From positions 5,597,888 through 5,661,887 of the forward strand of contig OZ250169.1 in assembly GCA_965237955.1 (NCBI GenBank): a stretch of DNA of 64,000 bases. The letters are read 5' to 3'. How positions within the stretch are numbered: the stretch's first letter is position 1; each line of letters opens with the position of its first letter. The notes beneath the pieces are model-generated. The model had not been told where the DNA came from and ran no database searches. It saw only the letters and a list, made by a program, of their open reading frames with translations. The translations under genes and the position numbers were made by a program. Below, in pieces: positions 1 through 64,000 of this stretch. Source of the DNA: Candidatus Marinacidobacterales bacterium. Its GTDB lineage: Bacteria > Acidobacteriota > Vicinamibacteria > Marinacidobacterales > SMYC01.

Positions 1-2
1 CC

Positions 3-536
3 TGGGCACTGCCCCTGGAACATGCTCAGGGATTTGCCAGACGCGAATCTGAACGTCACAACATTGAAATCCAGGTTGCCCAAACCGGTGAAGAAGCGGT
101 GACAGGAGCTGACATCATCTGTACCTGCACTTCAGCAAAACAGCCGGTTTTGTTCGGCAAGTGGCTCAAACCGGGGATGCATATTAATGCCATCGGCTCA
201 ACCATTCCGCACACCAGAGAACTGGACACGGAAGCGCTGGTGAAATGCAAAATGTTCGTCGATAGAAAAGAAGCCGCGCTCAACGAAGCCGGGGATTTCC
301 TGTTCCCGCAAAAAGAGGGGGCAGTGACTGAAGATCACATTAAAGGTGAAATCGGCGATGTCTTTCTCGGTAAAAATCCAGGCCGTGAATCAGCTGATGA
401 GATTACACTGTTCAAGTCCTTAGGCCTGGCAGTTGAAGATGTAGCCGCAGCATTTCACATCTACAACAAGGCAAAGGAAAAGGATATGGGCACCTGGACA
501 GAATTCGGAGGTGACCGCTTGCGCCTCTCCGAGTAG
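3..536 (+). CDS. Ornithine cyclodeaminase / mu-crystallin family protein, C-terminal part. The 5' end is cut by the window edge.
   Basis: The frame containing ORF 99..536 continues upstream without a stop, reading ...IEIQVAQTGEEAVTGADIICTCTSAKQPVLFGKWLKPGMHINAIGS..., which is typical of the OCD/mu-crystallin C-terminal Rossmann region. Composition is visibly AT-richer than the rest of the window. Confidence 0.6.
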   Translation, partial: WALPLEHAQGFARRESERHNIEIQVAQTGEEAVTGADIICTCTSAKQPVLFGKWLKPGMHINAIGSTIPHTRELDTEALVKCKMFVDRKEAALNEAGDFLFPQKEGAVTEDHIKGEIGDVFLGKNPGRESADEITLFKSLGLAVEDVAAAFHIYNKAKEKDMGTWTEFGGDRLRLSE

Positions 537-907
537 AAGCGCGTTCAACGCCTCGAGTCCTTGCGCGTGCAACCAACTCGTCAGCTTCGTCGTCGTCGTA
601 GCGATTCCTGCCACCATCGGCAACAGCATCTGGCATAGATGCCCAACTACACCGGGCTCCGAGCTTCCTTGTGCTTGATGTTGAGGCCGGCCAAGGAGCC
701 GCTGCTACTTCATTTTCAACGAACGGCATCTCGATCGGCGACCCCGCATCGTCCCAGCAAACAGCCATCGCCAAGATTGAGCTCAGGGCCGCATCCCACA
801 ATCGCAACAACAGCGGTGCAGTTGCCCATTAATGATCGCACTCAGTGTTCTCTTTGGAGCCCGCAATCATAGTCCCGAAGGAAGCACCTTCGGACTATTG
901 TCTACCA

Positions 908-3900
908 CTAGTTCTCGGGATTCGCGGATTTCTTTTTGCCTCTCCTATCTTCATAAGCCGGGCGGCTCGGCCGTACGGGTGGTTTTTCCGCGAGAAGTTT
1001 CACCGTCTCGTCAATGGCACGCTCGAGCTGGGGATCCGTACCCCTGGCCAGGAGGCCTGGGTCCTCCTTGACCTCGATATCGGGATCGACTCCGTGGCCT
1101 TCCTTGAACCATTCCCCCTCTGGATCGTACATCCGGAATGCGGGCACGCTGACGACGCCGCCGTCGATGAGTGCCGGCACTCCGGTCGTACCGATCAAGC
1201 CTCCATGCGTGCGGGAACCGATGAGAGGTCCTAATCCGGCTCTCCGGAAGAAGTCGGGGAATGCATCGCCTCCAGACCCACTCCAGCCGTTGATGAGCAT
1301 GACCTTGGGGCCGAAGTGACCGACCCGTGGCGACTGCCAGTCCCTGCCATCTCGTACCGCCCAAAAGGCGAGGGCTGGCCGGTTCAACAGCTCGATGAAC
1401 CGATCCGGGAGCTGACCACCGCTGTTGAACCGCTCGTCGATGATCAAACCCTCTTTGTGGAACTGAGTCACAAACTGACGCACCAGCTCGGCTTGCCCAT
1501 CACGCCCCGTACTCCGGACATAGATGTAGCCCACACGTCCGTTGGTCTTCTCCTCAACGCGCTTCCGGTTGGACTCGATCCAAGCAAGATGTCGCAAGCG
1601 AGTCTCGTCCGGGAGCGCGCGTAGGATCACCTTCCGCGCACCTTCCGGGGTAGGACGGTCGTTGACGGTGAGCTCGATGGTCTTGTCTGCCAGACCCTGA
1701 AAAGCAGCCCAGGGATCTTCCGATATATCCAGAGGGATGCCATTGACAGCGAGGATGTAGTCGCCTTCCTTGACGTTCACGCCCGGCAGTACCAAGGGTG
1801 ACCGAACCTCGCTATCCCAATCGGCACCGTTGATGATTTCCTGAATCCGGTAAAAGCCTTCGTGAACTTCCCAGTCGACGCCCAGATAGCCGACACCCAT
1901 CGTCGACGGTGCTTCGAGATCGCCGCCGCTACGGTACGTGTGTGAAGAGTTCAACTCGGCGATGAGCTCACCAATGACGTAGTTGAGGTCCCACCGGGTC
2001 ACGACGTCGCGCAGGAGAGTAGCGTAGCGCTCTCGCATGGTCTCCCAGTCGACCCCGTGCATGCCTTCATCGTAGAAGAAGTCGCGATACAGACGCCAAG
2101 CTTCATTGAAGATTTGCTTCCATTCGGCCTCAGGGTCCAGGGCCATCTCGAGCTCTGCCGTGCGAAGCTTCTTCTCCATATTCTGGTCTTGTTGCAAGTC
2201 GACGATTGAAAAATCCCGATCTTTCCACGCCAGGATTTTCTGTCGATCGGCGGAGAGACGGTAGCCATCGATGTCTCCCAAAACGGTCTTCTCTTCACGC
2301 TCCTCGAGATCGTAGAAGACGAGGGCGCTCTTCGCCTCTGGGCCCATGCCTGTAAGTGGCCGTTTCCGGTAGAGTATTTTCCCGGGAGCCGCTTCGAGCG
2401 TATCGTAGTTCCCGGCCTGCGGTGGCAGCGCCACCGCCCGTTGTTCGAAACCGTCGATGAGGATCTCGACGGGCTGAGCCTCTTTCTCTTCGGACTCGTC
2501 TTTCTCATCCTCTAGCTCGTCTTCATCGCTTCGCGGTGCTACTGGCGAGAGAATGTCGGGCTTGAGGGAGACGGCCATGATATTCGTCGAATTGGCGTAG
2601 ATGAATGAGTTGTCCAGATCGCTGTAGCTGGGCCTGAACGTCCGACCGGAGAGGAAATAGAGGTATTTTCCGTCGGGGTCGAAGACCGGTTGCCGGTCGT
2701 CGTAATAACCCGATGTGACCTGATGGCGCTCCCCTGTGTTTGTGTCGAAGAGATAAACGGCGTGCGTGCGGTTGTCCTGCCCCCGGGCGTAGGCGAGCCA
2801 GCGGCTATCTGGCGACCACCCGACCTTGAAATTGTCGAGGGAAGGCTGGTACATCCAGAGGCCCTTATCCACTTGGACCGTCTGGTTCTCTACGAATTCG
2901 TAGACGAAAATGGCCATGCTCTTGTCGACAAAAGCGAGCTTCTTGCTGTCCGGCGACCAGTGGATCTGATATCGGTACCCGGGGCCGTAGGAAGTGAGTT
3001 TGCGAGCTTCGGATCCGTCCTTCGCGTTGAAGACAGCGAGCTCGTACTCTCCAGAGCGGTCGCTCCAGTAGGCCACGTACTTTCCATCGGGGGACCAGGC
3101 AGGGTTGCGTTCCGCAGCGCCCGCGCTCCTCGTGAGGTTCCGGATGGGACCGTGCTCAGCGGGCACAGAGAAGATCTCACCCCTGGCTTCGAACAGAGCT
3201 CTTTTACCCTTAGGAGAAATCTGCGCGTTCTGAATGAGATTGGCCGCGTTGACCATGCGCGGCTTGAGGGTTGATTGATCCGTCACCACTTCGATGTCGA
3301 CAGGCCGCATCTCTTCGTTTTCCAGGTCGAGAAGGTAGAGCCGTCCTCCGGCCTCGAAAACCATGTCGGATGGGCCGATGGCCGGAAAATGAATGTCGAA
3401 GTCCTCCAAACGAGTGACCTGCCGAGTTTCCTTCGAATCCAGGTTGTGGGCCCAAATGTTGTACCTCTGATTCGGGCCCCGGTCGGACAGGAAGTAGACG
3501 GTTCTCCCATGCCACATGGCGTGGGCATCGTTGGCCGGGTCGTCAGTCATGTTGGTCGCGGTGAGCTCCTCCAGGTCGAATAACCAGATGTCGGGTGCTG
3601 CCCCGCCCCGGTAGCGTCTCCAGTTGCGGAAATCCCTGGAGATGGGCACAAAGGCCAGGGTTGTACCGTCGGGCGATAGAGATCCGAACTCACCATACGG
3701 TACCGGCAAGCGTTGCGGAAGACCCCCTTCCGCTGACGTGCGAAAGAACTGGTTGAAGCGCCGCCGGCCGCTCGTCATCCGCGACGCATAGAGAATGCTC
3801 TTCCCACCGGGAGTCCAATCCACCATTCGGTCCGTGATGCCGTGGTGCGTCAGCCGTTTCAAAGAGCCGCCCATGGCCGGTATGACGTAAATATCGGAAT

Positions 3901-4186
3901 TACCATCATAGTTTCCGCTAAACGCTATCTGGGATCCGTCCGGTGAGAACCGGGGAAAGGATTCCTCTCCTTTTGGCGAGCTGAGGATATAAGCGAGCCC
4001 GCCCGCTTTATCGACGACCCAGATATCCCCCGCATAAACAAAGCAGATATGGCTTTGGGAAACGTCGGGGTATCGGAGCATCCGCCCGTCCACCTGTCCG
4101 AAGAGCACGCTTGCACTGCAAGCCGTAGCGACCGTCATCAGGATCACCATGGATGTCCTCATGATTTTCTCCTCCTGCGAAAGCAA
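908..4186 (-). CDS. Tricorn protease homolog: a peptidase S41 with TolB-like beta-propellers and a PDZ domain.
   Basis: The 1092-aa product has an N-terminal signal peptide. It carries repeated WD40/TolB-like propeller signatures (SPDG, FSPDG, WSPDG), a PDZ region, and a C-terminal S41 catalytic region (FNSGGQ ... GWSGSGGDAF), the canonical tricorn architecture. Confidence 0.8.
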   Translation of the reverse strand: MLSQEEKIMRTSMVILMTVATACSASVLFGQVDGRMLRYPDVSQSHICFVYAGDIWVVDKAGGLAYILSSPKGEESFPRFSPDGSQIAFSGNYDGNSDIYVIPAMGGSLKRLTHHGITDRMVDWTPGGKSILYASRMTSGRRRFNQFFRTSAEGGLPQRLPVPYGEFGSLSPDGTTLAFVPISRDFRNWRRYRGGAAPDIWLFDLEELTATNMTDDPANDAHAMWHGRTVYFLSDRGPNQRYNIWAHNLDSKETRQVTRLEDFDIHFPAIGPSDMVFEAGGRLYLLDLENEEMRPVDIEVVTDQSTLKPRMVNAANLIQNAQISPKGKRALFEARGEIFSVPAEHGPIRNLTRSAGAAERNPAWSPDGKYVAYWSDRSGEYELAVFNAKDGSEARKLTSYGPGYRYQIHWSPDSKKLAFVDKSMAIFVYEFVENQTVQVDKGLWMYQPSLDNFKVGWSPDSRWLAYARGQDNRTHAVYLFDTNTGERHQVTSGYYDDRQPVFDPDGKYLYFLSGRTFRPSYSDLDNSFIYANSTNIMAVSLKPDILSPVAPRSDEDELEDEKDESEEKEAQPVEILIDGFEQRAVALPPQAGNYDTLEAAPGKILYRKRPLTGMGPEAKSALVFYDLEEREEKTVLGDIDGYRLSADRQKILAWKDRDFSIVDLQQDQNMEKKLRTAELEMALDPEAEWKQIFNEAWRLYRDFFYDEGMHGVDWETMRERYATLLRDVVTRWDLNYVIGELIAELNSSHTYRSGGDLEAPSTMGVGYLGVDWEVHEGFYRIQEIINGADWDSEVRSPLVLPGVNVKEGDYILAVNGIPLDISEDPWAAFQGLADKTIELTVNDRPTPEGARKVILRALPDETRLRHLAWIESNRKRVEEKTNGRVGYIYVRSTGRDGQAELVRQFVTQFHKEGLIIDERFNSGGQLPDRFIELLNRPALAFWAVRDGRDWQSPRVGHFGPKVMLINGWSGSGGDAFPDFFRRAGLGPLIGSRTHGGLIGTTGVPALIDGGVVSVPAFRMYDPEGEWFKEGHGVDPDIEVKEDPGLLARGTDPQLERAIDETVKLLAEKPPVRPSRPAYEDRRGKKKSANPEN

Positions 4187-4651
4187 AAAAGTTCCACTCT
4201 GTACTCTAGAGCTCGGTTGCGCTCGTCAGAACGCGCATAGAATTACCACAAAAGATTGAGCATAGAAAAGAGGAGCCCAACGGCGGGGTTCGTCTCGTCG
4301 ATTAGCTGGTTGGCGGTGTGAGCCGTAGCTCGGATTCTATCAACCGGTCCCCAAGTACCGTCGTTCCTAGAACTACTTGAGCAATCGCTGACTCGGTAGT
4401 ACCTTCCCCATGATGTATGGTCCTTTTCGGCCCCATGACGGGGGCGGGTTTGAGCTCAGGGAACCATGCATCTTTTTCTTTGACAGGAATCTTGAGACAT
4501 CATCCGGCCGAGTCATTAACCTCGATTCTCTCACTGAAGCTCGCTATTTCGCCCGTATGTTCGTCATGGTTCGGAGTGGAGAAAGTTCAATCAAGTCGGA
4601 GTTATTCAAAAAGGCTCAGGCCATAACCGAAAATAAGACAGGGAGGATTCA

Positions 4652-7600
4652 ATGAAGGCGAATGTGCGAACACGGAGTGTTTTCTTAGGAGTTCTGCTTT
4701 CATCTTCCACATTTTTCGCAGCAAACGCGAGCGGAGAACAGGCCGCATCTCGGATGGACCGTGTCAAGCCGGCTGTTGATCCTGCTCTCTACCAGGCCAT
4801 GGAGTACCGCTCGATTGGTCCTTCCAGGGGAGGCCGTTCTCCGGCAGTAGCAGGCGTTCGCGGAAAACTCTTCACTTTTTATATGGGAACGTCTGGTGGT
4901 GGAGTCTGGAAGACTACGGATGCTGGAGAAACATGGGTTAACATTTCAGATGGCTATTTCGATTGTTCATCCATTGGCTCGATCGCCGTGGCAAACTCTG
5001 ATCCGAATGTTATCTACGTTGGAACGGGTGAGCCGAACCTGCGCGGTGATGTGCAGACAGGAGTAGGAGTTTATAAGTCTGGGGATGCAGGGAAAACCTG
5101 GAAGCACATTGGCTTGGAGGACACGAGGCATATTGGCCGGATTCGCATTCATCCCCAAAAGCCTGACCTCGTCTATGTGGCTGCCTTAGGGCATGCGTTT
5201 GGTCCCAATGAAGAGAGGGGAGTCTATCGTTCCAAAGATGGTGGAGACACCTGGGAAAAGGTGCTTTACGTAAGCGATCGATCCGGAGCGGTTGACCTGG
5301 CTATGGATGTCAACAACCCGCGCAATCTCTATGCCGGATTCTGGCAAGTCATCCGTAAGCCCTGGATACTGATCAGCGGTGGTGAGGAAAGCGGATTTCT
5401 CTATAAGAGCACGGACGGCGGTGATACCTGGTCAGAACTCAAAGACGGTCTTCCGAAAGGTGTCAAAGGGAGGATCGGTGTTGATGTTTCGCCCGTCAAT
5501 TCAGAAAGGGTCTATGTCAAAATAGAAGCCAAGGACGGCGGAGTGTATCGATCCGACAATGGAGGCAAAACGTTTGTTCATGTAAACAAAGAGTATAAAG
5601 TTCGAGATCGACCGTTCTACTACACACATATTTTTGCCGATCCGGTCGATGAAGACACGGTCTATGTACTGACCAGGAATTTCAGCAAGTCAGTGGATGG
5701 GGGAAAAACCTATGGAACGATCGGGCTTCCGCATGGGGATGCCCATGACCTCTGGATCAACCCCGATCATCCGAATATCTGGATCAATGGGAATGACGGA
5801 GGAGCAACAATATCGCTTAACAGTGGTGAAACCTGGTCCACCCAAATGAATCAGACGACGGCGGAGTTCTACCGTGTTACCACGGATAATCAATTCCTCT
5901 ACCGGGTCTATGGCTGTCAACAGGATAACTCCTCGATTTCTGTCCCCAGCACAAAACCCGGCAGGCGATCACTTCCAGATATGTACTCAGTTGGAGGTGG
6001 GGAGCAGGGATACGTTGCGGTAGATCCGAGAGACTCGAACATCGTCTATGCCACGGAGCACACAGGGATCATCACAAGATACGATCACCAAACCGGTCAA
6101 ACCAGAGAGCTCAGGACCTACCCAGAGCTTCCGGAAGGGTTAGCGGCCGCGGAGCTGAAATACCGATTCCAGATGAACGCTCCCGTCCGCGTCTCACCTC
6201 ATGATCCCAACGTGCTCTATCATGTTTCTCAGCACGTCCACAGATCAACCAACGAAGGCCAGAGCTGGGAGATCATCAGCCCTGACCTGACTCGAAACGA
6301 CAAGAGCAAGCAGAAGCACACGGGCGGTCCGATTACTCTGGACCACACCGGTCCGGAAGTCTATGGCACTATCTTTGCCTTTGAGGAATCTCCGCGTGCG
6401 CCTGGGCTACTTTGGGCAGGCACAGACGATGGTCTTGTGCATTTTTCTCGTGACGGAGGCGCCAATTGGGAGAACGTCACCCCGGAGGGAATGCCTGAAT
6501 GGGGAACGGTAAACGCGATCGAGCCTTCTGCCCACGATCCAGGCCGGGCTTTTGTAGTGGTGCACAAGTACCGCGAAGACGATTTTACGCCTTACATTTT
6601 CAGAACCAATGATTACGGCAAGAACTGGTCTCTAATAACGGCGAACAACGGTATTCCCTCCAACCACTTTGTCAGGGTTGTTCGTGAGGATCCTGACCGT
6701 AAAGGGCTCCTTTATGCCGGCACTGAGTTCGGCATGCATATTTCCTTCGATGATGGAAACACTTGGCAGTCTTTTCAATTGAATCTGCCTGTCGTTCAGA
6801 TCGCCGATATGGTGATCAAGGAGCAAGATCTCGTTGTTGCGACCCACGGCCGCTCATTCTGGATTCTTGATGATCTCACGCCACTTCATCAGATAACCGA
6901 GGAAGTAGCAAAGTCAGCGGCTTTTCTTTTTACGCCCAAGGATGCATACCGTGTAGAAGGGCGCGGCATGGAGGGAGCAAGAGTATTTTATTACCTGGCC
7001 AGTGAGCCAGAAGGAGAGGTCAAACTGGAATTCCTGGATTCCGACGACAACCTAATCCAAACGTTCTCGAGCGAAGACGAAACGGCCATAACGGCAACGG
7101 CTGGCACGAATCGTTTTGTTTGGGATTTGCGCTACCCAGGAGCCAACCTTGTGCCGGACACCAGTTTTTTCGATGGAAACGAGGGCCCGAGAGCGGTTCC
7201 TGGAACTTACAAGGTCAGGATCACCACGGGACAGTGGACACAGACCGAGTCTTTTGAGCTAAAAAAGGACCCGCGCCTTCCGACGACTCAAGAAGATTTT
7301 CAAAAACAGTTTGATCTAGCCATCGAGATTCGAGACAAGCTGACGGAGCTCAACAACGCTATCAGGAGGATCCGATATGTGCGTCATCAGGTGGGGAACC
7401 TAGCAGGCACGTTGAAAGAGGCTGGGTATGGAAATGAGATCGCCCAGGCGTCCGATGAGCTGAGCGAGAAACTCACGTCGGTCGAACAGCAGCTGATACA
7501 AACAGAGTACGAGAAGGGTGCCGATATGATGATCAATGTTCCGCCCCAGTTGGATACTCGCTTCTCTTATGTCTTAGGAGTTGTCCTCGGTGCAGAGGCT

Positions 7601-7762
7601 CGGCCAACGGACGGTTCCTACGAGAGTTTTGAGGATCTTGAACGAAAACTCGCGGAGCATCTTGACAAACTCCAGGAGATTCTTGATGAAGACGTAGTCG
7701 CCTTCAATGAGATCGTTCAGGCGGAGAATATTCCACCAATTATGATGCCGACAAAGAAATAG
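4652..7762 (+). CDS. Secreted BNR/Asp-box repeat protein, sortilin/VPS10-like.
   Basis: Signal peptide, then at least 9 Asp-box motifs (STDGGDTW, SKDGGDTW, SDNGGKTF, SVDGGKTY, SLNSGETW, STNEGQSW, SRDGGANW, TNDYGKNW, FDDGNTW) across a 1036-aa protein. Confidence 0.7.
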   Translation: MKANVRTRSVFLGVLLSSSTFFAANASGEQAASRMDRVKPAVDPALYQAMEYRSIGPSRGGRSPAVAGVRGKLFTFYMGTSGGGVWKTTDAGETWVNISDGYFDCSSIGSIAVANSDPNVIYVGTGEPNLRGDVQTGVGVYKSGDAGKTWKHIGLEDTRHIGRIRIHPQKPDLVYVAALGHAFGPNEERGVYRSKDGGDTWEKVLYVSDRSGAVDLAMDVNNPRNLYAGFWQVIRKPWILISGGEESGFLYKSTDGGDTWSELKDGLPKGVKGRIGVDVSPVNSERVYVKIEAKDGGVYRSDNGGKTFVHVNKEYKVRDRPFYYTHIFADPVDEDTVYVLTRNFSKSVDGGKTYGTIGLPHGDAHDLWINPDHPNIWINGNDGGATISLNSGETWSTQMNQTTAEFYRVTTDNQFLYRVYGCQQDNSSISVPSTKPGRRSLPDMYSVGGGEQGYVAVDPRDSNIVYATEHTGIITRYDHQTGQTRELRTYPELPEGLAAAELKYRFQMNAPVRVSPHDPNVLYHVSQHVHRSTNEGQSWEIISPDLTRNDKSKQKHTGGPITLDHTGPEVYGTIFAFEESPRAPGLLWAGTDDGLVHFSRDGGANWENVTPEGMPEWGTVNAIEPSAHDPGRAFVVVHKYREDDFTPYIFRTNDYGKNWSLITANNGIPSNHFVRVVREDPDRKGLLYAGTEFGMHISFDDGNTWQSFQLNLPVVQIADMVIKEQDLVVATHGRSFWILDDLTPLHQITEEVAKSAAFLFTPKDAYRVEGRGMEGARVFYYLASEPEGEVKLEFLDSDDNLIQTFSSEDETAITATAGTNRFVWDLRYPGANLVPDTSFFDGNEGPRAVPGTYKVRITTGQWTQTESFELKKDPRLPTTQEDFQKQFDLAIEIRDKLTELNNAIRRIRYVRHQVGNLAGTLKEAGYGNEIAQASDELSEKLTSVEQQLIQTEYEKGADMMINVPPQLDTRFSYVLGVVLGAEARPTDGSYESFEDLERKLAEHLDKLQEILDEDVVAFNEIVQAENIPPIMMPTKK

Positions 7763-7790
7763 CCCTATCCTGAACGATCGGTCGCCGCGC

Positions 7791-8996
7791 CTATAGCAGC
7801 TCGAACTTCTGGAGGCGCCGCTGCATATGCACTTCGCCGGTGTAGATGTTGCCTTTGGAGTCCACGGCGAATTTGTGCAGCCAGTGAAACTCACCAGCGC
7901 CGCGGCCTCGGCGGCCGAAGGAGTCGAGAACTTCCATGTCGCTTCGTCGCAGGACCCAGACCAGCTGGCTGTTCCCATCGGCGACATAGAGAAAGGTCTG
8001 CTCCTCATCTGTTGAAAAATCAATATCCCAGACGGTTCCGTTCGCGGACCCACGCCGGGTCTCTGGCATGATGAAATGCTCTTCCACGTAGGTGCCATCC
8101 TTCTGGAAGATCTGGATACGGCTGTTACCACGATCCGCTACATACACGAGTCCGTCCTTGGAGATTAGAATCGCGTGCACAGAATCGGTGTAGTGCTCTG
8201 TGACGGGAGCGTCCAGATCGTACCGGAGTATCGGGGCTTCGTCTGGCACTTTGCCGTAAGCGGCCCAATGCCGCTTGTACTCCGCGGTCTCCGCATCGAA
8301 CACGATCACGCGCTTGTTCAAGTAGCCGTCGGCAACGAAGACCTCGTTCGTCTCGGGATCGACTGCGATGTCTGCCGGGTGTCCCAGGAACTCCGTGCTG
8401 TTGTTGCCACCGGTCCTGCCCGCCTTGCCGATCTGCATGAGGAACTTGCCGTCATTCGTGAATTTCAGCACGAAGTGATCGCGGCACCGCGGGTTGCCCT
8501 CCCCGTGTACTTTGTGGTCCAACAAGGTGACTGGGTCGCCGATGCCTTCGCCGCCGACCCAGACGTTGTCGTTGTGGTCGACGAAGATGCCGTGCTCGGT
8601 GCCGGGCCAATCGTAGCCCTCCCCCGGGCCACCCCAAGAGTCGAGAAGGTTGCCCTCCGCATCGAATACCAGGACCGGAGGAGCTGGCCTGCAGCACAGC
8701 GACATGGGCGGATCTTGCATCAAGCCGAGCTCGCTCCGAGTCAGGCTTCCGGGCCGCTGAAGGGCAAAGATTCGGTCCTGCGAGTCGACCGCTACCCCGG
8801 CTATTCGCCCTATGAGCCACTCGTCCGGCAGCGTCTTCGGCCAGAAAGGATCGACTTGGAACTGCGGGGTGCCGGTTCCATCGTTACTGGAAGTTGTTGC
8901 TTCCTCGGTCACCGATTTCGCCGGCTGGCTGCATCCGATTGCCGCCACGTATACGAGTACTGCTGCGGCTCGGTAAAACAATTGCGTGAGGTTCAT
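7791..8996 (-). CDS. NHL-repeat beta-propeller lipoprotein, peptidylglycine alpha-amidating lyase-like.
   Basis: Lipoprotein signal (AAIGCSQP). Repeated NHL-like blades are present (FVADGYLNKRVIVFD, VYVADRGNSRIQIF, LYVADGNSQLVWV, NIYTGEVHMQRRLQKF). Confidence 0.6.
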   Translation of the reverse strand: MNLTQLFYRAAAVLVYVAAIGCSQPAKSVTEEATTSSNDGTGTPQFQVDPFWPKTLPDEWLIGRIAGVAVDSQDRIFALQRPGSLTRSELGLMQDPPMSLCCRPAPPVLVFDAEGNLLDSWGGPGEGYDWPGTEHGIFVDHNDNVWVGGEGIGDPVTLLDHKVHGEGNPRCRDHFVLKFTNDGKFLMQIGKAGRTGGNNSTEFLGHPADIAVDPETNEVFVADGYLNKRVIVFDAETAEYKRHWAAYGKVPDEAPILRYDLDAPVTEHYTDSVHAILISKDGLVYVADRGNSRIQIFQKDGTYVEEHFIMPETRRGSANGTVWDIDFSTDEEQTFLYVADGNSQLVWVLRRSDMEVLDSFGRRGRGAGEFHWLHKFAVDSKGNIYTGEVHMQRRLQKFELL

Positions 8997-9133
8997 ACAA
9001 TAGGCTCCTAATTTGCGATCGACCTAGCGAACGCGGAGGGCATTTTATCCAGGTGCGAGGTGCGGCACAAGCGGGAAAAAGAGTGAGCTCGAAGCAGCCA
9101 AGAGCTCACAGCATCAAGACTTCCGTAGTCCAA

Positions 9134-9291
9134 GGGCCCGCGCAAGAATAACTACCCATTTTTGGACGCCGATCCATCCCGTCTGGCTGCGTTGCTCGTT
9201 GGTCATATATCTAGATATTATTCACTTCTCGCGCCTTGCCATACGGGCGCCTCGACGCCCAAAAATGGGCATTTATTCTTGCGCGGGACCC
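9134..9291. repeat. 158-bp symmetric imperfect palindrome with roughly 32-bp arms and a central ATATCTAGATAT core. It could be a MITE-like element or a regulatory hairpin.
   Basis: 9134-9165 (gggcccgcgcaagaataactacccatttttgg) is the near reverse complement of 9258-9291 (cccaaaaatgggcatttattcttgcgcgggaccc). The 12-bp perfect palindrome at 9207-9218 sits exactly on the symmetry centre. Confidence 0.5.
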
Positions 9292-9350
9292 TAAGACCTA
9301 CCCCTCGGGCCTGATCTCTCCGAAGCTCGGGACATCGAGGATAGACATCA

Positions 9351-10373
9351 TCAGGCCTCTTCGCCTGCCAGGTCGAGGTAGTGGTAGTAGTCCAAACCCT
9401 GCTTCTGCATCGCACGGCGGTAGTTGATTGCGAGCGCATCGAACTTCAGGTGCAGCTCGTCGGACAAATCGAACGGAACCTGCTCGGGACGTTGTGACTC
9501 AACGACTCGCTTGTCCTGGTCAAAGATGACCTTCTCGAAATCCTGCAACATGCTGTCGGGCTGGTCGAAATCGTAGTTTCGGCCGATGATGCAGTAGCCC
9601 CTGCACCGTTTCTCGCCGATCGGTTGGGAGGCGAAGAAGTAGACCATCCCTTGTGTGCCACCCCATCCCAGCCGTAGCGCGATTGTATAAGGCAGGTGAA
9701 GCTCATAGCGGCAATGTCGTTCCGGCTTTCCGACCTCTTCGTTGGCGAAGACGGGGAACTCAGTCGTGTTGGCCGCTTCGGCGCGGACCACCGCGTAGTG
9801 CAACACATGCCCGCGGGTCTCTACATCGTACTCGGGTACGAGCGGACGCTCCGGGTCGCCCAAGAGCCCCGGGTGGACCCAAGGGAAATGGCCGAAGTCG
9901 GTGAAATTCTCGACCTGCCGGGAGGCGTCGCTCTGCCAGTCGAACGGGCCGGTGAGAACGACTTTCCACTCGTCGTCTTCCAACTCGGGCAACTCGGGCA
10001 ACGGAAACATCGGGTCTCTGAGAGCAACCCAGATAAGCCCGTAGCGTTCCAAGGCCCGGTAGCAGGGAACCCGTGCCTTGGGCGGAATCCGGGCATCGGC
10101 TTGTTGCGGAATCTTGACGCATGCGCCCTCGGCGTCGTAGTGCCAGGCGTGGTACGCGCACACCAGACAGTCATCCTCGAGCGAGCCCAGGGAGAGAGCG
10201 GTGCCACGGTGGATACATAGATCCTGCATCACATGGGGCACACCGTCTGCTGTCCGCCACACGACGATGGCTTCGTCCAACAGCGTCGACCCGTAAGGGG
10301 CGTCCTGAGGTACTTCATGAGCGTACGCAACCGGATGCCAGCAGTGAAACAGTTTCTCGGAGAACTTGGACAT
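9351..10373 (-). CDS. Rieske [2Fe-2S] non-heme iron oxygenase of the PaO/Tic55/choline-monooxygenase-like family.
   Basis: Rieske motif CIHRGTAL...CAYHAWHY, plus the mononuclear-iron motif ENFTDFGHFPWVHPG (E/D-x3-D-x2-H-x4-H). Confidence 0.75.
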   Translation of the reverse strand: MSKFSEKLFHCWHPVAYAHEVPQDAPYGSTLLDEAIVVWRTADGVPHVMQDLCIHRGTALSLGSLEDDCLVCAYHAWHYDAEGACVKIPQQADARIPPKARVPCYRALERYGLIWVALRDPMFPLPELPELEDDEWKVVLTGPFDWQSDASRQVENFTDFGHFPWVHPGLLGDPERPLVPEYDVETRGHVLHYAVVRAEAANTTEFPVFANEEVGKPERHCRYELHLPYTIALRLGWGGTQGMVYFFASQPIGEKRCRGYCIIGRNYDFDQPDSMLQDFEKVIFDQDKRVVESQRPEQVPFDLSDELHLKFDALAINYRRAMQKQGLDYYHYLDLAGEEA

Positions 10374-10383
10374 CCTTCCCTAC

Positions 10384-11910
10384 CTAATGCTTGCGTTCAA
10401 TCTTGAAGGTGAAAGCATGCTCGCAAGGTTTTTTGTCCGGTGTTTTGATTGTGAGGCCGTCTTCGGTCATTTTCCATTCCAGTTCTTCATCAACACCAAG
10501 CATCTTTATGGATTTGATCTCTGATTCATATAATCCAAAATATTCGTCTTCCCCAGCCAGGTATTTGATTGTCACTTCATCGCTTGGCCAATCAAGACAG
10601 ATCGCATATATGGTCTTGTCCTTAACGGTAAATCTGATGTCCTGAGCCGTAAACTGGACTTTCTTCCTGTTCTTCTGAAATTCGTCGTAGTCCCCCACCC
10701 ATGAGCCTCTGGGCAGAGGCTCATGGGCAGGACCTTCTCCGTATTTTATCCAAGCCGTGGTACCGTAAATCGCTTCACCGTTTACCTTCAGCCACTCGCC
10801 TATCCCCAACAGACGTTTCTTAGCTTCTTCAGGGATTGTTCCGTCAGGTTTGGGACCGACGTTGAGTAAAAGAAATCCATTCTTGCTGACTCTATCCACC
10901 AGATTATCCACCAAGGTATTTACCGATTTGAAGCTTGCGTCTTTGGTGTAGGACCATGCGGCTGGGTCATCTACAGAGGTATCCGTCATCCACATATGAT
11001 GTGTCAGCTCAGGCATCATTCCTCCCGTGTCCTGGATACCCACGCCGGGAGGAAAATCATGGGTTTTGTACGTTACGACAACTTCCTTGCCGCGTTTTAC
11101 GGATTCGTTGTAGTAATAGGCCAGAAAGTTCTTTTGATAATCGTCCCTTATTCCATCCAGACCAAAGTCAAACCATATAAAGTCTGGGTCATAGTTGTCG
11201 ATAACTTCTACTATCTTCCCGTACCATTCATCTAAGAACTCCTTGCTGGGCTTTTCTCCTTCCTCGTGTATCTGGCCGTATAGTCCTGAATAGCGTGGAT
11301 CGGAAGCGTCAAGTCTCTCGTCCCATACCGGGAAGAAAGACCAGTTCAAGGCATGGTGGAATGCCGTTACAAACTTCATGTCGCGCTTTTTGATCGCTTT
11401 TTCTAACTCCCCGACGACATCTCTTTTCGGTCCCATCTTCGCAGCATTCCATTCTGAGTACTCGGTATCCCACATTGCGAAGCCATCGTGATGCTCTGCG
11501 ACTGGACCGGCGAATTTTGCGCCCGACTTTTCGAAAAGCTCTGCCCATTCGTCAGCATCGAACTTCTCCGCCTTAAACATAGGTATGAATTCCTTGTACC
11601 CGAATTCCGAGAGAGGTCCGTACGTTTCTACATGGTGTTTATGCTGTTTGGAATCTTCACGCGTATAAACAGCATGGGAATACCATGTACCATCGGGCCC
11701 CATAGCAGGTACCGAATAGATTCCCCAATGTGTATAAATTCCAAACTTGCCGTCTTTTAGCCACTGCGGGACTGGATAGCGTTTTAGAGATCTCCAGGTA
11801 GGATTATAGGATTCCTCGGCCATGGGGTCATTTTTACAACTGGTAAGCAAGCCTGTTGTCATTATCACTGCAGTCAATGTCGCCGCCAATCCAATTGACT
11901 TTTTTAACAT
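10384..11910 (-). CDS. Alpha-L-fucosidase of glycoside hydrolase family 29, a lipoprotein.
   Basis: Lipoprotein signal (LLTSCKND), then GKFGIYTHWGIYSVPAMG...WYSHAVY and the remaining GH29 catalytic-domain pattern. The gene is conspicuously AT-rich compared with its neighbours. Confidence 0.8.
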   Translation of the reverse strand: MLKKSIGLAATLTAVIMTTGLLTSCKNDPMAEESYNPTWRSLKRYPVPQWLKDGKFGIYTHWGIYSVPAMGPDGTWYSHAVYTREDSKQHKHHVETYGPLSEFGYKEFIPMFKAEKFDADEWAELFEKSGAKFAGPVAEHHDGFAMWDTEYSEWNAAKMGPKRDVVGELEKAIKKRDMKFVTAFHHALNWSFFPVWDERLDASDPRYSGLYGQIHEEGEKPSKEFLDEWYGKIVEVIDNYDPDFIWFDFGLDGIRDDYQKNFLAYYYNESVKRGKEVVVTYKTHDFPPGVGIQDTGGMMPELTHHMWMTDTSVDDPAAWSYTKDASFKSVNTLVDNLVDRVSKNGFLLLNVGPKPDGTIPEEAKKRLLGIGEWLKVNGEAIYGTTAWIKYGEGPAHEPLPRGSWVGDYDEFQKNRKKVQFTAQDIRFTVKDKTIYAICLDWPSDEVTIKYLAGEDEYFGLYESEIKSIKMLGVDEELEWKMTEDGLTIKTPDKKPCEHAFTFKIERKH

Positions 11911-12129
11911 TTCTTCCTCTTGTCCTCGTCTCGTTCCTGCGCGTTTCGATTCCTTCCTCCGGTTCGCTAAACCGCTTTTCGTTTTTCACTACGTGGAAGG
12001 ATACCCCGCCTTGCTCAGCTAGGCGAACCACAACTTCTGGCTATATCTTATGCGGCTGCATCGTCCAGCCTATGACGCGACGCGAGCACAGCTCGAGGAT
12101 GAACTTCCCTCGCTCGTCTAGAGCGGACG

Positions 12130-12225
12130 AGCTGGCGGGTCCCCACCGTCTTTCTTCTCTCGGACGCCGCCAGCTATGTGACGGGAACGCTTTACGCCTC
12201 CCTCAGAGCCCGAGCCTTGCTAGAC
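12130..12225 (+). pseudogene. Remnant 3' end of a short-chain dehydrogenase/reductase (SDR) gene.
   Basis: The frame reads ...VPTVFLLSDAASYVTGTLYASL...*, which resembles the conserved SDR C-terminus (LxSDxASYxTGxxL). No upstream SDR body is present. Confidence 0.3.
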
Positions 12226-12232
12226 TGAGACG

Positions 12233-13945
12233 ATGGTACCCCTGCGCCATGCACTTTTACTGACGGTGGGCCTCACATGGGCCATGCCCCTCGCGGGCGA
12301 GGAGCGGGGACAGCCCCTCTGTGGAACCTTTCCCGCCCGCGCGAGACTGGAAGAAGCGAAACACCGGTTCGCTCGGCAGAAGCGCGGTCCCGATGCTGAG
12401 CGCAGGCTTCTCGCGCCCCGTATCGAGACCATTGGTGAGCTCGTCGTGGTGACGGACCACGGGACCATTGTTTCTGAAGCCAACCCCTTCGACCTGCACG
12501 GACGGGGTGTCGTGTTCTCACCGGCCGGCAATCGGGGGTACATGTCTTTCGTCGGTGGGGTCCCTTTCGAGCCGTCGCTCGGAGATCGGGTGAGCATGGG
12601 GGACGACGCTTCCCGGAGCTTCGACCTCACGTTCCCGTTCCCGTTCTATGGGAAGGAGCACGACCGTCTGTTCTTGAACTCCGAGGGAAACTTGACGTTC
12701 GAGCGCCCGGACAGCGCGAGCTCCGCCAGGAGCCTGGAGCGGATGCTGAATGGTCCACCCCGCATTTCTCTGTTCTTCACCGATCTCGATCCGTCCGACG
12801 ACGGCGAGGTGCGCGTGCTCGCCACGCCGGATCGCTTCGTCGTTACCTGGCAAAGCGTTCCAGAGTTCGGCGGCGACTCTCCCAGCACGTTTCAAGTGGA
12901 GCTCCATCCGAACGGAACGGTAGCCATGCGCTATGCGTCACTCGTCGCGGGCGATTCGGGCATCGTGGGTTTGTCCCCCGGAGACAACCCCGAGGATGCG
13001 AACCTGGTCGATTTGAGCGAGTCCGCCACGGATACGCCGGGGGCCATCGCGGAGTCCTTCCGGCGTGGACGCACGATCGACAACGTGCAATTGGCGAGAA
13101 CGTTCTACGGCAAGCTCACCGATCGCTACGACACGCTCGTCGTTTGGACGAACTTCGAGAGCGATCTCGACGGCGCATTCGCCTTTTCGATCACGACGAA
13201 GAACGACATCAGCGGGATCGGTGATCCACCTTTCGACGACTCTGCCATCTGGGGCAGTGATGGAGAGCTCGAAAGCTTCGTGTTCATGGGCAACGTCGCT
13301 CGCTACCCGAGCTCTCCCGAAGGTCGTGTGTTGGGGGCCGCGTCGGGGCCCACGACACTCGGGTTGCTGGCCCACGAGGTCGCACATCGTTGGCTCGCGC
13401 GAGCCCGCGTCAACCTGACGGGGGTCCCGGGCGACGTGCTTCTCGGGCGCCAGGAGTCTCACTGGAGCTTTTTCTTCGACTCCGATGCGTCGTTTCTCGA
13501 AGGCAACGACATCGAGCAGGAAGTGGAGAACCGCTTTCGCACGGTCGCGACGGTATCGAGCTATTCCCACCTCGATCTCTACTTGATGGGCCTCGCGCCT
13601 TCGTCCGAAGTCGGTCCGTTTTTCGTGGTGCGGGATGCGAGCGGGTCGAGCCCGATGGGTCTCGAGATCGATAACGAGTCCTCACCCCGTACGAACGTCA
13701 CGATTACGGGCAGCAGACAGGATGTGCTCATCGACGACGTCGTGCGAGCGCTTGGACCACGGAGCCCGGGTGTTGAAGATTCGCCGAAAACGTTTCGTCA
13801 TGCGTGGGTGCTTCTTACGCGGCCGGCCGCGCCGCCGAGGACGGAGGAGGTCGCGAAGCTCGAGAACGCTCGGAACGCCTTCCTTCGATTCTTCGAGGTA
13901 CAGACGCTCGGACGGGGCCGCCTGTCGACGATGCTCGAGCCCTGA
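12233..13945 (+). CDS. Secreted hypothetical protein with an HExxH motif (putative zinc metallopeptidase).
   Basis: Signal peptide. Contains GLLAHEVAHRW followed by downstream acidic residues. I recognise no family beyond the HExxH motif. Confidence 0.45.
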   Translation: MVPLRHALLLTVGLTWAMPLAGEERGQPLCGTFPARARLEEAKHRFARQKRGPDAERRLLAPRIETIGELVVVTDHGTIVSEANPFDLHGRGVVFSPAGNRGYMSFVGGVPFEPSLGDRVSMGDDASRSFDLTFPFPFYGKEHDRLFLNSEGNLTFERPDSASSARSLERMLNGPPRISLFFTDLDPSDDGEVRVLATPDRFVVTWQSVPEFGGDSPSTFQVELHPNGTVAMRYASLVAGDSGIVGLSPGDNPEDANLVDLSESATDTPGAIAESFRRGRTIDNVQLARTFYGKLTDRYDTLVVWTNFESDLDGAFAFSITTKNDISGIGDPPFDDSAIWGSDGELESFVFMGNVARYPSSPEGRVLGAASGPTTLGLLAHEVAHRWLARARVNLTGVPGDVLLGRQESHWSFFFDSDASFLEGNDIEQEVENRFRTVATVSSYSHLDLYLMGLAPSSEVGPFFVVRDASGSSPMGLEIDNESSPRTNVTITGSRQDVLIDDVVRALGPRSPGVEDSPKTFRHAWVLLTRPAAPPRTEEVAKLENARNAFLRFFEVQTLGRGRLSTMLEP

Positions 13946-14177
13946 ATCAGAAACTGGTGCTTCCGCCATCCACTGTTGGAGATTCGTCGTCATTCCCTTC
14001 TGTTGAGGTACTTGGGGCCCGTTTTGAGTCCGAATGAGTGGGTGTCGCCCAAATCAGCCGTAATCTATTGCATTGCAAAGCCTTAGGTTCCTTTCGGCAA
14101 CACTTAATGACGCAAGCACCTGATTTCACACGCGGACGGATTTTGATGAGGCACAGGTTTTCAATTCTCGAAGCTGC

Positions 14178-14612
14178 CTACGGAAGGCTCTCGCTGGGTA
14201 AGAGTTGGAATCCTTCGGACAATGCAGCGTCGCAAAGTCGATCGTCGAGACAGACGAGGCTTTCGCCCGTCGGATCGTCTTCGCAAAAGACCAACGCGGC
14301 GGCTAGTTGGAGCGCATCCGCAGCTCGTAGGGGATGTACGGCTAGAAGTCGTCCAGCGCGTCGTCGTACGTCTTCGGTAGCGGCAACGGTGTCCGAATGG
14401 TCGACGAGAAGCTCCAGCCGTTGAAGAGCCGTTTCCAACATAGCTCTCGGCAACGGGTCCTCCCGGTGTCGTCGATAGATGGCCGATTTACACTCGACCG
14501 GGGTTCCCGACCAAAATACCGGGGTGGCGCTCGAGCGAATAATCGTCGTCATTTCATTCGAGCGAACCTCCGGAAGCAGCAGAGGAACCAAAGCCGAGCT
14601 ATCCCAAAACAC
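14178..14612 (-). CDS. vapC: PIN-domain toxin, VapC-like.
   Basis: N-terminal MFWDSSALVPLL with a conserved Asp, internal AADALQLAAAL, and C-terminal LDDRLCDAA acidic residues typical of PIN nucleases. It lies 6 nt downstream of an antitoxin gene. Confidence 0.7.
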   Translation of the reverse strand: MFWDSSALVPLLLPEVRSNEMTTIIRSSATPVFWSGTPVECKSAIYRRHREDPLPRAMLETALQRLELLVDHSDTVAATEDVRRRAGRLLAVHPLRAADALQLAAALVFCEDDPTGESLVCLDDRLCDAALSEGFQLLPSESLP

Positions 14613-14618
14613 TGGGCG

Positions 14619-14912
14619 CTAGCGACCCTCTTCACGCTCTGAAAGCAAAGCGGACAGCACATCTTCACCGATGTTCGTGGGGCCCTTGGGCGGTACGAGC
14701 AGCGATTTGGGCATGCGGCGCTTACCGAGCTTGAGCAGACCGCCGGCCGCCAGCCGCTGCCGGCGGTCATCGCGCTTCTGAGTCGCATCGATCGGAACCA
14801 ACTTTGCCACCGGTGACCCGCGCTCGGTGATCAAGATCTCGTTTCCCGACTTCACCTGCTTGAGATATTTGGCCAAGCGCGCCTTCAGTTCCGCTACCCC
14901 AGCCGTATCCAT
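14619..14912 (-). CDS. Phd/YefM-family antitoxin.
   Basis: The 97-aa product starts MDTAGVAELKARLAKYLKQVKSGNEILITERGSPVAKLVP, which is the Phd/YefM fold signature. It sits immediately upstream of the PIN toxin. Confidence 0.7.
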   Translation of the reverse strand: MDTAGVAELKARLAKYLKQVKSGNEILITERGSPVAKLVPIDATQKRDDRRQRLAAGGLLKLGKRRMPKSLLVPPKGPTNIGEDVLSALLSEREEGR

Positions 14913-14922
14913 GTGACTATAT

Positions 14923-14940
14923 GGTCAACTAGAATTGACC
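14923..14940. promoter_or_regulatory. Palindromic putative operator GGTCAA-N6-TTGACC upstream of the phd/vapC pair.
   Basis: A 6-bp inverted repeat with a 6-bp spacer, 11 bp upstream of the antitoxin start. Toxin-antitoxin operons are typically autoregulated at such sites. Confidence 0.4.
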
Positions 14941-14959
14941 TGTTAAACCACTCTCGATT

Positions 14960-15160
14960 TCAAAACGACCCGTCCGCCGACACCGGGTCGTTCTCCCGCA
15001 AATTCTCGAGCGTCTGGTCGGAGAAAACGATGCCCCAGCCGAACGTGTTGTCCGGCCGATTGCGCTCGTAGATGTGGATCGCGTGGTCGGGGTTGCGGCG
15101 TTTGGCGGAGACGCCGAAGCAGAGGCCACCTGGACCACCGCCGATGCAGGCGATCTTCAT
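14960..15160 (-). pseudogene. N-terminal fragment (66 aa) of an FAD-dependent monooxygenase/oxidoreductase.
   Basis: [23 protein letters not shown]...[10 protein letters not shown] is a GxGxxG dinucleotide-binding N-terminus. The ORF then stops, and the phd antitoxin follows directly, so the rest of the enzyme is absent. Confidence 0.5.
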
Positions 15161-15170
15161 GGTGCGGTAA

Positions 15171-18107
15171 CTATATCAGCACTTTCTCCGGCTTCAGGAT
15201 CACCCCTTCGTTGCGTCTCCCGTCCATCTTCACGACAAGAGGCGCATCGAAGCGCACGTGCCGAACCGGACCTTCCTCGGCGACGGCCTCTTGCTTGGCA
15301 AGCCAGTCCCAGTCGAGGAACCCCTCGCCCTCTGCCGGGTTCACGGTGAAGTAGCCGACGTTGTTCGAAATCAGGTTCTGGAAGAAATGCGTCCCCTGCG
15401 ACGGGGTGACCCGGAAGTCGCGAAAACCCGCTTCGACGATCACACGCGCGCCGGCAATTTGACTCCAGTTCACCGGGATGCCGAGGTAGGGCTCGCGCGA
15501 GCCCCAACGTCCCACGCCGATGAGAACGTACGGTCTGTTCTCCGCGTGCAGGGCTCGACCCATCTGACCCACGGTGTCGGCGGTGCGCCGGCTTTCCTTG
15601 CGCTCGAAGCGGTGATAATCGACGACGATCGCGTCCTTTAGGTCGGTGAGCAGGCCGTTGCCGAGCACGCTTCCGCTGTGACAGATCGTTTCGCTGTCGT
15701 CCACGTCGCCGATCTCGATCTCCTCGAGCTCTTGCGCCAAGACCATAGGGCGCAGCTGAAGAAAGCCGAACTCCCGTCGTCCGTCGGGGGTCGGTGTGAG
15801 GTTCACCGCGAACTCGATCTCGACCGGAGCACGCGTTCCTTCGCCACCGATAGCCAGCAGCGTTTCGAGGATTTCGGCGAGTGGGAACAGACCGTGCTTC
15901 AAAAGCGGAGCAAACGTCACCACGCGCGGCCCGGCACGGGATACGCCGTCGTAGAGAGCGTCGTTCTCCGCCGAGTACGTCGAAGCGACGGCGGCGAGAG
16001 TGCCGTCGGTTTCGGCGCTGTCGAGCTCCCAGGACGCGAGCTCGACGCGATCGGTCTGTCGCAGATCGATGGCGTAGAAATCGCGTTGTGAAGTTTTCAA
16101 GATCGCGGGGAGCTCGATGGGCACATGGCGCGGGAACTTCGGGCTGAACCGAATGGCGCTTCCACCTTCCTCCACGGTTTTGCCGAGGCCGAGAGCCACC
16201 GCGACCATACCGTCGTCGTTTTTGGCCGGCGGCGTCGGATAGAAGTTGTACGAGCGTGCCGCGCCGGCGAAATCCGGGTAGAAGCGCTCGCCGTGAGGGG
16301 ACCCGACGACCCGCTGGATGATGACGGCCATCTTTTCTTCTTCCAGCCGGTATTGAGTCGATTCGAGATAGATTTTGGCACTCGAGGAGAACGTGGACGC
16401 GTACACGCGTTTGACCGCGGTCAGGAGCTGCTCGAGTCGGGTTTCGAGCCTACGGTGGTTGTTCGCGAGCATGTACGTCTCGTAGACGCCTGCGAACGGG
16501 TGATGCTGGGAGTCTTCGAGGAGGCTCGATGAGCGAACCGCGAGGGGGTAGCGAGCGCGGTCGAGAAACACTTTGAGATCCTTTTTGAGCTCGCGGGTAA
16601 ACGTCGCCGCCTGGAATCGTTTGCCGAGCTCGTCGTCACGGTCGCATTGGATCGCGAAGTCGGCGAGGTCGTTGTCCTCCATGAAGCGGTCGAAAACCTC
16701 GGTGCCGATGACCATCGACGTGGGCACCGACACCGTGACGCCGGGAAACTCGCGTTCGATGTGGAATTGGCTCAGCAAGTTGTTGACGAAAGCGATGCCA
16801 CGGGCCTTGCCGCCGAGCGAGCCGCCGCCGACGCGATAAAAGCTCGCGGAGGCGTCGAAAGTGTTGCGGTCGAAATCGACGACCTGGCCTCGATTGCGCT
16901 CCTCGCGGTACTCGGCGATGGACTTGATGACCGACGTCCGTAGGTCCTCCAGTGTCGCGTAGTCGGAGACTTTGAGTGGTCGAAGTTTTGCCGCGAGCTG
17001 GAGCTCGGTGCGTGCCTTCAGCCACGTGGAAAAGTCGTTCCGCTCGCCGTGGTAGGCGATGCTCTCGGCAGGCACCTTCTCGAGCATGTGCTCCAGGGTC
17101 TTGAGATCCGACGCGTGCCCGATCTCCGTGCCATCGGGAAGCCGGAACACGAAGTCGCCGATACGAAGGCTTTCGACCATGAACTCGCGCACGTGGTTGA
17201 GAAGGAGCGGGGAGCCTTTGAGAAGGAATGACGCACCCACCGAACGCGCTTCGGTTTCGTTCTCCTTACGACTCGATTGAAGCATGATGGGCACGTCGGG
17301 CCGCACCGCGCGGACCGCTCTGGCGAGCTGAACGCCGGCGTCGGCGCGCGCGGCGCCGTCTCGCGGGAATTGAATGTCAGAGATGATTCCGAGAATGTCG
17401 TTCGGGAAACGGTGGAAGTAGTCCCACGCCTCCTCGTAGTGGTCGCTCAGGAGGATCTTGGGTCGCGCGCGAATCCGCATGAGCTTGTCCGTCAAGTTCA
17501 AGCCTTCGGGCATGAGGCTGTGAGAATGCTTGACGAGCTCGGTGTAGATGACCGGGAGAAACGAAGAGTAGTAGCGAATGTTGTCCTCGATGAGAACGAT
17601 CGCGGGAACGCCGACGATGCCGGTGTCGTGGTCGACGTTCATTTTGTCTTCCATGTACTTCACGATGGCGAGTAAGATGCGAACGTCGCCTTGCCACAGG
17701 AAGATTCGCTCGATGGACGTGACGTCGTAGTTGTCGATGAACTGTGCGAGCTGGCGGCGGTCGTACGCGAGCAGCACCACCGGGGTTTCGAGCCCCTGGC
17801 GCCTGAGCTCCGCGATGAGCTGCAACACGTTCATGTCGCCGAGCTCGATGGACGTGATGATGAGGTTGTAACGGCTTGAGGCGTGGGCGAGGGAAAGCGC
17901 TTCTTTGCCCGAGTACACGTGGGTGATGTTGGGTGTGTGGCGTAGGTTCAGCTCGAGGAACTCGCCGAGAAACTGTTCGCTGAGTCGTCCGTCTTGCGAA
18001 AGAATGTAGTAGTCGTAGAGCGACGATACGAGGAGGACGTCCTGAACGCGGTTTTGGATGAGATCTTGGAAACCGTGGAATCGGTCGTTCCGCGTTGCCA
18101 TCAGCAA
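15171..18107 (-). CDS. Two-domain signalling protein: N-terminal receiver-like (REC / pseudo-REC) domains fused to a PEP-utilising-enzyme / pyruvate-phosphate-dikinase N-terminal ATP-grasp domain.
   Basis: The N-terminal ~350 aa show two CheY-like folds. The first has Ser at the phospho-acceptor position (ITSIELGDM) and the second has [11 protein letters not shown]. The C-terminal ~600 aa match the PPDK_N nucleotide-binding domain (GGKARGIAF..., [12 protein letters not shown]..., VIIQRVVGS). Confidence 0.65.
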
Positions 18108-18316
18108 GCTCTCGAAGAAATCAGTTACACGGCTCGAGTGGTCTCATGAAACTTTCTATCTCAGAATCATTGCCTACGGTGCCGGTCAGGTCGATGGAGT
18201 GGGCAGGGGATTCGGGCGACGGATCCGGGCCGAACCAAATGCCTACGCGCCGGCGATCGTCATCGCATTCGAGCAACATCATCGTCACCAGGCCATCGTG
18301 GGCGTTGTCCATTTCT

Positions 18317-18832
18317 TCAGTGTCGATGGTGCCACGATGGCTGACCCCACAACACTTCGTCGTCAGCGCGATCCAGGCGTCCGCGTGCGACGCGCTCTCT
18401 CAGATCGACGTTGAACCGCTCTCGTTTCAGCGAGTCGACGTTTTCGGTGCGCCCTTCGAAGAAATCGTAGAGCTCCTCGTCTCCGTCGCCGAACGCTGGA
18501 AACGACATGAAGATGAAGCCGTTTCTCGTGTACTCACCGGGTCTGCCATCGTCGGACGGGGGTTGGTCCGAGAGAACCGCGAAGTCGAAAACAAACGGAA
18601 CGGAGAAGGCGGCCACGGTGAAATAGCCGTCCGGGAGCGCCTCGGCACCGAGGATCTCGAGTGCTTTCTCGGTCCGCGCTTCGGGATCGGACATGGTCTC
18701 GCCGAGCTCGCGAGCTTTTTGTGCTCCCCAAAAGCCCAAGCCGGCGACGATGAGAACGAGAGTCGCGATCGCACCCACGCAACCGCAACCGACCCAGAGC
18801 CAAGGTGGGAGCCCTTTCTTGTCGGTACTCAC
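18317..18832 (-). CDS. Hypothetical membrane-anchored protein.
   Basis: One N-terminal TM helix (LWVGCGCVGAIATLVLIVAGLGFW) followed by a soluble domain. A frameshifted continuation into ORF 18121..18312 is possible. Confidence 0.4.
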   Translation of the reverse strand: MSTDKKGLPPWLWVGCGCVGAIATLVLIVAGLGFWGAQKARELGETMSDPEARTEKALEILGAEALPDGYFTVAAFSVPFVFDFAVLSDQPPSDDGRPGEYTRNGFIFMSFPAFGDGDEELYDFFEGRTENVDSLKRERFNVDLRERVARGRLDRADDEVLWGQPSWHHRH

Positions 18833-18952
18833 GGGCTAGTTGTCGACCTCCTTGTCGTGAGTTCGGGAGCACCTTAGCACGAGTTCACGCGCCGGTTGGA
18901 AAGCGACATGTTTTCCGCTATGGTCCCCCCCCACTATCAGGGAGGTGCTGAA

Positions 18953-19357
18953 ATGTTAGGGGAGTTGATTTTCGAGGAAAAGGGCACGACCACTGGCGTT
19001 CGGGTGTTGTCCGCGGAAGCCGTCGAGGTAAAAGTCGAAGTCACGCTGGAGAGGCAAGGGAAAATCAAGGGTGTCGACGAGAACTCCCTGTGGACCTACT
19101 GGTCGAAAACCCGCGCCGACGGTTCGATCTACGGTCAAGGCGAAGGCTTCATGACGACGAATGACGGGGCCGTCATCGCCTTGATTGGAAACTGCTCCGC
19201 CGAGTGGTCGTCCGATGGTTCTGTCGCTTATCGGGGTTCCATCCACTTCCACACGGAAAACGAGAAGTACTCGTATTTGAACACGATCGCGGGGGTTCAC
19301 GAGTACGACGTCGATGCGCAGGGAAACACCGTGGCCAAAATCTGGGAGTGGAAGTAG
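18953..19357 (+). CDS. Hypothetical small protein.
   Basis: Protein-like ORF with balanced composition. The start is uncertain (alternative ATG at 18896). No family recognised. Confidence 0.4.
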   Translation: MLGELIFEEKGTTTGVRVLSAEAVEVKVEVTLERQGKIKGVDENSLWTYWSKTRADGSIYGQGEGFMTTNDGAVIALIGNCSAEWSSDGSVAYRGSIHFHTENEKYSYLNTIAGVHEYDVDAQGNTVAKIWEWK

Positions 19358-19411
19358 CGTCAACCCTAGCTAAAAAACACGTAGAATCGTGTCTCAAAGA
19401 GGAGAGGTACG

Positions 19412-19951
19412 ATGCGTCACGAAATTCTGTCCCTAGTCGCGGTGGGGGTGTTGGCGTCGGTCACGACGTTGGGTGTCCAAGAGCTCACGCAAACGTTCGT
19501 CGTGAACCTCAAGGACCCTCACCCCATCGAGGGCGACGTGAACGTTTCGTCGCCGATCCCCCACAGCGATATGACCAGCATGGTCGACGTGGTGGTCGCG
19601 CCGGCGACGCGCGAGCAAACCGGTCTGTGGACGGATGTCGGACCGATCGATACCGCGGGATTCACGTCCGTGGTGCTGAGCCTTCACGGACAACTTCGTG
19701 GCAGCACCGGCGGTACCGGAGTCGTCTCGCTCGTCCTCGTGCCCGACGAGGAGAACATTCTGCGTGCGTTTGCCGAAGGCGAAGTGCACCTCGAGCTCGA
19801 AGCGACCGCGGACCCCGTTGCGACGAACGCCCTTTACTTCAGCGGCACGAGCGGCGACCTCCCGATAGGGTTTCCGAGCTATCGCGTCTTTCTCTACAAC
19901 ACGACCGAACGGAGCGCCTCGGTAAACGTCTTCGCCTACTTGGCGAATTAG
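19412..19951 (+). CDS. Hypothetical secreted protein.
   Basis: N-terminal signal peptide (LVAVGVLASVTTLGVQE). No recognisable domain. Confidence 0.45.
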   Translation: MRHEILSLVAVGVLASVTTLGVQELTQTFVVNLKDPHPIEGDVNVSSPIPHSDMTSMVDVVVAPATREQTGLWTDVGPIDTAGFTSVVLSLHGQLRGSTGGTGVVSLVLVPDEENILRAFAEGEVHLELEATADPVATNALYFSGTSGDLPIGFPSYRVFLYNTTERSASVNVFAYLAN

Positions 19952-20050
19952 TTCACGGTCCGGCGCGCCGACGGCCGATGGCTGGCTGATGGCCGGCGGC
20001 TGATGGCCGATGGCGCCGCGGCGAGCCGCTCAGCGTTCTAATGGCGCTCG

Positions 20051-21430
<1,380 letters not shown>

Positions 21431-21463
21431 TTATCGTTAGGTTAACGGCGTCTCCGCGCCTCT

Positions 21464-21483
21464 GCGTCTTTGCGTTGTTTTTT
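21464..21483. repeat. One copy of the recurring intergenic motif GCGTCTTTGCGTT followed by a T-run.
   Basis: The same 13-mer core, with or without its complement, also occurs at 25405-25547 and 38077-38159. Confidence 0.5.
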
Positions 21484-21491
21484 CGTTGTGG

Positions 21492-22133
21492 CTATGAGAC
21501 TTCCTGCGTCTCCGTCACCGCGATGAGCTCGCGGCGGCGCCATTCGGGGACGACGACGCCGAGGGAAATGATCATGCGGAGCGCTTCATCCACGGTCATC
21601 TCGAGCTCGATGACATCATCTTTGGGTACCAGGATGATGAAGCCCGAAGTCGGGTTTGGCGTTGTCGGCACGAAGACGCAGACGACTTCCTGTCCGGTGT
21701 GCGCCTGGACTTCACCCAAGTCGCTCGACGTCTGGAAGCAGAGGCTCCAGATGCCTTTTCGCGGGTACTCCATGAGGAGCACTTTTCGGAACGACTCGCT
21801 GCGCGGCGACAGAAGAGTCTCCGCGACTTTCTTGACGCCGGAGTAGACCCAGCTCACGAGAGGGATGCGGGCCAAGAGCGCTTCCCATACTGCGATTAGC
21901 TTTTTCCCGAGCAGGTTGGCGGCAAAAAAACCTGTGACGAGCAGAAGCGTGAACGTCAAAATGACGCCGAGCCCGGGAATGCGAAACCCGAAGAGGTTCT
22001 CCGGACGGAGCGGCGTCGGGATCAACCCGTCCATAAAGCTGATGAAGAGACGCAACAGGAGCAGGGTGACGCCGAGCGGGATCCAGACCAGGAGACCTGT
22101 CGCCAGGTAGCGCCGGATCTTCATTTTGCGCAT
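21492..22133 (-). CDS. DUF502-family membrane protein.
   Basis: N-terminal TM helices and the overall pattern of DUF502 proteins (RRYLATGLLVWIPLGVTLLLL...). Confidence 0.7.
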   Translation of the reverse strand: MRKMKIRRYLATGLLVWIPLGVTLLLLRLFISFMDGLIPTPLRPENLFGFRIPGLGVILTFTLLLVTGFFAANLLGKKLIAVWEALLARIPLVSWVYSGVKKVAETLLSPRSESFRKVLLMEYPRKGIWSLCFQTSSDLGEVQAHTGQEVVCVFVPTTPNPTSGFIILVPKDDVIELEMTVDEALRMIISLGVVVPEWRRRELIAVTETQEVS

Positions 22134-22293
22134 TGGTCAGCCATCGCCGAAGCCTGAAAAAGGCTTCTGTCAGGTTCGTTTTTCAGGATTGTACCGAGCT
22201 CTCGCTCCATTTAACTGTAACGCGAACCGAACCTTGCAGCAAGGGAGCGCCGTTTGGACGAGGGCCCCCTCACCCGGCTCGCTCACGCGAGGT

Positions 22294-22803
22294 TCAATTG
22301 TCTAGGCACAACCATTTTTTGAGCTTCGCCATCTGTTCGGACGTCAGAGACTGGTCGTCCAGGATTTGCACGAGGTGTTCGCGATTGCGAGCGAGCGGTT
22401 TGTAGCCGCAGCCGTCGAAGAGCTCGGGGCTTGTTTGCTCGAGAAGCGGGCGGGGGTAGTCGCGGCACATACCCGGCGGTGACTCGTAGCTGTCACAACG
22501 TCTCGTGTCCACGTCGAAGTGGGTGCATTTGAAGATGAACGCCTTGTCCTCACGGCGCGCTTCGACGAGGTCGAAGCCATTGATCTTGGCATGCCACCAC
22601 AGGAAAACCTGGCGAATGAAAGGGAAATACCAAGTGAGCTTGCCGACTCGGATGCCGGGCTCTTCACAGCACTTCGCACAGCGGACGCATTCACCACCGA
22701 GATCGTAGCGGACATCGGCCTGAGCTCGGTGCAGCCACAACCGGGCGTAGTAGACGCCGAGGCTGATGCGCTTCACGCTCCGCAAAAACGGACCGTCTCT
22801 CAT
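22294..22803 (-). CDS. YkgJ/UPF0153-family cysteine-cluster (zinc/iron-chelating) protein.
   Basis: CVRCAKCCE motif plus the downstream CTHFD...C...C pattern typical of YkgJ. Confidence 0.7.
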   Translation of the reverse strand: MRDGPFLRSVKRISLGVYYARLWLHRAQADVRYDLGGECVRCAKCCEEPGIRVGKLTWYFPFIRQVFLWWHAKINGFDLVEARREDKAFIFKCTHFDVDTRRCDSYESPPGMCRDYPRPLLEQTSPELFDGCGYKPLARNREHLVQILDDQSLTSEQMAKLKKWLCLDN

Positions 22804-22821
22804 CCCAATGTCATCCCAATT

Positions 22822-24591
22822 TCATCGAAGCAGCGTCGAGATCTCCTGGATGCGGCGCTCCAACGCTCGAGATTTGTCAGCGGCGCCGTAAAGCTCGCGC
22901 AGCTTTTCGGGGATGAACATGGGGTCCGTGCTCTCGCGGATGGCAACGAGTTGTTGAAGCTCTTTTTCGAGACCGTAGTCCGGTGTTCGAAAATGCTCCA
23001 GGGTCTCGCGAATGTGCTCGGCCGTCGGGGCATCGGCGCCTGCGATCGCGGCGCGTCGAACGCATTGGACGAGAAGGCTTTCGATGTCCGCACCCGAAAG
23101 CTCGGGGGGCAGGGGAGGAAGAGCTTGCTCGTCGATTCTGACGTCGTTCTTGCGCGCCATCGCCATGAACATTTCTCGACGGGCCGCTTCCGTTTCGGGC
23201 GGGAAGAGAGGAATGTGCACTTCGCACCGTCCCTGGCGCTTCAAGTCGACAGGGAGCAGATCCGGCCGGCAGGTGAGAAGCACCCACAGAATTTTTCCCC
23301 GGTAGCGCGTGTCGCTCATGAGCGACGAGATCATCGCGAACATGCGACTCGACGTGCCGCTGTCACCACCGGCGGACCGGCTTCCCAGCGCCGCGTCGGC
23401 CTCGTCGATGACGACCACGACCGGTCCGAGCGCTTTGATGACCGACAACACTTTTTGGAGATTGCCTTCCGAGCTTCCGACCCACTTGCTCCGCAGATTC
23501 TTGAAGACGATGGTCGGGATGCCGAGACTGCCGGCTAGACACATCGCGGTAAACGTCTTGCCGGTTCCGATCATACCGCAGAGCAAATAGCCCATCGGCA
23601 ACGCTTCCAGGCGTCCGTCTTTGAAAAGCCGAACGTCTTGCTCGAGCCGCTCCTTCACCGCGTCGGGCGCGACCACGGTATCGAGATCGTAGCTCGGCGC
23701 AACGAATTCGACGAGACCGAAACATTGTTTTTCGATGAGCTCTTTCTTGGCTTCGCGGAGTCTCCCGAGGTCGACGTGATTGCCTTTGGCGCCGGAGCTT
23801 CCGACAGCCTGGCCGAGTCCTATTAGCGTGAGTCCGTTGGCCTCACGGGCAACGTCTCGAGCAGCCTTCGCACCTTCGACGAGCGTGCGCGCGTAGTTTT
23901 CGCGCGTAGCCTCGTCCGGCAGATCGACCTCGACCTTGGAGATGAACGGGTTCTCGACGATCCGGCGGTTGACGTCGCCAAGCGCGTCGGCGACGAGGCA
24001 GAGCGTGACGTCCGCACCGCGGATGCCGGGATCGTTTGCCCAGTTGAGGACTTTGATGAGGGTCGCTCCGAGCTCGCCACTCAACATCGAGCCGTCGACC
24101 GCAGGCGTGATCGTCTCGATATAGCGGATGACGATGGCGAGGCTTTTGCGATTCCCGTTTTTGGGTGTGTCGACGAGCTTGTGAAGGATGTAGCGGTCGA
24201 GGAGCTCGAAAACGAGCTTCGGATCCTTGGCGCGCGAGTTGGCGTAGCTGGTCCCGCTGATGAGGTCGATGGCTTTGAGGGTCTTGTGAAAGTCTTCCTG
24301 CATCGCCTGTCGCCGGTCGCTGTCGCCGGGCGCGAGGAAGCGAACGCCGCTCCCACGGTCGTAGCTCAAGACGATTTCGCGCTGGCCGAAGAGCTGTGTC
24401 GCCAGGTAGTGCTCGAGAGATACAAACTCGTCCGCATCCCGCCGCCCGGGCCCGTTGGGCCCGGTGAGGACGACGGGGACGAGATCGTGGACGTTGCCGT
24501 GGAGGAGAAAGACGCTCGCCGCACCGCTGACATAGCTCAGAGCGAGCTCACGCGCCCATTCGGGAGCGCTACGGCCCAAAGGGTTATTCAC
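22822..24591 (-). CDS. Classical-clade AAA ATPase with a large N-terminal domain of unknown function (~350 aa).
   Basis: Walker A GMIGTGKT, Walker B VVVIDEADA, and an SRH-like region with arginine fingers (TCRPDLLPVDLKRQGRCEVHIP). The ATG at 24696 overlaps pspA, so the start is more likely the GTG near 24591. Confidence 0.7.
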   Translation of the reverse strand: MNNPLGRSAPEWARELALSYVSGAASVFLLHGNVHDLVPVVLTGPNGPGRRDADEFVSLEHYLATQLFGQREIVLSYDRGSGVRFLAPGDSDRRQAMQEDFHKTLKAIDLISGTSYANSRAKDPKLVFELLDRYILHKLVDTPKNGNRKSLAIVIRYIETITPAVDGSMLSGELGATLIKVLNWANDPGIRGADVTLCLVADALGDVNRRIVENPFISKVEVDLPDEATRENYARTLVEGAKAARDVAREANGLTLIGLGQAVGSSGAKGNHVDLGRLREAKKELIEKQCFGLVEFVAPSYDLDTVVAPDAVKERLEQDVRLFKDGRLEALPMGYLLCGMIGTGKTFTAMCLAGSLGIPTIVFKNLRSKWVGSSEGNLQKVLSVIKALGPVVVVIDEADAALGSRSAGGDSGTSSRMFAMISSLMSDTRYRGKILWVLLTCRPDLLPVDLKRQGRCEVHIPLFPPETEAARREMFMAMARKNDVRIDEQALPPLPPELSGADIESLLVQCVRRAAIAGADAPTAEHIRETLEHFRTPDYGLEKELQQLVAIRESTDPMFIPEKLRELYGAADKSRALERRIQEISTLLR

Positions 24592-25342
24592 TGGATTCGG
24601 ACGCGGCCTCTTTCTGGGGGCCGACGGTTTTCTCGGTCGCTTCCGACGAAGGCTCGGCGAGTCCTTGCTCGATCTTGAATTGAGCCAGGAGCTCACCGGC
24701 TGCGACTTGGTCCGCCGCCTGCTTTGCCTTGAGCGCGTCGATGCCCTGATCGCTCAAGTCCGACGCGACCTTGGACCGGGCTTTCGCTTTGTTGATCTGA
24801 TCGTCGACCCGGCTCATGATGGCGTCGATATCAGACGACACATCGAACGAGGTATTGAGGGCGCCTGCCGTCTCGGAAACTTCGGCGAGCGCTTTCTCCA
24901 TCTGGAGCGCCGCCTTCTTCTTCTCGAGGTCCTTCTTGCTGTTGCCGATTTCAGTGAGAGCCGCCTTCATCTTCAGAAGGTTGTTCTCGTAGTTCTCTTG
25001 GTGCTGGGCGAGCTGCTCGTTGTTGCTCTCGAGCCCGTCTTTGACTCGAGAAAGCTCCAGTGCGAGCTGGCCGGCCATCTCTTCCTGATTGGCCTTTAGA
25101 TGGTTCTTGATCTGTCCGGTGAGGCTCGAGATCCGTGAGGTCTCGCTTGCGACTTGTGCCTCCACTTTCAGAACCAGTGCCTGATAGGAGATGAGCCCCT
25201 GGCGAGCCTCTTTCAGGCGTTCGGTAGCCTGCTGGAGTTTCGCCTCAGCCAGGGGGATGACGTGCTTGTCCTCCATCTCGGTGACGGACTTGTTGAACAA
25301 GGCGTACCAGACTGCTTGGATGCGCGCGAAAAGTCCCATCAC
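24584..25342 (-). CDS. pspA: PspA/IM30 (Vipp1/LiaH) family protein of the ESCRT-III superfamily.
   Basis: MGLFARIQAVWYALFNK... N-terminus resembles PspA (MGIFSRFADIVNANINALL). The ~250-aa product is an all-helical coiled coil with a charged C-terminal tail. Confidence 0.65.
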   Translation of the reverse strand: MMGLFARIQAVWYALFNKSVTEMEDKHVIPLAEAKLQQATERLKEARQGLISYQALVLKVEAQVASETSRISSLTGQIKNHLKANQEEMAGQLALELSRVKDGLESNNEQLAQHQENYENNLLKMKAALTEIGNSKKDLEKKKAALQMEKALAEVSETAGALNTSFDVSSDIDAIMSRVDDQINKAKARSKVASDLSDQGIDALKAKQAADQVAAGELLAQFKIEQGLAEPSSEATEKTVGPQKEAASESSE

Positions 25343-25404
25343 TGACTCCCTTCGATGATAGCTAGTGGAAGAATCCTAACAGCAATACTTTTCAACGGAA
25401 AGGA

Positions 25405-25547
25405 GGAAAGACGCGAAGGCGCAAAGGGGATCGATGGCTCGTCCGGATCCCGATGCGTGATCCTTCTTTGCGTCTTTGCGTCTTAGCGCCTTTGCGTTAA
25501 AAAGCATCATGTCGCGGATTCCTCTTGCGCCTTGGCGCCTTTGCGTT
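25405..25547. repeat. Intergenic cluster of GCGCCTTTGCGTT / CTTTGCGT repeats, one of which is inverted.
   Basis: Contains gaaggcgcaaagg (inverse orientation), a tandem ctttgcgt x2, then agcgcctttgcgttaaaaa and ggcgcctttgcgttaaaaaa. Confidence 0.5.
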
Positions 25548-25555
25548 AAAAAACA

Positions 25556-28500
25556 TCACGTAGTGCTCTCGTCGGCCTCGGCCTCGGCTTCTTCAGTGTC
25601 GGTCATGTTCGATAGCGCCGAGACGTTGATCTTTTCGAGGGCCTCGACGAGCTCGGGGATGTCGTCGACGTATTCCAGTTTGCTGATGAGTGCCTTGATG
25701 TTCGGATCGTCGACGCCACGGTAGCCGCGGAAGCGATGGGCCATGAAGCGCATCAGCGGGATCAGCGTACCCTCGATGAGGTAGGACTCGCGCGAAATGA
25801 GCTCGTAATCCGCCGGCGGCGCCTCGGGTTCGGCGTCGGGCGCGACTCGCTGCTTTTGACCGTTCCCGAACGCCTCGAGGAGCTCGTGCAGCTTTTCGGT
25901 GTACGGTGAGAGGTCAAGCTGGACGTCTACCTGCGCTGGTTTGGCCGCGGCGGAAAACGCGGCCAGGTCGGGATCGACGGACAGTGCGGCTGGGCGCGAG
26001 CCAGCTTTCTCTATAGCGCGGTCGATGCTCTCGCCGATGCCTTCGAGGTGCTCGGACACCATGCTGAGCTGACCGGTGAGGCGTGTTGCCGGGTCATCCT
26101 CGCCACTGCCCATGCGTTGGATGCGGACGTAGCCCTTCTTGATCTCCTCCCACCGTGCGCGCTGAGCGTCGCTCAACCGTCCCCGCATCTCGCCGAGCTT
26201 GAGGAGATTCTCCTCCGCACCGGTGGTGAGCGTCTGTGATTCACCGAGATAGTGGTCGTCGATGAGGTTCTCGAGCTCTTCGTCGTTCATGGCCGGCACG
26301 ATCTTCTCCGTCAGCTTGTTCATATTGCGGTAGCTCCCCTGGAGACGGAACGGGGGCTCGGTGCGATAGGCATCTTCTTGCGAGGCGGAGCGGATGTATT
26401 GCTGGTTGACGGCGAGCAGGGTCTGCTGCACCTTCAAGAGCTTTTTCAGCACCGACTGGATCTCGCCGATCTCCACCGCCGAGTAGCCGTGCTCGAGCTG
26501 GTCGGATTGAATCGGCTCTCCCTGAGCCATGCGCACGAGCATGACGATATCGTTCTGCTCTCGTGTCGTCAGCGGTGCGAGCACGTTGTTCGACGTCAGT
26601 GAGTTCTCGATGTAGGAGAGCGCGAACAGATCGCCTTTGCCTTCGAGAATGTCGCCGAGGTTATAGGTGTCGGCGCGGTTGGCGAGCATGTCCGGGATCT
26701 GGAATTTCTCGCCTGACTCGGTGTACGGGTTTCCCGCCATACACACGATGAACTTCTTGCCTCGCAGATCGTAAGTACGGGTGCGTCCCTTCCATACACC
26801 TTCCACTTTACGCTGAGCGTCGCACAAAGAGATGAACTTCTGGAGGAACTCGGGATGCGTGTGCTGGATGTCGTCGATGTAGAGCAGAACGTTGTTGCCC
26901 ATCTCGAAGGCGAGATTGAGCTTTATGATCTCCTGACGCGCGGTCGCGTTCCCTGCCTCCGCGGGATCGAGTGACGTGACCGAGTGGCCGAGCGCGGGCC
27001 CGTTGATTTTCATGAACACTAGGCCGAGGCGGTTGGCCAAATACTCCATCAGCGTCGTCTTGCCGTAGCCCGGTGGCGAGATGAGAAGGAGCATGCCCAT
27101 CAAATCGGTCCGCTTGTCTGCGCCGAGCGCTCCCATTTGCTTGGCGAGGTTGTCGCCGATGAGAGGCAGGTAGACGTCGTTGATGAGGTGGTTGCGCACG
27201 AACGACGACATGACTTTGGGCTTGTATTCGTCGAGGCGCAGGGCGTCGCGCTCTCGTTCGAGGACGGCGTGCCGCGCTTTCTGGAAGTCACGAAAGCCGG
27301 GAACGAGGCGGTAGCGGAAGTGGCCGAGGCGCGACAAGAACTCGTCGAGGTGGAGCTCCATGCGGCCTTGTTGAATCCGTGGATGCTGGCCTAGCAGTCC
27401 TTCGATACTCAATTTCGCCTGCGCGCTCGATGTCTCCCGGCTCACCTTGCCTTCGAACAAGATCGCGACCACGGCTTCTTGAGCGGCGCGCGCCGTTTGA
27501 TTGGTCTTCTCGAGAAAAGCCGTCACCCACGCGAGGGCAAGATCGTAAGCGCGCACCGGTGATTCTCGAAGCCCACGAAGATCCTGCTCAAAGTCACGCT
27601 CGGCGCTGGATTCGCGCAAATGCTTCTCGAACGCCTTCTTGAGCTCGTCGGCTTCCGCGCTCAAAACGAACTTCTGCGGCTCACGCGCGATCTCTTCGAG
27701 GAGATAGGCACCCGCGCGGCGCGCGGCGCGCTCGGGCACGTGGATGCCGAGCTCGGCCAGATGCTCGGCGATCGCGGTGTTGAGCTCGGAGCCGAGATCG
27801 GTGAGCGCGTCACTTGTTTCGAAGTGCGTCCGCAGGCGATGCAAGCTCTTCGCCTGGTTTTCCCACGTCGTCCGCTTCTTGCGGTCCGGGTAAAGAGCCC
27901 AGAACACGGTGGCGAGGGCTCGCGCTGTGGGCGTGAACGCAGGAGATCGGCGCTCTCGTGCATGCCGAGAGTTTTCTGGAGGATGAGCGTGGCGTCGGCA
28001 TCGTGGAGGCCGCGCTCGTAGCCTTCGTCGTAGCGCTCGGCCGCGTAGTCCCGCACGATGGCGAGAAGCGCGTTGTCCACTCGGGTGGCCTCGTGAAGCT
28101 TGGCCAGTGACAGTCCGGCGTCGCCGATCTCGGCGTCTTCGAGAATGCAATAGGCGAGGTACTCCGAACGATAGACGTCGTCGGTTTCCGAGACCAGTTC
28201 TTGCGCCCAGAAGTCACGCGTTTTGGCGAACTCCTCGTCGTCGATCTGCTCATAGAAACCGGTGCCACTCAGGTGGAACGCCATACCGTCTTCGCGCGGC
28301 ACCATCGTGAGCTCCAACGGCTGGGTGTTGACGCTGAAGCGATGGCGTCCGAGCTTGATGACGTTAGCGCCGTCTTCGTAGATTTCTCGCCGATCGCGCA
28401 GACCTTGCGCGGCGTCTTCTTTGGCGGCTTTGAGCCGGCCATCGAGCTCGTCGGCATGCACCGAGTTGCCGAGCTCTCTCAGGTTGGCCGCGGTGTTTCG

Positions 28501-30936
28501 TAGCTTGGCGACCATGGGGTCCGAAGCGAAGTATGCGTTCAAAGCGTCGGAGCTTTCGAACTTCTCGGCGCGTCTGGTGACGCTCCCGAGGATGCGATCC
28601 GCCGCATGCATCAAGTTCTGCGCTCGTCGTTGGCGCCGGTCGACGAGCGATTGCTTCTTGGAGCTGAACGCTTCGTAGATCTCTTCGCGCTTGGTGGTGA
28701 GCTCGGTCACGAACTCGTCGAACTCGGAAAAGCGGGTTTCGAGGTCTTCGAGCTGCAGCATGAGCTTCGAGAGTTGCTCGTCGCACTTCTCCGGCGAGTC
28801 GGAAAGCGCCAGCGCGCTGGTGACGCTTTGGCTCAGCAGCTGAAACTGGACGCCGAACTCGGCCACGCCTTCTTTGCCGAGAAGCTCTTTGCGCCGGTTG
28901 GCGATGAGCGCCCGCACGCGGTTGAGGCTTCCCATGATCTCGGAGATGTTGCTGAGAATCTGGGTACGGACGGTCGCATCGTCGATCTCGAGCGAGCCGA
29001 TGACGTCGGTAAGGAGGTCCAGGCCGTCACTGAGCTCCTGCAACGACGCCTGGTGGTCGTCCGCCTCGGTGACTTTCGAGAGTCCGGCGACGCCTTCTTC
29101 CAGCTCCGCCGCGCGTTGGTGGTAGGGAAGCAGTGCTTCGGCTTTCAACAGGAAGTCGACCGCCCGCTCGCTCACCGTATCGAAGCGCTCGATAATCTCC
29201 GCTTCGAGGGCGTCGATGTGCGTCAGGTCGACGTAGCGCACTTCACGGAGCGTGATCAGGTGGCCCCGGGCCGAGCGCAGGCTGGCCAGACAGGCGACGA
29301 ACTGATCGATCGACGTCCACGAATCGGGATAGATCGTCCGGAAGAGCTCCTGGATTTTCTCGGCGGCTTCTGCGACTGCCTTTTTCGCGTCAGCACGGAG
29401 CGCCTCGACTTTCTCGAACTCGTCGATGATGCTCTCGGCGGTCTCATGAACTTCGTCGAGGACTTCGCGCAAGTTCCCGATTTCGGCCTCGTCGAGCCAG
29501 TAGTAGCTGTCGATGACGCGCGCGGTAGCGGCGACGAGGTCCTCGTACTTCTGGCGCGTCGGCTGCTGCTCGTCGACCATGCGGCGGATGCTGAGGCAAT
29601 CGGAGACGCCGCGAACGAGCTCGGCGTTGCCGACTTTTTCGAGAAACGATCCCGTGGGCGGCAGCGCTTTCACGTGCTCGTCGCTCATGAACGGCGTGCG
29701 CCACAGCTGCATGTTGTGCACCCGCTTGGGCTCGTCGGTGTCGGCGCGGAAGATGATGACGGTGCCGTCAGGGAAGAGACTGAACCCGTGACAGGTGAGG
29801 GGATTATCCACTTCCTTCCGGATCATGTTGTACGGGAGCAGAATCGTGCGCCCCGCCTCGCGCTCGTGGAACGCGTACAGCACGTCCTCGCCGTTGGGGG
29901 AGCGGATGCGGCGCAAGTACTCCATCCCTTGGATCTCGCGTTCGAAAGATTTGGTGTGTCCGCTCTGCAGGTAATAACCGCCCGGGAAAATGATGCCGTG
30001 GTCTTCGGGAAGCTGGACACAGGCCTGACCGATCGCATCGATGCGATCGACTTGTTGGGTCCGGGTGTTGAACACGAGATATCGATACTCGGTCTCGCGG
30101 TAGGGGAGGACCTTGAGCAAGATTAGCGTGCCCACTGTTGCGTAGTGGACTTGGGCGTCGTCGAGCGCCTGGTCGGCATCGAGCACCGGCTCGCGATAAA
30201 TGCCCTGGCCATCCTCGGTGTTGTTCTCGACTTTAATTGTCAGGTCGCCGCCGAGCGTCTCGACGAAGACTTCGTCGAGAATGTTGACGTGGGGGTAGTG
30301 GCCCTGGATGTGGTCCTCGCGCACCGTCGCAGTCCATTCGAAATCGTGGGTCGGAGGGAAGACGTGGTCACGCTCGCCGCGGTTGTCGATGTAGCTGACG
30401 GCGCCGTCGGGTGCTACCGCCCAGCGAAACACGCGCACGTCGTCAATCTTCTCGCCGATTTGGAACACCGCGAGCAGCTTTTCGCCGACGCTTCGCAGCT
30501 GGAGGAGCTTGGTTTGCTCATAATAACGATAGAGCTCCTGGAACTCCTCGATGAACTTGGGGTCGGAGAGGAAGTAGCCGGGCGCATCCTTCGAAACACT
30601 TCGCAACGAGATACCCTCGTCGGTCTTCTCGAACGTATGCAGGCTGAAGACGTCTTCGATGTGCGTCTGGCGCTTGAGGCCGATGAAGACGTTGTAGCCG
30701 AACAGAAGGTAGTTGCCGACCTCCTTGATGTCCCGGGGAACACAGTTGTTCTCGGTACGGATCCGTTCGTTCCCGAGAACGGCGAGATCGGTGCCGCCGA
30801 AAAGCTCGAGGCGTTTCTTGTTGAGCGTCTCCGCCCGCTCGGCCAGGACTTTCCCGTGGCCGAGAAGGCGGTCGCGAATGATCTCGTAAGTGCCGCGCTC
30901 GATCTCGACCTTTTGGACGTCGGTGCTGGTGCTCAT
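25556..30936 (-). CDS. Giant (~1,790 aa) protein: N-terminal beta-rich domain, long coiled-coil region, an AAA_5/MoxR-type P-loop ATPase domain and a helical C-terminal domain. Its reading frame is interrupted by an apparent frameshift near 27920-27940.
   Basis: ORF 27661..30936 is protein-like up to ~GMHESADLL and then degenerates into Arg/Ser-rich off-frame text. ORF 25556..28150 becomes protein-like from ~ALATVFWALYPDRKK. The downstream part carries Walker A LLISPPGYGKTTL, Walker B NVLLYIDDIQ, and sensor-1/Arg-finger FIVCMAGNPYTESGEKFQIPDMLANRAD, matching MoxR/AAA_5. Confidence 0.6.
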
Positions 30937-30968
30937 TGCCTAATACCTAAAACCTGATGCCTAGCGCC

Positions 30969-33032
30969 CTAGAGCCTGACGTCGTCGATGCCGAGTGCCT
31001 TGGCCTGACGCTGGAGCTTCTTGAGCTTCTCGAGGTCGTCTCCTCCCGTGCCGGTGTCAATTTCAGTGGCGAGCTTCGCCAGGAGCGCGCCGATGGTGAT
31101 GTCTTTCAACGTGCCGCCATCGATCCCGGACTCCCGCATCGCCTGACGGATCTCCTGGATGATGTTCTTGTCGCCGTTCATGAAGTCCTTGGCGAGGCCG
31201 GAGATGACATCGCTCTTTTCTACGAGCTCGTCGATGCCCTTGCCCATACCGATGGAGTTCACCATACGGTCGAGGAAGGCGCCGTCGCCGCCGACGATGT
31301 CGATGTCGGCGGATTCGAGGGCCGTGGCGAGGATCTTGGCCTTGTGCGCGGCAACGCTCTCCCGAGCTTGGATGGCTTCGAGCCCGAGTACCTTCTCGTT
31401 CTCGATGCGCAGGCGGTACTCTTCGTGCGCCCGGCTGTCCTTGTCGAGAGCTCGCATCGCTTCGGCCTTTTCGGCAATACCCTTGGCTTCGGCGGCGAAT
31501 TTGTCGGCGACAGCGTGCGCGTGGGCCGAGCCCTTTGCGCGCACGACGGTAGCCTCGGCGGTGCCCACCTTCTCGACCGCGGCGGAGTCGGCTTCGCGAA
31601 CACGTACTTCCGCGAGACCGTGCTTCTCGGAGGCGATGGCGTCGGCTTCTTTGACGCGGGCGGCGGCGAGACCTTGGGCCGCGGATTCGGCCTGGACGCC
31701 TTCGGCGATGCGAATCTTGGACTTGGCTTCGCGATCGGCGGCTTCGAGCTCGGCGTCGGCCAGGGTGACGAGCTCGACGGCTTTGTGCTTCGCGGCCTGC
31801 TCCTGAGCTTCGGCGGCCTTGATGTCCTTGACGAGCGCTTCCTCGGCCTCGGCCTCGGCGGCGATGACCGTCGCTTCCTTGTTGCGCTTCGCTTCCTCGA
31901 CGACCTGAAGCTCTTTGATGCGCTCCTGCTCCTCGACGACGGTGCGCTCGACGGCGACACGCTCACGGATGACGTCTTGGATCTCTTTGCGCTCGACTTC
32001 GAGAGCTTTCTCTTTGTCGATGCGTAGAAGCTCGACCTCACGTTCGCGGATTACGGCTTCGAGCTGGCGGTCTTTCGCGACACGCTCGGTCTCGACCCCG
32101 ATGACGCGCTCGCGGTTTTTCCCAGCAACCTGGACTTGTCGGTTCTTGTTCTCTTCCGCGACCATGACTTCTTCGTCGGTCTTGATGCGGGCTCCTTCGG
32201 ATTTCAGCCGTTCTTCCGCCTGGACTTGCATCAGTAGCGCGGTTTCGCGGGCGCGGACGGATTCGATCTCGCGCTGTTGCTTGGACTTCGCGTCGGCCTC
32301 TTCGCGGTCGAGCTCGAGAATGACTTTGGCGCGCTCGACATCTTGTTTCTTGATGGCTTTTTCTTCGTTGTTCTCGAACTCGTTAGTCTGGACGTGCTCG
32401 ACCGCGGTGAGCTCGGTGATGCGGCGGATACCTTGGGCATCGAGGATGTTCTTGGGGTCGAGGTGCTCGAGGGGGGTCTGCTCGAGGTAGTCGATCGCGG
32501 CGTCTTCGAGGACGTAGCCGTTCAAATCGCGGCCGATGAGCTCAATGATGGCGTCGCGAAACTCATCGCGTTTGGTGTAGAGATCGACGAAGTCGAGCTG
32601 TTTTCCGACCGTTTTCAGCGCCTCGGAGAACTTGGCGCTGAAGAGCTCGTCGAGCGTTTCGGGGGAGGAAGCGCGGGCGCAGCCGATTGCTTGAGCGACT
32701 TTGATCACGTCTTCGACGCGCTTGTTGACGCGCACGAAGAACATGACTTTGATATCGGCGCGAATGTTGTCGTGGCAGATCAGTCCGTCCTTGGCGCGGC
32801 GGTCGATCTCGATCGTCTTGACCGAGATGTCCATGACCTCTGCTTTGTGGATGACCGGCAGAACGAAAGCGCCGGTAAACGTCACCTCGGGCTCTCGCTT
32901 CATTTTGTTGACGACGAGCGCCTTGCCCTGCTCCACCTTGCGGTAGAACTTGGACACCATCATCAGGAATCCCCAGCCGATGATGATGAGCGCTACGACA
33001 CCCACCGCACCTAGAAACACTAAATCCATCAT
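30969..33032 (-). CDS. Flotillin: an SPFH/band-7 domain followed by a long EA-rich coiled coil, YqiK-like.
   Basis: N-terminal TM helix, an SPFH domain (KALVVNKM...FVLPVIHKAEVMDISVKTIEI...), then ~300 aa of E/A/R/K heptad repeats characteristic of flotillins. Confidence 0.8.
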   Translation of the reverse strand: MMDLVFLGAVGVVALIIIGWGFLMMVSKFYRKVEQGKALVVNKMKREPEVTFTGAFVLPVIHKAEVMDISVKTIEIDRRAKDGLICHDNIRADIKVMFFVRVNKRVEDVIKVAQAIGCARASSPETLDELFSAKFSEALKTVGKQLDFVDLYTKRDEFRDAIIELIGRDLNGYVLEDAAIDYLEQTPLEHLDPKNILDAQGIRRITELTAVEHVQTNEFENNEEKAIKKQDVERAKVILELDREEADAKSKQQREIESVRARETALLMQVQAEERLKSEGARIKTDEEVMVAEENKNRQVQVAGKNRERVIGVETERVAKDRQLEAVIREREVELLRIDKEKALEVERKEIQDVIRERVAVERTVVEEQERIKELQVVEEAKRNKEATVIAAEAEAEEALVKDIKAAEAQEQAAKHKAVELVTLADAELEAADREAKSKIRIAEGVQAESAAQGLAAARVKEADAIASEKHGLAEVRVREADSAAVEKVGTAEATVVRAKGSAHAHAVADKFAAEAKGIAEKAEAMRALDKDSRAHEEYRLRIENEKVLGLEAIQARESVAAHKAKILATALESADIDIVGGDGAFLDRMVNSIGMGKGIDELVEKSDVISGLAKDFMNGDKNIIQEIRQAMRESGIDGGTLKDITIGALLAKLATEIDTGTGGDDLEKLKKLQRQAKALGIDDVRL

Positions 33033-33063
33033 CGAAATCCCCCTCTTACAAAACCGTAAAGGC

Positions 33064-33819
33064 TCACGATTCCTCCGTAACTTTGGCGGCTTCGGTGAGC
33101 GCTGCGTCCACCGGGCCTATGAAGAAGACCCCTTCGGACGGCTCATATCGGTAAACGAGTGCCTGCGCACCTCGTGTCAGCCCGTTGTCTTGCGGACAAC
33201 GGACCTCGGCAACGAAACCGGCACCGCCGTCTTCGATCTCGGCGCGGCCGAAATTTCCATCGACGCGTGCCGAAAGCACGGTGCATATTTTGCCGATGAG
33301 CGACGCGCGGCGTGGAGCTTGCTGCGTAACGAAGAGCTTGCGGAAGGGCCGGGAGCTGATGGCCGCCATGATGAGAGCGCCGAAACCGGACGTAACGGCG
33401 ATGGCGAGTCCAACGATCACCGTCGCGGCCAGCGGTCCCAGGAACCTGGTGCTCAAGTAGCTGAGGATCCAGGCCCAGAAGAGCACGAACGTGCCCACGA
33501 TCGTGATCGGCATCCCGCGGACGCCCATGGCGTTGAGTAGACCGCCCAAAAGGCCACCATCCTCGCCGTCTGCGGCGTCGGCGTCGGCAGCGCCCTCGGC
33601 AGCCCCTTCCGCGACACCTTCAGCACTGGCGTCGAGCGCGCCGTCGATTGATTCAGCCGCGCCTTCGACCCCGCCGTCCGCCACTCCTTCGATCGACTCG
33701 AGCGCCCCGTCGAACGCGGCATCCATGCTGTCGAGGCCGAGGACGCTATCGAGAAAGTCGAGATCGAGTGCGCCGAAAATCACGACCATCCAGTACAGTG
33801 AGCGCCATCGCCAGGGCAC
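33064..33819 (-). CDS. YqiJ/NfeD-like membrane protein (DUF1449) with an OB-fold C-terminus, partner of the flotillin.
   Basis: TM helices, an acidic GA-rich linker, and a C-terminal NfeD-like beta domain (GKICTVLSARVDGNFGRAEIEDGGAGFVAEVRC). It precedes the flotillin gene by 31 bp, as yqiJ precedes yqiK in E. coli. Confidence 0.6.
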   Translation of the reverse strand: MPWRWRSLYWMVVIFGALDLDFLDSVLGLDSMDAAFDGALESIEGVADGGVEGAAESIDGALDASAEGVAEGAAEGAADADAADGEDGGLLGGLLNAMGVRGMPITIVGTFVLFWAWILSYLSTRFLGPLAATVIVGLAIAVTSGFGALIMAAISSRPFRKLFVTQQAPRRASLIGKICTVLSARVDGNFGRAEIEDGGAGFVAEVRCPQDNGLTRGAQALVYRYEPSEGVFFIGPVDAALTEAAKVTEES

Positions 33820-34239
33820 AGGTGAATGCGATCGTGGGAAACGACACGAGCGTTGTCAGAAACTCCTGCACTCTTTCGGCTCCTTTCGACTGACTCGTTG
33901 CGGGTGGCCCGATGCGAGACGATCGCGGGCGATCACGCGCCGACCGATGCAACAATGAGGCACCCTGCTAAGGAAGCCCCTTCCGTTCGATAGAAAGCTA
34001 TCGGTACGTGAGAATCGTGAAATCGGTTGTGAATGTGCCGGTTGTAGCGATTCGGGCTTTTTCAGACCCGAACTCTGCGACTAATAGTAAGGGAAGTCCG
34101 ACCGAAAAATCAAGCGGGTAGCGTGTTTCGTGAATGCTCGGTGTGGTTCGGAATTGCGCTTGTGAAAAAGAAGTTCGGTTCTCCTGTCGTTTCGGGGGAT
34201 CTGATTTGTGTTGGAGGGCATGGCCTATGGACGCTGCCG

Positions 34240-34533
34240 CGATTGTGGAAAACGCCGGAAACTCCGGGCGAGAGAGGCGTTTAGGGAAAGGTTGTGAGCA
34301 CGTACAAACGTGGAGCGGCGTTTTCCACAATCGCTTGGAAAACGCTTCGCGTTTCCCACGAGCGCCCACAGGCCCCTCCTGATATATATACAAGAAAGAT
34401 TAATTCATATGGAATAAGGAAGGGGGGGCTCGATTAGTGGAGGCTATGGAAAACGCCCTTCCAGGCTTCGAAGAGAACTCAGTCGTGAGCAAGGTCTGAA
34501 CGACCAGAACCGTGGGGGCGTTTCCCACAGCCT
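34240..34533. repeat. Array of five copies of a ~12-bp motif GTGGAAAACGCC or its complement, including a perfect 17-bp inverted repeat.
   Basis: cgattgtggaaaacgcc (34240-34256) and ggcgttttccacaatcg (34317-34333) are exact reverse complements. Further copies sit at 34336-34363, 34445-34460 and 34517-34533, all in an AT-richer non-coding stretch. Confidence 0.5.
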
Positions 34534-34599
34534 CGTCTCCCGCTGAGGGGCAGTGGCATTTGGTGAGGCCCGTGGGTTGAGAGGGTAAGCCATGTGTAG

Positions 34600-35880
34600 A
34601 TGCGCATCGGCGAGAACGCTAGAATCTTTTTTTCCGAAAGAGAAAAGAGCGTTCCCGCGATGCGCGTTACTACGTTAGTCAACAAGCTCATCGGATTGCA
34701 AGGCCTGTGGGTCCGAGGTTTCCACTTCCAGGCGGACAAAGCCAGAGTGGTGGTGGATGTAGTACCACGGAGGAGGAAGCCTCTGTGCGGGATTTGCGGA
34801 CGAAAGGTCCGCAAGAACAAAGATCGCTACAATCGCTACTGGCGGCACTTGGACCTGTTCGGAGTCCGGACCTATCTTCGCTACTCGATCCGACGAGTGG
34901 TATGTCGGCGGTGTGGAGTGGTCAGAGAAAAGGTGCCTTGGGCCGACAAGGGAAGCCGCTTTACCAAAAGCTTCGAACAAGAGGTAGCGTGGCTGGCACA
35001 GAGGACGGACGTCAGCGCCGTAGCGAACTATTTCCGAGTGACGTGGCGTTCGGTGCGACGGATCATCCAGCGAGTGGTTGCCGAGCAGCGGGATGAGCGG
35101 CGCGAGCTCGATGGATTGCGGGTGATTGGGATGGACGAGATCAGCTACCGCAAACGCCACAAGTACTTAACAGTGGTAATAGACCATCTCAGCGGCCGGG
35201 TCGTCTGGGCGGGAAAGGAGCGCAAGGCCAAGACGCTGCTGCGGTTTTTCCGCAAGCTCGGACCACAAAGAGCCGCGGAGCTCGAAGCGGTCAGCATGGA
35301 CATGTGGGAGCCGTACATAACTGTCGTCGGCAAAAAGGCTCCTCAGGCACGGGTGATCTTTGACCGCTTCCACATCGTCAAGCATCTGAACGAGGCCGTG
35401 GATAAGACCCGGCGCGAGCTGGTGCGCGAGCTCAAAGGGACTGCCCGGCGCAACCTCAAGAACACCAAGTTTCCCCTTCTCAAGGCCAAACACAACCGCA
35501 GCGCGAAAGACAAACGGGTGCTCCGCGAGCAGGTGCGAGCTAATCGTCGCCTCTACCGCGCCATGCTTCTGCGCGACGACTTCATGGACCTCTACACCTA
35601 CAAAACCGAGACATGGGCCAAGAAGTTTCTCCGAGGATGGCTGCGGCGCGCTATGAGCTCGAGGATAGAGCCCGTCAAACGCGCGGCGAAGATGATCCGC
35701 AGCCACTTCGATGGCGTCATCGCGTGGGTCACGTGGAGACTCAGCAACGGCCGACTCGAAGGAATGAACAACAAAATCCGGCTGCTGAGCCACCGCAGCT
35801 TTGGACTCCACTCTGCCGAAGCTCTCATCAGTCTCGTCTACCTAAACTGTGGCGGTCTCACCCTCGAGAGGATCCACTGA
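34600..35880 (+). CDS. ISL3-family transposase.
   Basis: The full-length (~420 aa) sequence matches the ISL3/IS204/IS1001/IS1096/IS1165 transposase family (zinc-finger-like CGICGRK...CRRCG N-terminus, DDE region with IGMDEIS... and SNGRLEGMNNKIR). The start is probably at MRVTTLV (34660). Confidence 0.8.
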   Translation: MRIGENARIFFSEREKSVPAMRVTTLVNKLIGLQGLWVRGFHFQADKARVVVDVVPRRRKPLCGICGRKVRKNKDRYNRYWRHLDLFGVRTYLRYSIRRVVCRRCGVVREKVPWADKGSRFTKSFEQEVAWLAQRTDVSAVANYFRVTWRSVRRIIQRVVAEQRDERRELDGLRVIGMDEISYRKRHKYLTVVIDHLSGRVVWAGKERKAKTLLRFFRKLGPQRAAELEAVSMDMWEPYITVVGKKAPQARVIFDRFHIVKHLNEAVDKTRRELVRELKGTARRNLKNTKFPLLKAKHNRSAKDKRVLREQVRANRRLYRAMLLRDDFMDLYTYKTETWAKKFLRGWLRRAMSSRIEPVKRAAKMIRSHFDGVIAWVTWRLSNGRLEGMNNKIRLLSHRSFGLHSAEALISLVYLNCGGLTLERIH

Positions 35881-36079
35881 AATGGCAGGAGAGGCAGAAG
35901 TTCTTCACTTCCGTTTGGCCGGGTCTTGGTTGGCAATGTGTTGTCTTCCGTTTAAGTCTATTTGTGTCATAGCGTTGGGTGCCGGCGGTTTCAGCGTGTG
36001 AACGAGAAGCTGCGCGTTCGCATTTTCGCCTTGACAGAGTCAAGGTGCGCTATTAATGTCTCACTCGGGGATGGTTGAA

Positions 36080-36630
36080 ATCCCTCGCCTTTAGGCGAAG
36101 CCTTTAGGAGGCTTGGGGTACGATCCCCAGGTGAAAGGATATCGTAAATCATCGCACACGACGTACCAGTTAAACTATCACTTCGTATTTATCACGAAGT
36201 ACCGCAAGCCGGCCTTGAGAGGGGATGTAGCGGTTCGTCTCCGGGATCTCATCCGGGAGATCTGTGCTCGGAACCAGATAGAAATACTGAAGGGTCATGT
36301 GCGGCCTGAGCAGTTGCATCTGTTACTGAGCGTGCCGCCGAATTTGTCGCCGAGTCGAGTGATGCAGTTGATCAAGGGTAAGACGTCGAATCGTCTGATG
36401 CGAGACTTTCGGACGATGCGGAAGGAGTTCTGGGGTCGGCACCTATGGGCACGGGGTTACTTCGTGGTGACGACGGGCAACGTGACGGATGAGGTGATAG
36501 CGAAGTATATAGAGTTGCAAGGTGCCGTGCCCCAGGACGACGATTCTTTCAAGGTTAGCGAGTAGTGAAACGAGGCAAGGACAAGCCGACTTTAGTCGGC
36601 GACGTGAACCCATCGCCTTTAGGCGATGGA
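36080..36630 (+). mobile_element. IS200/IS605-family insertion sequence of the IS200 type (tnpA only).
   Basis: The palindrome CGCCTTTAGGCG occurs near both ends (36086-36097 and 36614-36625). An additional hairpin GCCGACTTTAGTCGGC lies at 36585-36600, and the element encloses the tnpA CDS. Confidence 0.6.
36113..36565 (+). CDS. tnpA: IS200/IS605-family Y1 (HuH) transposase TnpA.
   Basis: The 150-aa product has HuH YHFVFITKYR and the catalytic-Tyr region typical of IS200 TnpA. It uses a TTG start preceded by AGGAGG. Confidence 0.8.
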   Translation: MGYDPQVKGYRKSSHTTYQLNYHFVFITKYRKPALRGDVAVRLRDLIREICARNQIEILKGHVRPEQLHLLLSVPPNLSPSRVMQLIKGKTSNRLMRDFRTMRKEFWGRHLWARGYFVVTTGNVTDEVIAKYIELQGAVPQDDDSFKVSE

Positions 36631-36857
36631 GCGCACGCGCTCAGTATTGGTCTACCCAACACAACAGAATATAATAATATGTTCTTCGTTTGTGCTTCCA
36701 ATAAAGGCATATCGCCAGGGGTCCGCATAAGGCCTGTTCATTTTTTATGCCGGGCCTACCATCCATCGACCGAACCCGCTAATTTATCCTGCTTTATCTT
36801 TAACCTCGTCCTGAACTCTCCACATACATAATCCCTGGCAGCTTTTGTTGGGACACA

Positions 36858-36893
36858 GGGGGGCGCCTTCGGGCGCCCCCCGCCCTCTTTTTG
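36858..36893 (+). terminator. Intrinsic-terminator-like hairpin: a 10-bp GC stem, a TTCG tetraloop and a T-run.
   Basis: ggggggcgcc-ttcg-ggcgcccccc followed by ctcttttt. It lies between IS200 and leuB. Confidence 0.5.
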
Positions 36894-37009
36894 TGAGGCG
36901 CGCGTTCGCGCGCCGGTGCGGCTCTCGGCATACGGCATACGGCTCACTTCGCGAACTTTGCCTTGGTTCGAGCCCTCGTTGTTATCGCTTTCGTGGTAAT
37001 AATTCCTTC

Positions 37010-38074
37010 ATGAAATTGTCTATTACTACTTTGCCGGGGGATGGGATTGGGCCGGAAGTTGTTGCGGAGGCGATGAAAGTGCTCGAAGCGGTCGCCTCTC
37101 GGTTCGGTCATGAGCTGGATGCCAATGCTCATCCTTTTGGATCGTCTGGGCTCGATGCAGCGGGGAGCGGTTTTCCCGACGAGACACGCGACGCATGTCT
37201 GTCGGCGCCGGCGATCGTTCTTGGTGCGGTCGGGGATCCTCGACACGATCACTTGCCGCCGAACGAGCGGCCGGAGCGGGCGCTTCTTCATCTTCGGCGG
37301 TTGATCGAGAGCTTCGCTAATTTGCGGCCGGTGGTTGCGCAATACGTTTCGCCGAGCTCGCCGTTCAAGGCGGAGACGCTGGACGGCGTGGATCTTTTGA
37401 TCGTTCGTGAGCTTACCGGCGGGCTCTATTTCGGAGAGCCGCGTGGTTTCGAAGGCGACGGGAAGGATCGACGGGCCTTCAACACGATGACTTACAGCAG
37501 CGGTGAGATCGATCGTATCGCCCGTGTTGCATTCGACGCGGCGATGAAGCGGCGCCGGCACGTCACGTCGGTCGATAAATCCAACGTGCTGGAAACGTCG
37601 AAGCTCTGGCGCGAGGTCGTCGACGAGGTCGCGAAGGACTATCCCGACGTGACGCTCGAGCACATGTTCGTGGATCGGGCGGCGATGGAGCTCATCGCGC
37701 ATCCTGCGGGCATCGATGTCATGCTCACCGGGAACCTCTTCGGCGACATTTTGAGCGACGAGGCGTCGATGCTGGCGGGCTCAATGGGGTTGCTGCCGTC
37801 CGCGAGTCTCGGCGGAGACGTGGGGCTCTATGAGCCGGTGCACGGCTCGGCGCCCGATATCGCGGGTAAAGGGATCGCGAACCCGATAGGGGCGATCGCC
37901 TCGATGGCGATGATGCTCCGCTACTCGTTCGACCTCGCGGACGAAGCCAAGTTAGTCGAGCGAGGAATCGAATCGGCTTTCGCCAACGGCTTTCTCACCG
38001 CCGACCTGAGCGATGACGCGAAATCCACCGAGGAGGTCGGCGATCACATCGCGCGATATGTGACCGACTCCTGA
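37010..38074 (+). CDS. leuB: 3-isopropylmalate dehydrogenase.
   Basis: MKLSITTLPGDGIGPEV... N-terminus, plus the LTGNLFGDILSDEASMLAGSMGLLPSASL signature of isocitrate/isopropylmalate dehydrogenases. Confidence 0.9.
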   Translation: MKLSITTLPGDGIGPEVVAEAMKVLEAVASRFGHELDANAHPFGSSGLDAAGSGFPDETRDACLSAPAIVLGAVGDPRHDHLPPNERPERALLHLRRLIESFANLRPVVAQYVSPSSPFKAETLDGVDLLIVRELTGGLYFGEPRGFEGDGKDRRAFNTMTYSSGEIDRIARVAFDAAMKRRRHVTSVDKSNVLETSKLWREVVDEVAKDYPDVTLEHMFVDRAAMELIAHPAGIDVMLTGNLFGDILSDEASMLAGSMGLLPSASLGGDVGLYEPVHGSAPDIAGKGIANPIGAIASMAMMLRYSFDLADEAKLVERGIESAFANGFLTADLSDDAKSTEEVGDHIARYVTDS

Positions 38075-38076
38075 TC

Positions 38077-38159
38077 AACGCAAAGGCGCAAAGACCTAAG
38101 GGCGCAAAGTGAATCGGTCCTTTGCGTCTTCGCGGCTTGGCGTCTTTGCGTTATTTTTC
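38077..38159. repeat. Bidirectional terminator-like region built from CGCAAAGGCGC / GCGTCTTTGCGTT inverted repeats.
   Basis: aacgcaaaggcgcaaag ... gggcgcaaag ... cctttgcgtc ... ggcgtctttgcgtt atttttc. Nested inverted repeats followed by a T-run sit between the convergent leuB and terB-like genes. Confidence 0.45.
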
Positions 38160-38615
38160 TCGAGCAGCCTTCACTTTCAGTTTTTCGTCGATGAAATCGG
38201 CGTGGGGAACGTGCAGAAGTTTCGCGATTTTCCGGATCAGGTACTCCTCGCGCTCCTCGAGGCGGTCGTCGCTGAACGCGACCTGCCACAAAAGCCCGAC
38301 GATGTGCTTTTTCTGCTCGGCGGTGAAGCCCTTGTCGACGAGGCGGGTGAACTCGTACAAAGAGATGGCTTCGTTCACTTCCTGTTCCGCGAGGGCGATG
38401 ATTTCGCGGGTCTCCTCGTCCGAGATGCCGAAACTGTCGCGAAGTGCTTGTTCGATAGCGAGCTTCTCCTCGTCGGCGATCTTGAAGTCGGCCCGCGAAA
38501 TCTCGATGAGAAGAGCTGCGGTCGCGAGCTTTTGCGCGTGCTCGAGCGAGACAGGAGTGGTCTCCTCGGTAACGGTGATGCGTGCGTAGAAGAATTCCTG
38601 GATTGTTCTAATCAA
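38151..38615 (-). CDS. TerB-family (tellurite-resistance TerB / DjlA-N-like) protein.
   Basis: All-helical ~150-aa product with the TerB pattern (LIEISRADFKIADEEKLAIEQALRD...HIVGLLWQVAFSDDRLEEREEYLIRKIAKLL). The likely TTG start overlaps the anti-sigma stop as TTGA. Confidence 0.6.
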   Translation of the reverse strand: MIRTIQEFFYARITVTEETTPVSLEHAQKLATAALLIEISRADFKIADEEKLAIEQALRDSFGISDEETREIIALAEQEVNEAISLYEFTRLVDKGFTAEQKKHIVGLLWQVAFSDDRLEEREEYLIRKIAKLLHVPHADFIDEKLKVKAAREK

Positions 38616-40249
38616 GCTGGAACCTCTGGCGCCGTTACCGTATCTCGAAATCGTCCCTGAACATAGGTAGCAAGCGCTCCGAAACCCCACAGGGCGACGA
38701 GCACCGCCGCGACGAACGAGACAAACGGGATCGACTTCGCGACATGAATCAGGAACAAGCCGAGAGCGAGGCGGGCGAGGCCGGCGCTCGCGCTCGTCGG
38801 GGTTCCCAGGATCTCCCGTCCAATGTAGGCCGCGACGTACACCTGCGCAACGTAGAGACCGACGCCGAGGACGAAGAGCGTGGTCATCCCGAGCGGGGCG
38901 CCTACGATGGTGATGGTGACCAGACATCCGGATGCGAGCAGGACGATTGCCGAGACGACCCCGGTGACGAAACTCTTCCCGTAGTCGGGCACGTGCTTCG
39001 TCACGATTTCTTCGGTCGCTTCGGGCGTTATCAGCATCAGGACCGCGCCGAAGATGAAAGCGGCCGTCCAGAAGTAGAAAAACGCCGTGGCCCACGAGAC
39101 GACGGGCCGCTCGTCGTCTTCTTCGGTCTGCTCGAAACGGATGGGTGAGGCTAGATCGGCGCCGGGATCGACGTCGGGCTCGTCCCGACCATAGAACGTC
39201 GCGTCGCCGCCGATCCCTCCATCCGCGCCGATCGTCAGACGCTCGCCCGCCATGAGAGCTGAGCCTTCGACGCGTGCGTGAATCTCGGTCGTCTGGGCGG
39301 CGAGGATGATGTCGCGCGGAACGGGTGCATGGAGAATGACTTCGCGAGCGCCAGCGGTGAAGCTTCCTCCGAGGCTCGCACCGCTCGCGAGGCGAACGAT
39401 CTCGCCTGCGGCCGTGATGTTGCGCTCCACCACGCCCTCGATGTGCAGCCGTTGCGAGCCAGTTCGGACATTGCCTCCCACGCGGCCGGTGATGTCGATG
39501 GTCTTGGCGAAGCCGATGACGTCACCCCTAACCTCGCCGACGACTTCCACCGTGCTGGCGAAGACTATGAGGTCTCCGTCGATGATCCCCTCGATGCGGA
39601 CTTCCTCGGCGGCAATGATGAGGTCGGTCTCGATCACGTGGCCCGCACGAAGTGTGTACACTTCGACGTCGACCTCGATGACCGCCGCTTCCGTGCGTGC
39701 CGGCAAGGCGACGACTCCAGTGATCACCGCGAGGGTTAGACACAACGTCGCCGCGGACCTTCGGAATCGACGCCACGCCCAATGCAGGACGTAGCCGGCA
39801 AGGACGAGCACCGCGAGAAGCACCGCGCCTTGGATGAGCTTCAACAACATATCTGACCACCCTCTCCAGAGAAGACTGCGAATCAAAACGGTCGTGGCAA
39901 CGCTCGTGCTGTCGAGGCCCACGGTCTCCATCCCGTCGACCACGGGGGAGACGTATCGTGTCCACAACGAAGAAACGCCGAGCGTGCCGAAAACGAGGAT
40001 TGCCACCAGGACCCACGAGATGTCGGCGTGGCGCGGGCGAATATGGTCGGGAAGCGCTTCTTCTTCTTGGAGGACGGCGGCGCGGAGAATCTCGGTCTCC
40101 GCTTTCAGCGCTTCGTAGCCAGCGCGGCAGCGCGCGCATTCGATCAAGTGATTTCGAGTGGCGTCTTCGCGATCCCGGGACAGCTCGCCTTCGGCGAGCC
40201 GCAGGATCGTGAGCTCGTCGACATGCTTCACGCCGTCGGATGGACTCAC
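38612..40249 (-). CDS. Anti-sigma factor (zinc-finger anti-sigma domain) fused to a bactofilin-like polymer-forming domain and a C-terminal polytopic membrane domain.
   Basis: N-terminal HLIECARCRAGYE (HxxxCxxC ZAS motif) and a TM helix. This is followed by beta-helical repeats (GEVRGDVIGFAKTIDITGRVGGNVRTGSQRLHIEGVVERNITAAGEIV...) and then 4-5 TM helices. The start overlaps the sigma-factor stop as ATGA. Confidence 0.65.
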   Translation of the reverse strand: MSPSDGVKHVDELTILRLAEGELSRDREDATRNHLIECARCRAGYEALKAETEILRAAVLQEEEALPDHIRPRHADISWVLVAILVFGTLGVSSLWTRYVSPVVDGMETVGLDSTSVATTVLIRSLLWRGWSDMLLKLIQGAVLLAVLVLAGYVLHWAWRRFRRSAATLCLTLAVITGVVALPARTEAAVIEVDVEVYTLRAGHVIETDLIIAAEEVRIEGIIDGDLIVFASTVEVVGEVRGDVIGFAKTIDITGRVGGNVRTGSQRLHIEGVVERNITAAGEIVRLASGASLGGSFTAGAREVILHAPVPRDIILAAQTTEIHARVEGSALMAGERLTIGADGGIGGDATFYGRDEPDVDPGADLASPIRFEQTEEDDERPVVSWATAFFYFWTAAFIFGAVLMLITPEATEEIVTKHVPDYGKSFVTGVVSAIVLLASGCLVTITIVGAPLGMTTLFVLGVGLYVAQVYVAAYIGREILGTPTSASAGLARLALGLFLIHVAKSIPFVSFVAAVLVALWGFGALATYVQGRFRDTVTAPEVPA

Positions 40250-40800
40250 GAGGTCAACCTCTTTCTGAGAGCGCGCCGGGCCCTCAACAACAACACACCG
40301 GTGAAATTGCTCGAAATGCCGAGCACGTCGCCAATCTCCGCGTAGCTCATGTCAGCGAAGTACCGGAGAATGACCGCGAGGCGCGTCCGGTCGTCGAGCT
40401 CGGCGATGGCGCGGCGAATGTTCCGTTTGCTCTCGTTGATGAGCACGGCTTCTTGTGGTGTCGGTGCGTCCGCTTCGAGCCTCGAAAGCTCCGCTTCGGA
40501 GTCGTCGAGCTCGCGGTGGGGGCTCCTCTTTCTGAGCTCGTCCCAGCAGTGGTTTGCCGCGACCCGGTAGAGCCAGGGTGGAAACGGACGAGACGCGTCG
40601 TACTGCGCAAGGCGCATGCGCGCCTTCAGGAAAACTTCGCCAGTGGCATCTTCGGCGTCCGGTCGCGTCGGTAGTGCCCGGCGACAAAGTCGGAATATTG
40701 AAGGTGCCATGGTTTGATAGATTTCTGCCCAAGCTTCGGAATCCCCGTCGCGGGCCTGCTTCGCCAGGCTCGCCAGGTCTTCGTCGGTTGAGATTCCCAC
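40246..40800 (-). CDS. ECF-subfamily RNA polymerase sigma-70 factor.
   Basis: Sigma-2 region (FLKARMRLAQYD...WLYRVAANHCWDELRKR) and a sigma-4 HTH (LRYFADMSYAEIGDVLGIS..NFTGVLLLRARRALR). Confidence 0.8.
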   Translation of the reverse strand: MGISTDEDLASLAKQARDGDSEAWAEIYQTMAPSIFRLCRRALPTRPDAEDATGEVFLKARMRLAQYDASRPFPPWLYRVAANHCWDELRKRSPHRELDDSEAELSRLEADAPTPQEAVLINESKRNIRRAIAELDDRTRLAVILRYFADMSYAEIGDVLGISSNFTGVLLLRARRALRKRLTS

Positions 40801-41116
40801 TATGTACTACGCTCCAGGGACCGGATTATTACAGGGAATGTGGGTCGCAGTTACGACTCCAGGAGTGTGGAATCTCCTCGCGGCTTACGAAAGGCGTTTT
40901 GCGCTTGTTCGGGTTGAAGGGGCGTCACGCCTGGAACGTCGTCCACCAAGGCGGCAGCATCGCCCTCGTGGACGTGACCTTTGCCGAAGACGACGGCCCG
41001 CTCGTCCTCGTGAGGGCACGACGCTCGAAGAGCTCTATCAACGCGCCGCTGGCTTGAATCGTGTTTATTGTCCCAGCCCGGATACGTCGAACCACTATCA
41101 GATACGACGGCCGCCG

Positions 41117-41602
41117 TTAGGCACTTCGGCGTCGGGGCGTGAGCGCGAGCAACATCCGCCCACCTAGCGTTCGCGCGAAGCCGTAGCATTTGTTCACCGG
41201 ATGCTTCCGTCCTAACGACGGGATCAACGGCTTTCGCCGGGGGACGAGATGTTGGAGCTCGCGGCGTAAACGGCGATCGCTCTGATGGACGCGCACGCCC
41301 CGCTTGAGGGCGACGATGGCTTCCCGCCGCCTTCCCTGGGCGGCGAGCGCCCGAGCGAGGTTCAGGTACAAGACACTACATCGCCGTCCATCCCTCTCGA
41401 CGGCTTCTTCACACAAACCGATGCTTTGTTCGTTTCTCCCGTGGGTAAAGGCCAAGAGCAAGCCGTAGTACGAAATGTGAGATGGATCGCGGCTTCCTTC
41501 TTGCACGAGGCGACGCATCGATTTGGTCGCCATCGCCAAGCGGTCGGCGCGATAGTCTTGGAGCGCCTGCTCGAAAATCCGTTCCCGATGCTCAGCATCC
41601 AT
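41117..41602 (-). CDS. Hypothetical protein, possibly TPR-like.
   Basis: Helical, protein-like ORF with no recognised family. Confidence 0.3.
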   Translation of the reverse strand: MDAEHRERIFEQALQDYRADRLAMATKSMRRLVQEGSRDPSHISYYGLLLAFTHGRNEQSIGLCEEAVERDGRRCSVLYLNLARALAAQGRRREAIVALKRGVRVHQSDRRLRRELQHLVPRRKPLIPSLGRKHPVNKCYGFARTLGGRMLLALTPRRRSA

Positions 41603-41797
41603 GGCTTTTCTCTACGGGGGTTTATTCAATTGTTCGGATAACGTAAGACTAAGACGACTCGGGCTCCAGATCAAGTGCCGGAGGTCCTTGACACGAGTGC
41701 GACGAGTGCGGTATTCGTATGCTCCCCAAGGTCGTACCATGCCCGTGCGCGGGCCGGCACGTGGTTATTAGTCAATTTCCATCATAGCGAGGACATC

Positions 41798-42004
41798 ATG
41801 GACCGTGATTCCTTCATACGAGCACTTCAGGGTTGCATCGGAAGCGCGACGGGACGCCATTACCCACATATCGAGTGGACGAAAATGAGCGATCGGGGCC
41901 TGATCGAGTGTGCCGAGCTCGTGCGCGATCTCCTCGAAAAGCGCCTGCGGGCACTCGACCAGATGCTGACGGCGCCAGAGCCGCGCGACGGGAAAATCCA
42001 TTGA
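41798..42004 (+). CDS. Hypothetical small protein.
   Basis: 68-aa helical ORF (MDRDSFIRALQGC...) ending immediately before the PilZ gene. Confidence 0.25.
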   Translation: MDRDSFIRALQGCIGSATGRHYPHIEWTKMSDRGLIECAELVRDLLEKRLRALDQMLTAPEPRDGKIH

Positions 42005-42369
42005 TCAAAAGGCGTTTTCCGCGCGTCTCGCTCAAAGTTCCTCTGTTCATCACTGTGGGCGCAGGTCGTCTCTACGAGAAGGCCGTCGAGATCGAGTGCT
42101 GCGACATCTCGGGCGGCGGTCTGTCGTTCGAGACGCGCCGGGAAATCCCGCTCGACGCGAGATCCAAGATCGTCATGGGGCGCTTGGGCAATCTTCCTTC
42201 CTCGGCGATCATCGAAGGGCGCGTCGCCTATCGGCGCAAACAGGCGGGGACGGACCGATATACGATCGGGGTCGAGTTTCTAGACTTCGTCAACACGAGC
42301 CGGGAGGAGCTGCTCGAGCGCATCCAGTCGTGGCAGGACGACGACGCGCCCACGCTGAACCGTTCTTAG
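42001..42369 (+). CDS. PilZ-domain protein.
   Basis: RRFPRVSL ... CDISGGGLSF matches the RxxxR / DxSxxG c-di-GMP-binding signature. The proposed TTG start overlaps the upstream stop, and the long ATG-initiated ORF from 41833 overlaps the upstream gene. Confidence 0.55.
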   Translation: MIKRRFPRVSLKVPLFITVGAGRLYEKAVEIECCDISGGGLSFETRREIPLDARSKIVMGRLGNLPSSAIIEGRVAYRRKQAGTDRYTIGVEFLDFVNTSREELLERIQSWQDDDAPTLNRS

Positions 42370-42409
42370 GGCCCTTGGCTCGCGTGGGCTGCGATATTAT
42401 GCATCCACG

Positions 42410-43642
42410 ATGAAGAAGCTCCTTCTTGCGTTCGTGGCAATCTTGCTTGGGGCGGGTCTCTACTTCGGGGCGCGCTCCGTCGATCGCATGGCCGTCAACT
42501 ACCTGACCGGACAGCGCCGTGTTGCGGGAGAAGGATTCTGGGGTGAACAGATTCCCGCCGACGGTCCGGTTCCCGGGTACGCTTTTCTCGGGTTCACCCG
42601 TCCTTCAGAGGATCCGCCCGGGCTCCGCATCGTGCGTCTTTGGGAGATGGCGCGTGAGCTCGGTCTCACTCGCGGCGATGTCGTCACCGCTGTCAACGGC
42701 GAGACCTTCAACTCGGCGCAAGAGCTCATGGGCCACCTCGTGCAAAACTACACGGCTGGCGAGTCGGTTTCGGTCACGGCGGTGACCCCTGGGGAGAAGC
42801 CGCGCACGATGTCCATGCGGTTGCGCGCGTTCGTGCGCCACCCGGGCGATCTCGAGCTTCCTTACGAAGAGGTGGAGATCCAATCCGACAGCGGCTACCT
42901 GCTGCGTGGTTGGTTCGTTCCGCCTCCAGAGCGCAGCGACGGGCGCGTCGGCATTTTCGTCCACGGTGCGAACTCGTCGAGGTTTCAAGCACTCGAAAAC
43001 GGTGCCAAGTACTGGTATCACCGCGGGTATGGTTTGCTGATGATGGATTTGAGTGGGCGGGGCGCGAGCGAAGGTGACTACATCACCTACACGGTCAACG
43101 AGCGCCACGACGTGACCGCGATGTTACGCTGGGGTCGCACCCATCCCGGAATCGATCCCCGGCGTGTGGTCGTGTTCGGGACGTCGAACGGTGCGGCGGC
43201 GGCCATCTATGCGGCCGTGGACGACGATGAGCTGCCCGCGCTTGCACTCGATACTCCGTTTGGAGATCTTTGGGATGCGGCCGGCAGCATGTTGAGCTCG
43301 CGGGGCGGCCACGCGGTGCTGCGGTATCCGCTTTTTCTCGCCGTACGGTGGCGGACCGGTATCGATCTCACCGATGTGCGTCCGGCGGAGGTCATCACCG
43401 ACGTCAAAGCTCCGGTGCTGTTCGTCCATGGAGACGCCGATCGCCAAGTGCCACTCACGCATTCCGAGACCATGCATCAAGCTCGCCGCCATGCCGGACT
43501 CGCGAGCGAGCTCTGGGTGCTTCCCGGCGGTGAGCATGGCTTCGACAACTACCCGCCGGAAGGGATTTTTTGGAATCGAATCTTGGACTTTTTCGACCGG
43601 GCGCTCGGGGGACCTCCTCCCGCGTGGGACCTGTCATCGTAG
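42410..43642 (+). CDS. PDZ-domain-containing alpha/beta hydrolase of the prolyl-oligopeptidase / dienelactone-hydrolase type.
   Basis: Signal/anchor, then a PDZ-like region (GLTRGDVVTAVNGETFNSAQEL), then an alpha/beta-hydrolase domain with nucleophile elbow GTSNGAAAA and the HGDADRQVP/GGEHGF triad region. Confidence 0.65.
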   Translation: MKKLLLAFVAILLGAGLYFGARSVDRMAVNYLTGQRRVAGEGFWGEQIPADGPVPGYAFLGFTRPSEDPPGLRIVRLWEMARELGLTRGDVVTAVNGETFNSAQELMGHLVQNYTAGESVSVTAVTPGEKPRTMSMRLRAFVRHPGDLELPYEEVEIQSDSGYLLRGWFVPPPERSDGRVGIFVHGANSSRFQALENGAKYWYHRGYGLLMMDLSGRGASEGDYITYTVNERHDVTAMLRWGRTHPGIDPRRVVVFGTSNGAAAAIYAAVDDDELPALALDTPFGDLWDAAGSMLSSRGGHAVLRYPLFLAVRWRTGIDLTDVRPAEVITDVKAPVLFVHGDADRQVPLTHSETMHQARRHAGLASELWVLPGGEHGFDNYPPEGIFWNRILDFFDRALGGPPPAWDLSS

Positions 43643-43650
43643 AATCGAGC

Positions 43651-44379
43651 ATGGCCCTCAAAGATCTTCTCACCTCCGAAGGACGCCTCAAGTTCCGCAT
43701 TCACAGGAGCACGAAGACGCTCCTCGAGCGCTACGCTCAGCACGAAGCCCGCATGGAAGCCGCAGACAAGCTGCGGGAGATCGGAACACCCGATGCGATC
43801 TTCGGCCTCGCGCGCCGCTTCTCCGCGACCGCGGAAAACCTCGGGACCGATCAAGAAGAAAAAAAGCGCATTCAGACCGTGCTCGTCGCGTTCGGCGACA
43901 AAGCCATCGAGCCGGTGAAGAAGTACATCCTCAACTACGACAAAGTGACCTGGGCCATCGACGCATTGAAGGAGCTTCAAGCCACTGAGGAAATCGAGCT
44001 CGTTCCGTTTCTCTTCGAAGTGCTGGCTGAGGGGGATCCGGTTCGTATCCGTGGCGAGAAGGCCCATCAGATTCTGAAGGCTCTCGAGACCCTCGGCGAT
44101 CCAGACATCGTCGAAGGCGTTATCCCGTGCTTGTCGAGCCCCGACGATACCGTGCGCATCGCTGCCGTGGAATGCCTCGAGGTGTATGCGGACGAGAGAG
44201 CGCGCGAGCCGCTCCTCGAGACGCTCGTGAGGCCCGAGGAAGACTCGATGCGGGTGAGGACGAAGATCGGCGAAGCGCTCGAAAAGATGAACTGGGACGT
44301 CAAAGGGTACCGCAAGAAAGTGGAGAGCGCGTTGCCTGAACAGTTTCGCGTGACTTCTAAAGGACGCGTCACCCGATAG
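43651..44379 (+). CDS. HEAT-repeat (PBS-lyase-like) protein.
   Basis: Repeated helical hairpins (DAIFGLARRF..., VIPCLSSPDDTVRIAAVECL...). The start is assigned to MALKDLL. Confidence 0.55.
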   Translation: MALKDLLTSEGRLKFRIHRSTKTLLERYAQHEARMEAADKLREIGTPDAIFGLARRFSATAENLGTDQEEKKRIQTVLVAFGDKAIEPVKKYILNYDKVTWAIDALKELQATEEIELVPFLFEVLAEGDPVRIRGEKAHQILKALETLGDPDIVEGVIPCLSSPDDTVRIAAVECLEVYADERAREPLLETLVRPEEDSMRVRTKIGEALEKMNWDVKGYRKKVESALPEQFRVTSKGRVTR

Positions 44380-44394
44380 CGTGGATATTTCCGC

Positions 44395-45833
44395 GTGAAC
44401 ATTCCCGTCTCGACGGTTCTAGTCCTCCTTGTTTATCTCGCCGCGGTAACCGCCTTCGGCTCGTACCTGGGCCGCCGGCGTAAATCCGTCGACGATTATT
44501 TTCTCGCCGAGCGGAGCGTTCCCTGGTGGGCGATTGCTGCCTGCGTCGTCGCCACCGAAACGAGCGTTCTAACGTTCACGAGTGTTCCCGGGTTTTCCTA
44601 CACCGGGACTGGTCGTTCCTGCAACTCGCGATCGGCTACGTTTTTGGACGGATGCTCATCGCTTTAGTTTTGATCCCGGCGTATTTCAAGGGTCAGGTTT
44701 TCACCTCGTACGAGCTTCTCAAAAATCGCTTTGGCCAGTCGGTTCGAAGTGTAGCTGCAGCGGTCTTTCTCGTGTACCGCACTCTTGCTGACGGCGTTCG
44801 CCTCCATGCCGCCGCACTCGTTGTGGCGATTGCGATCGGAGTGCCCGAGATCTATTGCATCCTCGTCCTTGCGGCGGTGATGATCGTCTACACGGAAGAG
44901 GGTGGGGTCAAGGCCACGATTTGGACGGACGCGATCCAGATGTTCGTATACGTTGCAGGTGCGTTCGTCGTGCTTGCCGCGATGATACGCGTCATTCCTG
45001 ACGGCTCTGTCAGCGCCGCGCTTGCGGCGGCCGCAGACGTGGACAAGCTTCGCGTGATTGTGCCGTCGTTCGATTTGAGCGTGACCTATACCCTGGGTGC
45101 GGGCGTCATCGGCGGGATGTTCCTGACGTTGGCGACGCACGGAACGGATCACTATCTCGTGCAGCGGCTCCTGGTCGCGCGGAGCGCACGGGAAGCGAGC
45201 GTCGGGCTTGTGCTGTCGGGATTCCTGGTGATGGCGCAGTTCGTTTTGTTCTTGTTCATCGGCACATTATTGTGGAGCTACTACGAAGGCAGAGAGTTCG
45301 CACGCGGGGACGACATCTTGCCGACGTTCATCGCCGCCGAGCTCTCCGGACCGCTACTGGGGTTTATCCTCGCGGCGGTGGTGGCGGCCGCGTTATCGCC
45401 GTCTTTGAACAGCCTCGCGTCGACGACGCTCAAAGACTTCTACATTCCCTTCGTCGAGGCGACATCAGATGGGATTTCGGATCGCCGGCAGATTCAGCTC
45501 GGGCGGGTATTCACCGTGTTCTGGGGCGGGTTGCAGACGGTGGTGGCGATCTTCGCCCAACGCGCGGACTCGGCGCTCGAGGCGGGGCTCGCGGCGTTGT
45601 CGTTCGCCTCGGGACCGACAGTCGGTGCGTTCCTTCTCGCGGTGTTGAACCGGCGGGCTTCGTCGTTCGGCGCGCTCATCGGAATGCTGTCAGGGCTCGC
45701 AGCACCGTTTGTCGCGAACCAGATAACACCGGTCGCGTGGACATGGAACGTGTTCATGGGAGCCGTGACCACGTTCGCGGTCGGGAGCCTGCTAAGCCTG
45801 CTAAGCCTGTCCAGCGTTCAAACTTCGAAGTAG
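44395..45833 (+). pseudogene. Sodium:solute symporter (SSF) family transporter with a -1 frameshift in a G-run near 44603 (pseudogene or homopolymer sequencing error).
   Basis: The N-terminal ORF 44395..44667 (DYFLAERSVPWWAIAACVVATETSVLTFTSVPGFSYTG) is classic SSF. The body continues in another frame from DWSFLQLAIGYVFGRML... (ORF 44526..45833). The expected ...YTGDWSF... would need GGGG where GGG is observed. Confidence 0.6.
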
Positions 45834-46016
45834 GGAAGGACCTCTTCGCCGAGTAGCCGGATCGCATCGCCTTCGTTGACGCCATGCGGGGTTCCTAGCA
45901 GCACGAGTTGGCTGCTGTTGCGCAGATCGAACCGTCGCCGACACTCATGCCGCAAACGGACCGGCCGCCGATCTCCGCGACGGTGACGCGAAGGTCATAG
46001 AGTGAAAAGGTGTCAC

Positions 46017-46796
46017 TCATGGTCGACAAAACGCCATCAGGTGCCATCCGAGAGGACGGACCCAGGAGCGTGGCAGCGTGTTGAACGTGCCGACGAAGAG
46101 GTTGTTGAACGCGAACCCCTTCCATCCTCTGTGTAGTCGAGATTTGACCGGAAAACGCTCAGGCGCGATGCGCACGTCGCTGAACTCCGAAAGAAGAGCG
46201 CGGTATTCAGCGATGGAGTATTTCTTCAGCACCGGGGCGTCTTCGTGCTCGAGCTCGACGTGCATCAGCCTTGATAGCCCGTTCAACCACGAGATGCGGT
46301 TGTAGACCATGAAGATGGCGACGCCATCGGGTCGCAGCACCCGGCGGCATTCAGAGACCATCTTTTGCGGCTCGGCCGTGTATTGAAGGACTCCGTGGCC
46401 GTAGACGACGTCGAACGCGTCGTCCTCGAACGGCATGTCTTCACCGTTGGCCAGCTCGAGCCGCATGGTGACCTCCGCTTGACGAGCGTTTTTCTCCGCG
46501 AGCTCGAGCGCCGTCTCCGAGAGGTCCACGCCCGTTACCTCCGCGCCGCCTTTGGCAAAGCGAACGAGATCGGTGCCGATGCCGCAGCCGAGTTCGAGCA
46601 GCTTCTTGCCGGCGTAGCCGTCGAAAGCGACGACGTTCGGCAGGTAGCGGAGCTTGTCGAATCGATACTCATCGAGATCGGCAAAGAACTCCGCCGTCCC
46701 CGGAGCATGTTCGGTTATCTTCAGGTCGTGGATGCGCTCGTTCCAATAAGTTTGAACGCGTCCAAGTAGGCTCTGCGCGTCGACAGCGTTCTCCAT
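46017..46796 (-). CDS. Class I SAM-dependent methyltransferase (type 11).
   Basis: LLELGCGIGTD motif I, and the downstream VVYGHGVLQY / LRPDGVAIF motifs. Confidence 0.7.
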   Translation of the reverse strand: MENAVDAQSLLGRVQTYWNERIHDLKITEHAPGTAEFFADLDEYRFDKLRYLPNVVAFDGYAGKKLLELGCGIGTDLVRFAKGGAEVTGVDLSETALELAEKNARQAEVTMRLELANGEDMPFEDDAFDVVYGHGVLQYTAEPQKMVSECRRVLRPDGVAIFMVYNRISWLNGLSRLMHVELEHEDAPVLKKYSIAEYRALLSEFSDVRIAPERFPVKSRLHRGWKGFAFNNLFVGTFNTLPRSWVRPLGWHLMAFCRP

Positions 46797-46834
46797 CTCG
46801 TATCGTGTCAGTGTCAGTGACCGGCTATTATAGT

Positions 46835-48553
46835 ATGCCGATGAGAAGAGACATCGCCGCGCTTGCGGACCGCGAGTTCGATCTCGTGGTAATAGGCGCC
46901 GGTGTCTATGGCGCTGCCATCGCATGGGACGCGTCTCTCCGTGGATTATCCGTCGCCCTCATCGACAAGGCGGACTTCGGAAGCGGCACATCATTCAACA
47001 ACCTGAAGACGATCCACGGCGGCATCCGCTACCTCCAGCATGCGGATTTCAAGCGTATGCGGGAGTCGGTGCGAGAGCGGCGCAACTTGATGCGCATCGC
47101 GCCGCACCTCGTCCATCCACTTCCGTTTCTCGTTCCCACGTATCGAGGGAGCATCATGAAGAGCCGTACAGCGATGCGGGTCGCACTCTTCGTCAACGAT
47201 CTCGTGAGTTGGGATAGAAACCGTATCCATGATCGGCAAAAACATCTCCCTGCGGGGAAAACGCTGACCCGCGATGGTTGTCTCGAGCTTGCTCCCGGCA
47301 TCGAATCCGAGAACTTGACCGGCGGCGTCCTCTGGCACGACGCGCAGATGCACAACTCGGACCGCCTGACCCTGTCGTTCGTGCTCTCCGCGGCCGAGGA
47401 AGGCGCGGTCGTGGCGAACTTCGTCGAGGCCACGGATTTACTCCGTGACCGCACCCGTGTCGCCGGAGTAGGAGCGCGCGATGTAGTCGCGGGAACGGAA
47501 GGGCTCGAGATACGTGGCAAGCTCGTCGTGAACGCCTCGGGTCCTTGGGTCGATAGCCTCACTGGCCTCAACAGTACGAAACGCTTGTTCCATTTTTCGA
47601 AAGCGATGAACCTGGTGACGCGGCCCGTTGTGCGCGACGTGGCGATCGGTGTCGTAAGCCGCCGGCCCCACCGCGATCGGGACGCCGTCATCGACACCGG
47701 TGGTCGTTTTCTGTGCCTCATACCTTGGCGCGACGTGACGCTCGTCGGGACGGCACACGCGCGCTATGCGGGCACCGCAGACGATCTCGAAGCGACCGAG
47801 GAAGATATTCGCGATCTTCTCGACGACGTCAACGACGCGTATCCGCAGGCACAGCTCAGCCGTGAGGACGTGCGTCTCGTGCATCGCGGTCTGCTGCCGA
47901 TGGTGTCGGGAGCTAGAAACGGCTCCGGTGTGACCCTCGTCAAGAGCTACCAGCTCGACGATTCCGTCGAGGGGCTCTTGTCGATCGTCGGCGTCAAGTA
48001 CACGACGGCGCGCGATGTCGCGGCGAAAGTCGTCGATCGTGCCCTCGCGCTCATGCGAAAGACGCACGTTGCGTCACGCTCAGGCAACACACCCGTAATA
48101 GGCGGTGACATCGAGAGCTTCGACGATTTCGTCGCGAGCGTCGAGGGTGACGTGCCAGACGACGTGGCGCGACATCTCGCCTATACGTACGGGACGCGCT
48201 ATCGCGAAATCCTGGAGGGAGCCCTCAGCCCGAGCGCAGAGGGAGCCGAAGGCGAGTCTCGGAGCGAGAAGCCGTGGGGGTTGGGCCCCGCGGCATTCAA
48301 GGATGCCCGGGAGCGCGTCGTCGAGGGAAGCCCCGTCCTCGCGGCCGAAGTGCGCCACGCGGTGCGCGAGGAGATGGCCACGGACCTCGCATCCGTCGTG
48401 CTCCGGCGCACCGAGCTGGGAACGGCGGGCCATCCGGGCGCGGAATGCCTCGAGGCGTGTGCTGCGATTGTTCAGTCCGAGCTCGGCTGGAGCGACCAGC
48501 GCAAGCAGGAGGAGATCGATTCCGTCGAAGAGTTCTACCGCCGAAGAACCTAA
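46835..48553 (+). CDS. glpD: FAD-dependent glycerol-3-phosphate dehydrogenase.
   Basis: FDLVVIGAGVYGAAIAWDASLRGLSVALIDKADFGSGTSFNNLKTIHGGIRYLQH is the GlpD/GlpA N-terminal signature. The C-terminal alpha-helical domain is present. The exact start is uncertain (46805, 46835 or 46841). Confidence 0.8.
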   Translation: MPMRRDIAALADREFDLVVIGAGVYGAAIAWDASLRGLSVALIDKADFGSGTSFNNLKTIHGGIRYLQHADFKRMRESVRERRNLMRIAPHLVHPLPFLVPTYRGSIMKSRTAMRVALFVNDLVSWDRNRIHDRQKHLPAGKTLTRDGCLELAPGIESENLTGGVLWHDAQMHNSDRLTLSFVLSAAEEGAVVANFVEATDLLRDRTRVAGVGARDVVAGTEGLEIRGKLVVNASGPWVDSLTGLNSTKRLFHFSKAMNLVTRPVVRDVAIGVVSRRPHRDRDAVIDTGGRFLCLIPWRDVTLVGTAHARYAGTADDLEATEEDIRDLLDDVNDAYPQAQLSREDVRLVHRGLLPMVSGARNGSGVTLVKSYQLDDSVEGLLSIVGVKYTTARDVAAKVVDRALALMRKTHVASRSGNTPVIGGDIESFDDFVASVEGDVPDDVARHLAYTYGTRYREILEGALSPSAEGAEGESRSEKPWGLGPAAFKDARERVVEGSPVLAAEVRHAVREEMATDLASVVLRRTELGTAGHPGAECLEACAAIVQSELGWSDQRKQEEIDSVEEFYRRRT

Positions 48554-48584
48554 GCTAGGGGCCTTCGCGAGCCTTTGGCAGGCG

Positions 48585-50087
48585 ATGCGCTCGTCGCGCA
48601 CCGCCGCGGTCGCATTATTGTCGTTCTCGTCCGGTCTTCCCCTTGGTCTCGTCTGGTATGCGATTCCCGACTGGATGCGCGACATGGGTGTCGACATCCG
48701 TATCGTGGGTTTGTTCACGCTCGCGCAGGCTCCGTGGGCTTTCAAAGTCGTGTGGTCGCCGCTGATGGACCGTTATGTGCCACCTTTCTGGGGGCGACGG
48801 CGCGGCTGGATGGCCCTCACGCAGTTCACCCTGGCTGTCCTCGGGCTCATGCTCGCCGGGGTTGGAGATGAACCGGAAGCGATTTGGGTCGTCGGCGCGC
48901 TGGCCTTCGCGATCGCCCTCGCCTCGGCGTCGTTCGACATTGCATACGACGCCTACGCCGTCGAAGTGCTCCGTAAAGAAGAGCAAGGCCCGGCGGTTGG
49001 AGCGAGGGTCGCCCTCTATCGGGCGGCCATGGTCGTCGCGGGCGGCGCCGCGATCACTCTTGCGGGACGTTGGGGATGGGCCACTGTGAATGCGCTCCTG
49101 GCACTCGCATACCTGCCGATGCTCTTGATTACGTGGAAGTCTCCCGAGCCCCGAGAGAAACAGCCCATCCCGACAACGTTGCGAGAAGCGGTATGGCAGC
49201 CGTTCATCGGGTTTTTGTCACGCCACCGCGCGCTCGAGATTCTGGCGTTCGTGTTTCTCTACAAGTTCGCAGATCAGCTCGCCCAGGCGCTGACACGCCC
49301 CTTTCTCATCGACATGGGTTACAACGCCGATCACCGCGGCATAGCGCTCGCCACGGTCGGGATGGTGGCGACCATTGTCGGAGCATTTCTCGGGGGTTGG
49401 GTCACGACACTCGTCGGACTCGGGCACTCCCTCTGGATCTTCGGAATCCTTCAGATCTTCTCAAATGTCGGCTATTTCATTCTGGCGGGCAGCGAAACGA
49501 ATCTACCTCTCATGTATGCTGCGACGAGCTTCGAGCTTCTCACGTCCGGCATGGGGACGGGAGCCTTCATGGTGTTGCTTTTGCGCATGACGCAGAGGCG
49601 TTTCTCAGCGACGCAATATGCACTCTTCTCGAGTCTGTTCGCGCTCCCGAGGCTGCTGGCCGGCCCCATCACCGGTTTCGTTGTCTACGTCATCGGGTGG
49701 CGCATGTTCTTTCTTTCGACGCTGGTGATGGGCATTCCCGGAATGGTTATGCTCTCTCGATTCGTTCCGTTGGGGACACGCGAGCCTCAATTCAAGGTCG
49801 AAGAGATCGAGCGCGGTGAGCCACTCTCGCCGCGAGCGCTCGCAGCTCGTGGCGTTGTCGGCGGGCTTCTCGTCGGTGCGATCGGAACCTTCACGGTGGC
49901 GATACTGGCCGCACTCGATACGATGCTGGAGGAGCCCGATGTCGGGTTCGATCTCGCGGGAGCGTTCCAGGCGCTCGGCCGCCCCGAGGCGATCACAGAT
50001 TGGATGCAGCTGGGTGGAATCGTAGCCTTCACATTGATCGGCGGACTCTTCACCGCAGGCGTTTTTGCGGCCCGTTCCAGGCGCTAA
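48585..50087 (+). CDS. ampG: MFS transporter of the AmpG (muropeptide permease) family.
   Basis: Polytopic, with the AmpG-family pattern (LLSFSSGLPLGLVWYAIPDWMRDMGVDI..., LYKFADQLAQALTRPFLID). The start is assigned to the first ATG after the glpD stop. Confidence 0.7.
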   Translation: MRSSRTAAVALLSFSSGLPLGLVWYAIPDWMRDMGVDIRIVGLFTLAQAPWAFKVVWSPLMDRYVPPFWGRRRGWMALTQFTLAVLGLMLAGVGDEPEAIWVVGALAFAIALASASFDIAYDAYAVEVLRKEEQGPAVGARVALYRAAMVVAGGAAITLAGRWGWATVNALLALAYLPMLLITWKSPEPREKQPIPTTLREAVWQPFIGFLSRHRALEILAFVFLYKFADQLAQALTRPFLIDMGYNADHRGIALATVGMVATIVGAFLGGWVTTLVGLGHSLWIFGILQIFSNVGYFILAGSETNLPLMYAATSFELLTSGMGTGAFMVLLLRMTQRRFSATQYALFSSLFALPRLLAGPITGFVVYVIGWRMFFLSTLVMGIPGMVMLSRFVPLGTREPQFKVEEIERGEPLSPRALAARGVVGGLLVGAIGTFTVAILAALDTMLEEPDVGFDLAGAFQALGRPEAITDWMQLGGIVAFTLIGGLFTAGVFAARSRR

Positions 50088-52225
50088 GACGTCGGTAGAA
50101 CGATCGTTCTTACCGTTCCCACGGCTTCGCGGGTCTCTTGAGCCCAGCTTCCCTGGAAATACTCGACGACGCTCTGCATGAGCTCGTTGGTCACGTCGGT
50201 GAGGCGGCGCTCGAGTGGCCAATCGAGAAATCGTGCCGGTGCCGACAAAGCGTTCGAGACGGCGATCAAATTGTCGAAGATGGAGATGCGCGCCCCGTTG
50301 GTGTCCGGCTGCACGAGGATGCGGATGACCCCGCCGCCGGCACCTAACAATCGACGACGAGAGTTCTCGATGAGTGTGTACACGAGGCCCCGCAACAAGA
50401 ATGGCTCTGCGTACACGGGATGCACGCCCGACTTGATCTCGACGATGAAACGGATGCCCTCTTCAGTGAGGCCTTGCCCGAGCTCTTGGTCGAGGCGGGC
50501 GAGAAGCTCGGCTACCGGCACGGGCTCGCGCCCGGGAAGCCCTCCCGCTCGGAGGTCGAGGAGCGTCTGCCGCATGAACTTGATATGCGATACGTGGCTC
50601 TCGATGTGTTGGATTTCCTGCGCCAGCCAGTGGGGCGCGTCCGGACGCGAGCGCGCGCGGATCAGAGTTTGATCGATGCCGCCGAGCGGCCCGTCGAGAC
50701 CGTAAGTCGCGCCTTCGGCGACACGGCCCCTAAAAGCACTCCGAAGACTTTGTTTGAGCGCTTCGGAGGCGTGCGCGTCCGAGATGACTTCGAGCGCCAT
50801 CGTGAGCTCGAGCAAGACGCGCTCGAGGTGATCGATCGTTTCTTTGTTGGGCGCGGGCGCTTCCTGAGGCAGGTAGAACGTCATCAGGCCGAGTGCGTGC
50901 ACCGGGGTTCGCATCGGCACGGCGACGACGGCGACACAGTCCATGCCCGCGCGATCCATCGCGTCCTCCAGCGGACCGGCCTCGCCTCTGACTTGAAGCA
51001 TCGGTCTTGCGCCATCGACGATCGCTTGAGCGAGCGGACGCCCGCCTGGGGTCTTGGCGTTTTCGAGCGGATCCACCTGGAGTCCCATGCCCACGACTTG
51101 CTCGAAGTTCCCGTCGGGGCGAATGAGGCTGAGCGAGGCTTGCTTGCACCGGAGCGTTTTGGAGAGGGACTCGACCAGCCCTTCGAGCAGCACGGGCGTC
51201 TCGTCCGGCGTAGCCTCGAAGAGCTTTTTCGCAACGTCGGCCACGACGGTGAACGCTTCCACGCGCTTCGATTCGACCTCGGTTTGCTCCCTGAGCTCGC
51301 TGATGTGGTCGGCCAGGCTCGACGCAGCCTCGGCGTAACTCTCGACCATCGCGTTCGCCGACTTGGTGTCGAGCTCGATGGCCCCGGCGGGCGGCGAATG
51401 CACTGGTGGGTTCGAGCCTCCCAGCAGCGACGGAGCTTCGAGCGTTGACGAGGCCGGAGCCACTGCAGACAGCTTCGGTGCTTTGACCCGAAAGACTCTA
51501 GTTGGGGGTGGCTCCGCGGGCGGCTCGGGGACTTCTCCGGACTTTTTCAGTTCCTCTAGCGTCGTTCCGAAGATCTCCTCCATCGTTTTCGACGCCCACT
51601 CTTTGGCGGAGCGCGCATCTCCAATGTTCTCGCCGATCTTGTAGCGCGTCGCGAGCTCGGTCATGGTGGTCTCGAGTCCGGAGCCGAAGGTCTCGAGCAC
51701 GCCCTTGCCTTCGGTTGCGACCGAAGGAAAGCTCGGCGCTCCCCGAGCGTTCAAGCCCCGCTCCATGATTTTCATGTCGGTCGTATCGGGCAGATCACGT
51801 TTGTTGTACTGGAAAACGACCGGGAGCGACGAAGGCTCGATGCCGTGGTCGAGGAGATACTCGGTCATCTCCTTCATGCTCTGGAGATTCTCCTGCCATC
51901 GGTCCGTGGCGGAGTTCGCGACAAAGACGATGCTGTCCGCGTTCTTGAGCAACATCTTGCGGGTCGCGCCGTAGAACTTCTGGCCTGGCACCGCGACGAT
52001 TTGGAAACGTAGCTCGTAGCTCCGGAACGCGGGTGTGCTCAGAGGCAGTAGATCGAAGAGGATGGTGCGGTCCTGCGCGGTGTTGACGGAAACGAGCTCT
52101 TGCCGCCGGTCGCCCCGAGCGAGGCGATGCAACATTTGGAGCGTTGTCGTCTTTCCACCCGCGGCGGGCCAGTAGTAAAGAATCTTGGCGCGTAGGAAGC
52201 GCTCCTTGTGATTGATCTCGACCAA
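50084..52225 (-). CDS. MglA-like Ras-superfamily GTPase domain fused to a GAF domain and a histidine-kinase-like ATPase C-terminus.
   Basis: The N-terminal ~190 aa align with MglA (KILYYWPAAGGKTTTLQ..., QIVAVPGQKFY, FQYNKRDL). The GAF-like middle is followed by H-box-like HIESHVSHIKFMRQ and an HATPase-like tail. Confidence 0.65.
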   Translation of the reverse strand: MVEINHKERFLRAKILYYWPAAGGKTTTLQMLHRLARGDRRQELVSVNTAQDRTILFDLLPLSTPAFRSYELRFQIVAVPGQKFYGATRKMLLKNADSIVFVANSATDRWQENLQSMKEMTEYLLDHGIEPSSLPVVFQYNKRDLPDTTDMKIMERGLNARGAPSFPSVATEGKGVLETFGSGLETTMTELATRYKIGENIGDARSAKEWASKTMEEIFGTTLEELKKSGEVPEPPAEPPPTRVFRVKAPKLSAVAPASSTLEAPSLLGGSNPPVHSPPAGAIELDTKSANAMVESYAEAASSLADHISELREQTEVESKRVEAFTVVADVAKKLFEATPDETPVLLEGLVESLSKTLRCKQASLSLIRPDGNFEQVVGMGLQVDPLENAKTPGGRPLAQAIVDGARPMLQVRGEAGPLEDAMDRAGMDCVAVVAVPMRTPVHALGLMTFYLPQEAPAPNKETIDHLERVLLELTMALEVISDAHASEALKQSLRSAFRGRVAEGATYGLDGPLGGIDQTLIRARSRPDAPHWLAQEIQHIESHVSHIKFMRQTLLDLRAGGLPGREPVPVAELLARLDQELGQGLTEEGIRFIVEIKSGVHPVYAEPFLLRGLVYTLIENSRRRLLGAGGGVIRILVQPDTNGARISIFDNLIAVSNALSAPARFLDWPLERRLTDVTNELMQSVVEYFQGSWAQETREAVGTVRTIVLPTS

Positions 52226-52274
52226 AGTCTAGCCTGGCTCCTCTCGTTCCCGGCTGGTCACGCGTATGGCGGCG

Positions 52275-52835
52275 TCAGCACGTCGTGCGCTCAACCGGCT
52301 TGCCGTCGATGCTGTCGTAGGCGAGCCGCACCCGGCGCCTAGGCCCCGTCTCCGATTCGTAGACATCGCACTCGTTGTAAGGTTTGGAATAGAGGTGAAG
52401 GCTCGCCGCGTTGTCTCCGAACTCTTTCGGGTTCTCGACCGCGTGGATTTCGGCGGGGCCGTCGAGAAAACCTGCAGCGCCGTCCATGGGCGCGTTCACC
52501 AACTCGAGCAGAATGGGCTCTTCCGAAACCCTACGAAAGTTCGTGAACCGGAGCCGGCCTCGTTCGACGCGAGCCCAGCAAAGCTCACCCTCGTGCCCGT
52601 GAATCGGCGCCTTCTGTCCGCTTCCCCAACTAATCACGAGGAGCTCGAAGTCTTTGTCTTTGTGGACCAAGTGTCGGGTATAGCGGTCCTCGCTATACGA
52701 CACATATCGCTCGAGCGCTTTCGGCTCGACCAGCGTTTCTGATAGATAGGTGTGAATGTCTTCTTCGGGGAAATCGCGCTCGGCGAACGACTTGATGTCG
52801 TCGACCAGCTCGTTCATCGCGACATAGCGATTCAT
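52275..52835 (-). CDS. Cysteine-dioxygenase-type-I-like cupin (thiol dioxygenase family).
   Basis: ISWGSGQKAPIHGHEG and the downstream His of the CDO cupin metal site. Confidence 0.6.
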   Translation of the reverse strand: MNRYVAMNELVDDIKSFAERDFPEEDIHTYLSETLVEPKALERYVSYSEDRYTRHLVHKDKDFELLVISWGSGQKAPIHGHEGELCWARVERGRLRFTNFRRVSEEPILLELVNAPMDGAAGFLDGPAEIHAVENPKEFGDNAASLHLYSKPYNECDVYESETGPRRRVRLAYDSIDGKPVERTTC

Positions 52836-52964
52836 CTACACTCCTCGTTGACGCTCCACAGGGGTGTGCCAACTACACTGTATCAAACGGCTTTACGGTC
52901 CAAATATCAAGGTAGTGGTTGTAGATCTTGCCGCTTTTGCGGGCGCGGGATACACTTCTCTTGC

Positions 52965-55163
52965 ATGTCTTTCCGGGCACTTTTAGTGCTGTCCTTCGCC
53001 CTTTCGTGTCCGGTTGCCGCTTTCGAGGGCAGAGTCATCGACCAAAACGGCGATGCCGTCGCTGGAGCGGACGTTGCGCTCGTGGGGTACGCCGGCGCGG
53101 CCCGAACCGATCAAAATGGCGGTTTTGTGTGGGTGCCGGACCCCGCGACACCGTTCGAAGTTCTCGTGGTCTTGCCCAACGGCACCTACATGTCGCCGAT
53201 TGCGGTGAACGAGATTCCCGATGGCGTGCTGACGATTCGAGTCGAGCCTCTGGTGACCGAGTCGGTGATGGTGACGAGTGGCGCAGCCCCGAACATCGAT
53301 GCTTCCCCCGGGAGTGCCACGACCTCGGTGCCGCAAGAAGACATCGAAGTGCGACATCCGATCACGCTCACCGACGTGATCTCCAATATCCCGGGCGCTT
53401 CGAGTTTGTCCGATCTCCACGCGAGTGTCCCATCGTTGCGAGGGCTCGCCCGCGGACGCACGCTGTTGCTGATCGACGGGGCACGCGTCACCACTGAGCG
53501 ACGAGCAGGACCGAGCGCGACGTTCCTCGATCCGTTTTTCCTCGAAGGCGTCGAAGTGGCGCGAGGTCCAGGGTCGGTTGGCTACGGCTCGGACGCGTTC
53601 GGGGGAGTGATCCATGCGCGAACCCGGCGAGTGGAACCGGGCTCGCCCACGAAAGTGCGGCTACGAGGCGCTCTCGGCGCGGGTCTTCCCGAGGCGACCG
53701 CGGGCGTCGAGCTCACCCACGGGCTCGACCAAGGTGGCATCGTGTTCCAGGCCCGCTACCGGAACTTCGAGGAGTACCGGAGCCCCGAGGGCGACATCTT
53801 CAACTCGCAAGCTTCCGATAAAGGCTTTCTCGGTCGCTTCACCCATGCCCTCGGAGACGGTGAGCTCAGCGTGGGTTGGCAGACCGGCCTCGGTCGAGAT
53901 ACCGGGCGGCCGGATTCGCACGGGGAAGCGGTCAAGACTTCGTATCCGGAGGAAAACTCCAATCGCCTCACGCTCTCGTACGATTTGGAGCCGCGCGCGG
54001 GGTTCACCCGCATCGGATTCCAGGGATTCTGGGGTCGGTACCAACTCATCACCGAGCGCGAAGCCGTCTCGATGCGCGAAGCCGTCTCGATGAATGACGC
54101 GCCGAAAACGCTGCGCGTGGCAAATGTGATCGCAGACGACTTCAGCTTCCGTAGCTTCGCGGTGCGGCCGGTCGGTAAGTCCCGGTGGGAGATGGGCGTC
54201 GACATCAACGGGCGTTACGGTCTCGAAGCATTCGACTCGTTTGCCGCTTTCGACCGAGACGGCGACGTTTTGTTCGAGCGCGACGAGCTCGCGATCGAAA
54301 ACGCTCGGCGCACCGACGTCGGGCTCTACACGAGCACGGAGGCTCTTCTCGGGTCTCGATGGTCGCTCGGTGCGGGCGTGCGCGTTGACAATGTCACCAC
54401 CAACAACGAGGGTGGTTTTTTCGGGGACCAATCGACCGAGAACACCGCGCTCTCCGGCTACGGCTCGCTGAAGGTGGCGCTTGGCCGAGCTGTCAGTCTC
54501 ACCGGCCAAGTGGCGCATGGCTTTCGCGACCCGACGCTCTCCGATCGGTACTTCCGCGGCATCACCGGTCGCGGCATCGTGATCGGCAACCCGAACCTCG
54601 AGCCCGAACGAGCGAACCAGTTCGATGTCGCCCTTCGCGTCGTTTCGGGACGCGCCCGCTGGGCGGTGTACGGCTATTTCTACCGTTTCTCCGATCTCAT
54701 CGAGCGCTTCGAAGTTGAGAACGACGTGTTCTTGTTTCGCAACCGGGGCAGAGCCGACATCAAAGGCCTCGAGGCGGAAGTGCGATCGGAGCTCGGTACC
54801 AACTTCAACGTCGAGGTGTCGGCTCAGATCGCGCGCGGCAACACCGGGGTCGAAGATGCGTCTCTCGACGATATCCCCGGCGCGAACGTCAAAGCTCAGC
54901 TCCGAAGAGACTTCGGCGAGCGTGGTTACGCGCAAGTGCGGGTCGCGTACTTCGTCGAGGACGATTTGCCCGGCCCGACCGAGATCGTCACCCCGCAATA
55001 CGGCACGGTCGACTTCTCCGCGGGCTGGCGGCTGTCATCGAAAGTGGAGCTCCGGGGATTGGTGAGAAACATTTTCGATACCGCTTACCCGATCAGTCCG
55101 GATGCGAGAGCGGTGCTAGCGCCAGGCGTCAACGCCGTGGTCACCGTCGTCGCTGAATTTTGA
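52965..55163 (+). CDS. TonB-dependent outer-membrane receptor with an N-terminal carboxypeptidase-regulatory-like domain.
   Basis: Signal peptide, then a CarbopepD_reg-like region (GRVIDQNGDAVAGADVALVGY), a plug domain, a 22-strand barrel region and a terminal aromatic residue (...VVTVVAEF). Confidence 0.75.
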   Translation: MSFRALLVLSFALSCPVAAFEGRVIDQNGDAVAGADVALVGYAGAARTDQNGGFVWVPDPATPFEVLVVLPNGTYMSPIAVNEIPDGVLTIRVEPLVTESVMVTSGAAPNIDASPGSATTSVPQEDIEVRHPITLTDVISNIPGASSLSDLHASVPSLRGLARGRTLLLIDGARVTTERRAGPSATFLDPFFLEGVEVARGPGSVGYGSDAFGGVIHARTRRVEPGSPTKVRLRGALGAGLPEATAGVELTHGLDQGGIVFQARYRNFEEYRSPEGDIFNSQASDKGFLGRFTHALGDGELSVGWQTGLGRDTGRPDSHGEAVKTSYPEENSNRLTLSYDLEPRAGFTRIGFQGFWGRYQLITEREAVSMREAVSMNDAPKTLRVANVIADDFSFRSFAVRPVGKSRWEMGVDINGRYGLEAFDSFAAFDRDGDVLFERDELAIENARRTDVGLYTSTEALLGSRWSLGAGVRVDNVTTNNEGGFFGDQSTENTALSGYGSLKVALGRAVSLTGQVAHGFRDPTLSDRYFRGITGRGIVIGNPNLEPERANQFDVALRVVSGRARWAVYGYFYRFSDLIERFEVENDVFLFRNRGRADIKGLEAEVRSELGTNFNVEVSAQIARGNTGVEDASLDDIPGANVKAQLRRDFGERGYAQVRVAYFVEDDLPGPTEIVTPQYGTVDFSAGWRLSSKVELRGLVRNIFDTAYPISPDARAVLAPGVNAVVTVVAEF

Positions 55164-55233
55164 TCCAATGCGCAGCACGTCGTGGTGAACTGTTTCGACG
55201 AAGTCCGACAGCGAGACCAATACCGTAGCCGGG

Positions 55234-55695
55234 CTACGGCGCAGCGCCGATCAGTCGAGCATTGTGAATCGCGGCATAGCTGTACGCTGCCATGAGCGAG
55301 ATGCGTAGCAGAAGTGCAGTCTTGGTCTTTCCCGCGCTCTGCAACTTTTCCGTTGCGTAATAGACGGCCATCGGGCCGACGACGTGGGTTGCAATCCGAA
55401 GCCCTCGGTGCGAGGCTGCCGGGTTTCCTTCGGCGAAGCCTTGGGAGAGTCCGTGTTCGGTCGTGATGAGGTCGGCGGCGGAGGCGGCGAACATTCCCAC
55501 GCCGGACACTCGCAGCGCGGGCGAGCTGTCGGATTCGCCGAGATAGTCTCGCTCCGGTGTGAGTTGATATCGAGCGAGCTCGCTCTCCGTGGGCTCGATG
55601 GTGCGGGTCTGCTCTTCGTCACCGTCGTCGCCTGGTTCGGCATTGCTTGCGAGCGTCAAAGACAGCGCCAGCGCAGAAAAGGTTTGTACCAGCAT
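55234..55695 (-). CDS. Hypothetical secreted protein.
   Basis: Signal peptide (LVQTFSALALSLTLASNA). No family recognised. Confidence 0.35.
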   Translation of the reverse strand: MLVQTFSALALSLTLASNAEPGDDGDEEQTRTIEPTESELARYQLTPERDYLGESDSSPALRVSGVGMFAASAADLITTEHGLSQGFAEGNPAASHRGLRIATHVVGPMAVYYATEKLQSAGKTKTALLLRISLMAAYSYAAIHNARLIGAAP

Positions 55696-55879
55696 GCGAC
55701 CTCCGGCGTGGGACCGAAGTGGAATGGTTTGTTCGGTCGGTTTGCCGGAGGAACTGCAAAGATGATACCGGGACGGTGCGTTTGCGCTAAGCGCAGGGAT
55801 GGCCGCTGTTTACACGGCGCCGGGTGGGCTTTTTGGGCCCGGGCGGCGTAGGGGTCGGCCTACAGTCCGCGGGAAAACA

Positions 55880-56323
55880 CTACGCTTCGATATCGTCGAG
55901 GACTTCGTCCGGGTGGCGGGCAGCATCGACGTCCGGGTACGCCTGCCGCACGGTTCCGTCCGTGCCGATCCAATAGCTGATGCGCTTCGCGTACTGGGCG
56001 TTCTCGGCTTCGCATGCGCCATAGGCCATCCCGACCGAGCGCGACGTGTCGCAAAGAAGAGGGAAGTTGAAGTCGAATTTCTCCGCGAACGCGCGGTTGT
56101 CGTCGACGGTATCGAAGCTGATCCCGAGGATGTGAACGTTCTTGTCGGCGTATAGCTGAATCTTGTCGCGGAACCCGCAACCTTCGGACGTTCATCCGGG
56201 GGTGTCGGCCTTGGGATAGAACCACAAGACGACGTTTTGTCCCTCGTAGTCGGAAAGTCGAACGGTATTGCCGGAGTGGTCTTGCACCTCGAACGGGGGA
56301 GCGGCTTGTCCCACTTCAATCAT
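55880..56323 (-). CDS. bcp: Selenocysteine-containing Bcp/PrxQ-type peroxiredoxin, with an in-frame TGA at the peroxidatic-Cys position.
   Basis: Translated through the TGA at 56192-56194, the product reads MIEVGQAAPPFEVQDHSGNTVRLSDYEGQNVVLWFYPKADTPG-U-TSEGCGFRDKIQLYADKNVHILGISFDTVDDNRAFAEKFDFNFPLLCDTSRSVGMAYGACEAENAQYAKRISYWIGTDGTVRQAYPDVDAARHPDEVLDDIEA. This matches Bcp (FYPKAMTPGCTVQACGLRD) with Sec replacing the peroxidatic Cys. The frame is unchanged across the TGA. Confidence 0.75.
56165..56182 (-). promoter_or_regulatory. bSECIS-like stem-loop 9 nt downstream of the UGA codon.
   Basis: mRNA UGA-ACGUCCGAA-GGUUGCGGGUUCCGCGAC has a 7-bp stem (GUUGCGG / CCGCGAC) and a GUU loop. It begins with GGUUGC, as does the fdhF minimal SECIS (GGUUGCAGGUCUGCACC). 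Confidence 0.5.
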
Positions 56324-56336
56324 TCTCGATTCCTCA

Positions 56337-57143
56337 CTAGTGGTTGGAAGCGATGGTTTCGCTTCGTTTCTGGAAATCGTTCCAAACGATCTGCTGTCGC
56401 ACATGGATGGAGCGAAACAACATGCGAGCTTTAATGTAAAAGTCGAAACGCTCCGGCAGCCAAACGTCGTCCGGCATGGGATGACGTTGGAACATGCCCG
56501 ACATCTTGGACACCGAGCCCATCATCCCCCACCAAAACCTGATTTTTTCCCGCAGCTCGAACTCGATGCGTGCGATCTCGAAGCTCTCGGTGTCGATCCA
56601 GATGTGTCCCACGGCTTTGTTGAGGGCGCGGTCGACGGTTCTCTTGACCGGGAGCTTGCCGGGTTTTGGCTCGAACCAAAGGACGTAGCATTCGCGTCCG
56701 CCGAGTGGTCGTACGTCGACGCGTTCGAGGTCGTATCGTGACAGGAGCTCTTCGTCGAAGGCGACGCGGTCATCCGCGTCGTTGTGCTTCGCTTCGCCCT
56801 TGGCGAGCTTCTTGCGAAACTTCTCCTCGCGCTTGCGTTCTCTTTTTATCTCCTTGTCGGTGAGCTCACGCCCGTCTTTCTCGACGAGTCGCTCGTAGGC
56901 GACACCTTCGATGTGGTCGCTGCGATAAAGGTGCTCTTCGACCTCTTTGACCTCTCCCTGTTTGTCGAGCTTTTCGGTGACGCTCACGAGTTCGTAGTCG
57001 TACTTGACCTCGTTGCCCGCGTCCTCGTGCTGCTTTTGGACTTCGATGGCTTTTTGGACAATGTCCTCGGCGCTCTCGGGCTCAGCCGCTGCCGTTTGGA
57101 CGGCCACGGCCAGGACAATCGGGCACACCCCAATAGCACGCAT
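56337..57143 (-). CDS. Hypothetical secreted (periplasmic) protein.
   Basis: Signal peptide (VLAVAVQTAAAEP). Rich in charged residues. It ends 13 nt upstream of the bcp start. No family assigned. Confidence 0.5.
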   Translation of the reverse strand: MRAIGVCPIVLAVAVQTAAAEPESAEDIVQKAIEVQKQHEDAGNEVKYDYELVSVTEKLDKQGEVKEVEEHLYRSDHIEGVAYERLVEKDGRELTDKEIKRERKREEKFRKKLAKGEAKHNDADDRVAFDEELLSRYDLERVDVRPLGGRECYVLWFEPKPGKLPVKRTVDRALNKAVGHIWIDTESFEIARIEFELREKIRFWWGMMGSVSKMSGMFQRHPMPDDVWLPERFDFYIKARMLFRSIHVRQQIVWNDFQKRSETIASNH

Positions 57144-57218
57144 CGATGCCCGAATTATAGCGTGCCGACGCTTGATACTAAGCTCGGCACTCGACCAGAG
57201 AGATTCTCGTGCGGACTT

Positions 57219-58475
57219 CTACGTCATTATTGCCTTGACACCCGCGATCGCTCGGTCGACGTGCTCCATGGTGTTGTACACGTGAGGGCAAAGTCTGAGC
57301 CCGCCCGTGCGAGCGCCGGCGATCCCGTGCTCCTGGTAGAGCTGATTCATGACCCCGCGGGTACGGCCTCGCTCTCCTTCGACTACGGTGATGCAAACAC
57401 CACCGGAGAGCTCCGGTGACTGAGGCGTTACCAGCGATAAGCCGGCATTGGCAATCCCGGCTTTCAGAGCGGTCGCGAGCTCCGTCACGCGTGCTTCGGC
57501 GCGCGCAGCTCCGATCGAGTTGTGGAAGTTGACCGTTGTTCCCACCGCGGCGAGGCACGCGTCATCTCTCTGTCCGAATGATTCGAATTTGCGCGCGCCC
57601 TTCGGGTCGGGATCGACGTCATCGCCCCAGCCCGGCGCCACGATGTTGGGCCAAATGCGAGGGATGTTGTCGGTCTTGACGTAGAGGAGGCCGGCCTCCT
57701 TGGGTCCCATGAACCACTTGTGGGCCGACCCGGTGTACGAGTCGCAACCCATTTCGCGGAGATTGACATCGAGAGCACCCCAGCTTTGCGCGCCATCCAC
57801 GTGGACGTAGATGCCGCGCGCCTGTGCGGCTTCGACGAGGTCTTTCGCCGGCAACTTGATGCCACTAACGTTCGACACGTGCGTGATCGACAACACTTTG
57901 GTCTTGTCGGTGAACGCGGACGTAAACGTGTCGAAGAGCTCTTGAGCGCTACCGGGACGCTTGGGCGTGGAGACTCGTTTGATCACCAGGCCGTATCGTG
58001 CGGCGCGGACGTCCCACGCGACGTTGTTGGTCGGATGATTCTGGTCCCACAACAAGACTTCGTCGCCCTCTTCGAGCGATAGGCCGTTGTTGATTATGTT
58101 GTTGGCCTCGCTCGTGTTGCGCACCAGAGCGATCTCGTCGGAGCTGACGCCCATCTGTTTGGCGACTTTGTTGCGGGACGCTTCGCGCAGTTGATTGAAC
58201 TTCGCGCGATTCTGGGAGCTGCAATCGCGATCGATGTCGGCGGTGAGCTCACTCACACGGTCGGAGACTGCGCGCGGCGACGGGCACAGGTTCGCGGCGT
58301 TCATGGGGACTTTCTCTTCAGTGAACGAGAATTGCGCTCGGACGAGCTGCCAGTACGCTTCGCCATCGGCGGGCGTCTCGGCAAGACTCTCGGTAGCGTG
58401 GGCGGTCTCGAACGCGGCCGGCAACAACGCGGCACCAGCAGCGATTTCCTTCAGGAACGAACGACGCGAGTTCAT
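57219..58475 (-). CDS. Class V aminotransferase-fold PLP enzyme (isopenicillin-N-epimerase / cysteine-desulfurase-like) with a Tat signal peptide.
   Basis: Twin-arginine motif RRSFLKEIAAGAALL at the N-terminus. PLP-Lys region SGSAHKWFMGPKEAG and the class V fold pattern are present. Confidence 0.7.
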   Translation of the reverse strand: MNSRRSFLKEIAAGAALLPAAFETAHATESLAETPADGEAYWQLVRAQFSFTEEKVPMNAANLCPSPRAVSDRVSELTADIDRDCSSQNRAKFNQLREASRNKVAKQMGVSSDEIALVRNTSEANNIINNGLSLEEGDEVLLWDQNHPTNNVAWDVRAARYGLVIKRVSTPKRPGSAQELFDTFTSAFTDKTKVLSITHVSNVSGIKLPAKDLVEAAQARGIYVHVDGAQSWGALDVNLREMGCDSYTGSAHKWFMGPKEAGLLYVKTDNIPRIWPNIVAPGWGDDVDPDPKGARKFESFGQRDDACLAAVGTTVNFHNSIGAARAEARVTELATALKAGIANAGLSLVTPQSPELSGGVCITVVEGERGRTRGVMNQLYQEHGIAGARTGGLRLCPHVYNTMEHVDRAIAGVKAIMT

Positions 58476-58877
58476 GGGCGCCTCCTTCGTGAATCATACC
58501 GTAGTTTCACGTTCGCGTCTCGCGCGATCGTCGCGCCGCCGCCGCGCGAAAAGCTGTGAGCACAATTGTCAGGTTCTCTCACATTACGTTATCTGCGCGC
58601 AATCGACTGGAAACAAATGGGTTGCTTGCACGGTTCTGTATGGACTGTCGGAATCTTTGACATACCCGCTACCGTTTGCTCTGCGGTTCCATTGCTCAAG
58701 CGCTTGTAACTCAACGAGTTGCGTCAGTTGGAAAGGGACTTGCAGTATGACACATTGGTTTTGGGTGCCTTGAGTTGTGCCATTGGAAACAGACTTAAGG
58801 AGGAGTAAATGGGCCGCACGCTAGTCCCCTGTATCAGAACAAACTAGATAAAGCAGAGCTTGCCGAAACACTTCTAA

Positions 58878-59690
58878 GTGCATGAATCTTATGAATCTTA
58901 TGGGCTGGCGAAAAGCCTAACTTTGTATAGTGATCAAAGATCCAGGGGACTAGGCAAAGTAACCATTGCGTTCGGCATCGTTTTTCTAGCCGCGGGGTAC
59001 GCTTGGGCGACGCCGCCGATCATGTTCGAGTTCGGCTTGTACGAGCTCGGGAACCATCCGGACGGAAACGAAGCACCGCCGGAGTACGGTAGCCGCCTCG
59101 ATCACTTGTTCGCCGACGTGGGTGTTTTCTTGTTCGACTACGAGTGTGATGCGTGCGACATGAGGATGGATTACAGCCCTGGCTCGATCCATATCTTCGG
59201 TCACGCGTTCGGCGGCGAGCCGGAAGACGGAGGCTTCATCGATAACGAGTTCGACGGGCTCTACTTTTGGGACGTCACCTACGAGGTGGCAGCTCCAGTC
59301 GAGGACGACGACGATGGGCTCCAGGATATCGGACAACCCGGCGAGACCGGCAATCCGGACGGCATCGGAACGCTCGAGTTTCTGTCAGCGACGGGAGGGG
59401 ATGACCTACCCGATATCACTATGTGGGATCTCATGGACAAGAAGGGCGGCCATCCGAATAGCCTCCGCGTCGGTGACGAAGGCGACGACATGGGCCATCG
59501 GGATTTTCCCGGCATCTCCGGCTGGGGTTGGCTGAAGGTCCGCGAAACCGGAGACGGCGATTTCGTGGACGCTGAAGGCGCGCAAGACTTCTTGTTTATC
59601 GCGCGGCGCATCCCAGTTCCTGCTCCAGGGAGCGCTGTGCTGCTGATCCTCGGTCTCGCGGCACTCGGCTCGAGACGCCGAAAGGACTAG
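58878..59690 (+). CDS. PEP-CTERM-anchored secreted acidic protein.
   Basis: C-terminus PVPAPGSAVLLILGLAALGSRRRKD is a PEP-CTERM (VPxP - TM - Arg-rich) sorting signal. An N-terminal signal peptide is present. The start is uncertain (ATG at 58878 or an internal TTG). Confidence 0.55.
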   Translation: MHESYESYGLAKSLTLYSDQRSRGLGKVTIAFGIVFLAAGYAWATPPIMFEFGLYELGNHPDGNEAPPEYGSRLDHLFADVGVFLFDYECDACDMRMDYSPGSIHIFGHAFGGEPEDGGFIDNEFDGLYFWDVTYEVAAPVEDDDDGLQDIGQPGETGNPDGIGTLEFLSATGGDDLPDITMWDLMDKKGGHPNSLRVGDEGDDMGHRDFPGISGWGWLKVRETGDGDFVDAEGAQDFLFIARRIPVPAPGSAVLLILGLAALGSRRRKD

Positions 59691-60973
59691 GCCGGCGTTC
59701 CAACCAAATCGACGATCGTCAACGCGAGCACTTTCGTCGCGTTGACGAGATCGTCGACGAGGCAGTACTCGTCCACCTGGTGAGCGAGCTCCAAGATTCC
59801 CGGCCCGTAAGCTACGCAGTGCTCGACACCAGCAACACGGGCGACGTGCTTGTGGTCGTAGGTGCCCGGGCTCGCGACCCGCTCCGCCTGCTTGCCGAGA
59901 ACAGCTTCGATTGCGGCTCCGACCGAGCCGATGACCGGGGAGTCCCGTGGCGTTTGAACGGGATGCACCACCATGAGCTCCTCGAGCTCGAAACGTCCGC
60001 CACCTCTAGCGACACGCTCGAGTAGAGCTTTCACTTCCTCCTTCGCTTTCTCGAAACCCTCTTCGTGCAGGAAGCGCCGGTCGAAAATCGCCTCGCATCG
60101 ATCGGCTACGCACGGGCTTTGTGGCATTTGCCCGGCCTGGCCTCCCGTGATCGAGTTGATGTTGAGCGTCGCGTGTCGCGCCCCGGGGGGCACGACCGGG
60201 GTAGCCGTGACGCGCTGAGCCAGCTCGGGGACGAGCTCGTTTTTGATCGCCTCCAGAAACTCACTCATCCGGTCGATGGCGCTCTCGCCGAGAAAGGGCA
60301 TGCTTCCATGCGCGATGCGGCCGTGTGCAGTTACTTTGAACCAATAGACCCCGCGATGGCCGACACAAATGCGATCGACGTTCAGAGGCTCGGGGATGAT
60401 GACGTAGTCGGTCACATCGCGAGCGATGCGCCCTTGCTCGCACAGAAACCGAACGCCGGCGAAACCTCCGGTCTCTTCGTCGACGGTGCCGCTGAGCTCG
60501 ACGCTCCCTGCCAAAGAAACGCCGGCGCGACGCACCGCTTCCGCGGCGTACACGGCGGCGGCGATGCCCGCTTTCATATCGCATGAGCCGCGACCAAATA
60601 ACTTTCCGTCTTCGACGAGCCCGCCGAACGGATCGACGCTCCATCCCGAACCCGTGGGGACGACGTCGATGTGGCCGTTGAGATGCACCAGCGGACGCGC
60701 CGACGCGCCTTGTCGCCGGCCCACGACGTTCACGCGCGGAAAGTCCTTCGAGTGATCCGGGTGATCGGATGCGGTTGGATAGTCGACCTCGAAGTCGAGC
60801 TTCGTGAGTCGATCGCCGATGAAGTGGGACGCGTCGTGGTAAGCGTCGCCCGGCGGGTTGAGCGTCGGGATCCGGATCAGATCGGCGGCGAAAGCGACGA
60901 TCTCGTCACGCGCGCTCTCGACTTCGGCGAGGACTTTGTCGGTGTCCGGGTTCATGGGATCGATAGCAAGCAT
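59687..60973 (-). CDS. M20-family metallopeptidase (ArgE/DapE-like).
   Basis: HLNGHIDVVP, GRGSCDMKAG and the EETGG metal-ligand motifs of the M20 family. Confidence 0.75.
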   Translation of the reverse strand: MLAIDPMNPDTDKVLAEVESARDEIVAFAADLIRIPTLNPPGDAYHDASHFIGDRLTKLDFEVDYPTASDHPDHSKDFPRVNVVGRRQGASARPLVHLNGHIDVVPTGSGWSVDPFGGLVEDGKLFGRGSCDMKAGIAAAVYAAEAVRRAGVSLAGSVELSGTVDEETGGFAGVRFLCEQGRIARDVTDYVIIPEPLNVDRICVGHRGVYWFKVTAHGRIAHGSMPFLGESAIDRMSEFLEAIKNELVPELAQRVTATPVVPPGARHATLNINSITGGQAGQMPQSPCVADRCEAIFDRRFLHEEGFEKAKEEVKALLERVARGGGRFELEELMVVHPVQTPRDSPVIGSVGAAIEAVLGKQAERVASPGTYDHKHVARVAGVEHCVAYGPGILELAHQVDEYCLVDDLVNATKVLALTIVDLVGTPA

Positions 60974-61002
60974 AACGCATTTGCGCGCTTGCTTTTGATG
61001 AC

Positions 61003-62034
61003 GTGCGCGATCAGAATCGACCCGTGAACTGGCTAGGACTGGTCATTGCGCTCACCGCTTCTGATGGCTCGGGGTTGACTCTCATCGACGGTGTTCGAGT
61101 AGGACACCACACGCTTTCCGAAAGACCCACGGGCTGTACCGTCGTTCTCACCGAAGCCGGCGCCGTCGCCGGCGTTGACGTCCGTGGCTCCGCGCCAGGA
61201 ACTCGCGAGATAGCGCTTCTCGCTCCGGTGAACACAGTCGAGCGAGTGCACGCCATCGTGCTTTCCGGCGGGAGCGCGTTCGGGCTCGATGCGGCGACCG
61301 GCGTCGTCCGTTATCTCGAAGAGCGGAGCGTCGGGTTCGACGTCGGCATCGCGAAAGTGCCGATCGTACCGGCTGCGATCTTGTTCGACCTCGGTGTCGG
61401 CGGTAAGCCGCAGATACGTCCCGGAGCGGATTGCGGCTATCGCGCGGCAATCGCGGCGACGTCGGCTGCGATCGCCGAGGGCAACGTCGGAGCGGGGGCG
61501 GGAGCAACGGTAGGCAAGAGCGCGGGTCCGGGCCGCGGGATGAAAGGCGGCATCGGTACGGCTGCCATCGAGCTTCCCGGCGGGTTGGTCGTGGCAGCCC
61601 TCATGGCGGTGAACGCGGTTGGGGACGTGATCGACCCCGCGACGGGCGAAGTCGTTGCCGGGGTTCGGGGGGAAGATGGAAAGAGCTTGGCCGACGCGCG
61701 GCAGCTGCTGCGATCGGGTGCCCTCGTCCACGGCAAGGTGGGACGGAACACGACGATCGGGATCGTCGCGACCAACGCACGCCTGACCAAGACCGAAGCC
61801 ACGAAAGTCGCTCAAATGGCGCATGATGGCCTGGCGCGAGCGATCGTTCCCGCACATACGCCGTTCGACGGCGATACGATTTTTGCGCTCGCTCTCGGCA
61901 ACTGGGAGGGCGACGTCAGCGTTTCCACGGTAGGCGCCCTCGCCGCCGAAGCTGTGTCCGATGCGATCCTGAGCGCGATCGCGAACGCGGAGAGCATTCC
62001 GGGCTTTCCTGCGGCATCGGACCTCGATCCTTGA
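61003..62034 (+). CDS. P1/S58-family peptidase (DmpA / L-aminopeptidase D-Ala-esterase-amidase-like).
   Basis: GRNTTIGIVATNARL...MAHDGLARAI.P.HT..DGDTIFAL matches conserved DmpA-family blocks. Confidence 0.75.
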   Translation: MRDQNRPVNWLGLVIALTASDGSGLTLIDGVRVGHHTLSERPTGCTVVLTEAGAVAGVDVRGSAPGTREIALLAPVNTVERVHAIVLSGGSAFGLDAATGVVRYLEERSVGFDVGIAKVPIVPAAILFDLGVGGKPQIRPGADCGYRAAIAATSAAIAEGNVGAGAGATVGKSAGPGRGMKGGIGTAAIELPGGLVVAALMAVNAVGDVIDPATGEVVAGVRGEDGKSLADARQLLRSGALVHGKVGRNTTIGIVATNARLTKTEATKVAQMAHDGLARAIVPAHTPFDGDTIFALALGNWEGDVSVSTVGALAAEAVSDAILSAIANAESIPGFPAASDLDP

Positions 62035-63428
62035 ACTTCTATCTCGTCGCGATCCTCGGCTACTCTGCCGCGCTCATCGCTCTGGGGCTTTACGTCGGGC
62101 GCCGCGTAAAAACCACGAGCGCGTTTTTCGTCGCCGGCAGAAGTCTCGGCCCGGTGTTGTTGTTCGCGACGCTCCTCGCCGCGAACATCGGCGCTGGGTC
62201 TACGATGGGCGCCGCCGGCATTGGCTACAGCGGCGGGCTCATTGCGTGGTGGTGGGTGGGCTCGGCCGGCATCGGCACTCTCATTCTCGCGTTTTGGGTC
62301 GGACCGCGGGTGTGGCGGATCGCGAAGGAACACGATCTGCAAACAGTGGGCGATCTGCTCGAGCTCCGCTACGGCAGCGCGGTCCGCGGCATCGTGACCG
62401 CACTTCTCTGGGTCGGCACGCTCTTCATTCTCGCGGGCCAACTCATCGCGGTCGCGTTCGTGCTTCAAGCGGTCGCGGGTATTCCGAAGATCTACGGGTG
62501 CTTGATTGGCGGCGCGGTGATGACGAGCTACTTCGCGGCCGGCGGGCTGTTGTCGTCGGCTTGGGTGAATCTCGTCCAGCTCGCCGTTCTCGTGATGGGC
62601 TTCGTCTTGGTGCTGCCGGTGGCGTTGTCGACCGTAGGCGGCCTCTCGGGGCTCACTGACGCGACCGCGGCTCTAAGTTCCGACTTCATGGACCCGTGGC
62701 GCGGTGGCTCGCCGGCGCTCCGGTATATCGCGCTCCTTGTTCCCGCGTTCATCGTTTCGCCCGGGCTAATTCAAAAAGTGTACGGTGCGCGCGACGCGCG
62801 GACGGTGCGCGTCGCCGTCGCGGCGGTCGGTGTCGCGCTGTTGCTGTTCGCATGGATTCCGCCGCTTCTCGGCGCGATCGCGCGCGTTCACTTTCCGGAG
62901 CTCGAGAGCCAAGGCTTGGCGCTTCCGACGCTGCTCGTGGAAAGAATCCCAGTCCTCGTGGGAGGTTTGGGCTTGGCCGCGATCTTCTCGGCCGAGGTGA
63001 GCTCGGCGGACGCTATTTTATTCATGCTGGCGACGTCGTTGTCGAAGGATCTTTATCAGCGTTTCCTTCGCCCTGGAGCCTCCGATGGTGACGTGCTGCG
63101 CGTCGCCCGTCTAGCGGCACTCGTCGGCGGGGTGCTCGGCGTGCTGATCGCCGTACGGTTCGAGACGATCGTCGGGGCGTTGAGCATCTTCTATTCGCTT
63201 TTGAGCGTGAGCCTGTTCGTGCCCGTGATAGCAGCGCTCCACACGCGGCGCGCTGGAGCCCCGGAAGCGCTCGCCGCGCTCGGCGCCGGCGTTTCGGTGC
63301 TTCTCTCGGTCCAGTTGCTGAGCGGGGGCGAGGGCTACGGGAATTGGAATCCGACGCTCATCGCACTTCTTGTTAGCGGAGTCGCCTTCGTAGCAGTTTT
63401 CGTTTTCCGTCGGAGAGTCGAAAACTAG
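62031..63428 (+). CDS. Sodium:solute symporter (SSF) family transporter.
   Basis: Polytopic with the SSF N-terminal pattern (FFVAGRSLGPVLLFATLLAANIGAGSTMGAAG). The start overlaps the upstream stop. Confidence 0.75.
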   Translation: MNFYLVAILGYSAALIALGLYVGRRVKTTSAFFVAGRSLGPVLLFATLLAANIGAGSTMGAAGIGYSGGLIAWWWVGSAGIGTLILAFWVGPRVWRIAKEHDLQTVGDLLELRYGSAVRGIVTALLWVGTLFILAGQLIAVAFVLQAVAGIPKIYGCLIGGAVMTSYFAAGGLLSSAWVNLVQLAVLVMGFVLVLPVALSTVGGLSGLTDATAALSSDFMDPWRGGSPALRYIALLVPAFIVSPGLIQKVYGARDARTVRVAVAAVGVALLLFAWIPPLLGAIARVHFPELESQGLALPTLLVERIPVLVGGLGLAAIFSAEVSSADAILFMLATSLSKDLYQRFLRPGASDGDVLRVARLAALVGGVLGVLIAVRFETIVGALSIFYSLLSVSLFVPVIAALHTRRAGAPEALAALGAGVSVLLSVQLLSGGEGYGNWNPTLIALLVSGVAFVAVFVFRRRVEN

Positions 63429-63994
63429 TTCAGCACCGGGTCTTTAGCGTCTTCAGTAGGTTCAGCGTCCTCGGTCGTCTCTCTTTCCTCGATCTTCGCC
63501 TCTGCTGCCGTCTTCAATCGGTCTTCGATGGTCTGGCGGAGCTCCTGGTGGCGGTAGAACGCTCTAACCGAAACCGCCGACGCTACGGCGATCAGGGACG
63601 CGGACAACAACAAGGTCCCGCGGTTAAATGTCACCGAGCGGGAACCCACCAGGACAGTGTCGAATAGACCGAGAAACAGCACGATGACGACGAGCGTCCT
63701 AAACGTCTCGAGAACGAGCGCGTTGGAACCAACGCGCCGGTGTTCGTCCACGGTACGTTTGTTGGATGAATATTCAGAAACGTCGTCTGCGTCGAAAGCA
63801 ATGACCATCGCGAGCGGCGAGGCAACGAACCGATCCTCGTACTCGGTCAAGATCGCCACCGCGGCGATACACACCACCACGGCGCCGACCATCATTGGAA
63901 TCGCAAACCGGGAAAACGGTTTGGGCTCGGAAGACGCCTCGGTGGCGTCTTTCTCATCACGGTTGCGATCAGGTCGTGACAAACCAAGTGTCAT
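63425..63994 (-). CDS. Hypothetical membrane protein.
   Basis: 3-4 predicted TM helices. Complete ORF with its ATG at 63992-63994. No family recognised. Confidence 0.4.
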   Translation of the reverse strand: MTLGLSRPDRNRDEKDATEASSEPKPFSRFAIPMMVGAVVVCIAAVAILTEYEDRFVASPLAMVIAFDADDVSEYSSNKRTVDEHRRVGSNALVLETFRTLVVIVLFLGLFDTVLVGSRSVTFNRGTLLLSASLIAVASAVSVRAFYRHQELRQTIEDRLKTAAEAKIEERETTEDAEPTEDAKDPVLN

Positions 63995-64000
63995 CGAGAC

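Follow-up and report, generated by a model that had tools for sequence, protein, structure and literature searches.

A conserved gene pair of PspA and a two-domain AAA ATPase as a possible bacterial analogue of ESCRT-III and Vps4

[quoted passage not shown] The closest described system is the neighbourhood in which Ravi et al. (2024, mSystems; PMC11237479) found PspA together with an inactive and an active AAA module, and for which they proposed an ESCRT-III/Vps4-like role, an ATP-dependent remodelling comparable to that of Snf7/Vps4. Its published order is PspA->PBPB+OmpA->TM->ABC-ATPase->TM+Snf7->inactive-AAA+AAA, with AEY64320.1/AEY64321.1 and the OGG56892.1 operon as examples. Thus, the idea of PspA served by an AAA protein is not new, both the pairing and the role having been published. 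The observation from comparative genomics was published in 2020/2024 (Ravi et al., PMC11237479) but is missing from a 2025 review, and no experimental follow-up of the pairing was found in the literature.

The locus described here lies in a 64-kb stretch of DNA (‘the window’) and shares with the neighbourhood of Ravi et al. a two-domain ATPase with an inactive N-terminal AAA domain adjoining PspA; its membership in their family is set by this architecture and by gene neighbourhood. In contrast to their six-gene operon, the window's module is an overlapping PspA–ATPase pair alone. The PspA/IM30 gene (25339..24584, minus strand) has its 3' end 8 nt inside the ATPase gene (24591..22822, minus strand), so that the overlap of the PspA stop with a GTG near 24591, suggested by the sequence-only reading, is borne out: read directly, the shared sequence is GTGAATAA (8 nt; 24584..24591, minus strand). 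At the junction, ...tcc aGT GAA TAA ccc..., the TAA that ends PspA lies at 24586..24584 and the in-frame ATPase GTG at 24591..24589. The maximal open reading frames are longer, 252 aa for PspA (24584..25342, minus strand) and 624 aa for the ATPase (22822..24696, minus strand), and GTG 24591 is indicated as the ATPase start by homologues of 573-610 aa, which align over 98-100% of the 589-aa product, and by the MNNPLG with which the closest of these begin. An independent gene call on a metagenome contig that is 98% identical (L081) gives a PspA of 251 aa, an AAA protein of 590 aa and the same 8-nt overlap.

Such an arrangement fits translational coupling of the two genes by re-initiation. No convincing Shine-Dalgarno sequence stands at the usual distance before the ATPase GTG, the nearest GAGG being 15 nt upstream, which is consistent with coupling and is no proof of it. 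The literal overlap is specific to the lineage, being present in the window, in a relative (L001, gap -7) and in L081; in other relatives the first aligned ATPase residue apparently follows the PspA stop by about 20-550 nt. Scans for promoters and terminators between 21.3 and 34.6 kb performed no better than on shuffled sequence.

[quoted passage not shown] It matches Pfam PspA_IM30 (PF04012) at 37.1 bits against a cut-off of 33.9, over profile positions 1-211 of 220; nearly all of 110 PspA homologues carry this domain, with scores of 34.7-65 bits in the linked loci. A phmmer comparison with the Vipp1 chains 8qfv/7o3w (E 4e-5) aligns the protein over its full length from residue 1. Judged by that alignment, the true start is likely to be ATG 25339 (MGLFARI...), at Vipp1 residue 1, the maximal reading frame beginning at GTG 25342. 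The N-terminal amphipathic helix alpha0 is recognizable, MGLFARI aligning with the MGLFDRL of Vipp1 from the first residue. An AF2 model shows the long helical hairpin (H3-82 and H86-160, pLDDT >90 in the hairpin), and its top Foldseek matches are Vipp1 (7o3w/6zvr), followed by SynPspA and E. coli PspA. The 64-kb window encodes no further PspA.

Beyond the helical core, a C-terminal tail is kept in 55 PspA homologues from ATPase-linked loci, with the pattern A-L-x-x-F-E/K-I/V-E-x-G-L-x-x-P ... K-x-L/V-G-P. In the window's protein this tail carries ELLAQFKIEQGLAEP at residues 216-230 (24650..24694, minus strand), followed in the same alignment by KTVGP (24617..24631, minus strand); L218, F221, E224 and G226 are invariant (alignment A3). 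It lies at the position that the MIM motifs occupy in ESCRT-III proteins, and the conservation of ELLAQFKIEQGLAEP suggests it as a candidate recognition element for the ATPase.

The downstream gene encodes, as had been proposed, a classical-clade AAA ATPase with Walker A and B motifs and an RQGRCEV stretch (589 aa; 22822..24591, minus strand). Pfam AAA (PF00004) is matched at 77-79 bits, the motifs align with those of VAT, and the chain comprises a degenerate D1*, an active D2 and conserved C-terminal helices. D2 (22822..23700, minus strand), aligned residue by residue to VAT D1/D2, has in order on the minus strand Walker A GMIGTGKT (23577..23554), pore loop 1 KWVG (23487..23476), Walker B VVVIDEAD (23418..23395), pore loop 2 GDSGTS (23367..23350), a sensor-1 region LLTCRPD (23280..23260), the arginine fingers RQGRCEV (23238..23218) and the C-terminal helices (22971..22825). 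In 60 ATPase homologues G342/T343/G344/K345, D396/E397, G372, T440, R452 and R455 are invariant and K369/V371 are at least 90% conserved. By these motifs, D2 is an intact ATP-hydrolysing motor with an aromatic pore loop and two arginine fingers.

D1* (residues 1-297; 23701..24591, minus strand) is an AAA-like domain by structure prediction. The predicted order of its strands and helices parallels that of D2, with LHGNVHD at the place of the P-loop (24504..24484, minus strand), which is no P-loop, and AIVIRYIE, in the predicted layout, at that of Walker B (24138..24115, minus strand). Sequence profiles do not show kinship between this predicted domain and D2: residues 1-297 have no Pfam match at E <= 1, and hhalign of D1* against D2 is not significant (Prob 1%, E 0.05). 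A search with D1* alone retrieved 750 cluster representatives, and D1* is therefore a distinct family. No ‘Rosetta stone’ fusion of PspA to the ATPase was found among long D1*-containing representatives; in the three whose N-terminal extensions were read (P0234, P0254 and P0265) these are extra D1* copies, and not PspA.

The arrangement resembles that of Vps4/CdvC and ESCRT-III, where the gene for a polymer-forming protein is likewise directly followed by one for an AAA ATPase of the classical clade, whose motor has an aromatic pore loop and arginine fingers. However, the window's ATPase has two AAA-like domains rather than one, and Pfam finds in it neither a MIT domain nor a Vps4_C or beta-domain match. 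The sequence-only reading had set it beside Vps4, spastin and katanin, and this specific kinship is not upheld: the best sequence matches are to VAT, Cdc48, p97 and AFG2 D2. Among NCBIfam profiles CDC48 ranks first (59.6 bits), followed by PAN, IteA, FtsH and, last, CdvC/Vps4 (31.4 bits); the first and last of these scores lie below the respective cut-offs of 802.65 (TIGR01243) and 650 bits, which place the protein within neither Cdc48/p97/VAT nor Vps4/CdvC. The RQGR stretch aligns with the R-x-G-R of VAT. An RQGR finger is of the Cdc48/FtsH/PAN type, and the meiotic clade has one of the R-R-R-F type.

Whole-chain alignments span both rings of tandem-ring AAA ATPases, and it is these type II proteins (Pex1/Pex6, Rix7/NVL, Cdc48/p97/VAT, AFG2/Drg1) that give the best sequence and fold matches and share the tandem D1-D2 layout, the fold comparison not separating subclades. 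In Pex1/Pex6, the D1 ring does not hydrolyse ATP and D2 is the threading motor. The window's D1* is far more degenerate than the D1 of these proteins, with no Pfam match and no P-loop; no double-psi-barrel or other N-domain precedes it, unlike the substrate domain of the tandem-ring proteins, and the conserved C-terminal helical extension is specific to the family. By sequence and fold, then, the ATPase groups with two-ring ATPases of the Cdc48/VAT/Rix7/Pex1 type, outside the Vps4/meiotic clade. Because of this Cdc48-like two-ring derivation and the lack of a MIT domain, it is at most a functional analogue of Vps4, and not a homologue or orthologue.

The IetA/IteA profile also appears among these matches, raising the reading of the pair as an IetAS-related anti-phage system in which the AAA protein would be the sensor or effector ATPase. 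The matches are weak (PADLOC 49.9 bits and NCBIfam NF042959 49.9 bits), tenfold under the curated cut-off of 510. No IetS-like protease was found among the neighbouring ORFs scanned, no other defence model matched the gene cluster, and what is conserved beside the ATPase is PspA, together with transport or membrane proteins. With every match below threshold, these profile scores make an IetA identity unlikely, and a defence role is the most improbable of the readings considered.

The affinity to Cdc48/VAT/AFG2, PAN and FtsH rather than Vps4 can also be taken to mean that the ATPase is a motor for the quality control or extraction of membrane proteins, in the manner of Cdc48, FtsH or Msp1. Other envelope proteins would then be its clients, and PspA would be co-expressed to seal or steady the membrane while they are extracted, or would serve as an adaptor and not as a substrate. 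One relative containing D1* (P0342) is fused to an FtsH-type M41 peptidase, which is in keeping with such a role.

The ATPase is encoded in at least 531 species-level genomes. Of the best 80 loci at species level, from at least six phyla, 65 have a PspA gene no more than 10 kb away in the same orientation: 45 have it adjacent upstream, 17 have it in the same operon but 3-5 kb upstream, two have it further upstream and one downstream. The sequence-only reading would have been undone had the adjacency been found in no other genomes, a condition that these loci plainly exclude. Of the remaining 15 loci, 11 have less than 5.5 kb of upstream sequence; the other four have no PspA despite at least 5.5 kb of context, and count against a dedicated PspA motor. 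Pairwise identities of PspA and of the ATPase are correlated (r = 0.89, 61 loci), as for co-inherited genes.

In many relatives the two genes belong to a six-gene operon, the four intervening genes coding for an OmpA-domain binding protein, the permease and ATPase of an ABC transporter, and a coiled-coil protein anchored in the membrane. This extended operon is the published OGG56892.1 neighbourhood, and relatives such as L003 (ATPase 57% identical) match the published order: PspA, PBPb+OmpA, permease, ABC ATPase, a TM coiled-coil (Snf7-like) protein and AAA. Since the transporter and the coiled-coil membrane protein share the operon in most relatives, either could be the real client. As clients for a quality-control motor, the transporter, the binding protein and the coiled-coil protein of the operon are each conceivable, if doubtful. 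Where the operon is cut down to a pair, however, it is PspA that is kept (in the window, L001, L002, L081 and several Planctomycetota), and none of the four extra genes is present in the window's 64 kb. The conserved tail of this PspA clade likewise suggests a specific interaction. On this evidence, a quality-control motor with PspA in an accessory role is considered unlikely.

What remains of the proposed ESCRT-III/Vps4 analogy is thus a PspA, a classical AAA ATPase and their conserved adjacency; kinship to the Vps4 clade has fallen away. We slightly favour the reading that PspA and a dedicated hexameric AAA translocase form a two-gene module, in which the ATPase extracts PspA from its polymer and recycles it. 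PspA would assemble on stressed or curved inner membrane by means of its N-terminal amphipathic helix. The ATPase would form a double ring, with D1* as a scaffold or docking ring and D2 as the motor, as in Pex1/Pex6. The ring might then grip the conserved C-terminal tail of PspA and thread the subunits through the D2 pore, so extracting them from the polymer for reuse. The polymer would be disassembled, turned over or remodelled, as ESCRT-III is by Vps4. Linkage and co-inheritance point to PspA as the putative substrate; they imply neither a direction (disassembly or assembly) nor physical contact, and no MIT-like or other recognizable PspA-binding domain was found in the ATPase. A dedicated AAA protein may also not be obligatory, because PspA rods hydrolyse ATP weakly by themselves and thereby change in diameter, and the J-protein CDJ2 brings Vipp1 to HSP70B. 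Nothing linking Ycf46 to Vipp1 was found in the literature.

The ATPase might instead regulate PspA without threading it, holding it in a low-order inactive complex or nucleating its assembly, with ATP controlling release. The precedent is the canonical PspF-PspABC system of Gammaproteobacteria, where PspA, the effector, is likewise paired with an AAA+ protein and binds the PspF hexamer; a nucleotide-free D1* ring could serve as a docking platform. PspF itself is a sigma-54 enhancer-binding regulator of transcription that carries GAFTGA and a Fis-type HTH and that PspA inhibits. The window's ATPase has no GAFTGA and no Sigma54_activat, HTH or other DNA-binding Pfam match, and an identity as an enhancer-binding AAA+ protein of the PspF type is ruled out. 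Moreover, the K-W-V-G, the GDSGTS and both arginine fingers are conserved throughout the family, the pattern expected of a translocase, and regulation without threading is judged distinctly improbable. The absence of PspF from the locus, noted earlier, extends further, GAFTGA being absent from every frame of the 64-kb window; among the neighbouring ORFs scanned with Pfam, no Psp family besides PspA_IM30 was matched, neither PspB nor PspC.

The window's pair has other neighbours in place of the transporter genes. Specific to its lineage, it lies directly downstream of a YqiJ-like/SPFH-flotillin/DUF3686-AAA+ module. The giant ATPase gene of this module (25556..30936, minus strand; DUF3686 at 708 bits, DUF7902 at 96 bits and AAA/AAA_5 on the downstream ORF) has a frameshift near 27936, a one-base deletion relative to L001, and is intact at 1797 aa in L081. 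Upstream of it is a membrane-anchored SPFH/flotillin-like protein (687 aa; 30969..33032, minus strand) with one N-terminal hydrophobic segment. Its N-terminal fragment matches Band_7 (PF01145, 45.9 bits, residues 1-230), whilst the full-length protein has no match in Pfam, NCBIfam or PDB sequences. Directly upstream of this is a 3-TM protein with a C-terminal soluble domain (251 aa; 33064..33819, minus strand; hydropathy segments 11-29 and ~102-156), which has no Pfam family above cut-off and is probably YqiJ/YuaF (NfeD)-like, by comparison with Ravi et al. On the other side, 18 nt downstream of the ATPase, is a gene for a putative metal-binding CxxCxxCC protein of the YkgJ type (22294..22803, minus strand; PF03692, 24.2 bits, cut-off 23), in the same position in L001 and L002.

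The row of 3-TM, SPFH and giant ATPase genes resembles that of the flotillin/SPFH-NfeD operons with a DUF3686 beta-propeller AAA+ (YqiJ/YqiK, YuaF/FloT), a module that Ravi et al. (2024, PMC11237479) describe as paired with CesT/Tir-PspA (YjfI/YjfJ). Unlike theirs, the window's has a PspA of the AAA-linked clade, no CesT/Tir gene and a frameshifted giant ATPase. In this lineage the PspA–ATPase pair probably works with a flotillin membrane-microdomain scaffold.

To the published observation the present analysis adds a quantified linkage, the placing of the ATPase with Cdc48-like two-ring ATPases as against the Vps4 clade, a conserved PspA tail motif, the two operon orders in relatives and the flotillin/DUF3686 junction of this lineage. 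In its fullest form, which we put forward tentatively and at somewhat less than an even chance, the proposal is that this PspA-linked AAA family of at least 531 genomes is a bacterial counterpart of Vps4, independently arisen from a Cdc48-like ancestor, that docks on the PspA tail and threads PspA through a cycle of assembly and disassembly, in the window's lineage as part of one membrane-remodelling cluster with the flotillin scaffold and a further, giant AAA+ protein. A PspA–AAA pair so widely conserved and co-inherited offers a concrete candidate for the missing activity, and one that is easy to test. If the proposal is true, ATP-driven remodelling of the ESCRT-III type would be bacterial as well, and would have been reached there by convergence.

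The pairing of a PspA/IM30 gene with a gene for a 589-aa, two-domain AAA ATPase is real and strongly conserved. At least 531 loci encode a relative of the ATPase in GTDB r232, taken at one genome per species, and the best 80 of these were used for neighbourhood analysis, their ORFs being searched with an iterated PspA profile. The majority of the 80 are from Planctomycetota, the rest belonging to Acidobacteriota, Gemmatimonadota, Myxococcota, Balneolaceae/Rhodothermales, Riflebacteria, Kuenenia and one member of the Acidimicrobiales. Among the carriers in this survey, Singulisphaera sp. PoT, Fodinibius sediminis and Gracilimonas mengyeensis are candidate culturable hosts. The adjacency that a sequence-only reading had noticed is clearly found in these genomes: PspA lies directly upstream of the ATPase on the same strand (<800 nt) at 45 of the 80 loci, 3-5 kb upstream at 17 and farther upstream at two, again on the same strand, and downstream at one. 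No PspA was seen at six loci with less than 1 kb of upstream sequence present, at five with 1-5.5 kb and at four with at least 5.5 kb, where a relaxed search also found none. The upstream proteins that were sampled are PspA_IM30 by Pfam. Pairwise identities of PspA and of the ATPase are correlated (r = 0.89, 61 loci), and the pair is inherited as one unit. A role of the pair in anti-phage defence is very unlikely. Loci of Balneolaceae, Fodinibius and Gracilimonas (L029, at 6292-6768, L055, L057, L068, L071 and L072) carry an extra short ORF (~150-175 aa) directly 3' of the full-length PspA gene; these ORFs match the PspA profile (E ~1e-27 to 1e-30), and the only one scanned, that of L029, has no Pfam match.

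All genes treated at this locus lie on the minus strand. The PspA ORF (24584..25342, 252 aa) is followed by a maximal ATPase ORF of 624 aa (22822..24696). Direct reading of the junction, tccaGTGAATAAccc, places the PspA stop TAA at 24586..24584 and an in-frame GTG start for the ATPase at 24591..24589, so that the overlap reported near 24591 in the sequence-only reading is present and amounts to 8 nt. Alignments of ATPase homologues (573-610 aa) span 98-100% of the 589-aa product from this GTG, the nearest homologues starting MNNPLG, and an independent gene call on L081, a metagenome contig 98% identical to the window, predicts both genes there, again with the 8-nt overlap. The PspA product (MGLFARI...) lines up with Vipp1 from its first residue, and ATG 25339 is probably the start of the gene. 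Literal overlap is confined to the window's close relatives L001 and L081; elsewhere among the relatives the PspA stop and the first residue of the ATPase that aligns are apparently ~20-550 nt apart. A putative Fe/Zn-binding protein of the CxxCxxCC (YkgJ) type, at 22294-22803 (-), starts 18 nt past the ATPase stop. Its gene occupies the matching place in L001 and in another relative, L002, and in L081 the interval holds only two short called genes, of 57 and 72 aa.

The Pfam PspA_IM30 profile passes its threshold only narrowly with the PspA protein (37.1 bits against 33.9), and membership was therefore tested by further means. By phmmer the protein aligns along its full length with Vipp1 chains from 8qfv and 7o3w (E 4e-5), and PF04012 is present in almost all of 110 homologues, many of them annotated as phage shock protein A in their sources. 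The AlphaFold2 model has a long alpha1/alpha2-3 hairpin (pLDDT >90), with which Foldseek retrieves Vipp1 and PspA cryo-EM structures at the top and CHMP2A-CHMP3 lower in the list. This is a bona fide PspA/ESCRT-III-superfamily protein. Outside the helical core its clade has a conserved C-terminal tail, A-L-x-x-F-E/K-I/V-E-x-G-L-x-x-P ... K-x-L/V-G-P, which in the window occupies residues 216-241 (nt 24694..24617, minus strand) and in which L218, F221, E224 and G226 are invariant.

The assignment of the ATPase to the classical AAA clade, made at first from the sequence, stands. The Pfam AAA profile (PF00004) hits the 624-aa ORF at residues 371-496, or 336-461 from the GTG start, and across 60 homologues this module (D2) keeps Walker A (G-T-G-K345), Walker B (D396-E397), pore loop 1 (K369-W-V-G372), a GDSGTS stretch at pore loop 2, T440 (sensor 1) and R452-Q-G-R455. 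These motifs coincide with those of VAT in the phmmer alignment, and D2 thus looks like a functional, substrate-threading motor. A role as a regulator that does no threading is, for a protein with such pore loops, improbable.

The first 297 residues (D1*) have no match in a Pfam scan. In the AlphaFold2 model of the whole protein, which is confident (pLDDT 85, pTM 0.82), residues 27-290 follow a strand-helix order like that of D2, and its Foldseek alignments to tandem-ring ATPases (Rix7, p97, AFG2/Drg1 and NVL) extend over ~600 columns. D1* has LHGNVHD at the P-loop position and lacks the acidic Walker-B pair, which makes the usual nucleotide binding impossible. Conserved positions of D1* or the N-terminal helix include P10, W12, A13 and Y20. 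Comparison of D1* with D2 by sequence alone (hhalign) is not significant; the description of D1* as a predicted inactive AAA domain rests on the modelled fold, and agrees with the annotation of the first domain as an inactive AAA by Ravi et al. 2024 (PMC11237479). A search with D1* alone through 1.84 billion cluster representatives returned 750 proteins at E <= 1e-3, of which 244 reach E <= 1e-10, a distinct family of moderate size whose full-length members are mostly 560-610 aa. Three of the proteins retrieved (P0234, P0254 and P0265; ~820-856 aa) have a duplicated D1* (D1*-D1*-D2), and in a fourth, P0342, D1* replaces the usual membrane anchor of an FtsH-type AAA plus M41 peptidase.

The supposed kinship with Vps4 is not supported. 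The top PDB sequence matches of the ATPase are VAT, Cdc48, p97 and AFG2 D2 (E ~1e-30 to 1e-25). The NCBIfam profiles rank as CDC48 (59.6 bits), PAN (50.7), IteA (49.9), FtsH (44.3) and CdvC (31.4), all far under their cut-offs; membership of Cdc48 was rejected on this score, and membership of Vps4 on the lowest rank of CdvC and the absence of MIT and Vps4_C domains in Pfam scans. The arginine fingers of the ATPase form an R-x-G-R motif, like that of VAT, whereas Vps4, katanin and spastin have one of the R-R-R-F type. Together these features place the ATPase in a family of its own, which is ‘Vps4-like’ only broadly, through the shared classical clade. In architecture it is nearest to the two-ring ATPases of the Pex1/Pex6 type, whose first ring is non-hydrolysing.

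Where PspA lies 3-5 kb upstream, four genes separate it from the ATPase. The first encodes a periplasmic binding protein that carries an OmpA domain at its C-terminus, the second a BPD-type permease, the third an ABC ATPase and the fourth a coiled-coil protein of 279 aa with a membrane anchor. The resulting six-gene system has two fixed orders (at L003:4468-11752 and L004:9228-17883, for example, and at many further loci): in Acidobacteriota and Gemmatimonadota the four genes stand, in the order just given, between PspA and AAA, and in Planctomycetota AAA directly follows PspA and the four lie 3' of it. None of the four is found in the 64-kb window, in whose lineage PspA and AAA alone remain. 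With membrane proteins so often encoded nearby, the ATPase might instead be a motor for membrane-protein extraction with PspA as its helper, which is possible though unlikely.

Upstream of the pair, all on the minus strand, the window has a 3-TM protein (33064..33819), a 687-aa SPFH/Band_7 protein (30969..33032) and a giant DUF3686-DUF7902-AAA+ gene (25556..30936), an arrangement common, among the fetched loci, only to the window, L001 and L081. Ravi et al. 2024 reported a flotillin/beta-propeller-AAA+/YqiJ module whose partner is CesT/Tir-PspA, whereas in the window the flotillin/DUF3686 module accompanies the PspA-AAA pair; this junction is lineage-specific. Scanned whole, the flotillin-like protein matches nothing in Pfam, in NCBIfam or among PDB sequences, and the Band_7 match (45.9 bits) comes from its first 230 residues scanned alone; a plausible cause is the long Glu/Ala/Lys-rich region that follows the SPFH domain. 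The DUF3686 gene is broken into overlapping ORFs (27661..30936 and 25556..28150, minus strand) by a single-base deletion at 27928-27937 relative to the orthologue of L001, and is whole in L001 (1807 aa) and L081 (1797 aa); the frameshift reflects a mistake in the assembly or else an inactivation of very recent date. [quoted passage not shown] A 978-aa protein at 15171-18107 (-) combines a response-regulator receiver, PPDK_N (PEP-utilising, ATP-binding) and DUF5752, and at the corresponding position L081 has a gene for 976 aa in which these Pfam families recur.

The PspA-AAA pairing is already in print, and Ravi et al. 2024 suggested ATP-dependent remodelling by comparison with Snf7/Vps4, so that the proposal of an ESCRT-III/Vps4 analogue is a rediscovery: reasonable as to function, where comparative genomics supports it, and unsupported as to descent. 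Full-text literature searches found no experimental work on the ATPase family. The wider literature regards the existence of a bacterial Vps4-like ATPase as an open question: a 2025 review states that one ‘appears absent in bacteria’, Liu et al. 2021 ask if there is an equivalent, and Makarova et al. 2024 hold that ESCRT systems occur only in archaea and eukaryotes and that Vps4 descends from Cdc48. In the most likely mechanism, favoured by a modest degree, a D1*/D2 ring would act on the PspA polymer through its tail. The family identities, an intact motor, gene coupling, conservation, co-inheritance and the conserved tail are established; that the two proteins touch, that PspA is the substrate and which way the ATPase acts on it are inferred. 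PspA would polymerise on the stressed inner membrane and the ATPase would assemble as a double ring that recognises the conserved tail; subunits would then be threaded through the D2 pore, and the polymer would be disassembled or remodelled and its subunits recycled.

Follow-up and report, generated by a model that had tools for sequence, protein, structure and literature searches.

A frameshifted giant DUF3686/DUF7902 AAA+ ATPase gene in a conserved cassette with a YqiJ-like membrane protein and a flotillin

The closest described counterpart of the locus presented here is an operon predicted by comparative genomics (Ravi et al., 2024; mSystems, PMC11237479), in which a YqiJ/YuaF transmembrane protein is followed by a protein with Band-7, coiled-coil and flotillin regions and then by an ATPase that combines a beta-propeller, a coiled coil and an AAA domain, with PspA present in some lineages. 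A link between PspA and Band7/FloT-NfeD has been described in Acidobacteriota (Popp et al., 2022; PMC9239133). Related arrangements are HflK/HflC-FtsH, where an SPFH cage surrounds an AAA+ machine, and the SPFH-NfeD complexes QmcA-YbbJ and FloA-NfeD (PMC13220708, PMC13086221).

We analysed a window of 64,000 nucleotides from a Candidatus Marinacidobacterales bacterium, which carries the same three genes as the predicted operon, in the same order, with the same domain order in the ATPase and a shared association with PspA. It differs in that PspA lies downstream, paired with a Cdc48-like AAA gene, rather than upstream in a CesT/Tir (DUF2170)-PspA dyad, in having no PLD gene, and in carrying a frameshifted copy of the ATPase. 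As in HflK/HflC-FtsH and QmcA-YbbJ or FloA-NfeD, an AAA+ ATPase here shares its locus with genes for an SPFH-family scaffold and an NfeD-type partner, and, as for these systems, action would be expected at the cytoplasmic membrane under stress; however, the ATPase here is soluble, lacks a protease domain and belongs to another AAA+ clade. The best overall explanation, which we consider probable, is that of a single gene with an unprogrammed one-base break, which belongs to the cassette and may have a scaffold-remodelling role.

One gene carried in two reading frames

The ATPase gene occupies 25556..30936 of the minus strand, including the stop codon; it is a single gene, encoding a cytoplasmic DUF3686/DUF7902 protein of 1,793 aa, and its frame is broken by the loss of one base. 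As assembled it forms two ORFs that share 490 nt, an upstream half at 27661..30936 (1091 aa, ATG start) and a downstream half at 25556..28150 (864 aa, TTG start). The upstream ORF is protein-like as far as ...GMHESADLL(R) and then runs into 91 aa of Arg/Ser/Pro-rich junk; the downstream ORF opens with 71 aa of Arg-rich junk and then reads FTPTARALATVFWALY..., and tblastn divides the match between frames -2 and -1. Once fused at 27937-27939, the halves give a merged protein of 1,793 aa that aligns end to end with P0001 (1,797 aa, single ORF) at 95% identity and 100% coverage, and that aligns with 1,700-1,900-aa family members across 98-100% of its own length. The more than 6,400 homologues, of 1,700-1,900 aa and with PF12458, PF25472 and AAA, are all single ORFs (closest 95% identical), the gene of the 95%-identical syntenic orthologue is intact, and the sequence across the junction, ...ADLLRFTPTARALATVFWAL, is unbroken in every one of these homologues.

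The site of the lesion can be placed exactly. In a DNA alignment with the syntenic orthologous locus L001, the sole indel that is not a multiple of three is one base absent at ~27938, the remaining indels in the gene being of 9, 3 and 6 nt. This base is the third of the Arg1000 codon (27937..27939, minus strand; CTG CG- TTC): for Arg1000-Phe1001 three orthologues have CGG-TTC, CGC-TTC and CGA-TTC, whereas the window has CG-TTC, a coding-strand change of GG to G. An earlier note on this DNA had described the two minus-strand ORFs with an overlap of ~490 bp, each protein-like on its own side only, as one frame of ~1,790 aa interrupted by a single indel at 27920-27940, and had proposed asking whether orthologues are single ORFs. 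The ORF boundaries, translations, merged length and DNA alignment agree with that description and the orthologues are uniformly single ORFs; its placing of the indel in a CCC homopolymer was mistaken, as the lost base belongs to CGG and the neighbouring CCC (cacgcccac) is equally long in the orthologue.

Of the three causes that the note had offered, sequencing error and recent pseudogenisation both stand and are weighed below, whereas a programmed shift is set aside. Programmed -1 ribosomal frameshifting, or transcriptional slippage, would yield the full-length protein, and a -1 shift here would indeed bring the frame back, which is the sole point in its favour. Against it, the site (CTG CGT TCA; CUG CGU UCA as RNA) holds no X XXY YYZ slippery heptamer, homopolymer or A/T run, all orthologues are in frame with CGN-TTC, including one at 95% identity, and broken copies in other assemblies break elsewhere: fragments in the 82%-identity cluster are broken at about aa 318, 812, 1022 and 1397, with none at 1000. 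Moreover, dN/dS is equally low before and after the break (0.132 and 0.107). Because there is no slippery site, the homologues are single ORFs, other broken copies break elsewhere and dN/dS is equally low on both sides, the break is unprogrammed, and we give the programmed alternative next to no credence.

It is just as hard to credit that the two ORFs are separate functional genes, one for a propeller-rod protein and one for an ATPase with its own start. An in-frame GTG does lie 10 codons past the junction, but it is not preceded by an RBS-like sequence, no orthologue is split at the junction, and the upstream ORF continues for 91 junk codons beyond it; therefore translational coupling is not possible.

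Family and domain architecture

The protein is a member of the giant DUF3686 (PF12458)/DUF7902 (PF25472) ATPase family, membership of which we judged by full-length matches to both profiles above the gathering scores and an AAA domain C-terminal to them, all within a single polypeptide of ~1,600-1,900 aa. In the merged protein PF12458 reaches 708.5 bits (cut-off 25) and covers profile positions 2-448 of 448, PF25472 reaches 96 bits (cut-off 26) and the AAA domain 30.2 bits (cut-off 21.2). Identity across phyla is 47-61% over ~1,700 aa. In the literature on the DUF3686/DUF7902 family we found no experiment on any member, which upholds one half of the earlier view that no characterised homologue has such a layout; the layout itself, however, is known, as Pfam DUF3686 plus DUF7902 plus AAA.

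From the N- to the C-terminus the protein incorporates an N-terminal helix, a beta-propeller, a spectrin-like helical rod, a small beta domain, a helical linker, a MoxR-type AAA+ module, a conserved helical region and a variable tail, all encoded on the minus strand. The Pfam DUF3686 region (aa 31-479, 29500..30846; E 3.6e-213) covers the N-terminal helix and then the propeller, whose strands run from about aa 52 to 413 (nt 29698-30783; AF2 model, pLDDT 83), and Foldseek matches this part to WD, paraoxonase and prolyl-oligopeptidase propellers and also to the terminal domain and linker of clathrin. The long rod of helical bundles (aa ~430-850, 28387..29649) includes DUF7902 (aa 600-684, 28885-29139). 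Between it and the pre-ATPase helices sits the small conserved beta domain (aa ~876-918, 28183..28311; KLGRHRFSVNTQPLELT...), recognised from an AF2 model and invariant residues. The AAA+ module spans merged aa ~1250-1470 (26528..27190), and the helical region after it (25559..26527) is highly conserved over aa ~1470-1620 (RTEPPFRLQGSYRNMNKL, DDHYLGESQTLTTGAEENLLKL) before passing into a variable linker and helical tail; the model of the C-half has low pLDDT at residues 647-712. Pfam, the models and Foldseek thus bear out the order that the note had proposed, a beta-rich N-domain, a long helical region, an AAA_5-type P-loop domain and a helical tail.

Within the module, Walker A (GYGKTT, 27053-27070), the Walker B acidic pair (DD, 26870-26875), the sensor-1 Asn in MAGNP and the Arg in ANRAD are all intact; by the hallmarks of the AAA+ superfamily (a GxxGxGK[ST] Walker A, an acidic Walker B pair behind a hydrophobic strand, a polar sensor-1 residue, an Arg finger and an alpha/beta core with a helical lid) the module belongs to it, and the MoxR/AAA_5 motifs picked out previously (GYGKTT, LLYIDDIQ and MAGNPYTE...ANRAD) were all verified. 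The module scores over the Pfam AAA_5 cut-off and its best structural matches are the MoxR proteins CbbQ and NorQ; by this profile and the closest structural similarity it belongs to the MoxR/AAA_5 subgroup. MoxR proteins are about 300-500 aa long and their usual partner is a VWA-domain protein. Compared with CbbQ, NorQ and RavA, the module here lies 1,250 aa from the N-terminus of a protein of 1,793 aa, has DD as its Walker B and has no VWA gene nearby, a VWA partner gene having been sought among the neighbours in the window and in related loci with none found. Of the two marks of the H2-insert clade, a helix-2 insert and a pre-sensor-1 beta-hairpin, a single AF2 model of the C-half shows the latter, as strands 377-382 and 385-390, but, again in departure from the MoxR family, it has no helix-2 hairpin between beta2 and helix 2 (residues 313-330), and the loop at the usual pore-loop position is without an aromatic residue.

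The family, with its thousands of members, is named 'DNA repair ATPase' at NCBI, and its Pfam name is 'ATPase involved in DNA repair'. Besides these names, a DNA-repair function can call on a weak likeness to RuvB limited to the P-loop (about 45 residues) and on SMC/Rad50-like matches (LmuB/JetC) that involve only the coiled coil. Searches with the protein revealed no nuclease, helicase or DNA-binding domain, its top fold matches are the MoxR chaperone-type ATPases, and its invariant neighbours are membrane-scaffold genes, with PspA and PLD recurring nearby; we regard a DNA-repair ATPase as very unlikely.

The cassette and its neighbours

Together with the genes for a YqiJ-like (NfeD-type) membrane protein and a YqiK-type flotillin, which precede it in that order, the ATPase gene forms a strictly conserved three-gene cassette. 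The first gene (33064..33871, minus strand, ~268 aa) was assigned from its TM segments and an hhalign match to E. coli YqiJ (probability 93.8, E 1.7e-7); its conserved start codon is a GTG at 33871, preceded by AAAGGAG, and its own 1-nt insertion at ~33799 parts the first 24 codons from the remainder. The second gene (30969..33032, minus strand, 687 aa), directly upstream of the ATPase, encodes a protein with an N-terminal TM helix, an SPFH/Band-7 domain, long Glu/Ala-rich helices and a flotillin C-terminal region. A Pfam search with the window's flotillin-like protein gave zero matches, but its orthologue at locus L083 matches Pfam Band_7, and the family profile matches E. coli YqiK (hhalign probability 99.9, E 1.7e-32); against the PDB the top match of the profile is flotillin-1, at a non-significant E of 0.22. 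An ISL3 element lies upstream of the cassette.

Of 81 loci, from genomes of Acidobacteriota, Myxococcota, Actinomycetota, Gammaproteobacteria and Planctomycetota, 79 have a flotillin homologue upstream of the ATPase and in the same orientation, with a median gap of 80 nt, and 72 have a YqiJ-like homologue. The flotillin neighbour is retained even for a family member whose ATPase is 29% identical.

Downstream of the ATPase lie two clade-specific genes, again on the minus strand. One (24584..25339) encodes a 251-aa PspA/Vipp1-like protein of the ESCRT-III superfamily (Pfam PspA_IM30, E 3.4e-9), which matches Synechocystis Vipp1 (sll0617) over its full length (E 4e-5); at this position the gene is kept in L001, L083 and L084 and in none of the 80 loci of the genome-collection scan (L002-L081). 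The other (22822..24591), whose start, placed by tblastn, overlaps the end of the PspA-like gene, encodes a classical-clade AAA ATPase of ~589 aa with a Cdc48/VAT-like C-terminal AAA domain (Pfam AAA, E 1.8e-21; PDB VAT/Cdc48/p97, E 1e-25 to 1e-30), and its NCBIfam matches to CDC48, PAN, FtsH and CdvC all fall under their own cut-offs. In gammaproteobacterial loci DUF2170-PspA lies upstream of the cassette and a PLD gene downstream. We sought the upstream DUF2170 (CesT/Tir)-PspA dyad in the window and found no DUF2170 gene, PspA lying downstream instead. The link of PspA to the cassette therefore recurs independently, upstream in Gammaproteobacteria and downstream in the acidobacterial-type clade.

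These neighbours also bear on the idea of an anti-phage or conflict function for the cassette, with the giant ATPase as sensor/effector and a membrane effector beside it. Defence systems do include large propeller/coiled-coil ATPases and membrane-perturbing partners, PspA is named for phage shock, and a PLD gene is present at some loci. However, searches of PADLOC-DB 2.0 with the giant protein and PspA returned only weak coiled-coil and generic AAA (P-loop) matches, and those with the flotillin-like and YqiJ-like proteins returned none; the ~589-aa AAA protein matches PADLOC IetA via its AAA domain only and falls far short of the cut-off of NCBIfam IteA. The neighbourhood yielded no defence genes, and the cross-phylum identity given above, with stable clade synteny, is unlike fast-evolving defence islands. 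We think a defence role very improbable.

Cause of the lesion and proposed role

Either the assembly consensus is wrong at the lesion in the ATPase gene or a mutation has inactivated the gene very recently, the two being about evenly balanced. We put at an even chance that both frameshifts, in the ATPase and YqiJ-like genes, are consensus errors and that the organism's gene is intact. Purifying selection is equal on either side of the break, a scan of the 793 codons past it found no further lesion and no nonsense mutation, and the family is very strongly conserved; several of the 22 members of a sister cluster from metagenome assemblies are fragments with differing break positions, the pattern expected if long genes gather sporadic indel errors, and the contig runs across an IS copy, in keeping with long-read data. 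Against this, neither indel is of the long-homopolymer type, the one being GG to G and the other an extra A between two C, and both fall within the same cassette while 14 other syntenic genes are intact.

Compared with L001, two core cassette genes out of three carry independent 1-nt frameshifts and the 14 other genes carry none; this speaks for genuine, very recent pseudogenisation, in which the flotillin-ATPase cassette would be in the course of being lost from the source strain. So does the insertion, again by comparison with L001, of an ISL3 transposase block ~300 nt upstream of the cassette. However, because the cassette makes up about half of the compared coding DNA, the chance of two random lesions both falling in it is roughly 0.2 (estimated from tblastn spans); nor is dN/dS relaxed, and the flotillin, PspA and AAA genes are intact. 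We place pseudogenisation near, but short of, an even chance.

As to function, gene linkage and fold lead us to suggest, tentatively and as something rather less than an even bet, that the ATPase is an ATP-driven remodeller of the flotillin scaffold. The propeller and rod would recruit it to the flotillin/NfeD membrane scaffold on the cytoplasmic side, where ATP hydrolysis, of a MoxR-like, chaperone-type and non-threading kind, may assemble, remodel or disassemble the scaffold or its clients, and the ATPase might act with PspA within an envelope-stress and membrane-maintenance module. Counting against such a remodeller are the missing VWA partner, the pore-loop position that lacks an aromatic residue and the absence of the helix-2 hairpin from the model. 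The arrangement resembles ESCRT-III/Vps4 and PspA-PspF in that the gene for a polymer-forming membrane scaffold adjoins one for an AAA+ ATPase by which assembly of the scaffold may be controlled, and in the window the PspA/Vipp1-like gene, too, directly precedes a classical-clade AAA gene. However, the giant ATPase is MoxR-type and not Vps4-type, its invariant partner is flotillin and not PspA, and the neighbouring classical AAA protein is closer to Cdc48/VAT than to CdvC/Vps4.

The operon with YqiJ and flotillin was already known (PMC11237479); the family itself is uncharacterised, and the window's copy is a further member of it. The product of this allele as assembled would be 1,000 aa of propeller and rod followed by 91 aa of junk, without the ATPase.

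A single giant gene with a broken reading frame

Two long open reading frames overlap on the minus strand of the window, an upstream ORF of 1091 aa (27661..30936) and a downstream ORF of 864 aa (25556..28150), and an ORF listing gives exactly the coordinates and the 490-nt overlap claimed in an earlier note made from the sequence. The upstream translation is protein-like until ...LILQKTLGMHESADLL, after which it continues as a 91-residue tail rich in Arg, Ser and Pro, and the downstream translation opens with 71 Arg-rich residues and is protein-like from FTPTARALATVFWALYPD... onward. Joined at 27937-27939, the two ORFs encode a protein of 1,793 aa, for which more than 6,400 proteins with E ≤ 1e-10 were found among 8,000 candidates scored from a large protein collection. 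Nearly all of the best 120 are single ORFs of ~1,700-1,900 aa (two are partial, at 1,536 and 1,633 aa) and all but one contain PF12458, PF25472 and an AAA-type domain; the exception, the database protein P0049, has the first two domains only. The earlier note had named comparison with orthologues as a check, and in an alignment of the 12 closest homologues the junction ...ADLLRFTPTARALATVFWAL... is uninterrupted.

The closest homologue among the matches listed is P0001 (1,797 aa; 95% identity, 100% query coverage), which comes from a 70.7-kb ENA metagenome contig (L001) with the same gene order as the window. At the DNA level the giant gene is 94% identical between the window and L001, and of the indels between them those of 9, 3 and 6 nt preserve the frame and just one does not. 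This sole frame-breaking difference is one base absent from the window at ~27938, where Arg1000-Phe1001 is encoded by CGG-TTC, CGC-TTC or CGA-TTC in the three orthologues compared, against CG-TTC in the window. The proposal of a single gene broken by one indel near 27930 had the position right; the CCC homopolymer proposed as the site of the indel is not the cause, as the nearby CCC is equally long in the orthologue.

Breaks also occur in relatives. In the sister cluster of P0004 (82% identity, 22 members, metagenome assemblies) there are fragments that end in junk or start internally, broken at about aa 318, 812, 1022 and 1397 and none at aa 1000, and the fragments P0125, P0130, P0131 and P0133-P0135 sit on long contigs. 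Since these positions differ, the breaks are sporadic, and we reject a conserved split into two genes. Programmed recoding, which the earlier note had listed as a possible cause, is likewise rejected: restoring the frame would require a -1 shift on CUG CGU UCA, and the site offers neither a slippery heptamer nor an A/T run for transcriptional slippage. In metagenome assemblies this very long gene is often split, so that database counts of 'short DUF3686 proteins' are inflated by artefacts. The main interpretation of the earlier note, a giant multidomain gene that is frameshifted, is therefore supported, and for annotation 25556..30936 should be treated as one frameshifted gene and not as two ORFs.

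Domains and predicted structure of the giant ATPase

The half of the protein before the break contains DUF3686 ('ATPase involved in DNA repair'; aa 31-479, E 3.6e-213, covering the whole Pfam profile) and DUF7902 (aa 600-684), and the second half matches AAA (30.2 bits) and AAA_5 (27.0 bits), both exceeding the Pfam cut-offs. NCBIfam gave RuvB matches of P-loop length only, and a sequence search of the PDB returned nothing for the N-terminal half and matched the C-terminal half at P-loops only. AF2 models were built from 53-sequence alignments (mean pLDDT 83 for the N-terminal half and 78 for the C-terminal half) and for the N-terminal half predict a helix at residues 16-46, an all-beta domain at 52-413, long helices over about 420 residues (430-850) and a small beta domain (876-918) followed by more helices. 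With Foldseek the all-beta domain resembles beta-propellers, including those of WDR91, paraoxonase and prolyl-oligopeptidase and the clathrin heavy-chain terminal domain with its linker, at E-values of 1e-4 to 3e-7 and with TM-scores that are low because the query is long.

The Walker A (GYGKTT), Walker B (YIDD) and sensor-1 (MAGN) motifs do not vary within the family, nor does the Arg of ANRAD, and the window has all four intact; no transmembrane segment is predicted. The giant protein is thus a soluble protein of ~200 kDa with a catalytically complete MoxR-type AAA+ module. Pfam, the AF2 models, Foldseek and motif conservation all bear out the domain layout that had been read from the sequence. 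Members of the family that are 47-61% identical to the window ATPase occur in at least five bacterial phyla, and at 50% clustering a search with the N-terminal half found 1,390 clusters (470 at E ≤ 1e-30).

A role in DNA repair, as implied by the database name 'DNA repair ATPase', finds no support, given that searches for domains turned up none related to DNA and that the neighbouring genes encode membrane proteins; annotators should not pass this name on. A defence system is also an unlikely reading, as PADLOC gave only coiled-coil and generic matches.

The flotillin/YqiJ cassette, its surroundings and its lesions

Immediately upstream of the giant gene are genes for a 687-aa protein (30969..33032, minus strand) and a multi-TM protein (33064..33871, minus strand; called at 251 aa in the window, ~268 aa when complete), neither of which has a Pfam match, even at E up to 1, or an NCBIfam match; only comparison at the profile level, against E. 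coli YqiK and YqiJ, identified them. In the 687-aa protein a TM helix lies at the N terminus, and the family profile of this protein aligns to YqiK, an inner membrane protein annotated as belonging to the flotillin family, with an hhalign probability of 99.9 (E 1.7e-32); its orthologue in L083, a more distant locus of the same clade, matches Pfam Band_7. The ~268-aa protein aligns to YqiJ with a probability of 93.8 (E 1.7e-7).

We surveyed this cassette in 81 loci, 80 from one-genome-per-species contigs together with L001. In 79 of them a flotillin-like homologue precedes the ATPase gene in the same orientation (median gap 80 nt), the other two being contigs that start at the ATPase gene, and a YqiJ-like gene is present in 72. 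The loci come from Acidobacteriota, Myxococcota, Actinomycetota, Gammaproteobacteria and Planctomycetota, with an ATPase still 47-61% identical to that of the window, and even a 29%-identical family member is preceded by the same two genes (hhalign probability 100, E 1e-51). No other widely conserved neighbour of the ATPase gene was found across the surveyed loci. Gammaproteobacterial loci have an extra DUF2170 (CesT/Tir-like) gene and PspA upstream and a PLD gene downstream. Across phyla, then, the ATPase is genetically tied to the flotillin/NfeD pair, and links with PspA recur.

This operon type has been described before: a CesT/Tir-PspA dyad precedes it, PLD occurs in some Proteobacteria and shorter forms without PspA are widespread (Ravi et al., 2024; PMC11237479), and in Acidobacteriota PspA is reported to occur in linkage with genes for Band-7/FloT and NfeD (Popp et al., 2022; PMC9239133). 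The statement in the earlier note that no characterised homologue has this layout therefore stands in part: a full-text search of the published literature found no experiment on any DUF3686 protein, but the family and its operon are known, and the window gene is an additional, frameshifted member of a known but uncharacterised family.

In the clade of the window the cassette is followed by two further genes, as seen in L001 (95%), L084 (82%; like L083, a more distant locus) and L083 (72%). The first (24584..25339, minus strand) encodes a PspA/Vipp1-like protein with a Pfam PspA_IM30 domain and a full-length match to Vipp1 structures (E 4e-5), and the overlapping second (22822..24591, minus strand) a classical-clade AAA ATPase closest to VAT/Cdc48/p97. 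This pair (22822-25339) still follows the cassette in relatives as distant as 72% identity. Some PspA genes are paired with an AAA+ protein with two AAA domains (Ravi et al., 2024), and the five-gene layout is a clade-specific variant of the operon type already described. A Vps4-like ATPase appears to be absent from bacteria according to a 2025 review (PMC7619361); by analogy with ESCRT-III/Vps4, the PspA-like and Cdc48-like proteins are a candidate bacterial scaffold-plus-AAA pair.

The interval between the ATPase and PspA-like genes (25340-25555, minus strand) is ~150 nt longer than in L001 and holds two tandem copies of TGATG(C/T)TTTTTAACGCAAAGGCGC(C/T)AAG... and a segment, judged by eye, that is partly complementary (CCTTTGCGCCTTCGCGTCTTT); the arrangement could be that of a small repeat element or of a regulatory hairpin. 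A simple consensus scan of 22000-34600 found no sigma-70-like promoter, and its terminator-like matches were near the number expected from shuffles.

Some ~300 nt upstream of the cassette lies a block absent from L001 (~34173-35896) with an ISL3-family transposase gene (34600..35880, plus strand; DDE_Tnp_ISL3, HTH and Zn-ribbon domains), adjoined by a second block of ~590 nt (~36057-36648) that L001 also lacks. Inverted repeats found around the transposase gene do not delimit the element. Further upstream, genes for an ECF-type sigma factor, a DUF8173 protein and a TerB-domain protein (38161-40847, minus strand) are syntenic with L001 (2274-4994) and L084, the latter two being present in L083 as well; this block may be a stress regulon linked to the cassette.

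The dN/dS of the giant gene against L001 is 0.132 over the 999 codons before the break and 0.107 over the 792 codons after it, and these 792 codons contain no stop or further frame break, so the lesion at ~27938 is either an artefact or very young. A tblastn comparison of 16 syntenic L001 proteins with the window showed two genes split over two frames, the giant gene and the YqiJ-like gene, and no others. The latter has a conserved GTG start at 33871 with AAAGGAG upstream, and an extra A at ~33799 (CTCACTG in the window versus CTC-CTG) puts this start and the first 24 codons (VQEFLTTLVSFPTIAFTCALAMAL) in a different frame from the other 244. Real, recent decay of the cassette is favoured by this second 1-nt frameshift in its first gene and by insertion of the ISL3 block close by; however, the cassette accounts for roughly half of the coding DNA that was compared, so that two random lesions would both fall within it with a probability of ~0.2 (estimated from the tblastn spans). 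We consider decay and assembly error about equally probable.

A CxxCxxCC-domain gene (22294-22803, minus strand) encodes 169 aa in the window and in L084 and is called at 58 aa in L001 (18294-18470); the L001 copy is broken or mis-called, implying that such defects are scattered through these assemblies. Other long overlapping same-strand frame pairs (42-44 kb, 46-50 kb and 61-63 kb), considered as further frameshifts, are separate complete genes, and a GC3 frame plot for extra frameshifts did not recover even the known one. Neither the 1091-aa product nor the 687-aa protein is on record as an exact product, and neither junction allele had an exact-pattern match in JGI metagenomes. The frameshift is ordinary, either an error or a fresh mutation, and the window copy, a damaged or mis-assembled example of a catalogued gene, is as a finding in this window mostly ordinary.

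A possible ATPase for flotillin scaffolds

We suggest that the propeller and helical rod would dock the giant ATPase on a cytoplasmic flotillin/NfeD assembly and that, under envelope stress, the MoxR-type module could spend ATP there on putting together, remodelling or taking apart the scaffold or its clients. The MoxR fold and a pore-loop position devoid of aromatic residues (GHSVTS, as read from the sequence) suggest a non-threading, remodelling mode. Precedents for the logic of a scaffold with an ATPase are HflK/C with FtsH and ESCRT-III with Vps4, although neither is homologous to the cassette. The full proposal, which we put forward tentatively and judge rather unlikely, is that the giant ATPase is the missing energy source of bacterial flotillin scaffolds, a dedicated motor whose propeller and spectrin-like rod would dock on YqiK/YqiJ and which would build, reshape or strip this assembly, and that in this clade it is wired to an ESCRT-III-type PspA polymer that has a Cdc48-like AAA partner of its own, giving a two-scaffold, two-ATPase membrane-repair module.

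The family is noteworthy as a ~200-kDa ATPase that is almost never found apart from the flotillin/NfeD pair and has repeatedly been linked with PspA. For the questions of how flotillin assemblies form, are controlled and come apart in bacteria, and of an ATPase that may act on these assemblies or on polymers of PspA, the cassette is a candidate that can be tested directly in Pseudomonas, Myxococcus, Streptomyces and other tractable hosts. If the proposal is true, the five genes would include a bacterial counterpart of the ESCRT-III/Vps4 pairing, described as absent from bacteria (PMC7619361).

Follow-up and report, generated by a model that had tools for sequence, protein, structure and literature searches.

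A PrxQ/Bcp-type peroxiredoxin gene with a predicted selenocysteine codon at the peroxidatic position and a candidate SECIS hairpin, from an uncultured Acidobacteriota-like soil organism

Peroxiredoxin (Prx) is a listed selenoprotein family, entered as TxxU under COG1225 (Bcp)/PF00578 with WP_011365628.1, and the motif PxxxTxxU has been described for its selenocysteine (Sec) forms (PMC9312934, PMC13188914). Zhang 2006 counted 12 members of Prx (T/SxxU/C), with Cys giving way to Sec on five occasions, and for the Acidobacteria three selenoprotein families with four selenoproteins (PMC1794560). PrxU of Eubacterium acidaminophilum is the experimentally shown Sec-peroxiredoxin (Sohling 2001, cited in PMC9312934 and PMC13188914); Sec is its peroxidatic residue and the enzyme is thioredoxin-dependent. 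The Prx-like thiol:disulfide oxidoreductases (UxxC/UxxU) and the UGC-containing Prx-like selenoproteins (PF00578) belong to the same Pfam clan and are selenoproteins as well, but carry Sec in a CxxC-like or UGC motif and not at the peroxidatic TxxU position. The Cys-type members of the PrxQ/Bcp group include E. coli Bcp and Deinococcus PrxQ, with PDB entries 3drn, 5enu and 2ywn.

In this study, we analysed a 64 kb stretch of DNA, referred to as the window, and conclude that it very probably encodes a thioredoxin-dependent PrxQ/Bcp-type peroxiredoxin with selenocysteine U44 as the peroxidatic residue. We favour this reading because the TGA is conserved in syntenic orthologues, purifying selection acts on the part downstream of it, the window uses the standard genetic code and the codons forming a hairpin behind the TGA are frozen at synonymous sites. 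The window gene shares with the listed Prx selenoprotein family the domain, the predicted Sec at the peroxidatic position of PxxxTxxU and a predicted SECIS hairpin on the 3' side of the UGA; in both, Sec forms and Cys-type homologues occur intermixed, which for the family was reported with five Cys-to-Sec events (PMC1794560). It differs in coming from an uncultured Acidobacteriota-like soil organism, which is no difference in kind. The enzyme type is already known, and the window gene adds a further predicted Sec-PrxQ/Bcp, leaving the current understanding of selenoproteins unchanged.

The gene lies on the minus strand, where positions 56323 to 55880 translate as a single frame of 147 codons including one in-frame TGA. 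It starts with ATG (56323-56321), ends with TAG (55882-55880) and is complete as judged by translation, Pfam and PDB matches and an alignment with 22 homologues. The in-frame TGA (56192-56194, minus strand) is codon 44 and occupies the peroxidatic position of P37-x-x-x-T41-x-x-U44, the predicted selenocysteine codon. It is preceded by residues ending in WFYPKADTPG (VVLWFYPKADTPG) and followed by TSEGCGFRDK. Five residues further on, the codon of Cys49 (56177-56179, minus strand) provides the resolving Cys at CP+5 and falls within the 5' arm of the hairpin. A sequence-only reading of this DNA had proposed that the TGA interrupts one unchanged frame, FYPKADTPG before it and TSEGCGFRD after it, that it replaces the peroxidatic Cys of Bcp, that the two fragments together match Bcp over its whole length and that a resolving Cys follows five residues later; all four proposals agree with the results given here and below.

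Family searches were run on the product with Cys substituted for the TGA. The AhpC-TSA domain (PF00578) was matched at profile positions 1-123 of 124 with an E value of 1e-34 and a score of 119.5 bits, the cut-off being 26, and the top PDB matches were Bcp chains aligning from end to end (3drn, E 3e-23). Among the NCBIfam models those for PrxQ and Bcp scored best, yet below equivalog level, with 110.9 bits against a cut-off of 140 for NF006960 (E. coli Bcp) and 112.5 bits against 260 for NF053650 (Deinococcus PrxQ). NF040737 (PrxU) gave 47.3 bits against a cut-off of 270, and with regard to the Prx-like selenoproteins the protein was far under the cut-offs of both NF041054 and NF040769. By these scores the window protein is a member of the broad PrxQ/Bcp group and no equivalog of a curated model. 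P37, T41 and R114 are invariant in the alignment with homologues; the Cys49 column is nearly invariant among the 22 homologues and is Cys in 110 of the best 120 database homologues. With the Cys-type PrxQ/Bcp proteins the window protein shares the fold, the length, TPG-x-T, the resolving Cys at CP+5 and the conserved Arg (R114), and it differs from them by the predicted Sec in place of Cys at CP. The likeness to PrxU of E. acidaminophilum lies in its being a peroxiredoxin, in Sec as the peroxidatic residue and in thioredoxin dependence, the last two being predicted for the window protein; the two belong to different Prx subfamilies, the length of model NF040737 being 233 as against 147 aa.

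Concerning the column occupied by the TGA, all 22 close homologues in the alignment (57-71% identity) have Cys, and the best 120 database homologues have C in 113, W in 6 and L in 1. The entries of public protein sets with W at this codon are P0009, P0014, P0058, P0097, P0105 and P0119. An accidental stop on one given codon out of 147 is unlikely, and the recurrence of the same TGA in hundreds of independent sequences points to more than chance. Scanning one genome per species with the DNA pattern Y-P-K-[AD]-x-T-P-G-TGA-T gave at least 119 loci from many phyla, against about 2 matches expected by chance on our own estimate. They come from Acidobacteriota, Binatia, Acidimicrobiia, Myxococcota, other Deltaproteobacteria, Planctomycetota, Alphaproteobacteria, Eremiobacterota and others, and one is from a cultured Effusibacillus. 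Instead of ending at the TGA, the frame stays open for a further 90-114 residues and encodes the rest of PrxQ in at least 113 of these at least 119 loci. A metagenome scan used the exact motif of the window, YPKADTPG-x-T-x-EGCGFRD, with TGA, TGC or TGT allowed at the codon. Among the 120 matches listed, out of at least 120 loci, 115 had TGA and 5 had TGY; this ratio is no estimate of abundance, because it covers the matches listed, many of which are nearly identical copies of a single Rokubacteria-like gene. Both the genome and the soil metagenome collections appear to be rich in Sec-type PrxQ genes, with at least 119 and at least 115 TGA loci, respectively. The sequence-only reading had called Sec peroxiredoxins known but rare; known they are, as a listed family, while "rare" puts their frequency too low in view of these counts.

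The closest relative among the matches listed is a metagenome locus, L153, with 78% identity and the same TGA. Behind this codon the two genes differ with dN 0.135 and dS 1.16, a dN/dS of about 0.12; low dN together with nearly saturated synonymous sites indicates that the part behind the "stop" has been retained as coding sequence under purifying selection. Identity of the window protein to the other Sec forms among the matches listed is about 55-78%. In a rough NJ tree the window protein falls in a clade dominated by Sec forms, in which all members have TGA except one nested Cys lineage. The aminotransferase, a TonB-dependent receptor and a 713-aa gene are syntenic between the window and the TGA-type loci L153, L051, L033, L131, L154, L155 and L229, with 60-85% protein identity of the shared genes; L051 and L033 are Acidobacteriota MAGs, which makes it very probable that the window belongs to this phylum. 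This shared gene order makes the window locus orthologous to the TGA-type loci. As the sequence-only reading had expected Cys or Sec at the column in orthologues, Cys in 22 of 22 homologues and TGA in L153 and the syntenic loci are in line with it.

These data bear directly on the idea that a recent nonsense mutation has left a pseudogene, or that TGC or TGT was miscalled or misassembled as TGA. A single substitution turns TGC into TGA, the source is a metagenome contig of about 11x coverage going by its name, and P0001/L240, at 71% identity the closest orthologue of the Cys type, lies in a syntenic locus. However, the same TGA stands in the nearest relative and in the whole syntenic clade, in independent assemblies, the frame behind it is intact with the dN/dS given above, and the window gene has all six codons that favour the hairpin; an error or a recent pseudogene is therefore very unlikely. 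A genetic code with TGA as a sense codon (table 4 or 25), which would place Trp or Gly at position 44, deserves hardly any credence. W does appear at this codon in homologues from some public pipelines, but TGA terminates 11 of the 30 well-supported, Pfam-matched genes in the window, which marks the code as standard. Moreover, the window has a G+C content of about 60%, an enzyme with Trp or Gly as its catalytic residue would not work, and no conserved Trp or Gly columns encoded by TGA were seen in other genes of the window. The recurrent TGA, the dN/dS with L153, the synteny and the 11 of 30 TGA stops thus argue together against sequencing error, recent pseudogene and reassigned code.

Directly behind the TGA we predict by folding a SECIS hairpin (56165-56181, minus strand) with a 7-bp stem, GUUGCGG/CCGCGAC, and the loop GUU. 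With the U of the UGA as nt 1, the hairpin occupies nt 14-30 and its loop G-U nt 21-22; it is formed by the codons G48-C49-G50-F51-R52-D53. The sequence GGUUGC begins 9 nt past the UGA, and GGTTGCAGGTCTGCACC is found in the fdhF SECIS in 5419 of 5426 E. coli genomes, so that the likeness to fdhF claimed in the sequence-only reading stands. Both are short G+C-rich hairpins right after the UGA with GGUUGC in the 5' arm and a small loop containing G-U. They differ in that the window hairpin has a 7-bp stem without a bulged U and a GUU triloop, as against the loop GGUC of E. coli fdhF, in that its loop G-U (nt 21-22 as against 23-24) is 2 nt nearer to the UGA, and in that its stem, unlike that of fdhF, is drawn from active-site helix codons.

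Folding energy was tried as a criterion for the hairpin and rejected. Compared with shuffled sequences, the hairpin has z values of -0.38 (71 nt) and -0.59 (40 nt), unremarkable for a G+C-rich sequence; the true E. coli fdhF SECIS reaches just -1.29 by the same measure, and since it too is weak, energy alone proves nothing about the hairpin. In Rfam, neither the window at gathering scores nor 55850-56350 at E values up to 10 had a match, and short bacterial SECIS elements likewise had none.

Since the hairpin could merely follow from the motif G-C-G-F-R-D and G+C-rich codon usage, we examined synonymous codons with the amino acids held fixed, in 107 non-identical TGA-type genes with GCGFRD among the matches listed. 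Codon G48 is GGT in 101 of the 107 Sec-type genes, as compared to 8% of Gly codons elsewhere in the same genes, and G50 is GGG in 103 (elsewhere 19% of Gly). C49 is TGC in 106 (80% of Cys elsewhere), F51 is TTC in all 107 (93% of Phe), R52 is CGC in 101 (49% of Arg) and D53 is GAC in 102 (81% of Asp). The adjoining codons vary freely in the Sec-type genes, with ACG in 69 and ACC in 37 for Thr, and GAG in 72 and GAA in 33 for Glu. Of the 107 Sec-type genes, 101 contain the full 18-mer GGTTGCGGGTTCCGCGAC, compared with 2 of the 11 Cys-type genes that encode identical residues here (Fisher p 2.8e-8). The Sec sequences, many of them interrelated, were also clustered at 70% identity; the full 18-mer is kept in 19 of the 25 Sec clusters (<70% protein identity). 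The window gene has all six hairpin-favouring codons, for which the chance calculated from codon usage is about 0.005. This freezing of synonymous sites in TGA-type genes, absent from Cys-type genes, is the signature of a SECIS element, and shows that the predicted hairpin is under RNA-level selection in the TGA-type genes; the proposal of the sequence-only reading that the hairpin is a SECIS is thereby strengthened. Frozen synonymous sites at codons 48-53 provide a simple sequence test for the SECIS of Sec-PrxQ genes. The near-invariant element of 18 nt (GGUUGCGGGUUCCGCGAC) coincides with codons for the active-site helix and seems to recur across phyla.

The helix of nt 14-20 with nt 24-30 is 96% paired over 40 distinct sequences, and five of its seven pairs have changed in both arms, one compensatory instance being UGC/CGC to UCC/CGG with Ser in place of Cys49. 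None of 500 shuffles attained this level of pairing and covariation; the 40 sequences had been preselected for that helix, so the covariation figure is supporting only. The equivalent of Cys49 is kept in 29 of the 114 genome Sec forms among the matches listed, about three quarters being without it. Sec-PrxQ lineages without Cys49 form other stems, closed by a conserved CGUGAY loop equally far from the UGA, for instance GGAUUC-CGUGAUC-GAAUCC, GGGCCUG-CGUGAC-CAGGCCC and GGGGCUC-CGUGAUC-GAGCCCC. In every class of hairpin a G-U lies in the small apical loop 21-27 nt from the U of the UGA, the position in fdhF being 23-24. We take a small apical-loop G-U at such a distance to fit the bacterial SECIS consensus as known from E. 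coli fdhF and the bSECISearch literature. As a separate observation, the Cys-type sequences L240/P0001 and L241 still carry the SECIS 18-mer.

By its AhpC-TSA domain, the position of the UGA, the conservation downstream of it and the predicted 3' stem-loop, the window gene would belong to the Sec-type Prx family (TxxU; COG1225/PF00578). The machinery for Sec decoding was searched for in the window itself. A Pfam scan of approximately 40 ORFs in it found no domains of SelA, SelB or SelD, ARAGORN found no tRNA whatsoever in the 64 kb and hence no tRNA-Sec (selC), and no Rfam RNAs were found there; ARAGORN likewise found no tRNA-Sec in 60 related loci. Nor was a second selenoprotein gene recognised in the window by TGA-joined frames, a GC3 filter and a codon log-odds score. 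The TGA-joined frames gave 167 candidates, which is uninformative in a G+C-rich genome, the GC3 filter dropped even the peroxiredoxin gene, and in the codon log-odds score the peroxiredoxin TGA ranked 7th, behind antisense artefacts and one adjacent pair of real genes. The frame-sharing at 22822-22824 was rejected as a selenoprotein, as it consists of two adjacent real genes in one frame.

The lack of Sec machinery within the 64 kb window would suit a readthrough of UGA-44 without Sec, in which Trp or Cys comes from a near-cognate tRNA, or Cys is supplied by the Sec machinery, and the hairpin is a mere stimulator of readthrough. The public gene calls with W in 6 of the best 120 homologues point the same way. 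We nevertheless consider this unlikely. Trp at the peroxidatic position would abolish the activity of a peroxiredoxin, which is at odds with the purifying selection on the gene. The proteins called with W and the TGA loci are the same genes (P0014 is almost identical to L217 and L223), so that the W calls look like artefacts of the translation table. In addition, the standard signature of Sec in bacteria is a TGA on the catalytic Cys column with a constrained hairpin immediately behind it, and TxxU Prx is already a listed selenoprotein family. We therefore retain selenocysteine as the residue at codon 44. Translation through UGA-44 is supported by the sequence comparisons, whereas selenium would be incorporated there by way of selA, selB, selC and selD, which we infer to be present in the source genome; the assignment as Sec-PrxQ accordingly predicts that the source organism decodes Sec.

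The mechanism we propose is modelled on the E. coli fdhF paradigm and the established SelA/SelB/SelC/SelD pathway. When the ribosome arrives at UGA-44, SelB with Sec-tRNA(Sec) would bind the loop of the hairpin and bring Sec to the codon, where it would be inserted in place of termination. By analogy with PrxQ/Bcp enzymology, the selenolate of U44 would then attack the peroxide and become a selenenic acid, which together with Cys49 may form an intramolecular selenenylsulfide; reduction of the U44-Cys49 bond by thioredoxin would regenerate the enzyme. The chemistry of this catalytic cycle, like the incorporation of selenium, is deduced from these precedents.

For annotation, the gene is to be entered as one selenoprotein of 147 aa with a translation exception at 56194-56192, and not as two fragments or a pseudogene. 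Protein databases appear to under-represent Sec-PrxQ, because gene callers truncate such genes or translate the codon as Trp. We put forward, as a tentative suggestion that may well prove wrong, that the Sec form is the usual state of this PrxQ clade in soil bacteria (Acidobacteriota and Rokubacteria-like lineages). On this view the Cys genes bearing the 18-mer would have reverted recently from Sec to Cys and kept a fossil SECIS, against the direction reported for Prx, which is mostly from Cys to Sec. Se-dependent peroxide defence in aerobic soils would, if this holds, be far more widespread than is apparent from protein databases.

As to the surroundings of the gene, a Shine-Dalgarno-like GAGGA (56331-56335, minus strand) was read from the sequence 7 nt before the ATG. 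The upstream gene (56337-57143, 268 aa) stops 13 nt ahead of the peroxiredoxin ATG, and in 55600-57400 a sigma-70-like promoter and an intrinsic terminator were looked for and neither was found. The short gap together with the lack of such motifs nearby suggests that the peroxiredoxin gene may be co-transcribed with the 268-aa gene. Next to these lies the class-V aminotransferase (57219-58475, minus strand; 418 aa; Pfam Aminotran_5, E 3e-42), which has a twin-arginine-like N-terminus. This neighbour is common to the seven TGA-type loci named above and to the Cys-type L240; we regard it as conserved context only.

The closest Cys-type orthologue of the window's PrxQ/Bcp-type peroxiredoxin gene is found at locus L240 (gene 3001-3441, identical with database homologue P0001), which is syntenic, shares 71% identity and carries TGC at codon 44, the position of the predicted Sec codon TGA. 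The whole 18-mer of the predicted SECIS hairpin (GGTTGCGGGTTCCGCGAC) is retained in this Cys-type gene, and a rough neighbour-joining tree places it within a TGA clade. Since the 18-mer is intact and the gene is nested among TGA forms, the sequence comparison suggests that L240 reverted recently from Sec to Cys and retains its former SECIS as a fossil. A second Cys-type gene, at locus L241 (P0005), carries the 18-mer as well.

Concerning the metagenomes, codon 44 is TGA in 115 of the 120 contigs (L120-L239, among the matches listed) and TGC or TGT in only five, a ratio which may be biased as it derives from the matches listed only. The scan held the motif YPKADTPG-x-T-x-EGCGFRD fixed, the contigs are mostly JGI 'Ga' records, and many of the genes are near-identical and Rokubacteria-like (cf. 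genome locus L029). In the protein database, six of the 120 best homologues (P0009, P0014, P0058, P0097, P0105 and P0119) read TPGWT at the Sec position. Public gene calls thus appear to render the PrxQ Sec codon TGA as Trp, because P0014 has nearly the same sequence as the TGA loci L217 and L223. Further Sec forms are hidden from the protein database because their ORFs are truncated.

The resolving Cys five residues after the peroxidatic residue is kept in 29 of 114 Sec-type PrxQ genes (genome loci L001-L119, among the matches listed), the others having S, R, Q, K or N, as against 110 of 120 Cys-type matches to the window protein; with the two sets differently sampled, this contrast serves as a lead only.

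The peroxiredoxin gene has a conserved neighbour, a class-V aminotransferase of the cysteine desulfurase/selenocysteine lyase superfamily (57219-58475, minus strand in the window) with a twin-arginine-like N-terminus (MNSRRSFLKEIAAGAALLPAAF). This neighbourhood is common to TGA-type and Cys-type loci and was seen in the window, L153, L051, L033, L155, L229 and L240. Between both genes the window encodes a 268-aa protein (56337-57143, minus strand) without Pfam match. Its gene is also found in L033 and L174 and is missing in L153, L051 and L240, where the gap between aminotransferase and peroxiredoxin genes measures approximately 150-300 nt.

Elsewhere in the window, large ATPase genes form a same-strand cluster (22822-30936, minus strand) whose products are, in sequence, a 1091-aa DUF3686 'ATPase involved in DNA repair' with DUF7902, an AAA protein (864-aa ORF, sharing ~490 nt with the DUF3686/DUF7902 gene in a different frame), a PspA/IM30-like protein and another AAA protein, of 624 aa. 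The AAA gene at 22822-24696 and the CxxCxxCC-domain gene that comes next (22294-22803, minus strand) share a frame, with a TGA plus 18 nt lying between them; a Sec site at this TGA was rejected, as the two neighbouring genes were judged to be in frame by coincidence. At 34600-35880 (plus strand) lies an intact transposase gene of the ISL3 family (DDE_Tnp_ISL3, E 1e-70). The segment 4001-12000, with a G+C content of 52-54% versus ~60% elsewhere, may have been acquired horizontally; the alpha-L-fucosidase gene at 10384-11910 shows a GC3 of only 0.51, compared to 0.71-0.81 in six other genes measured.
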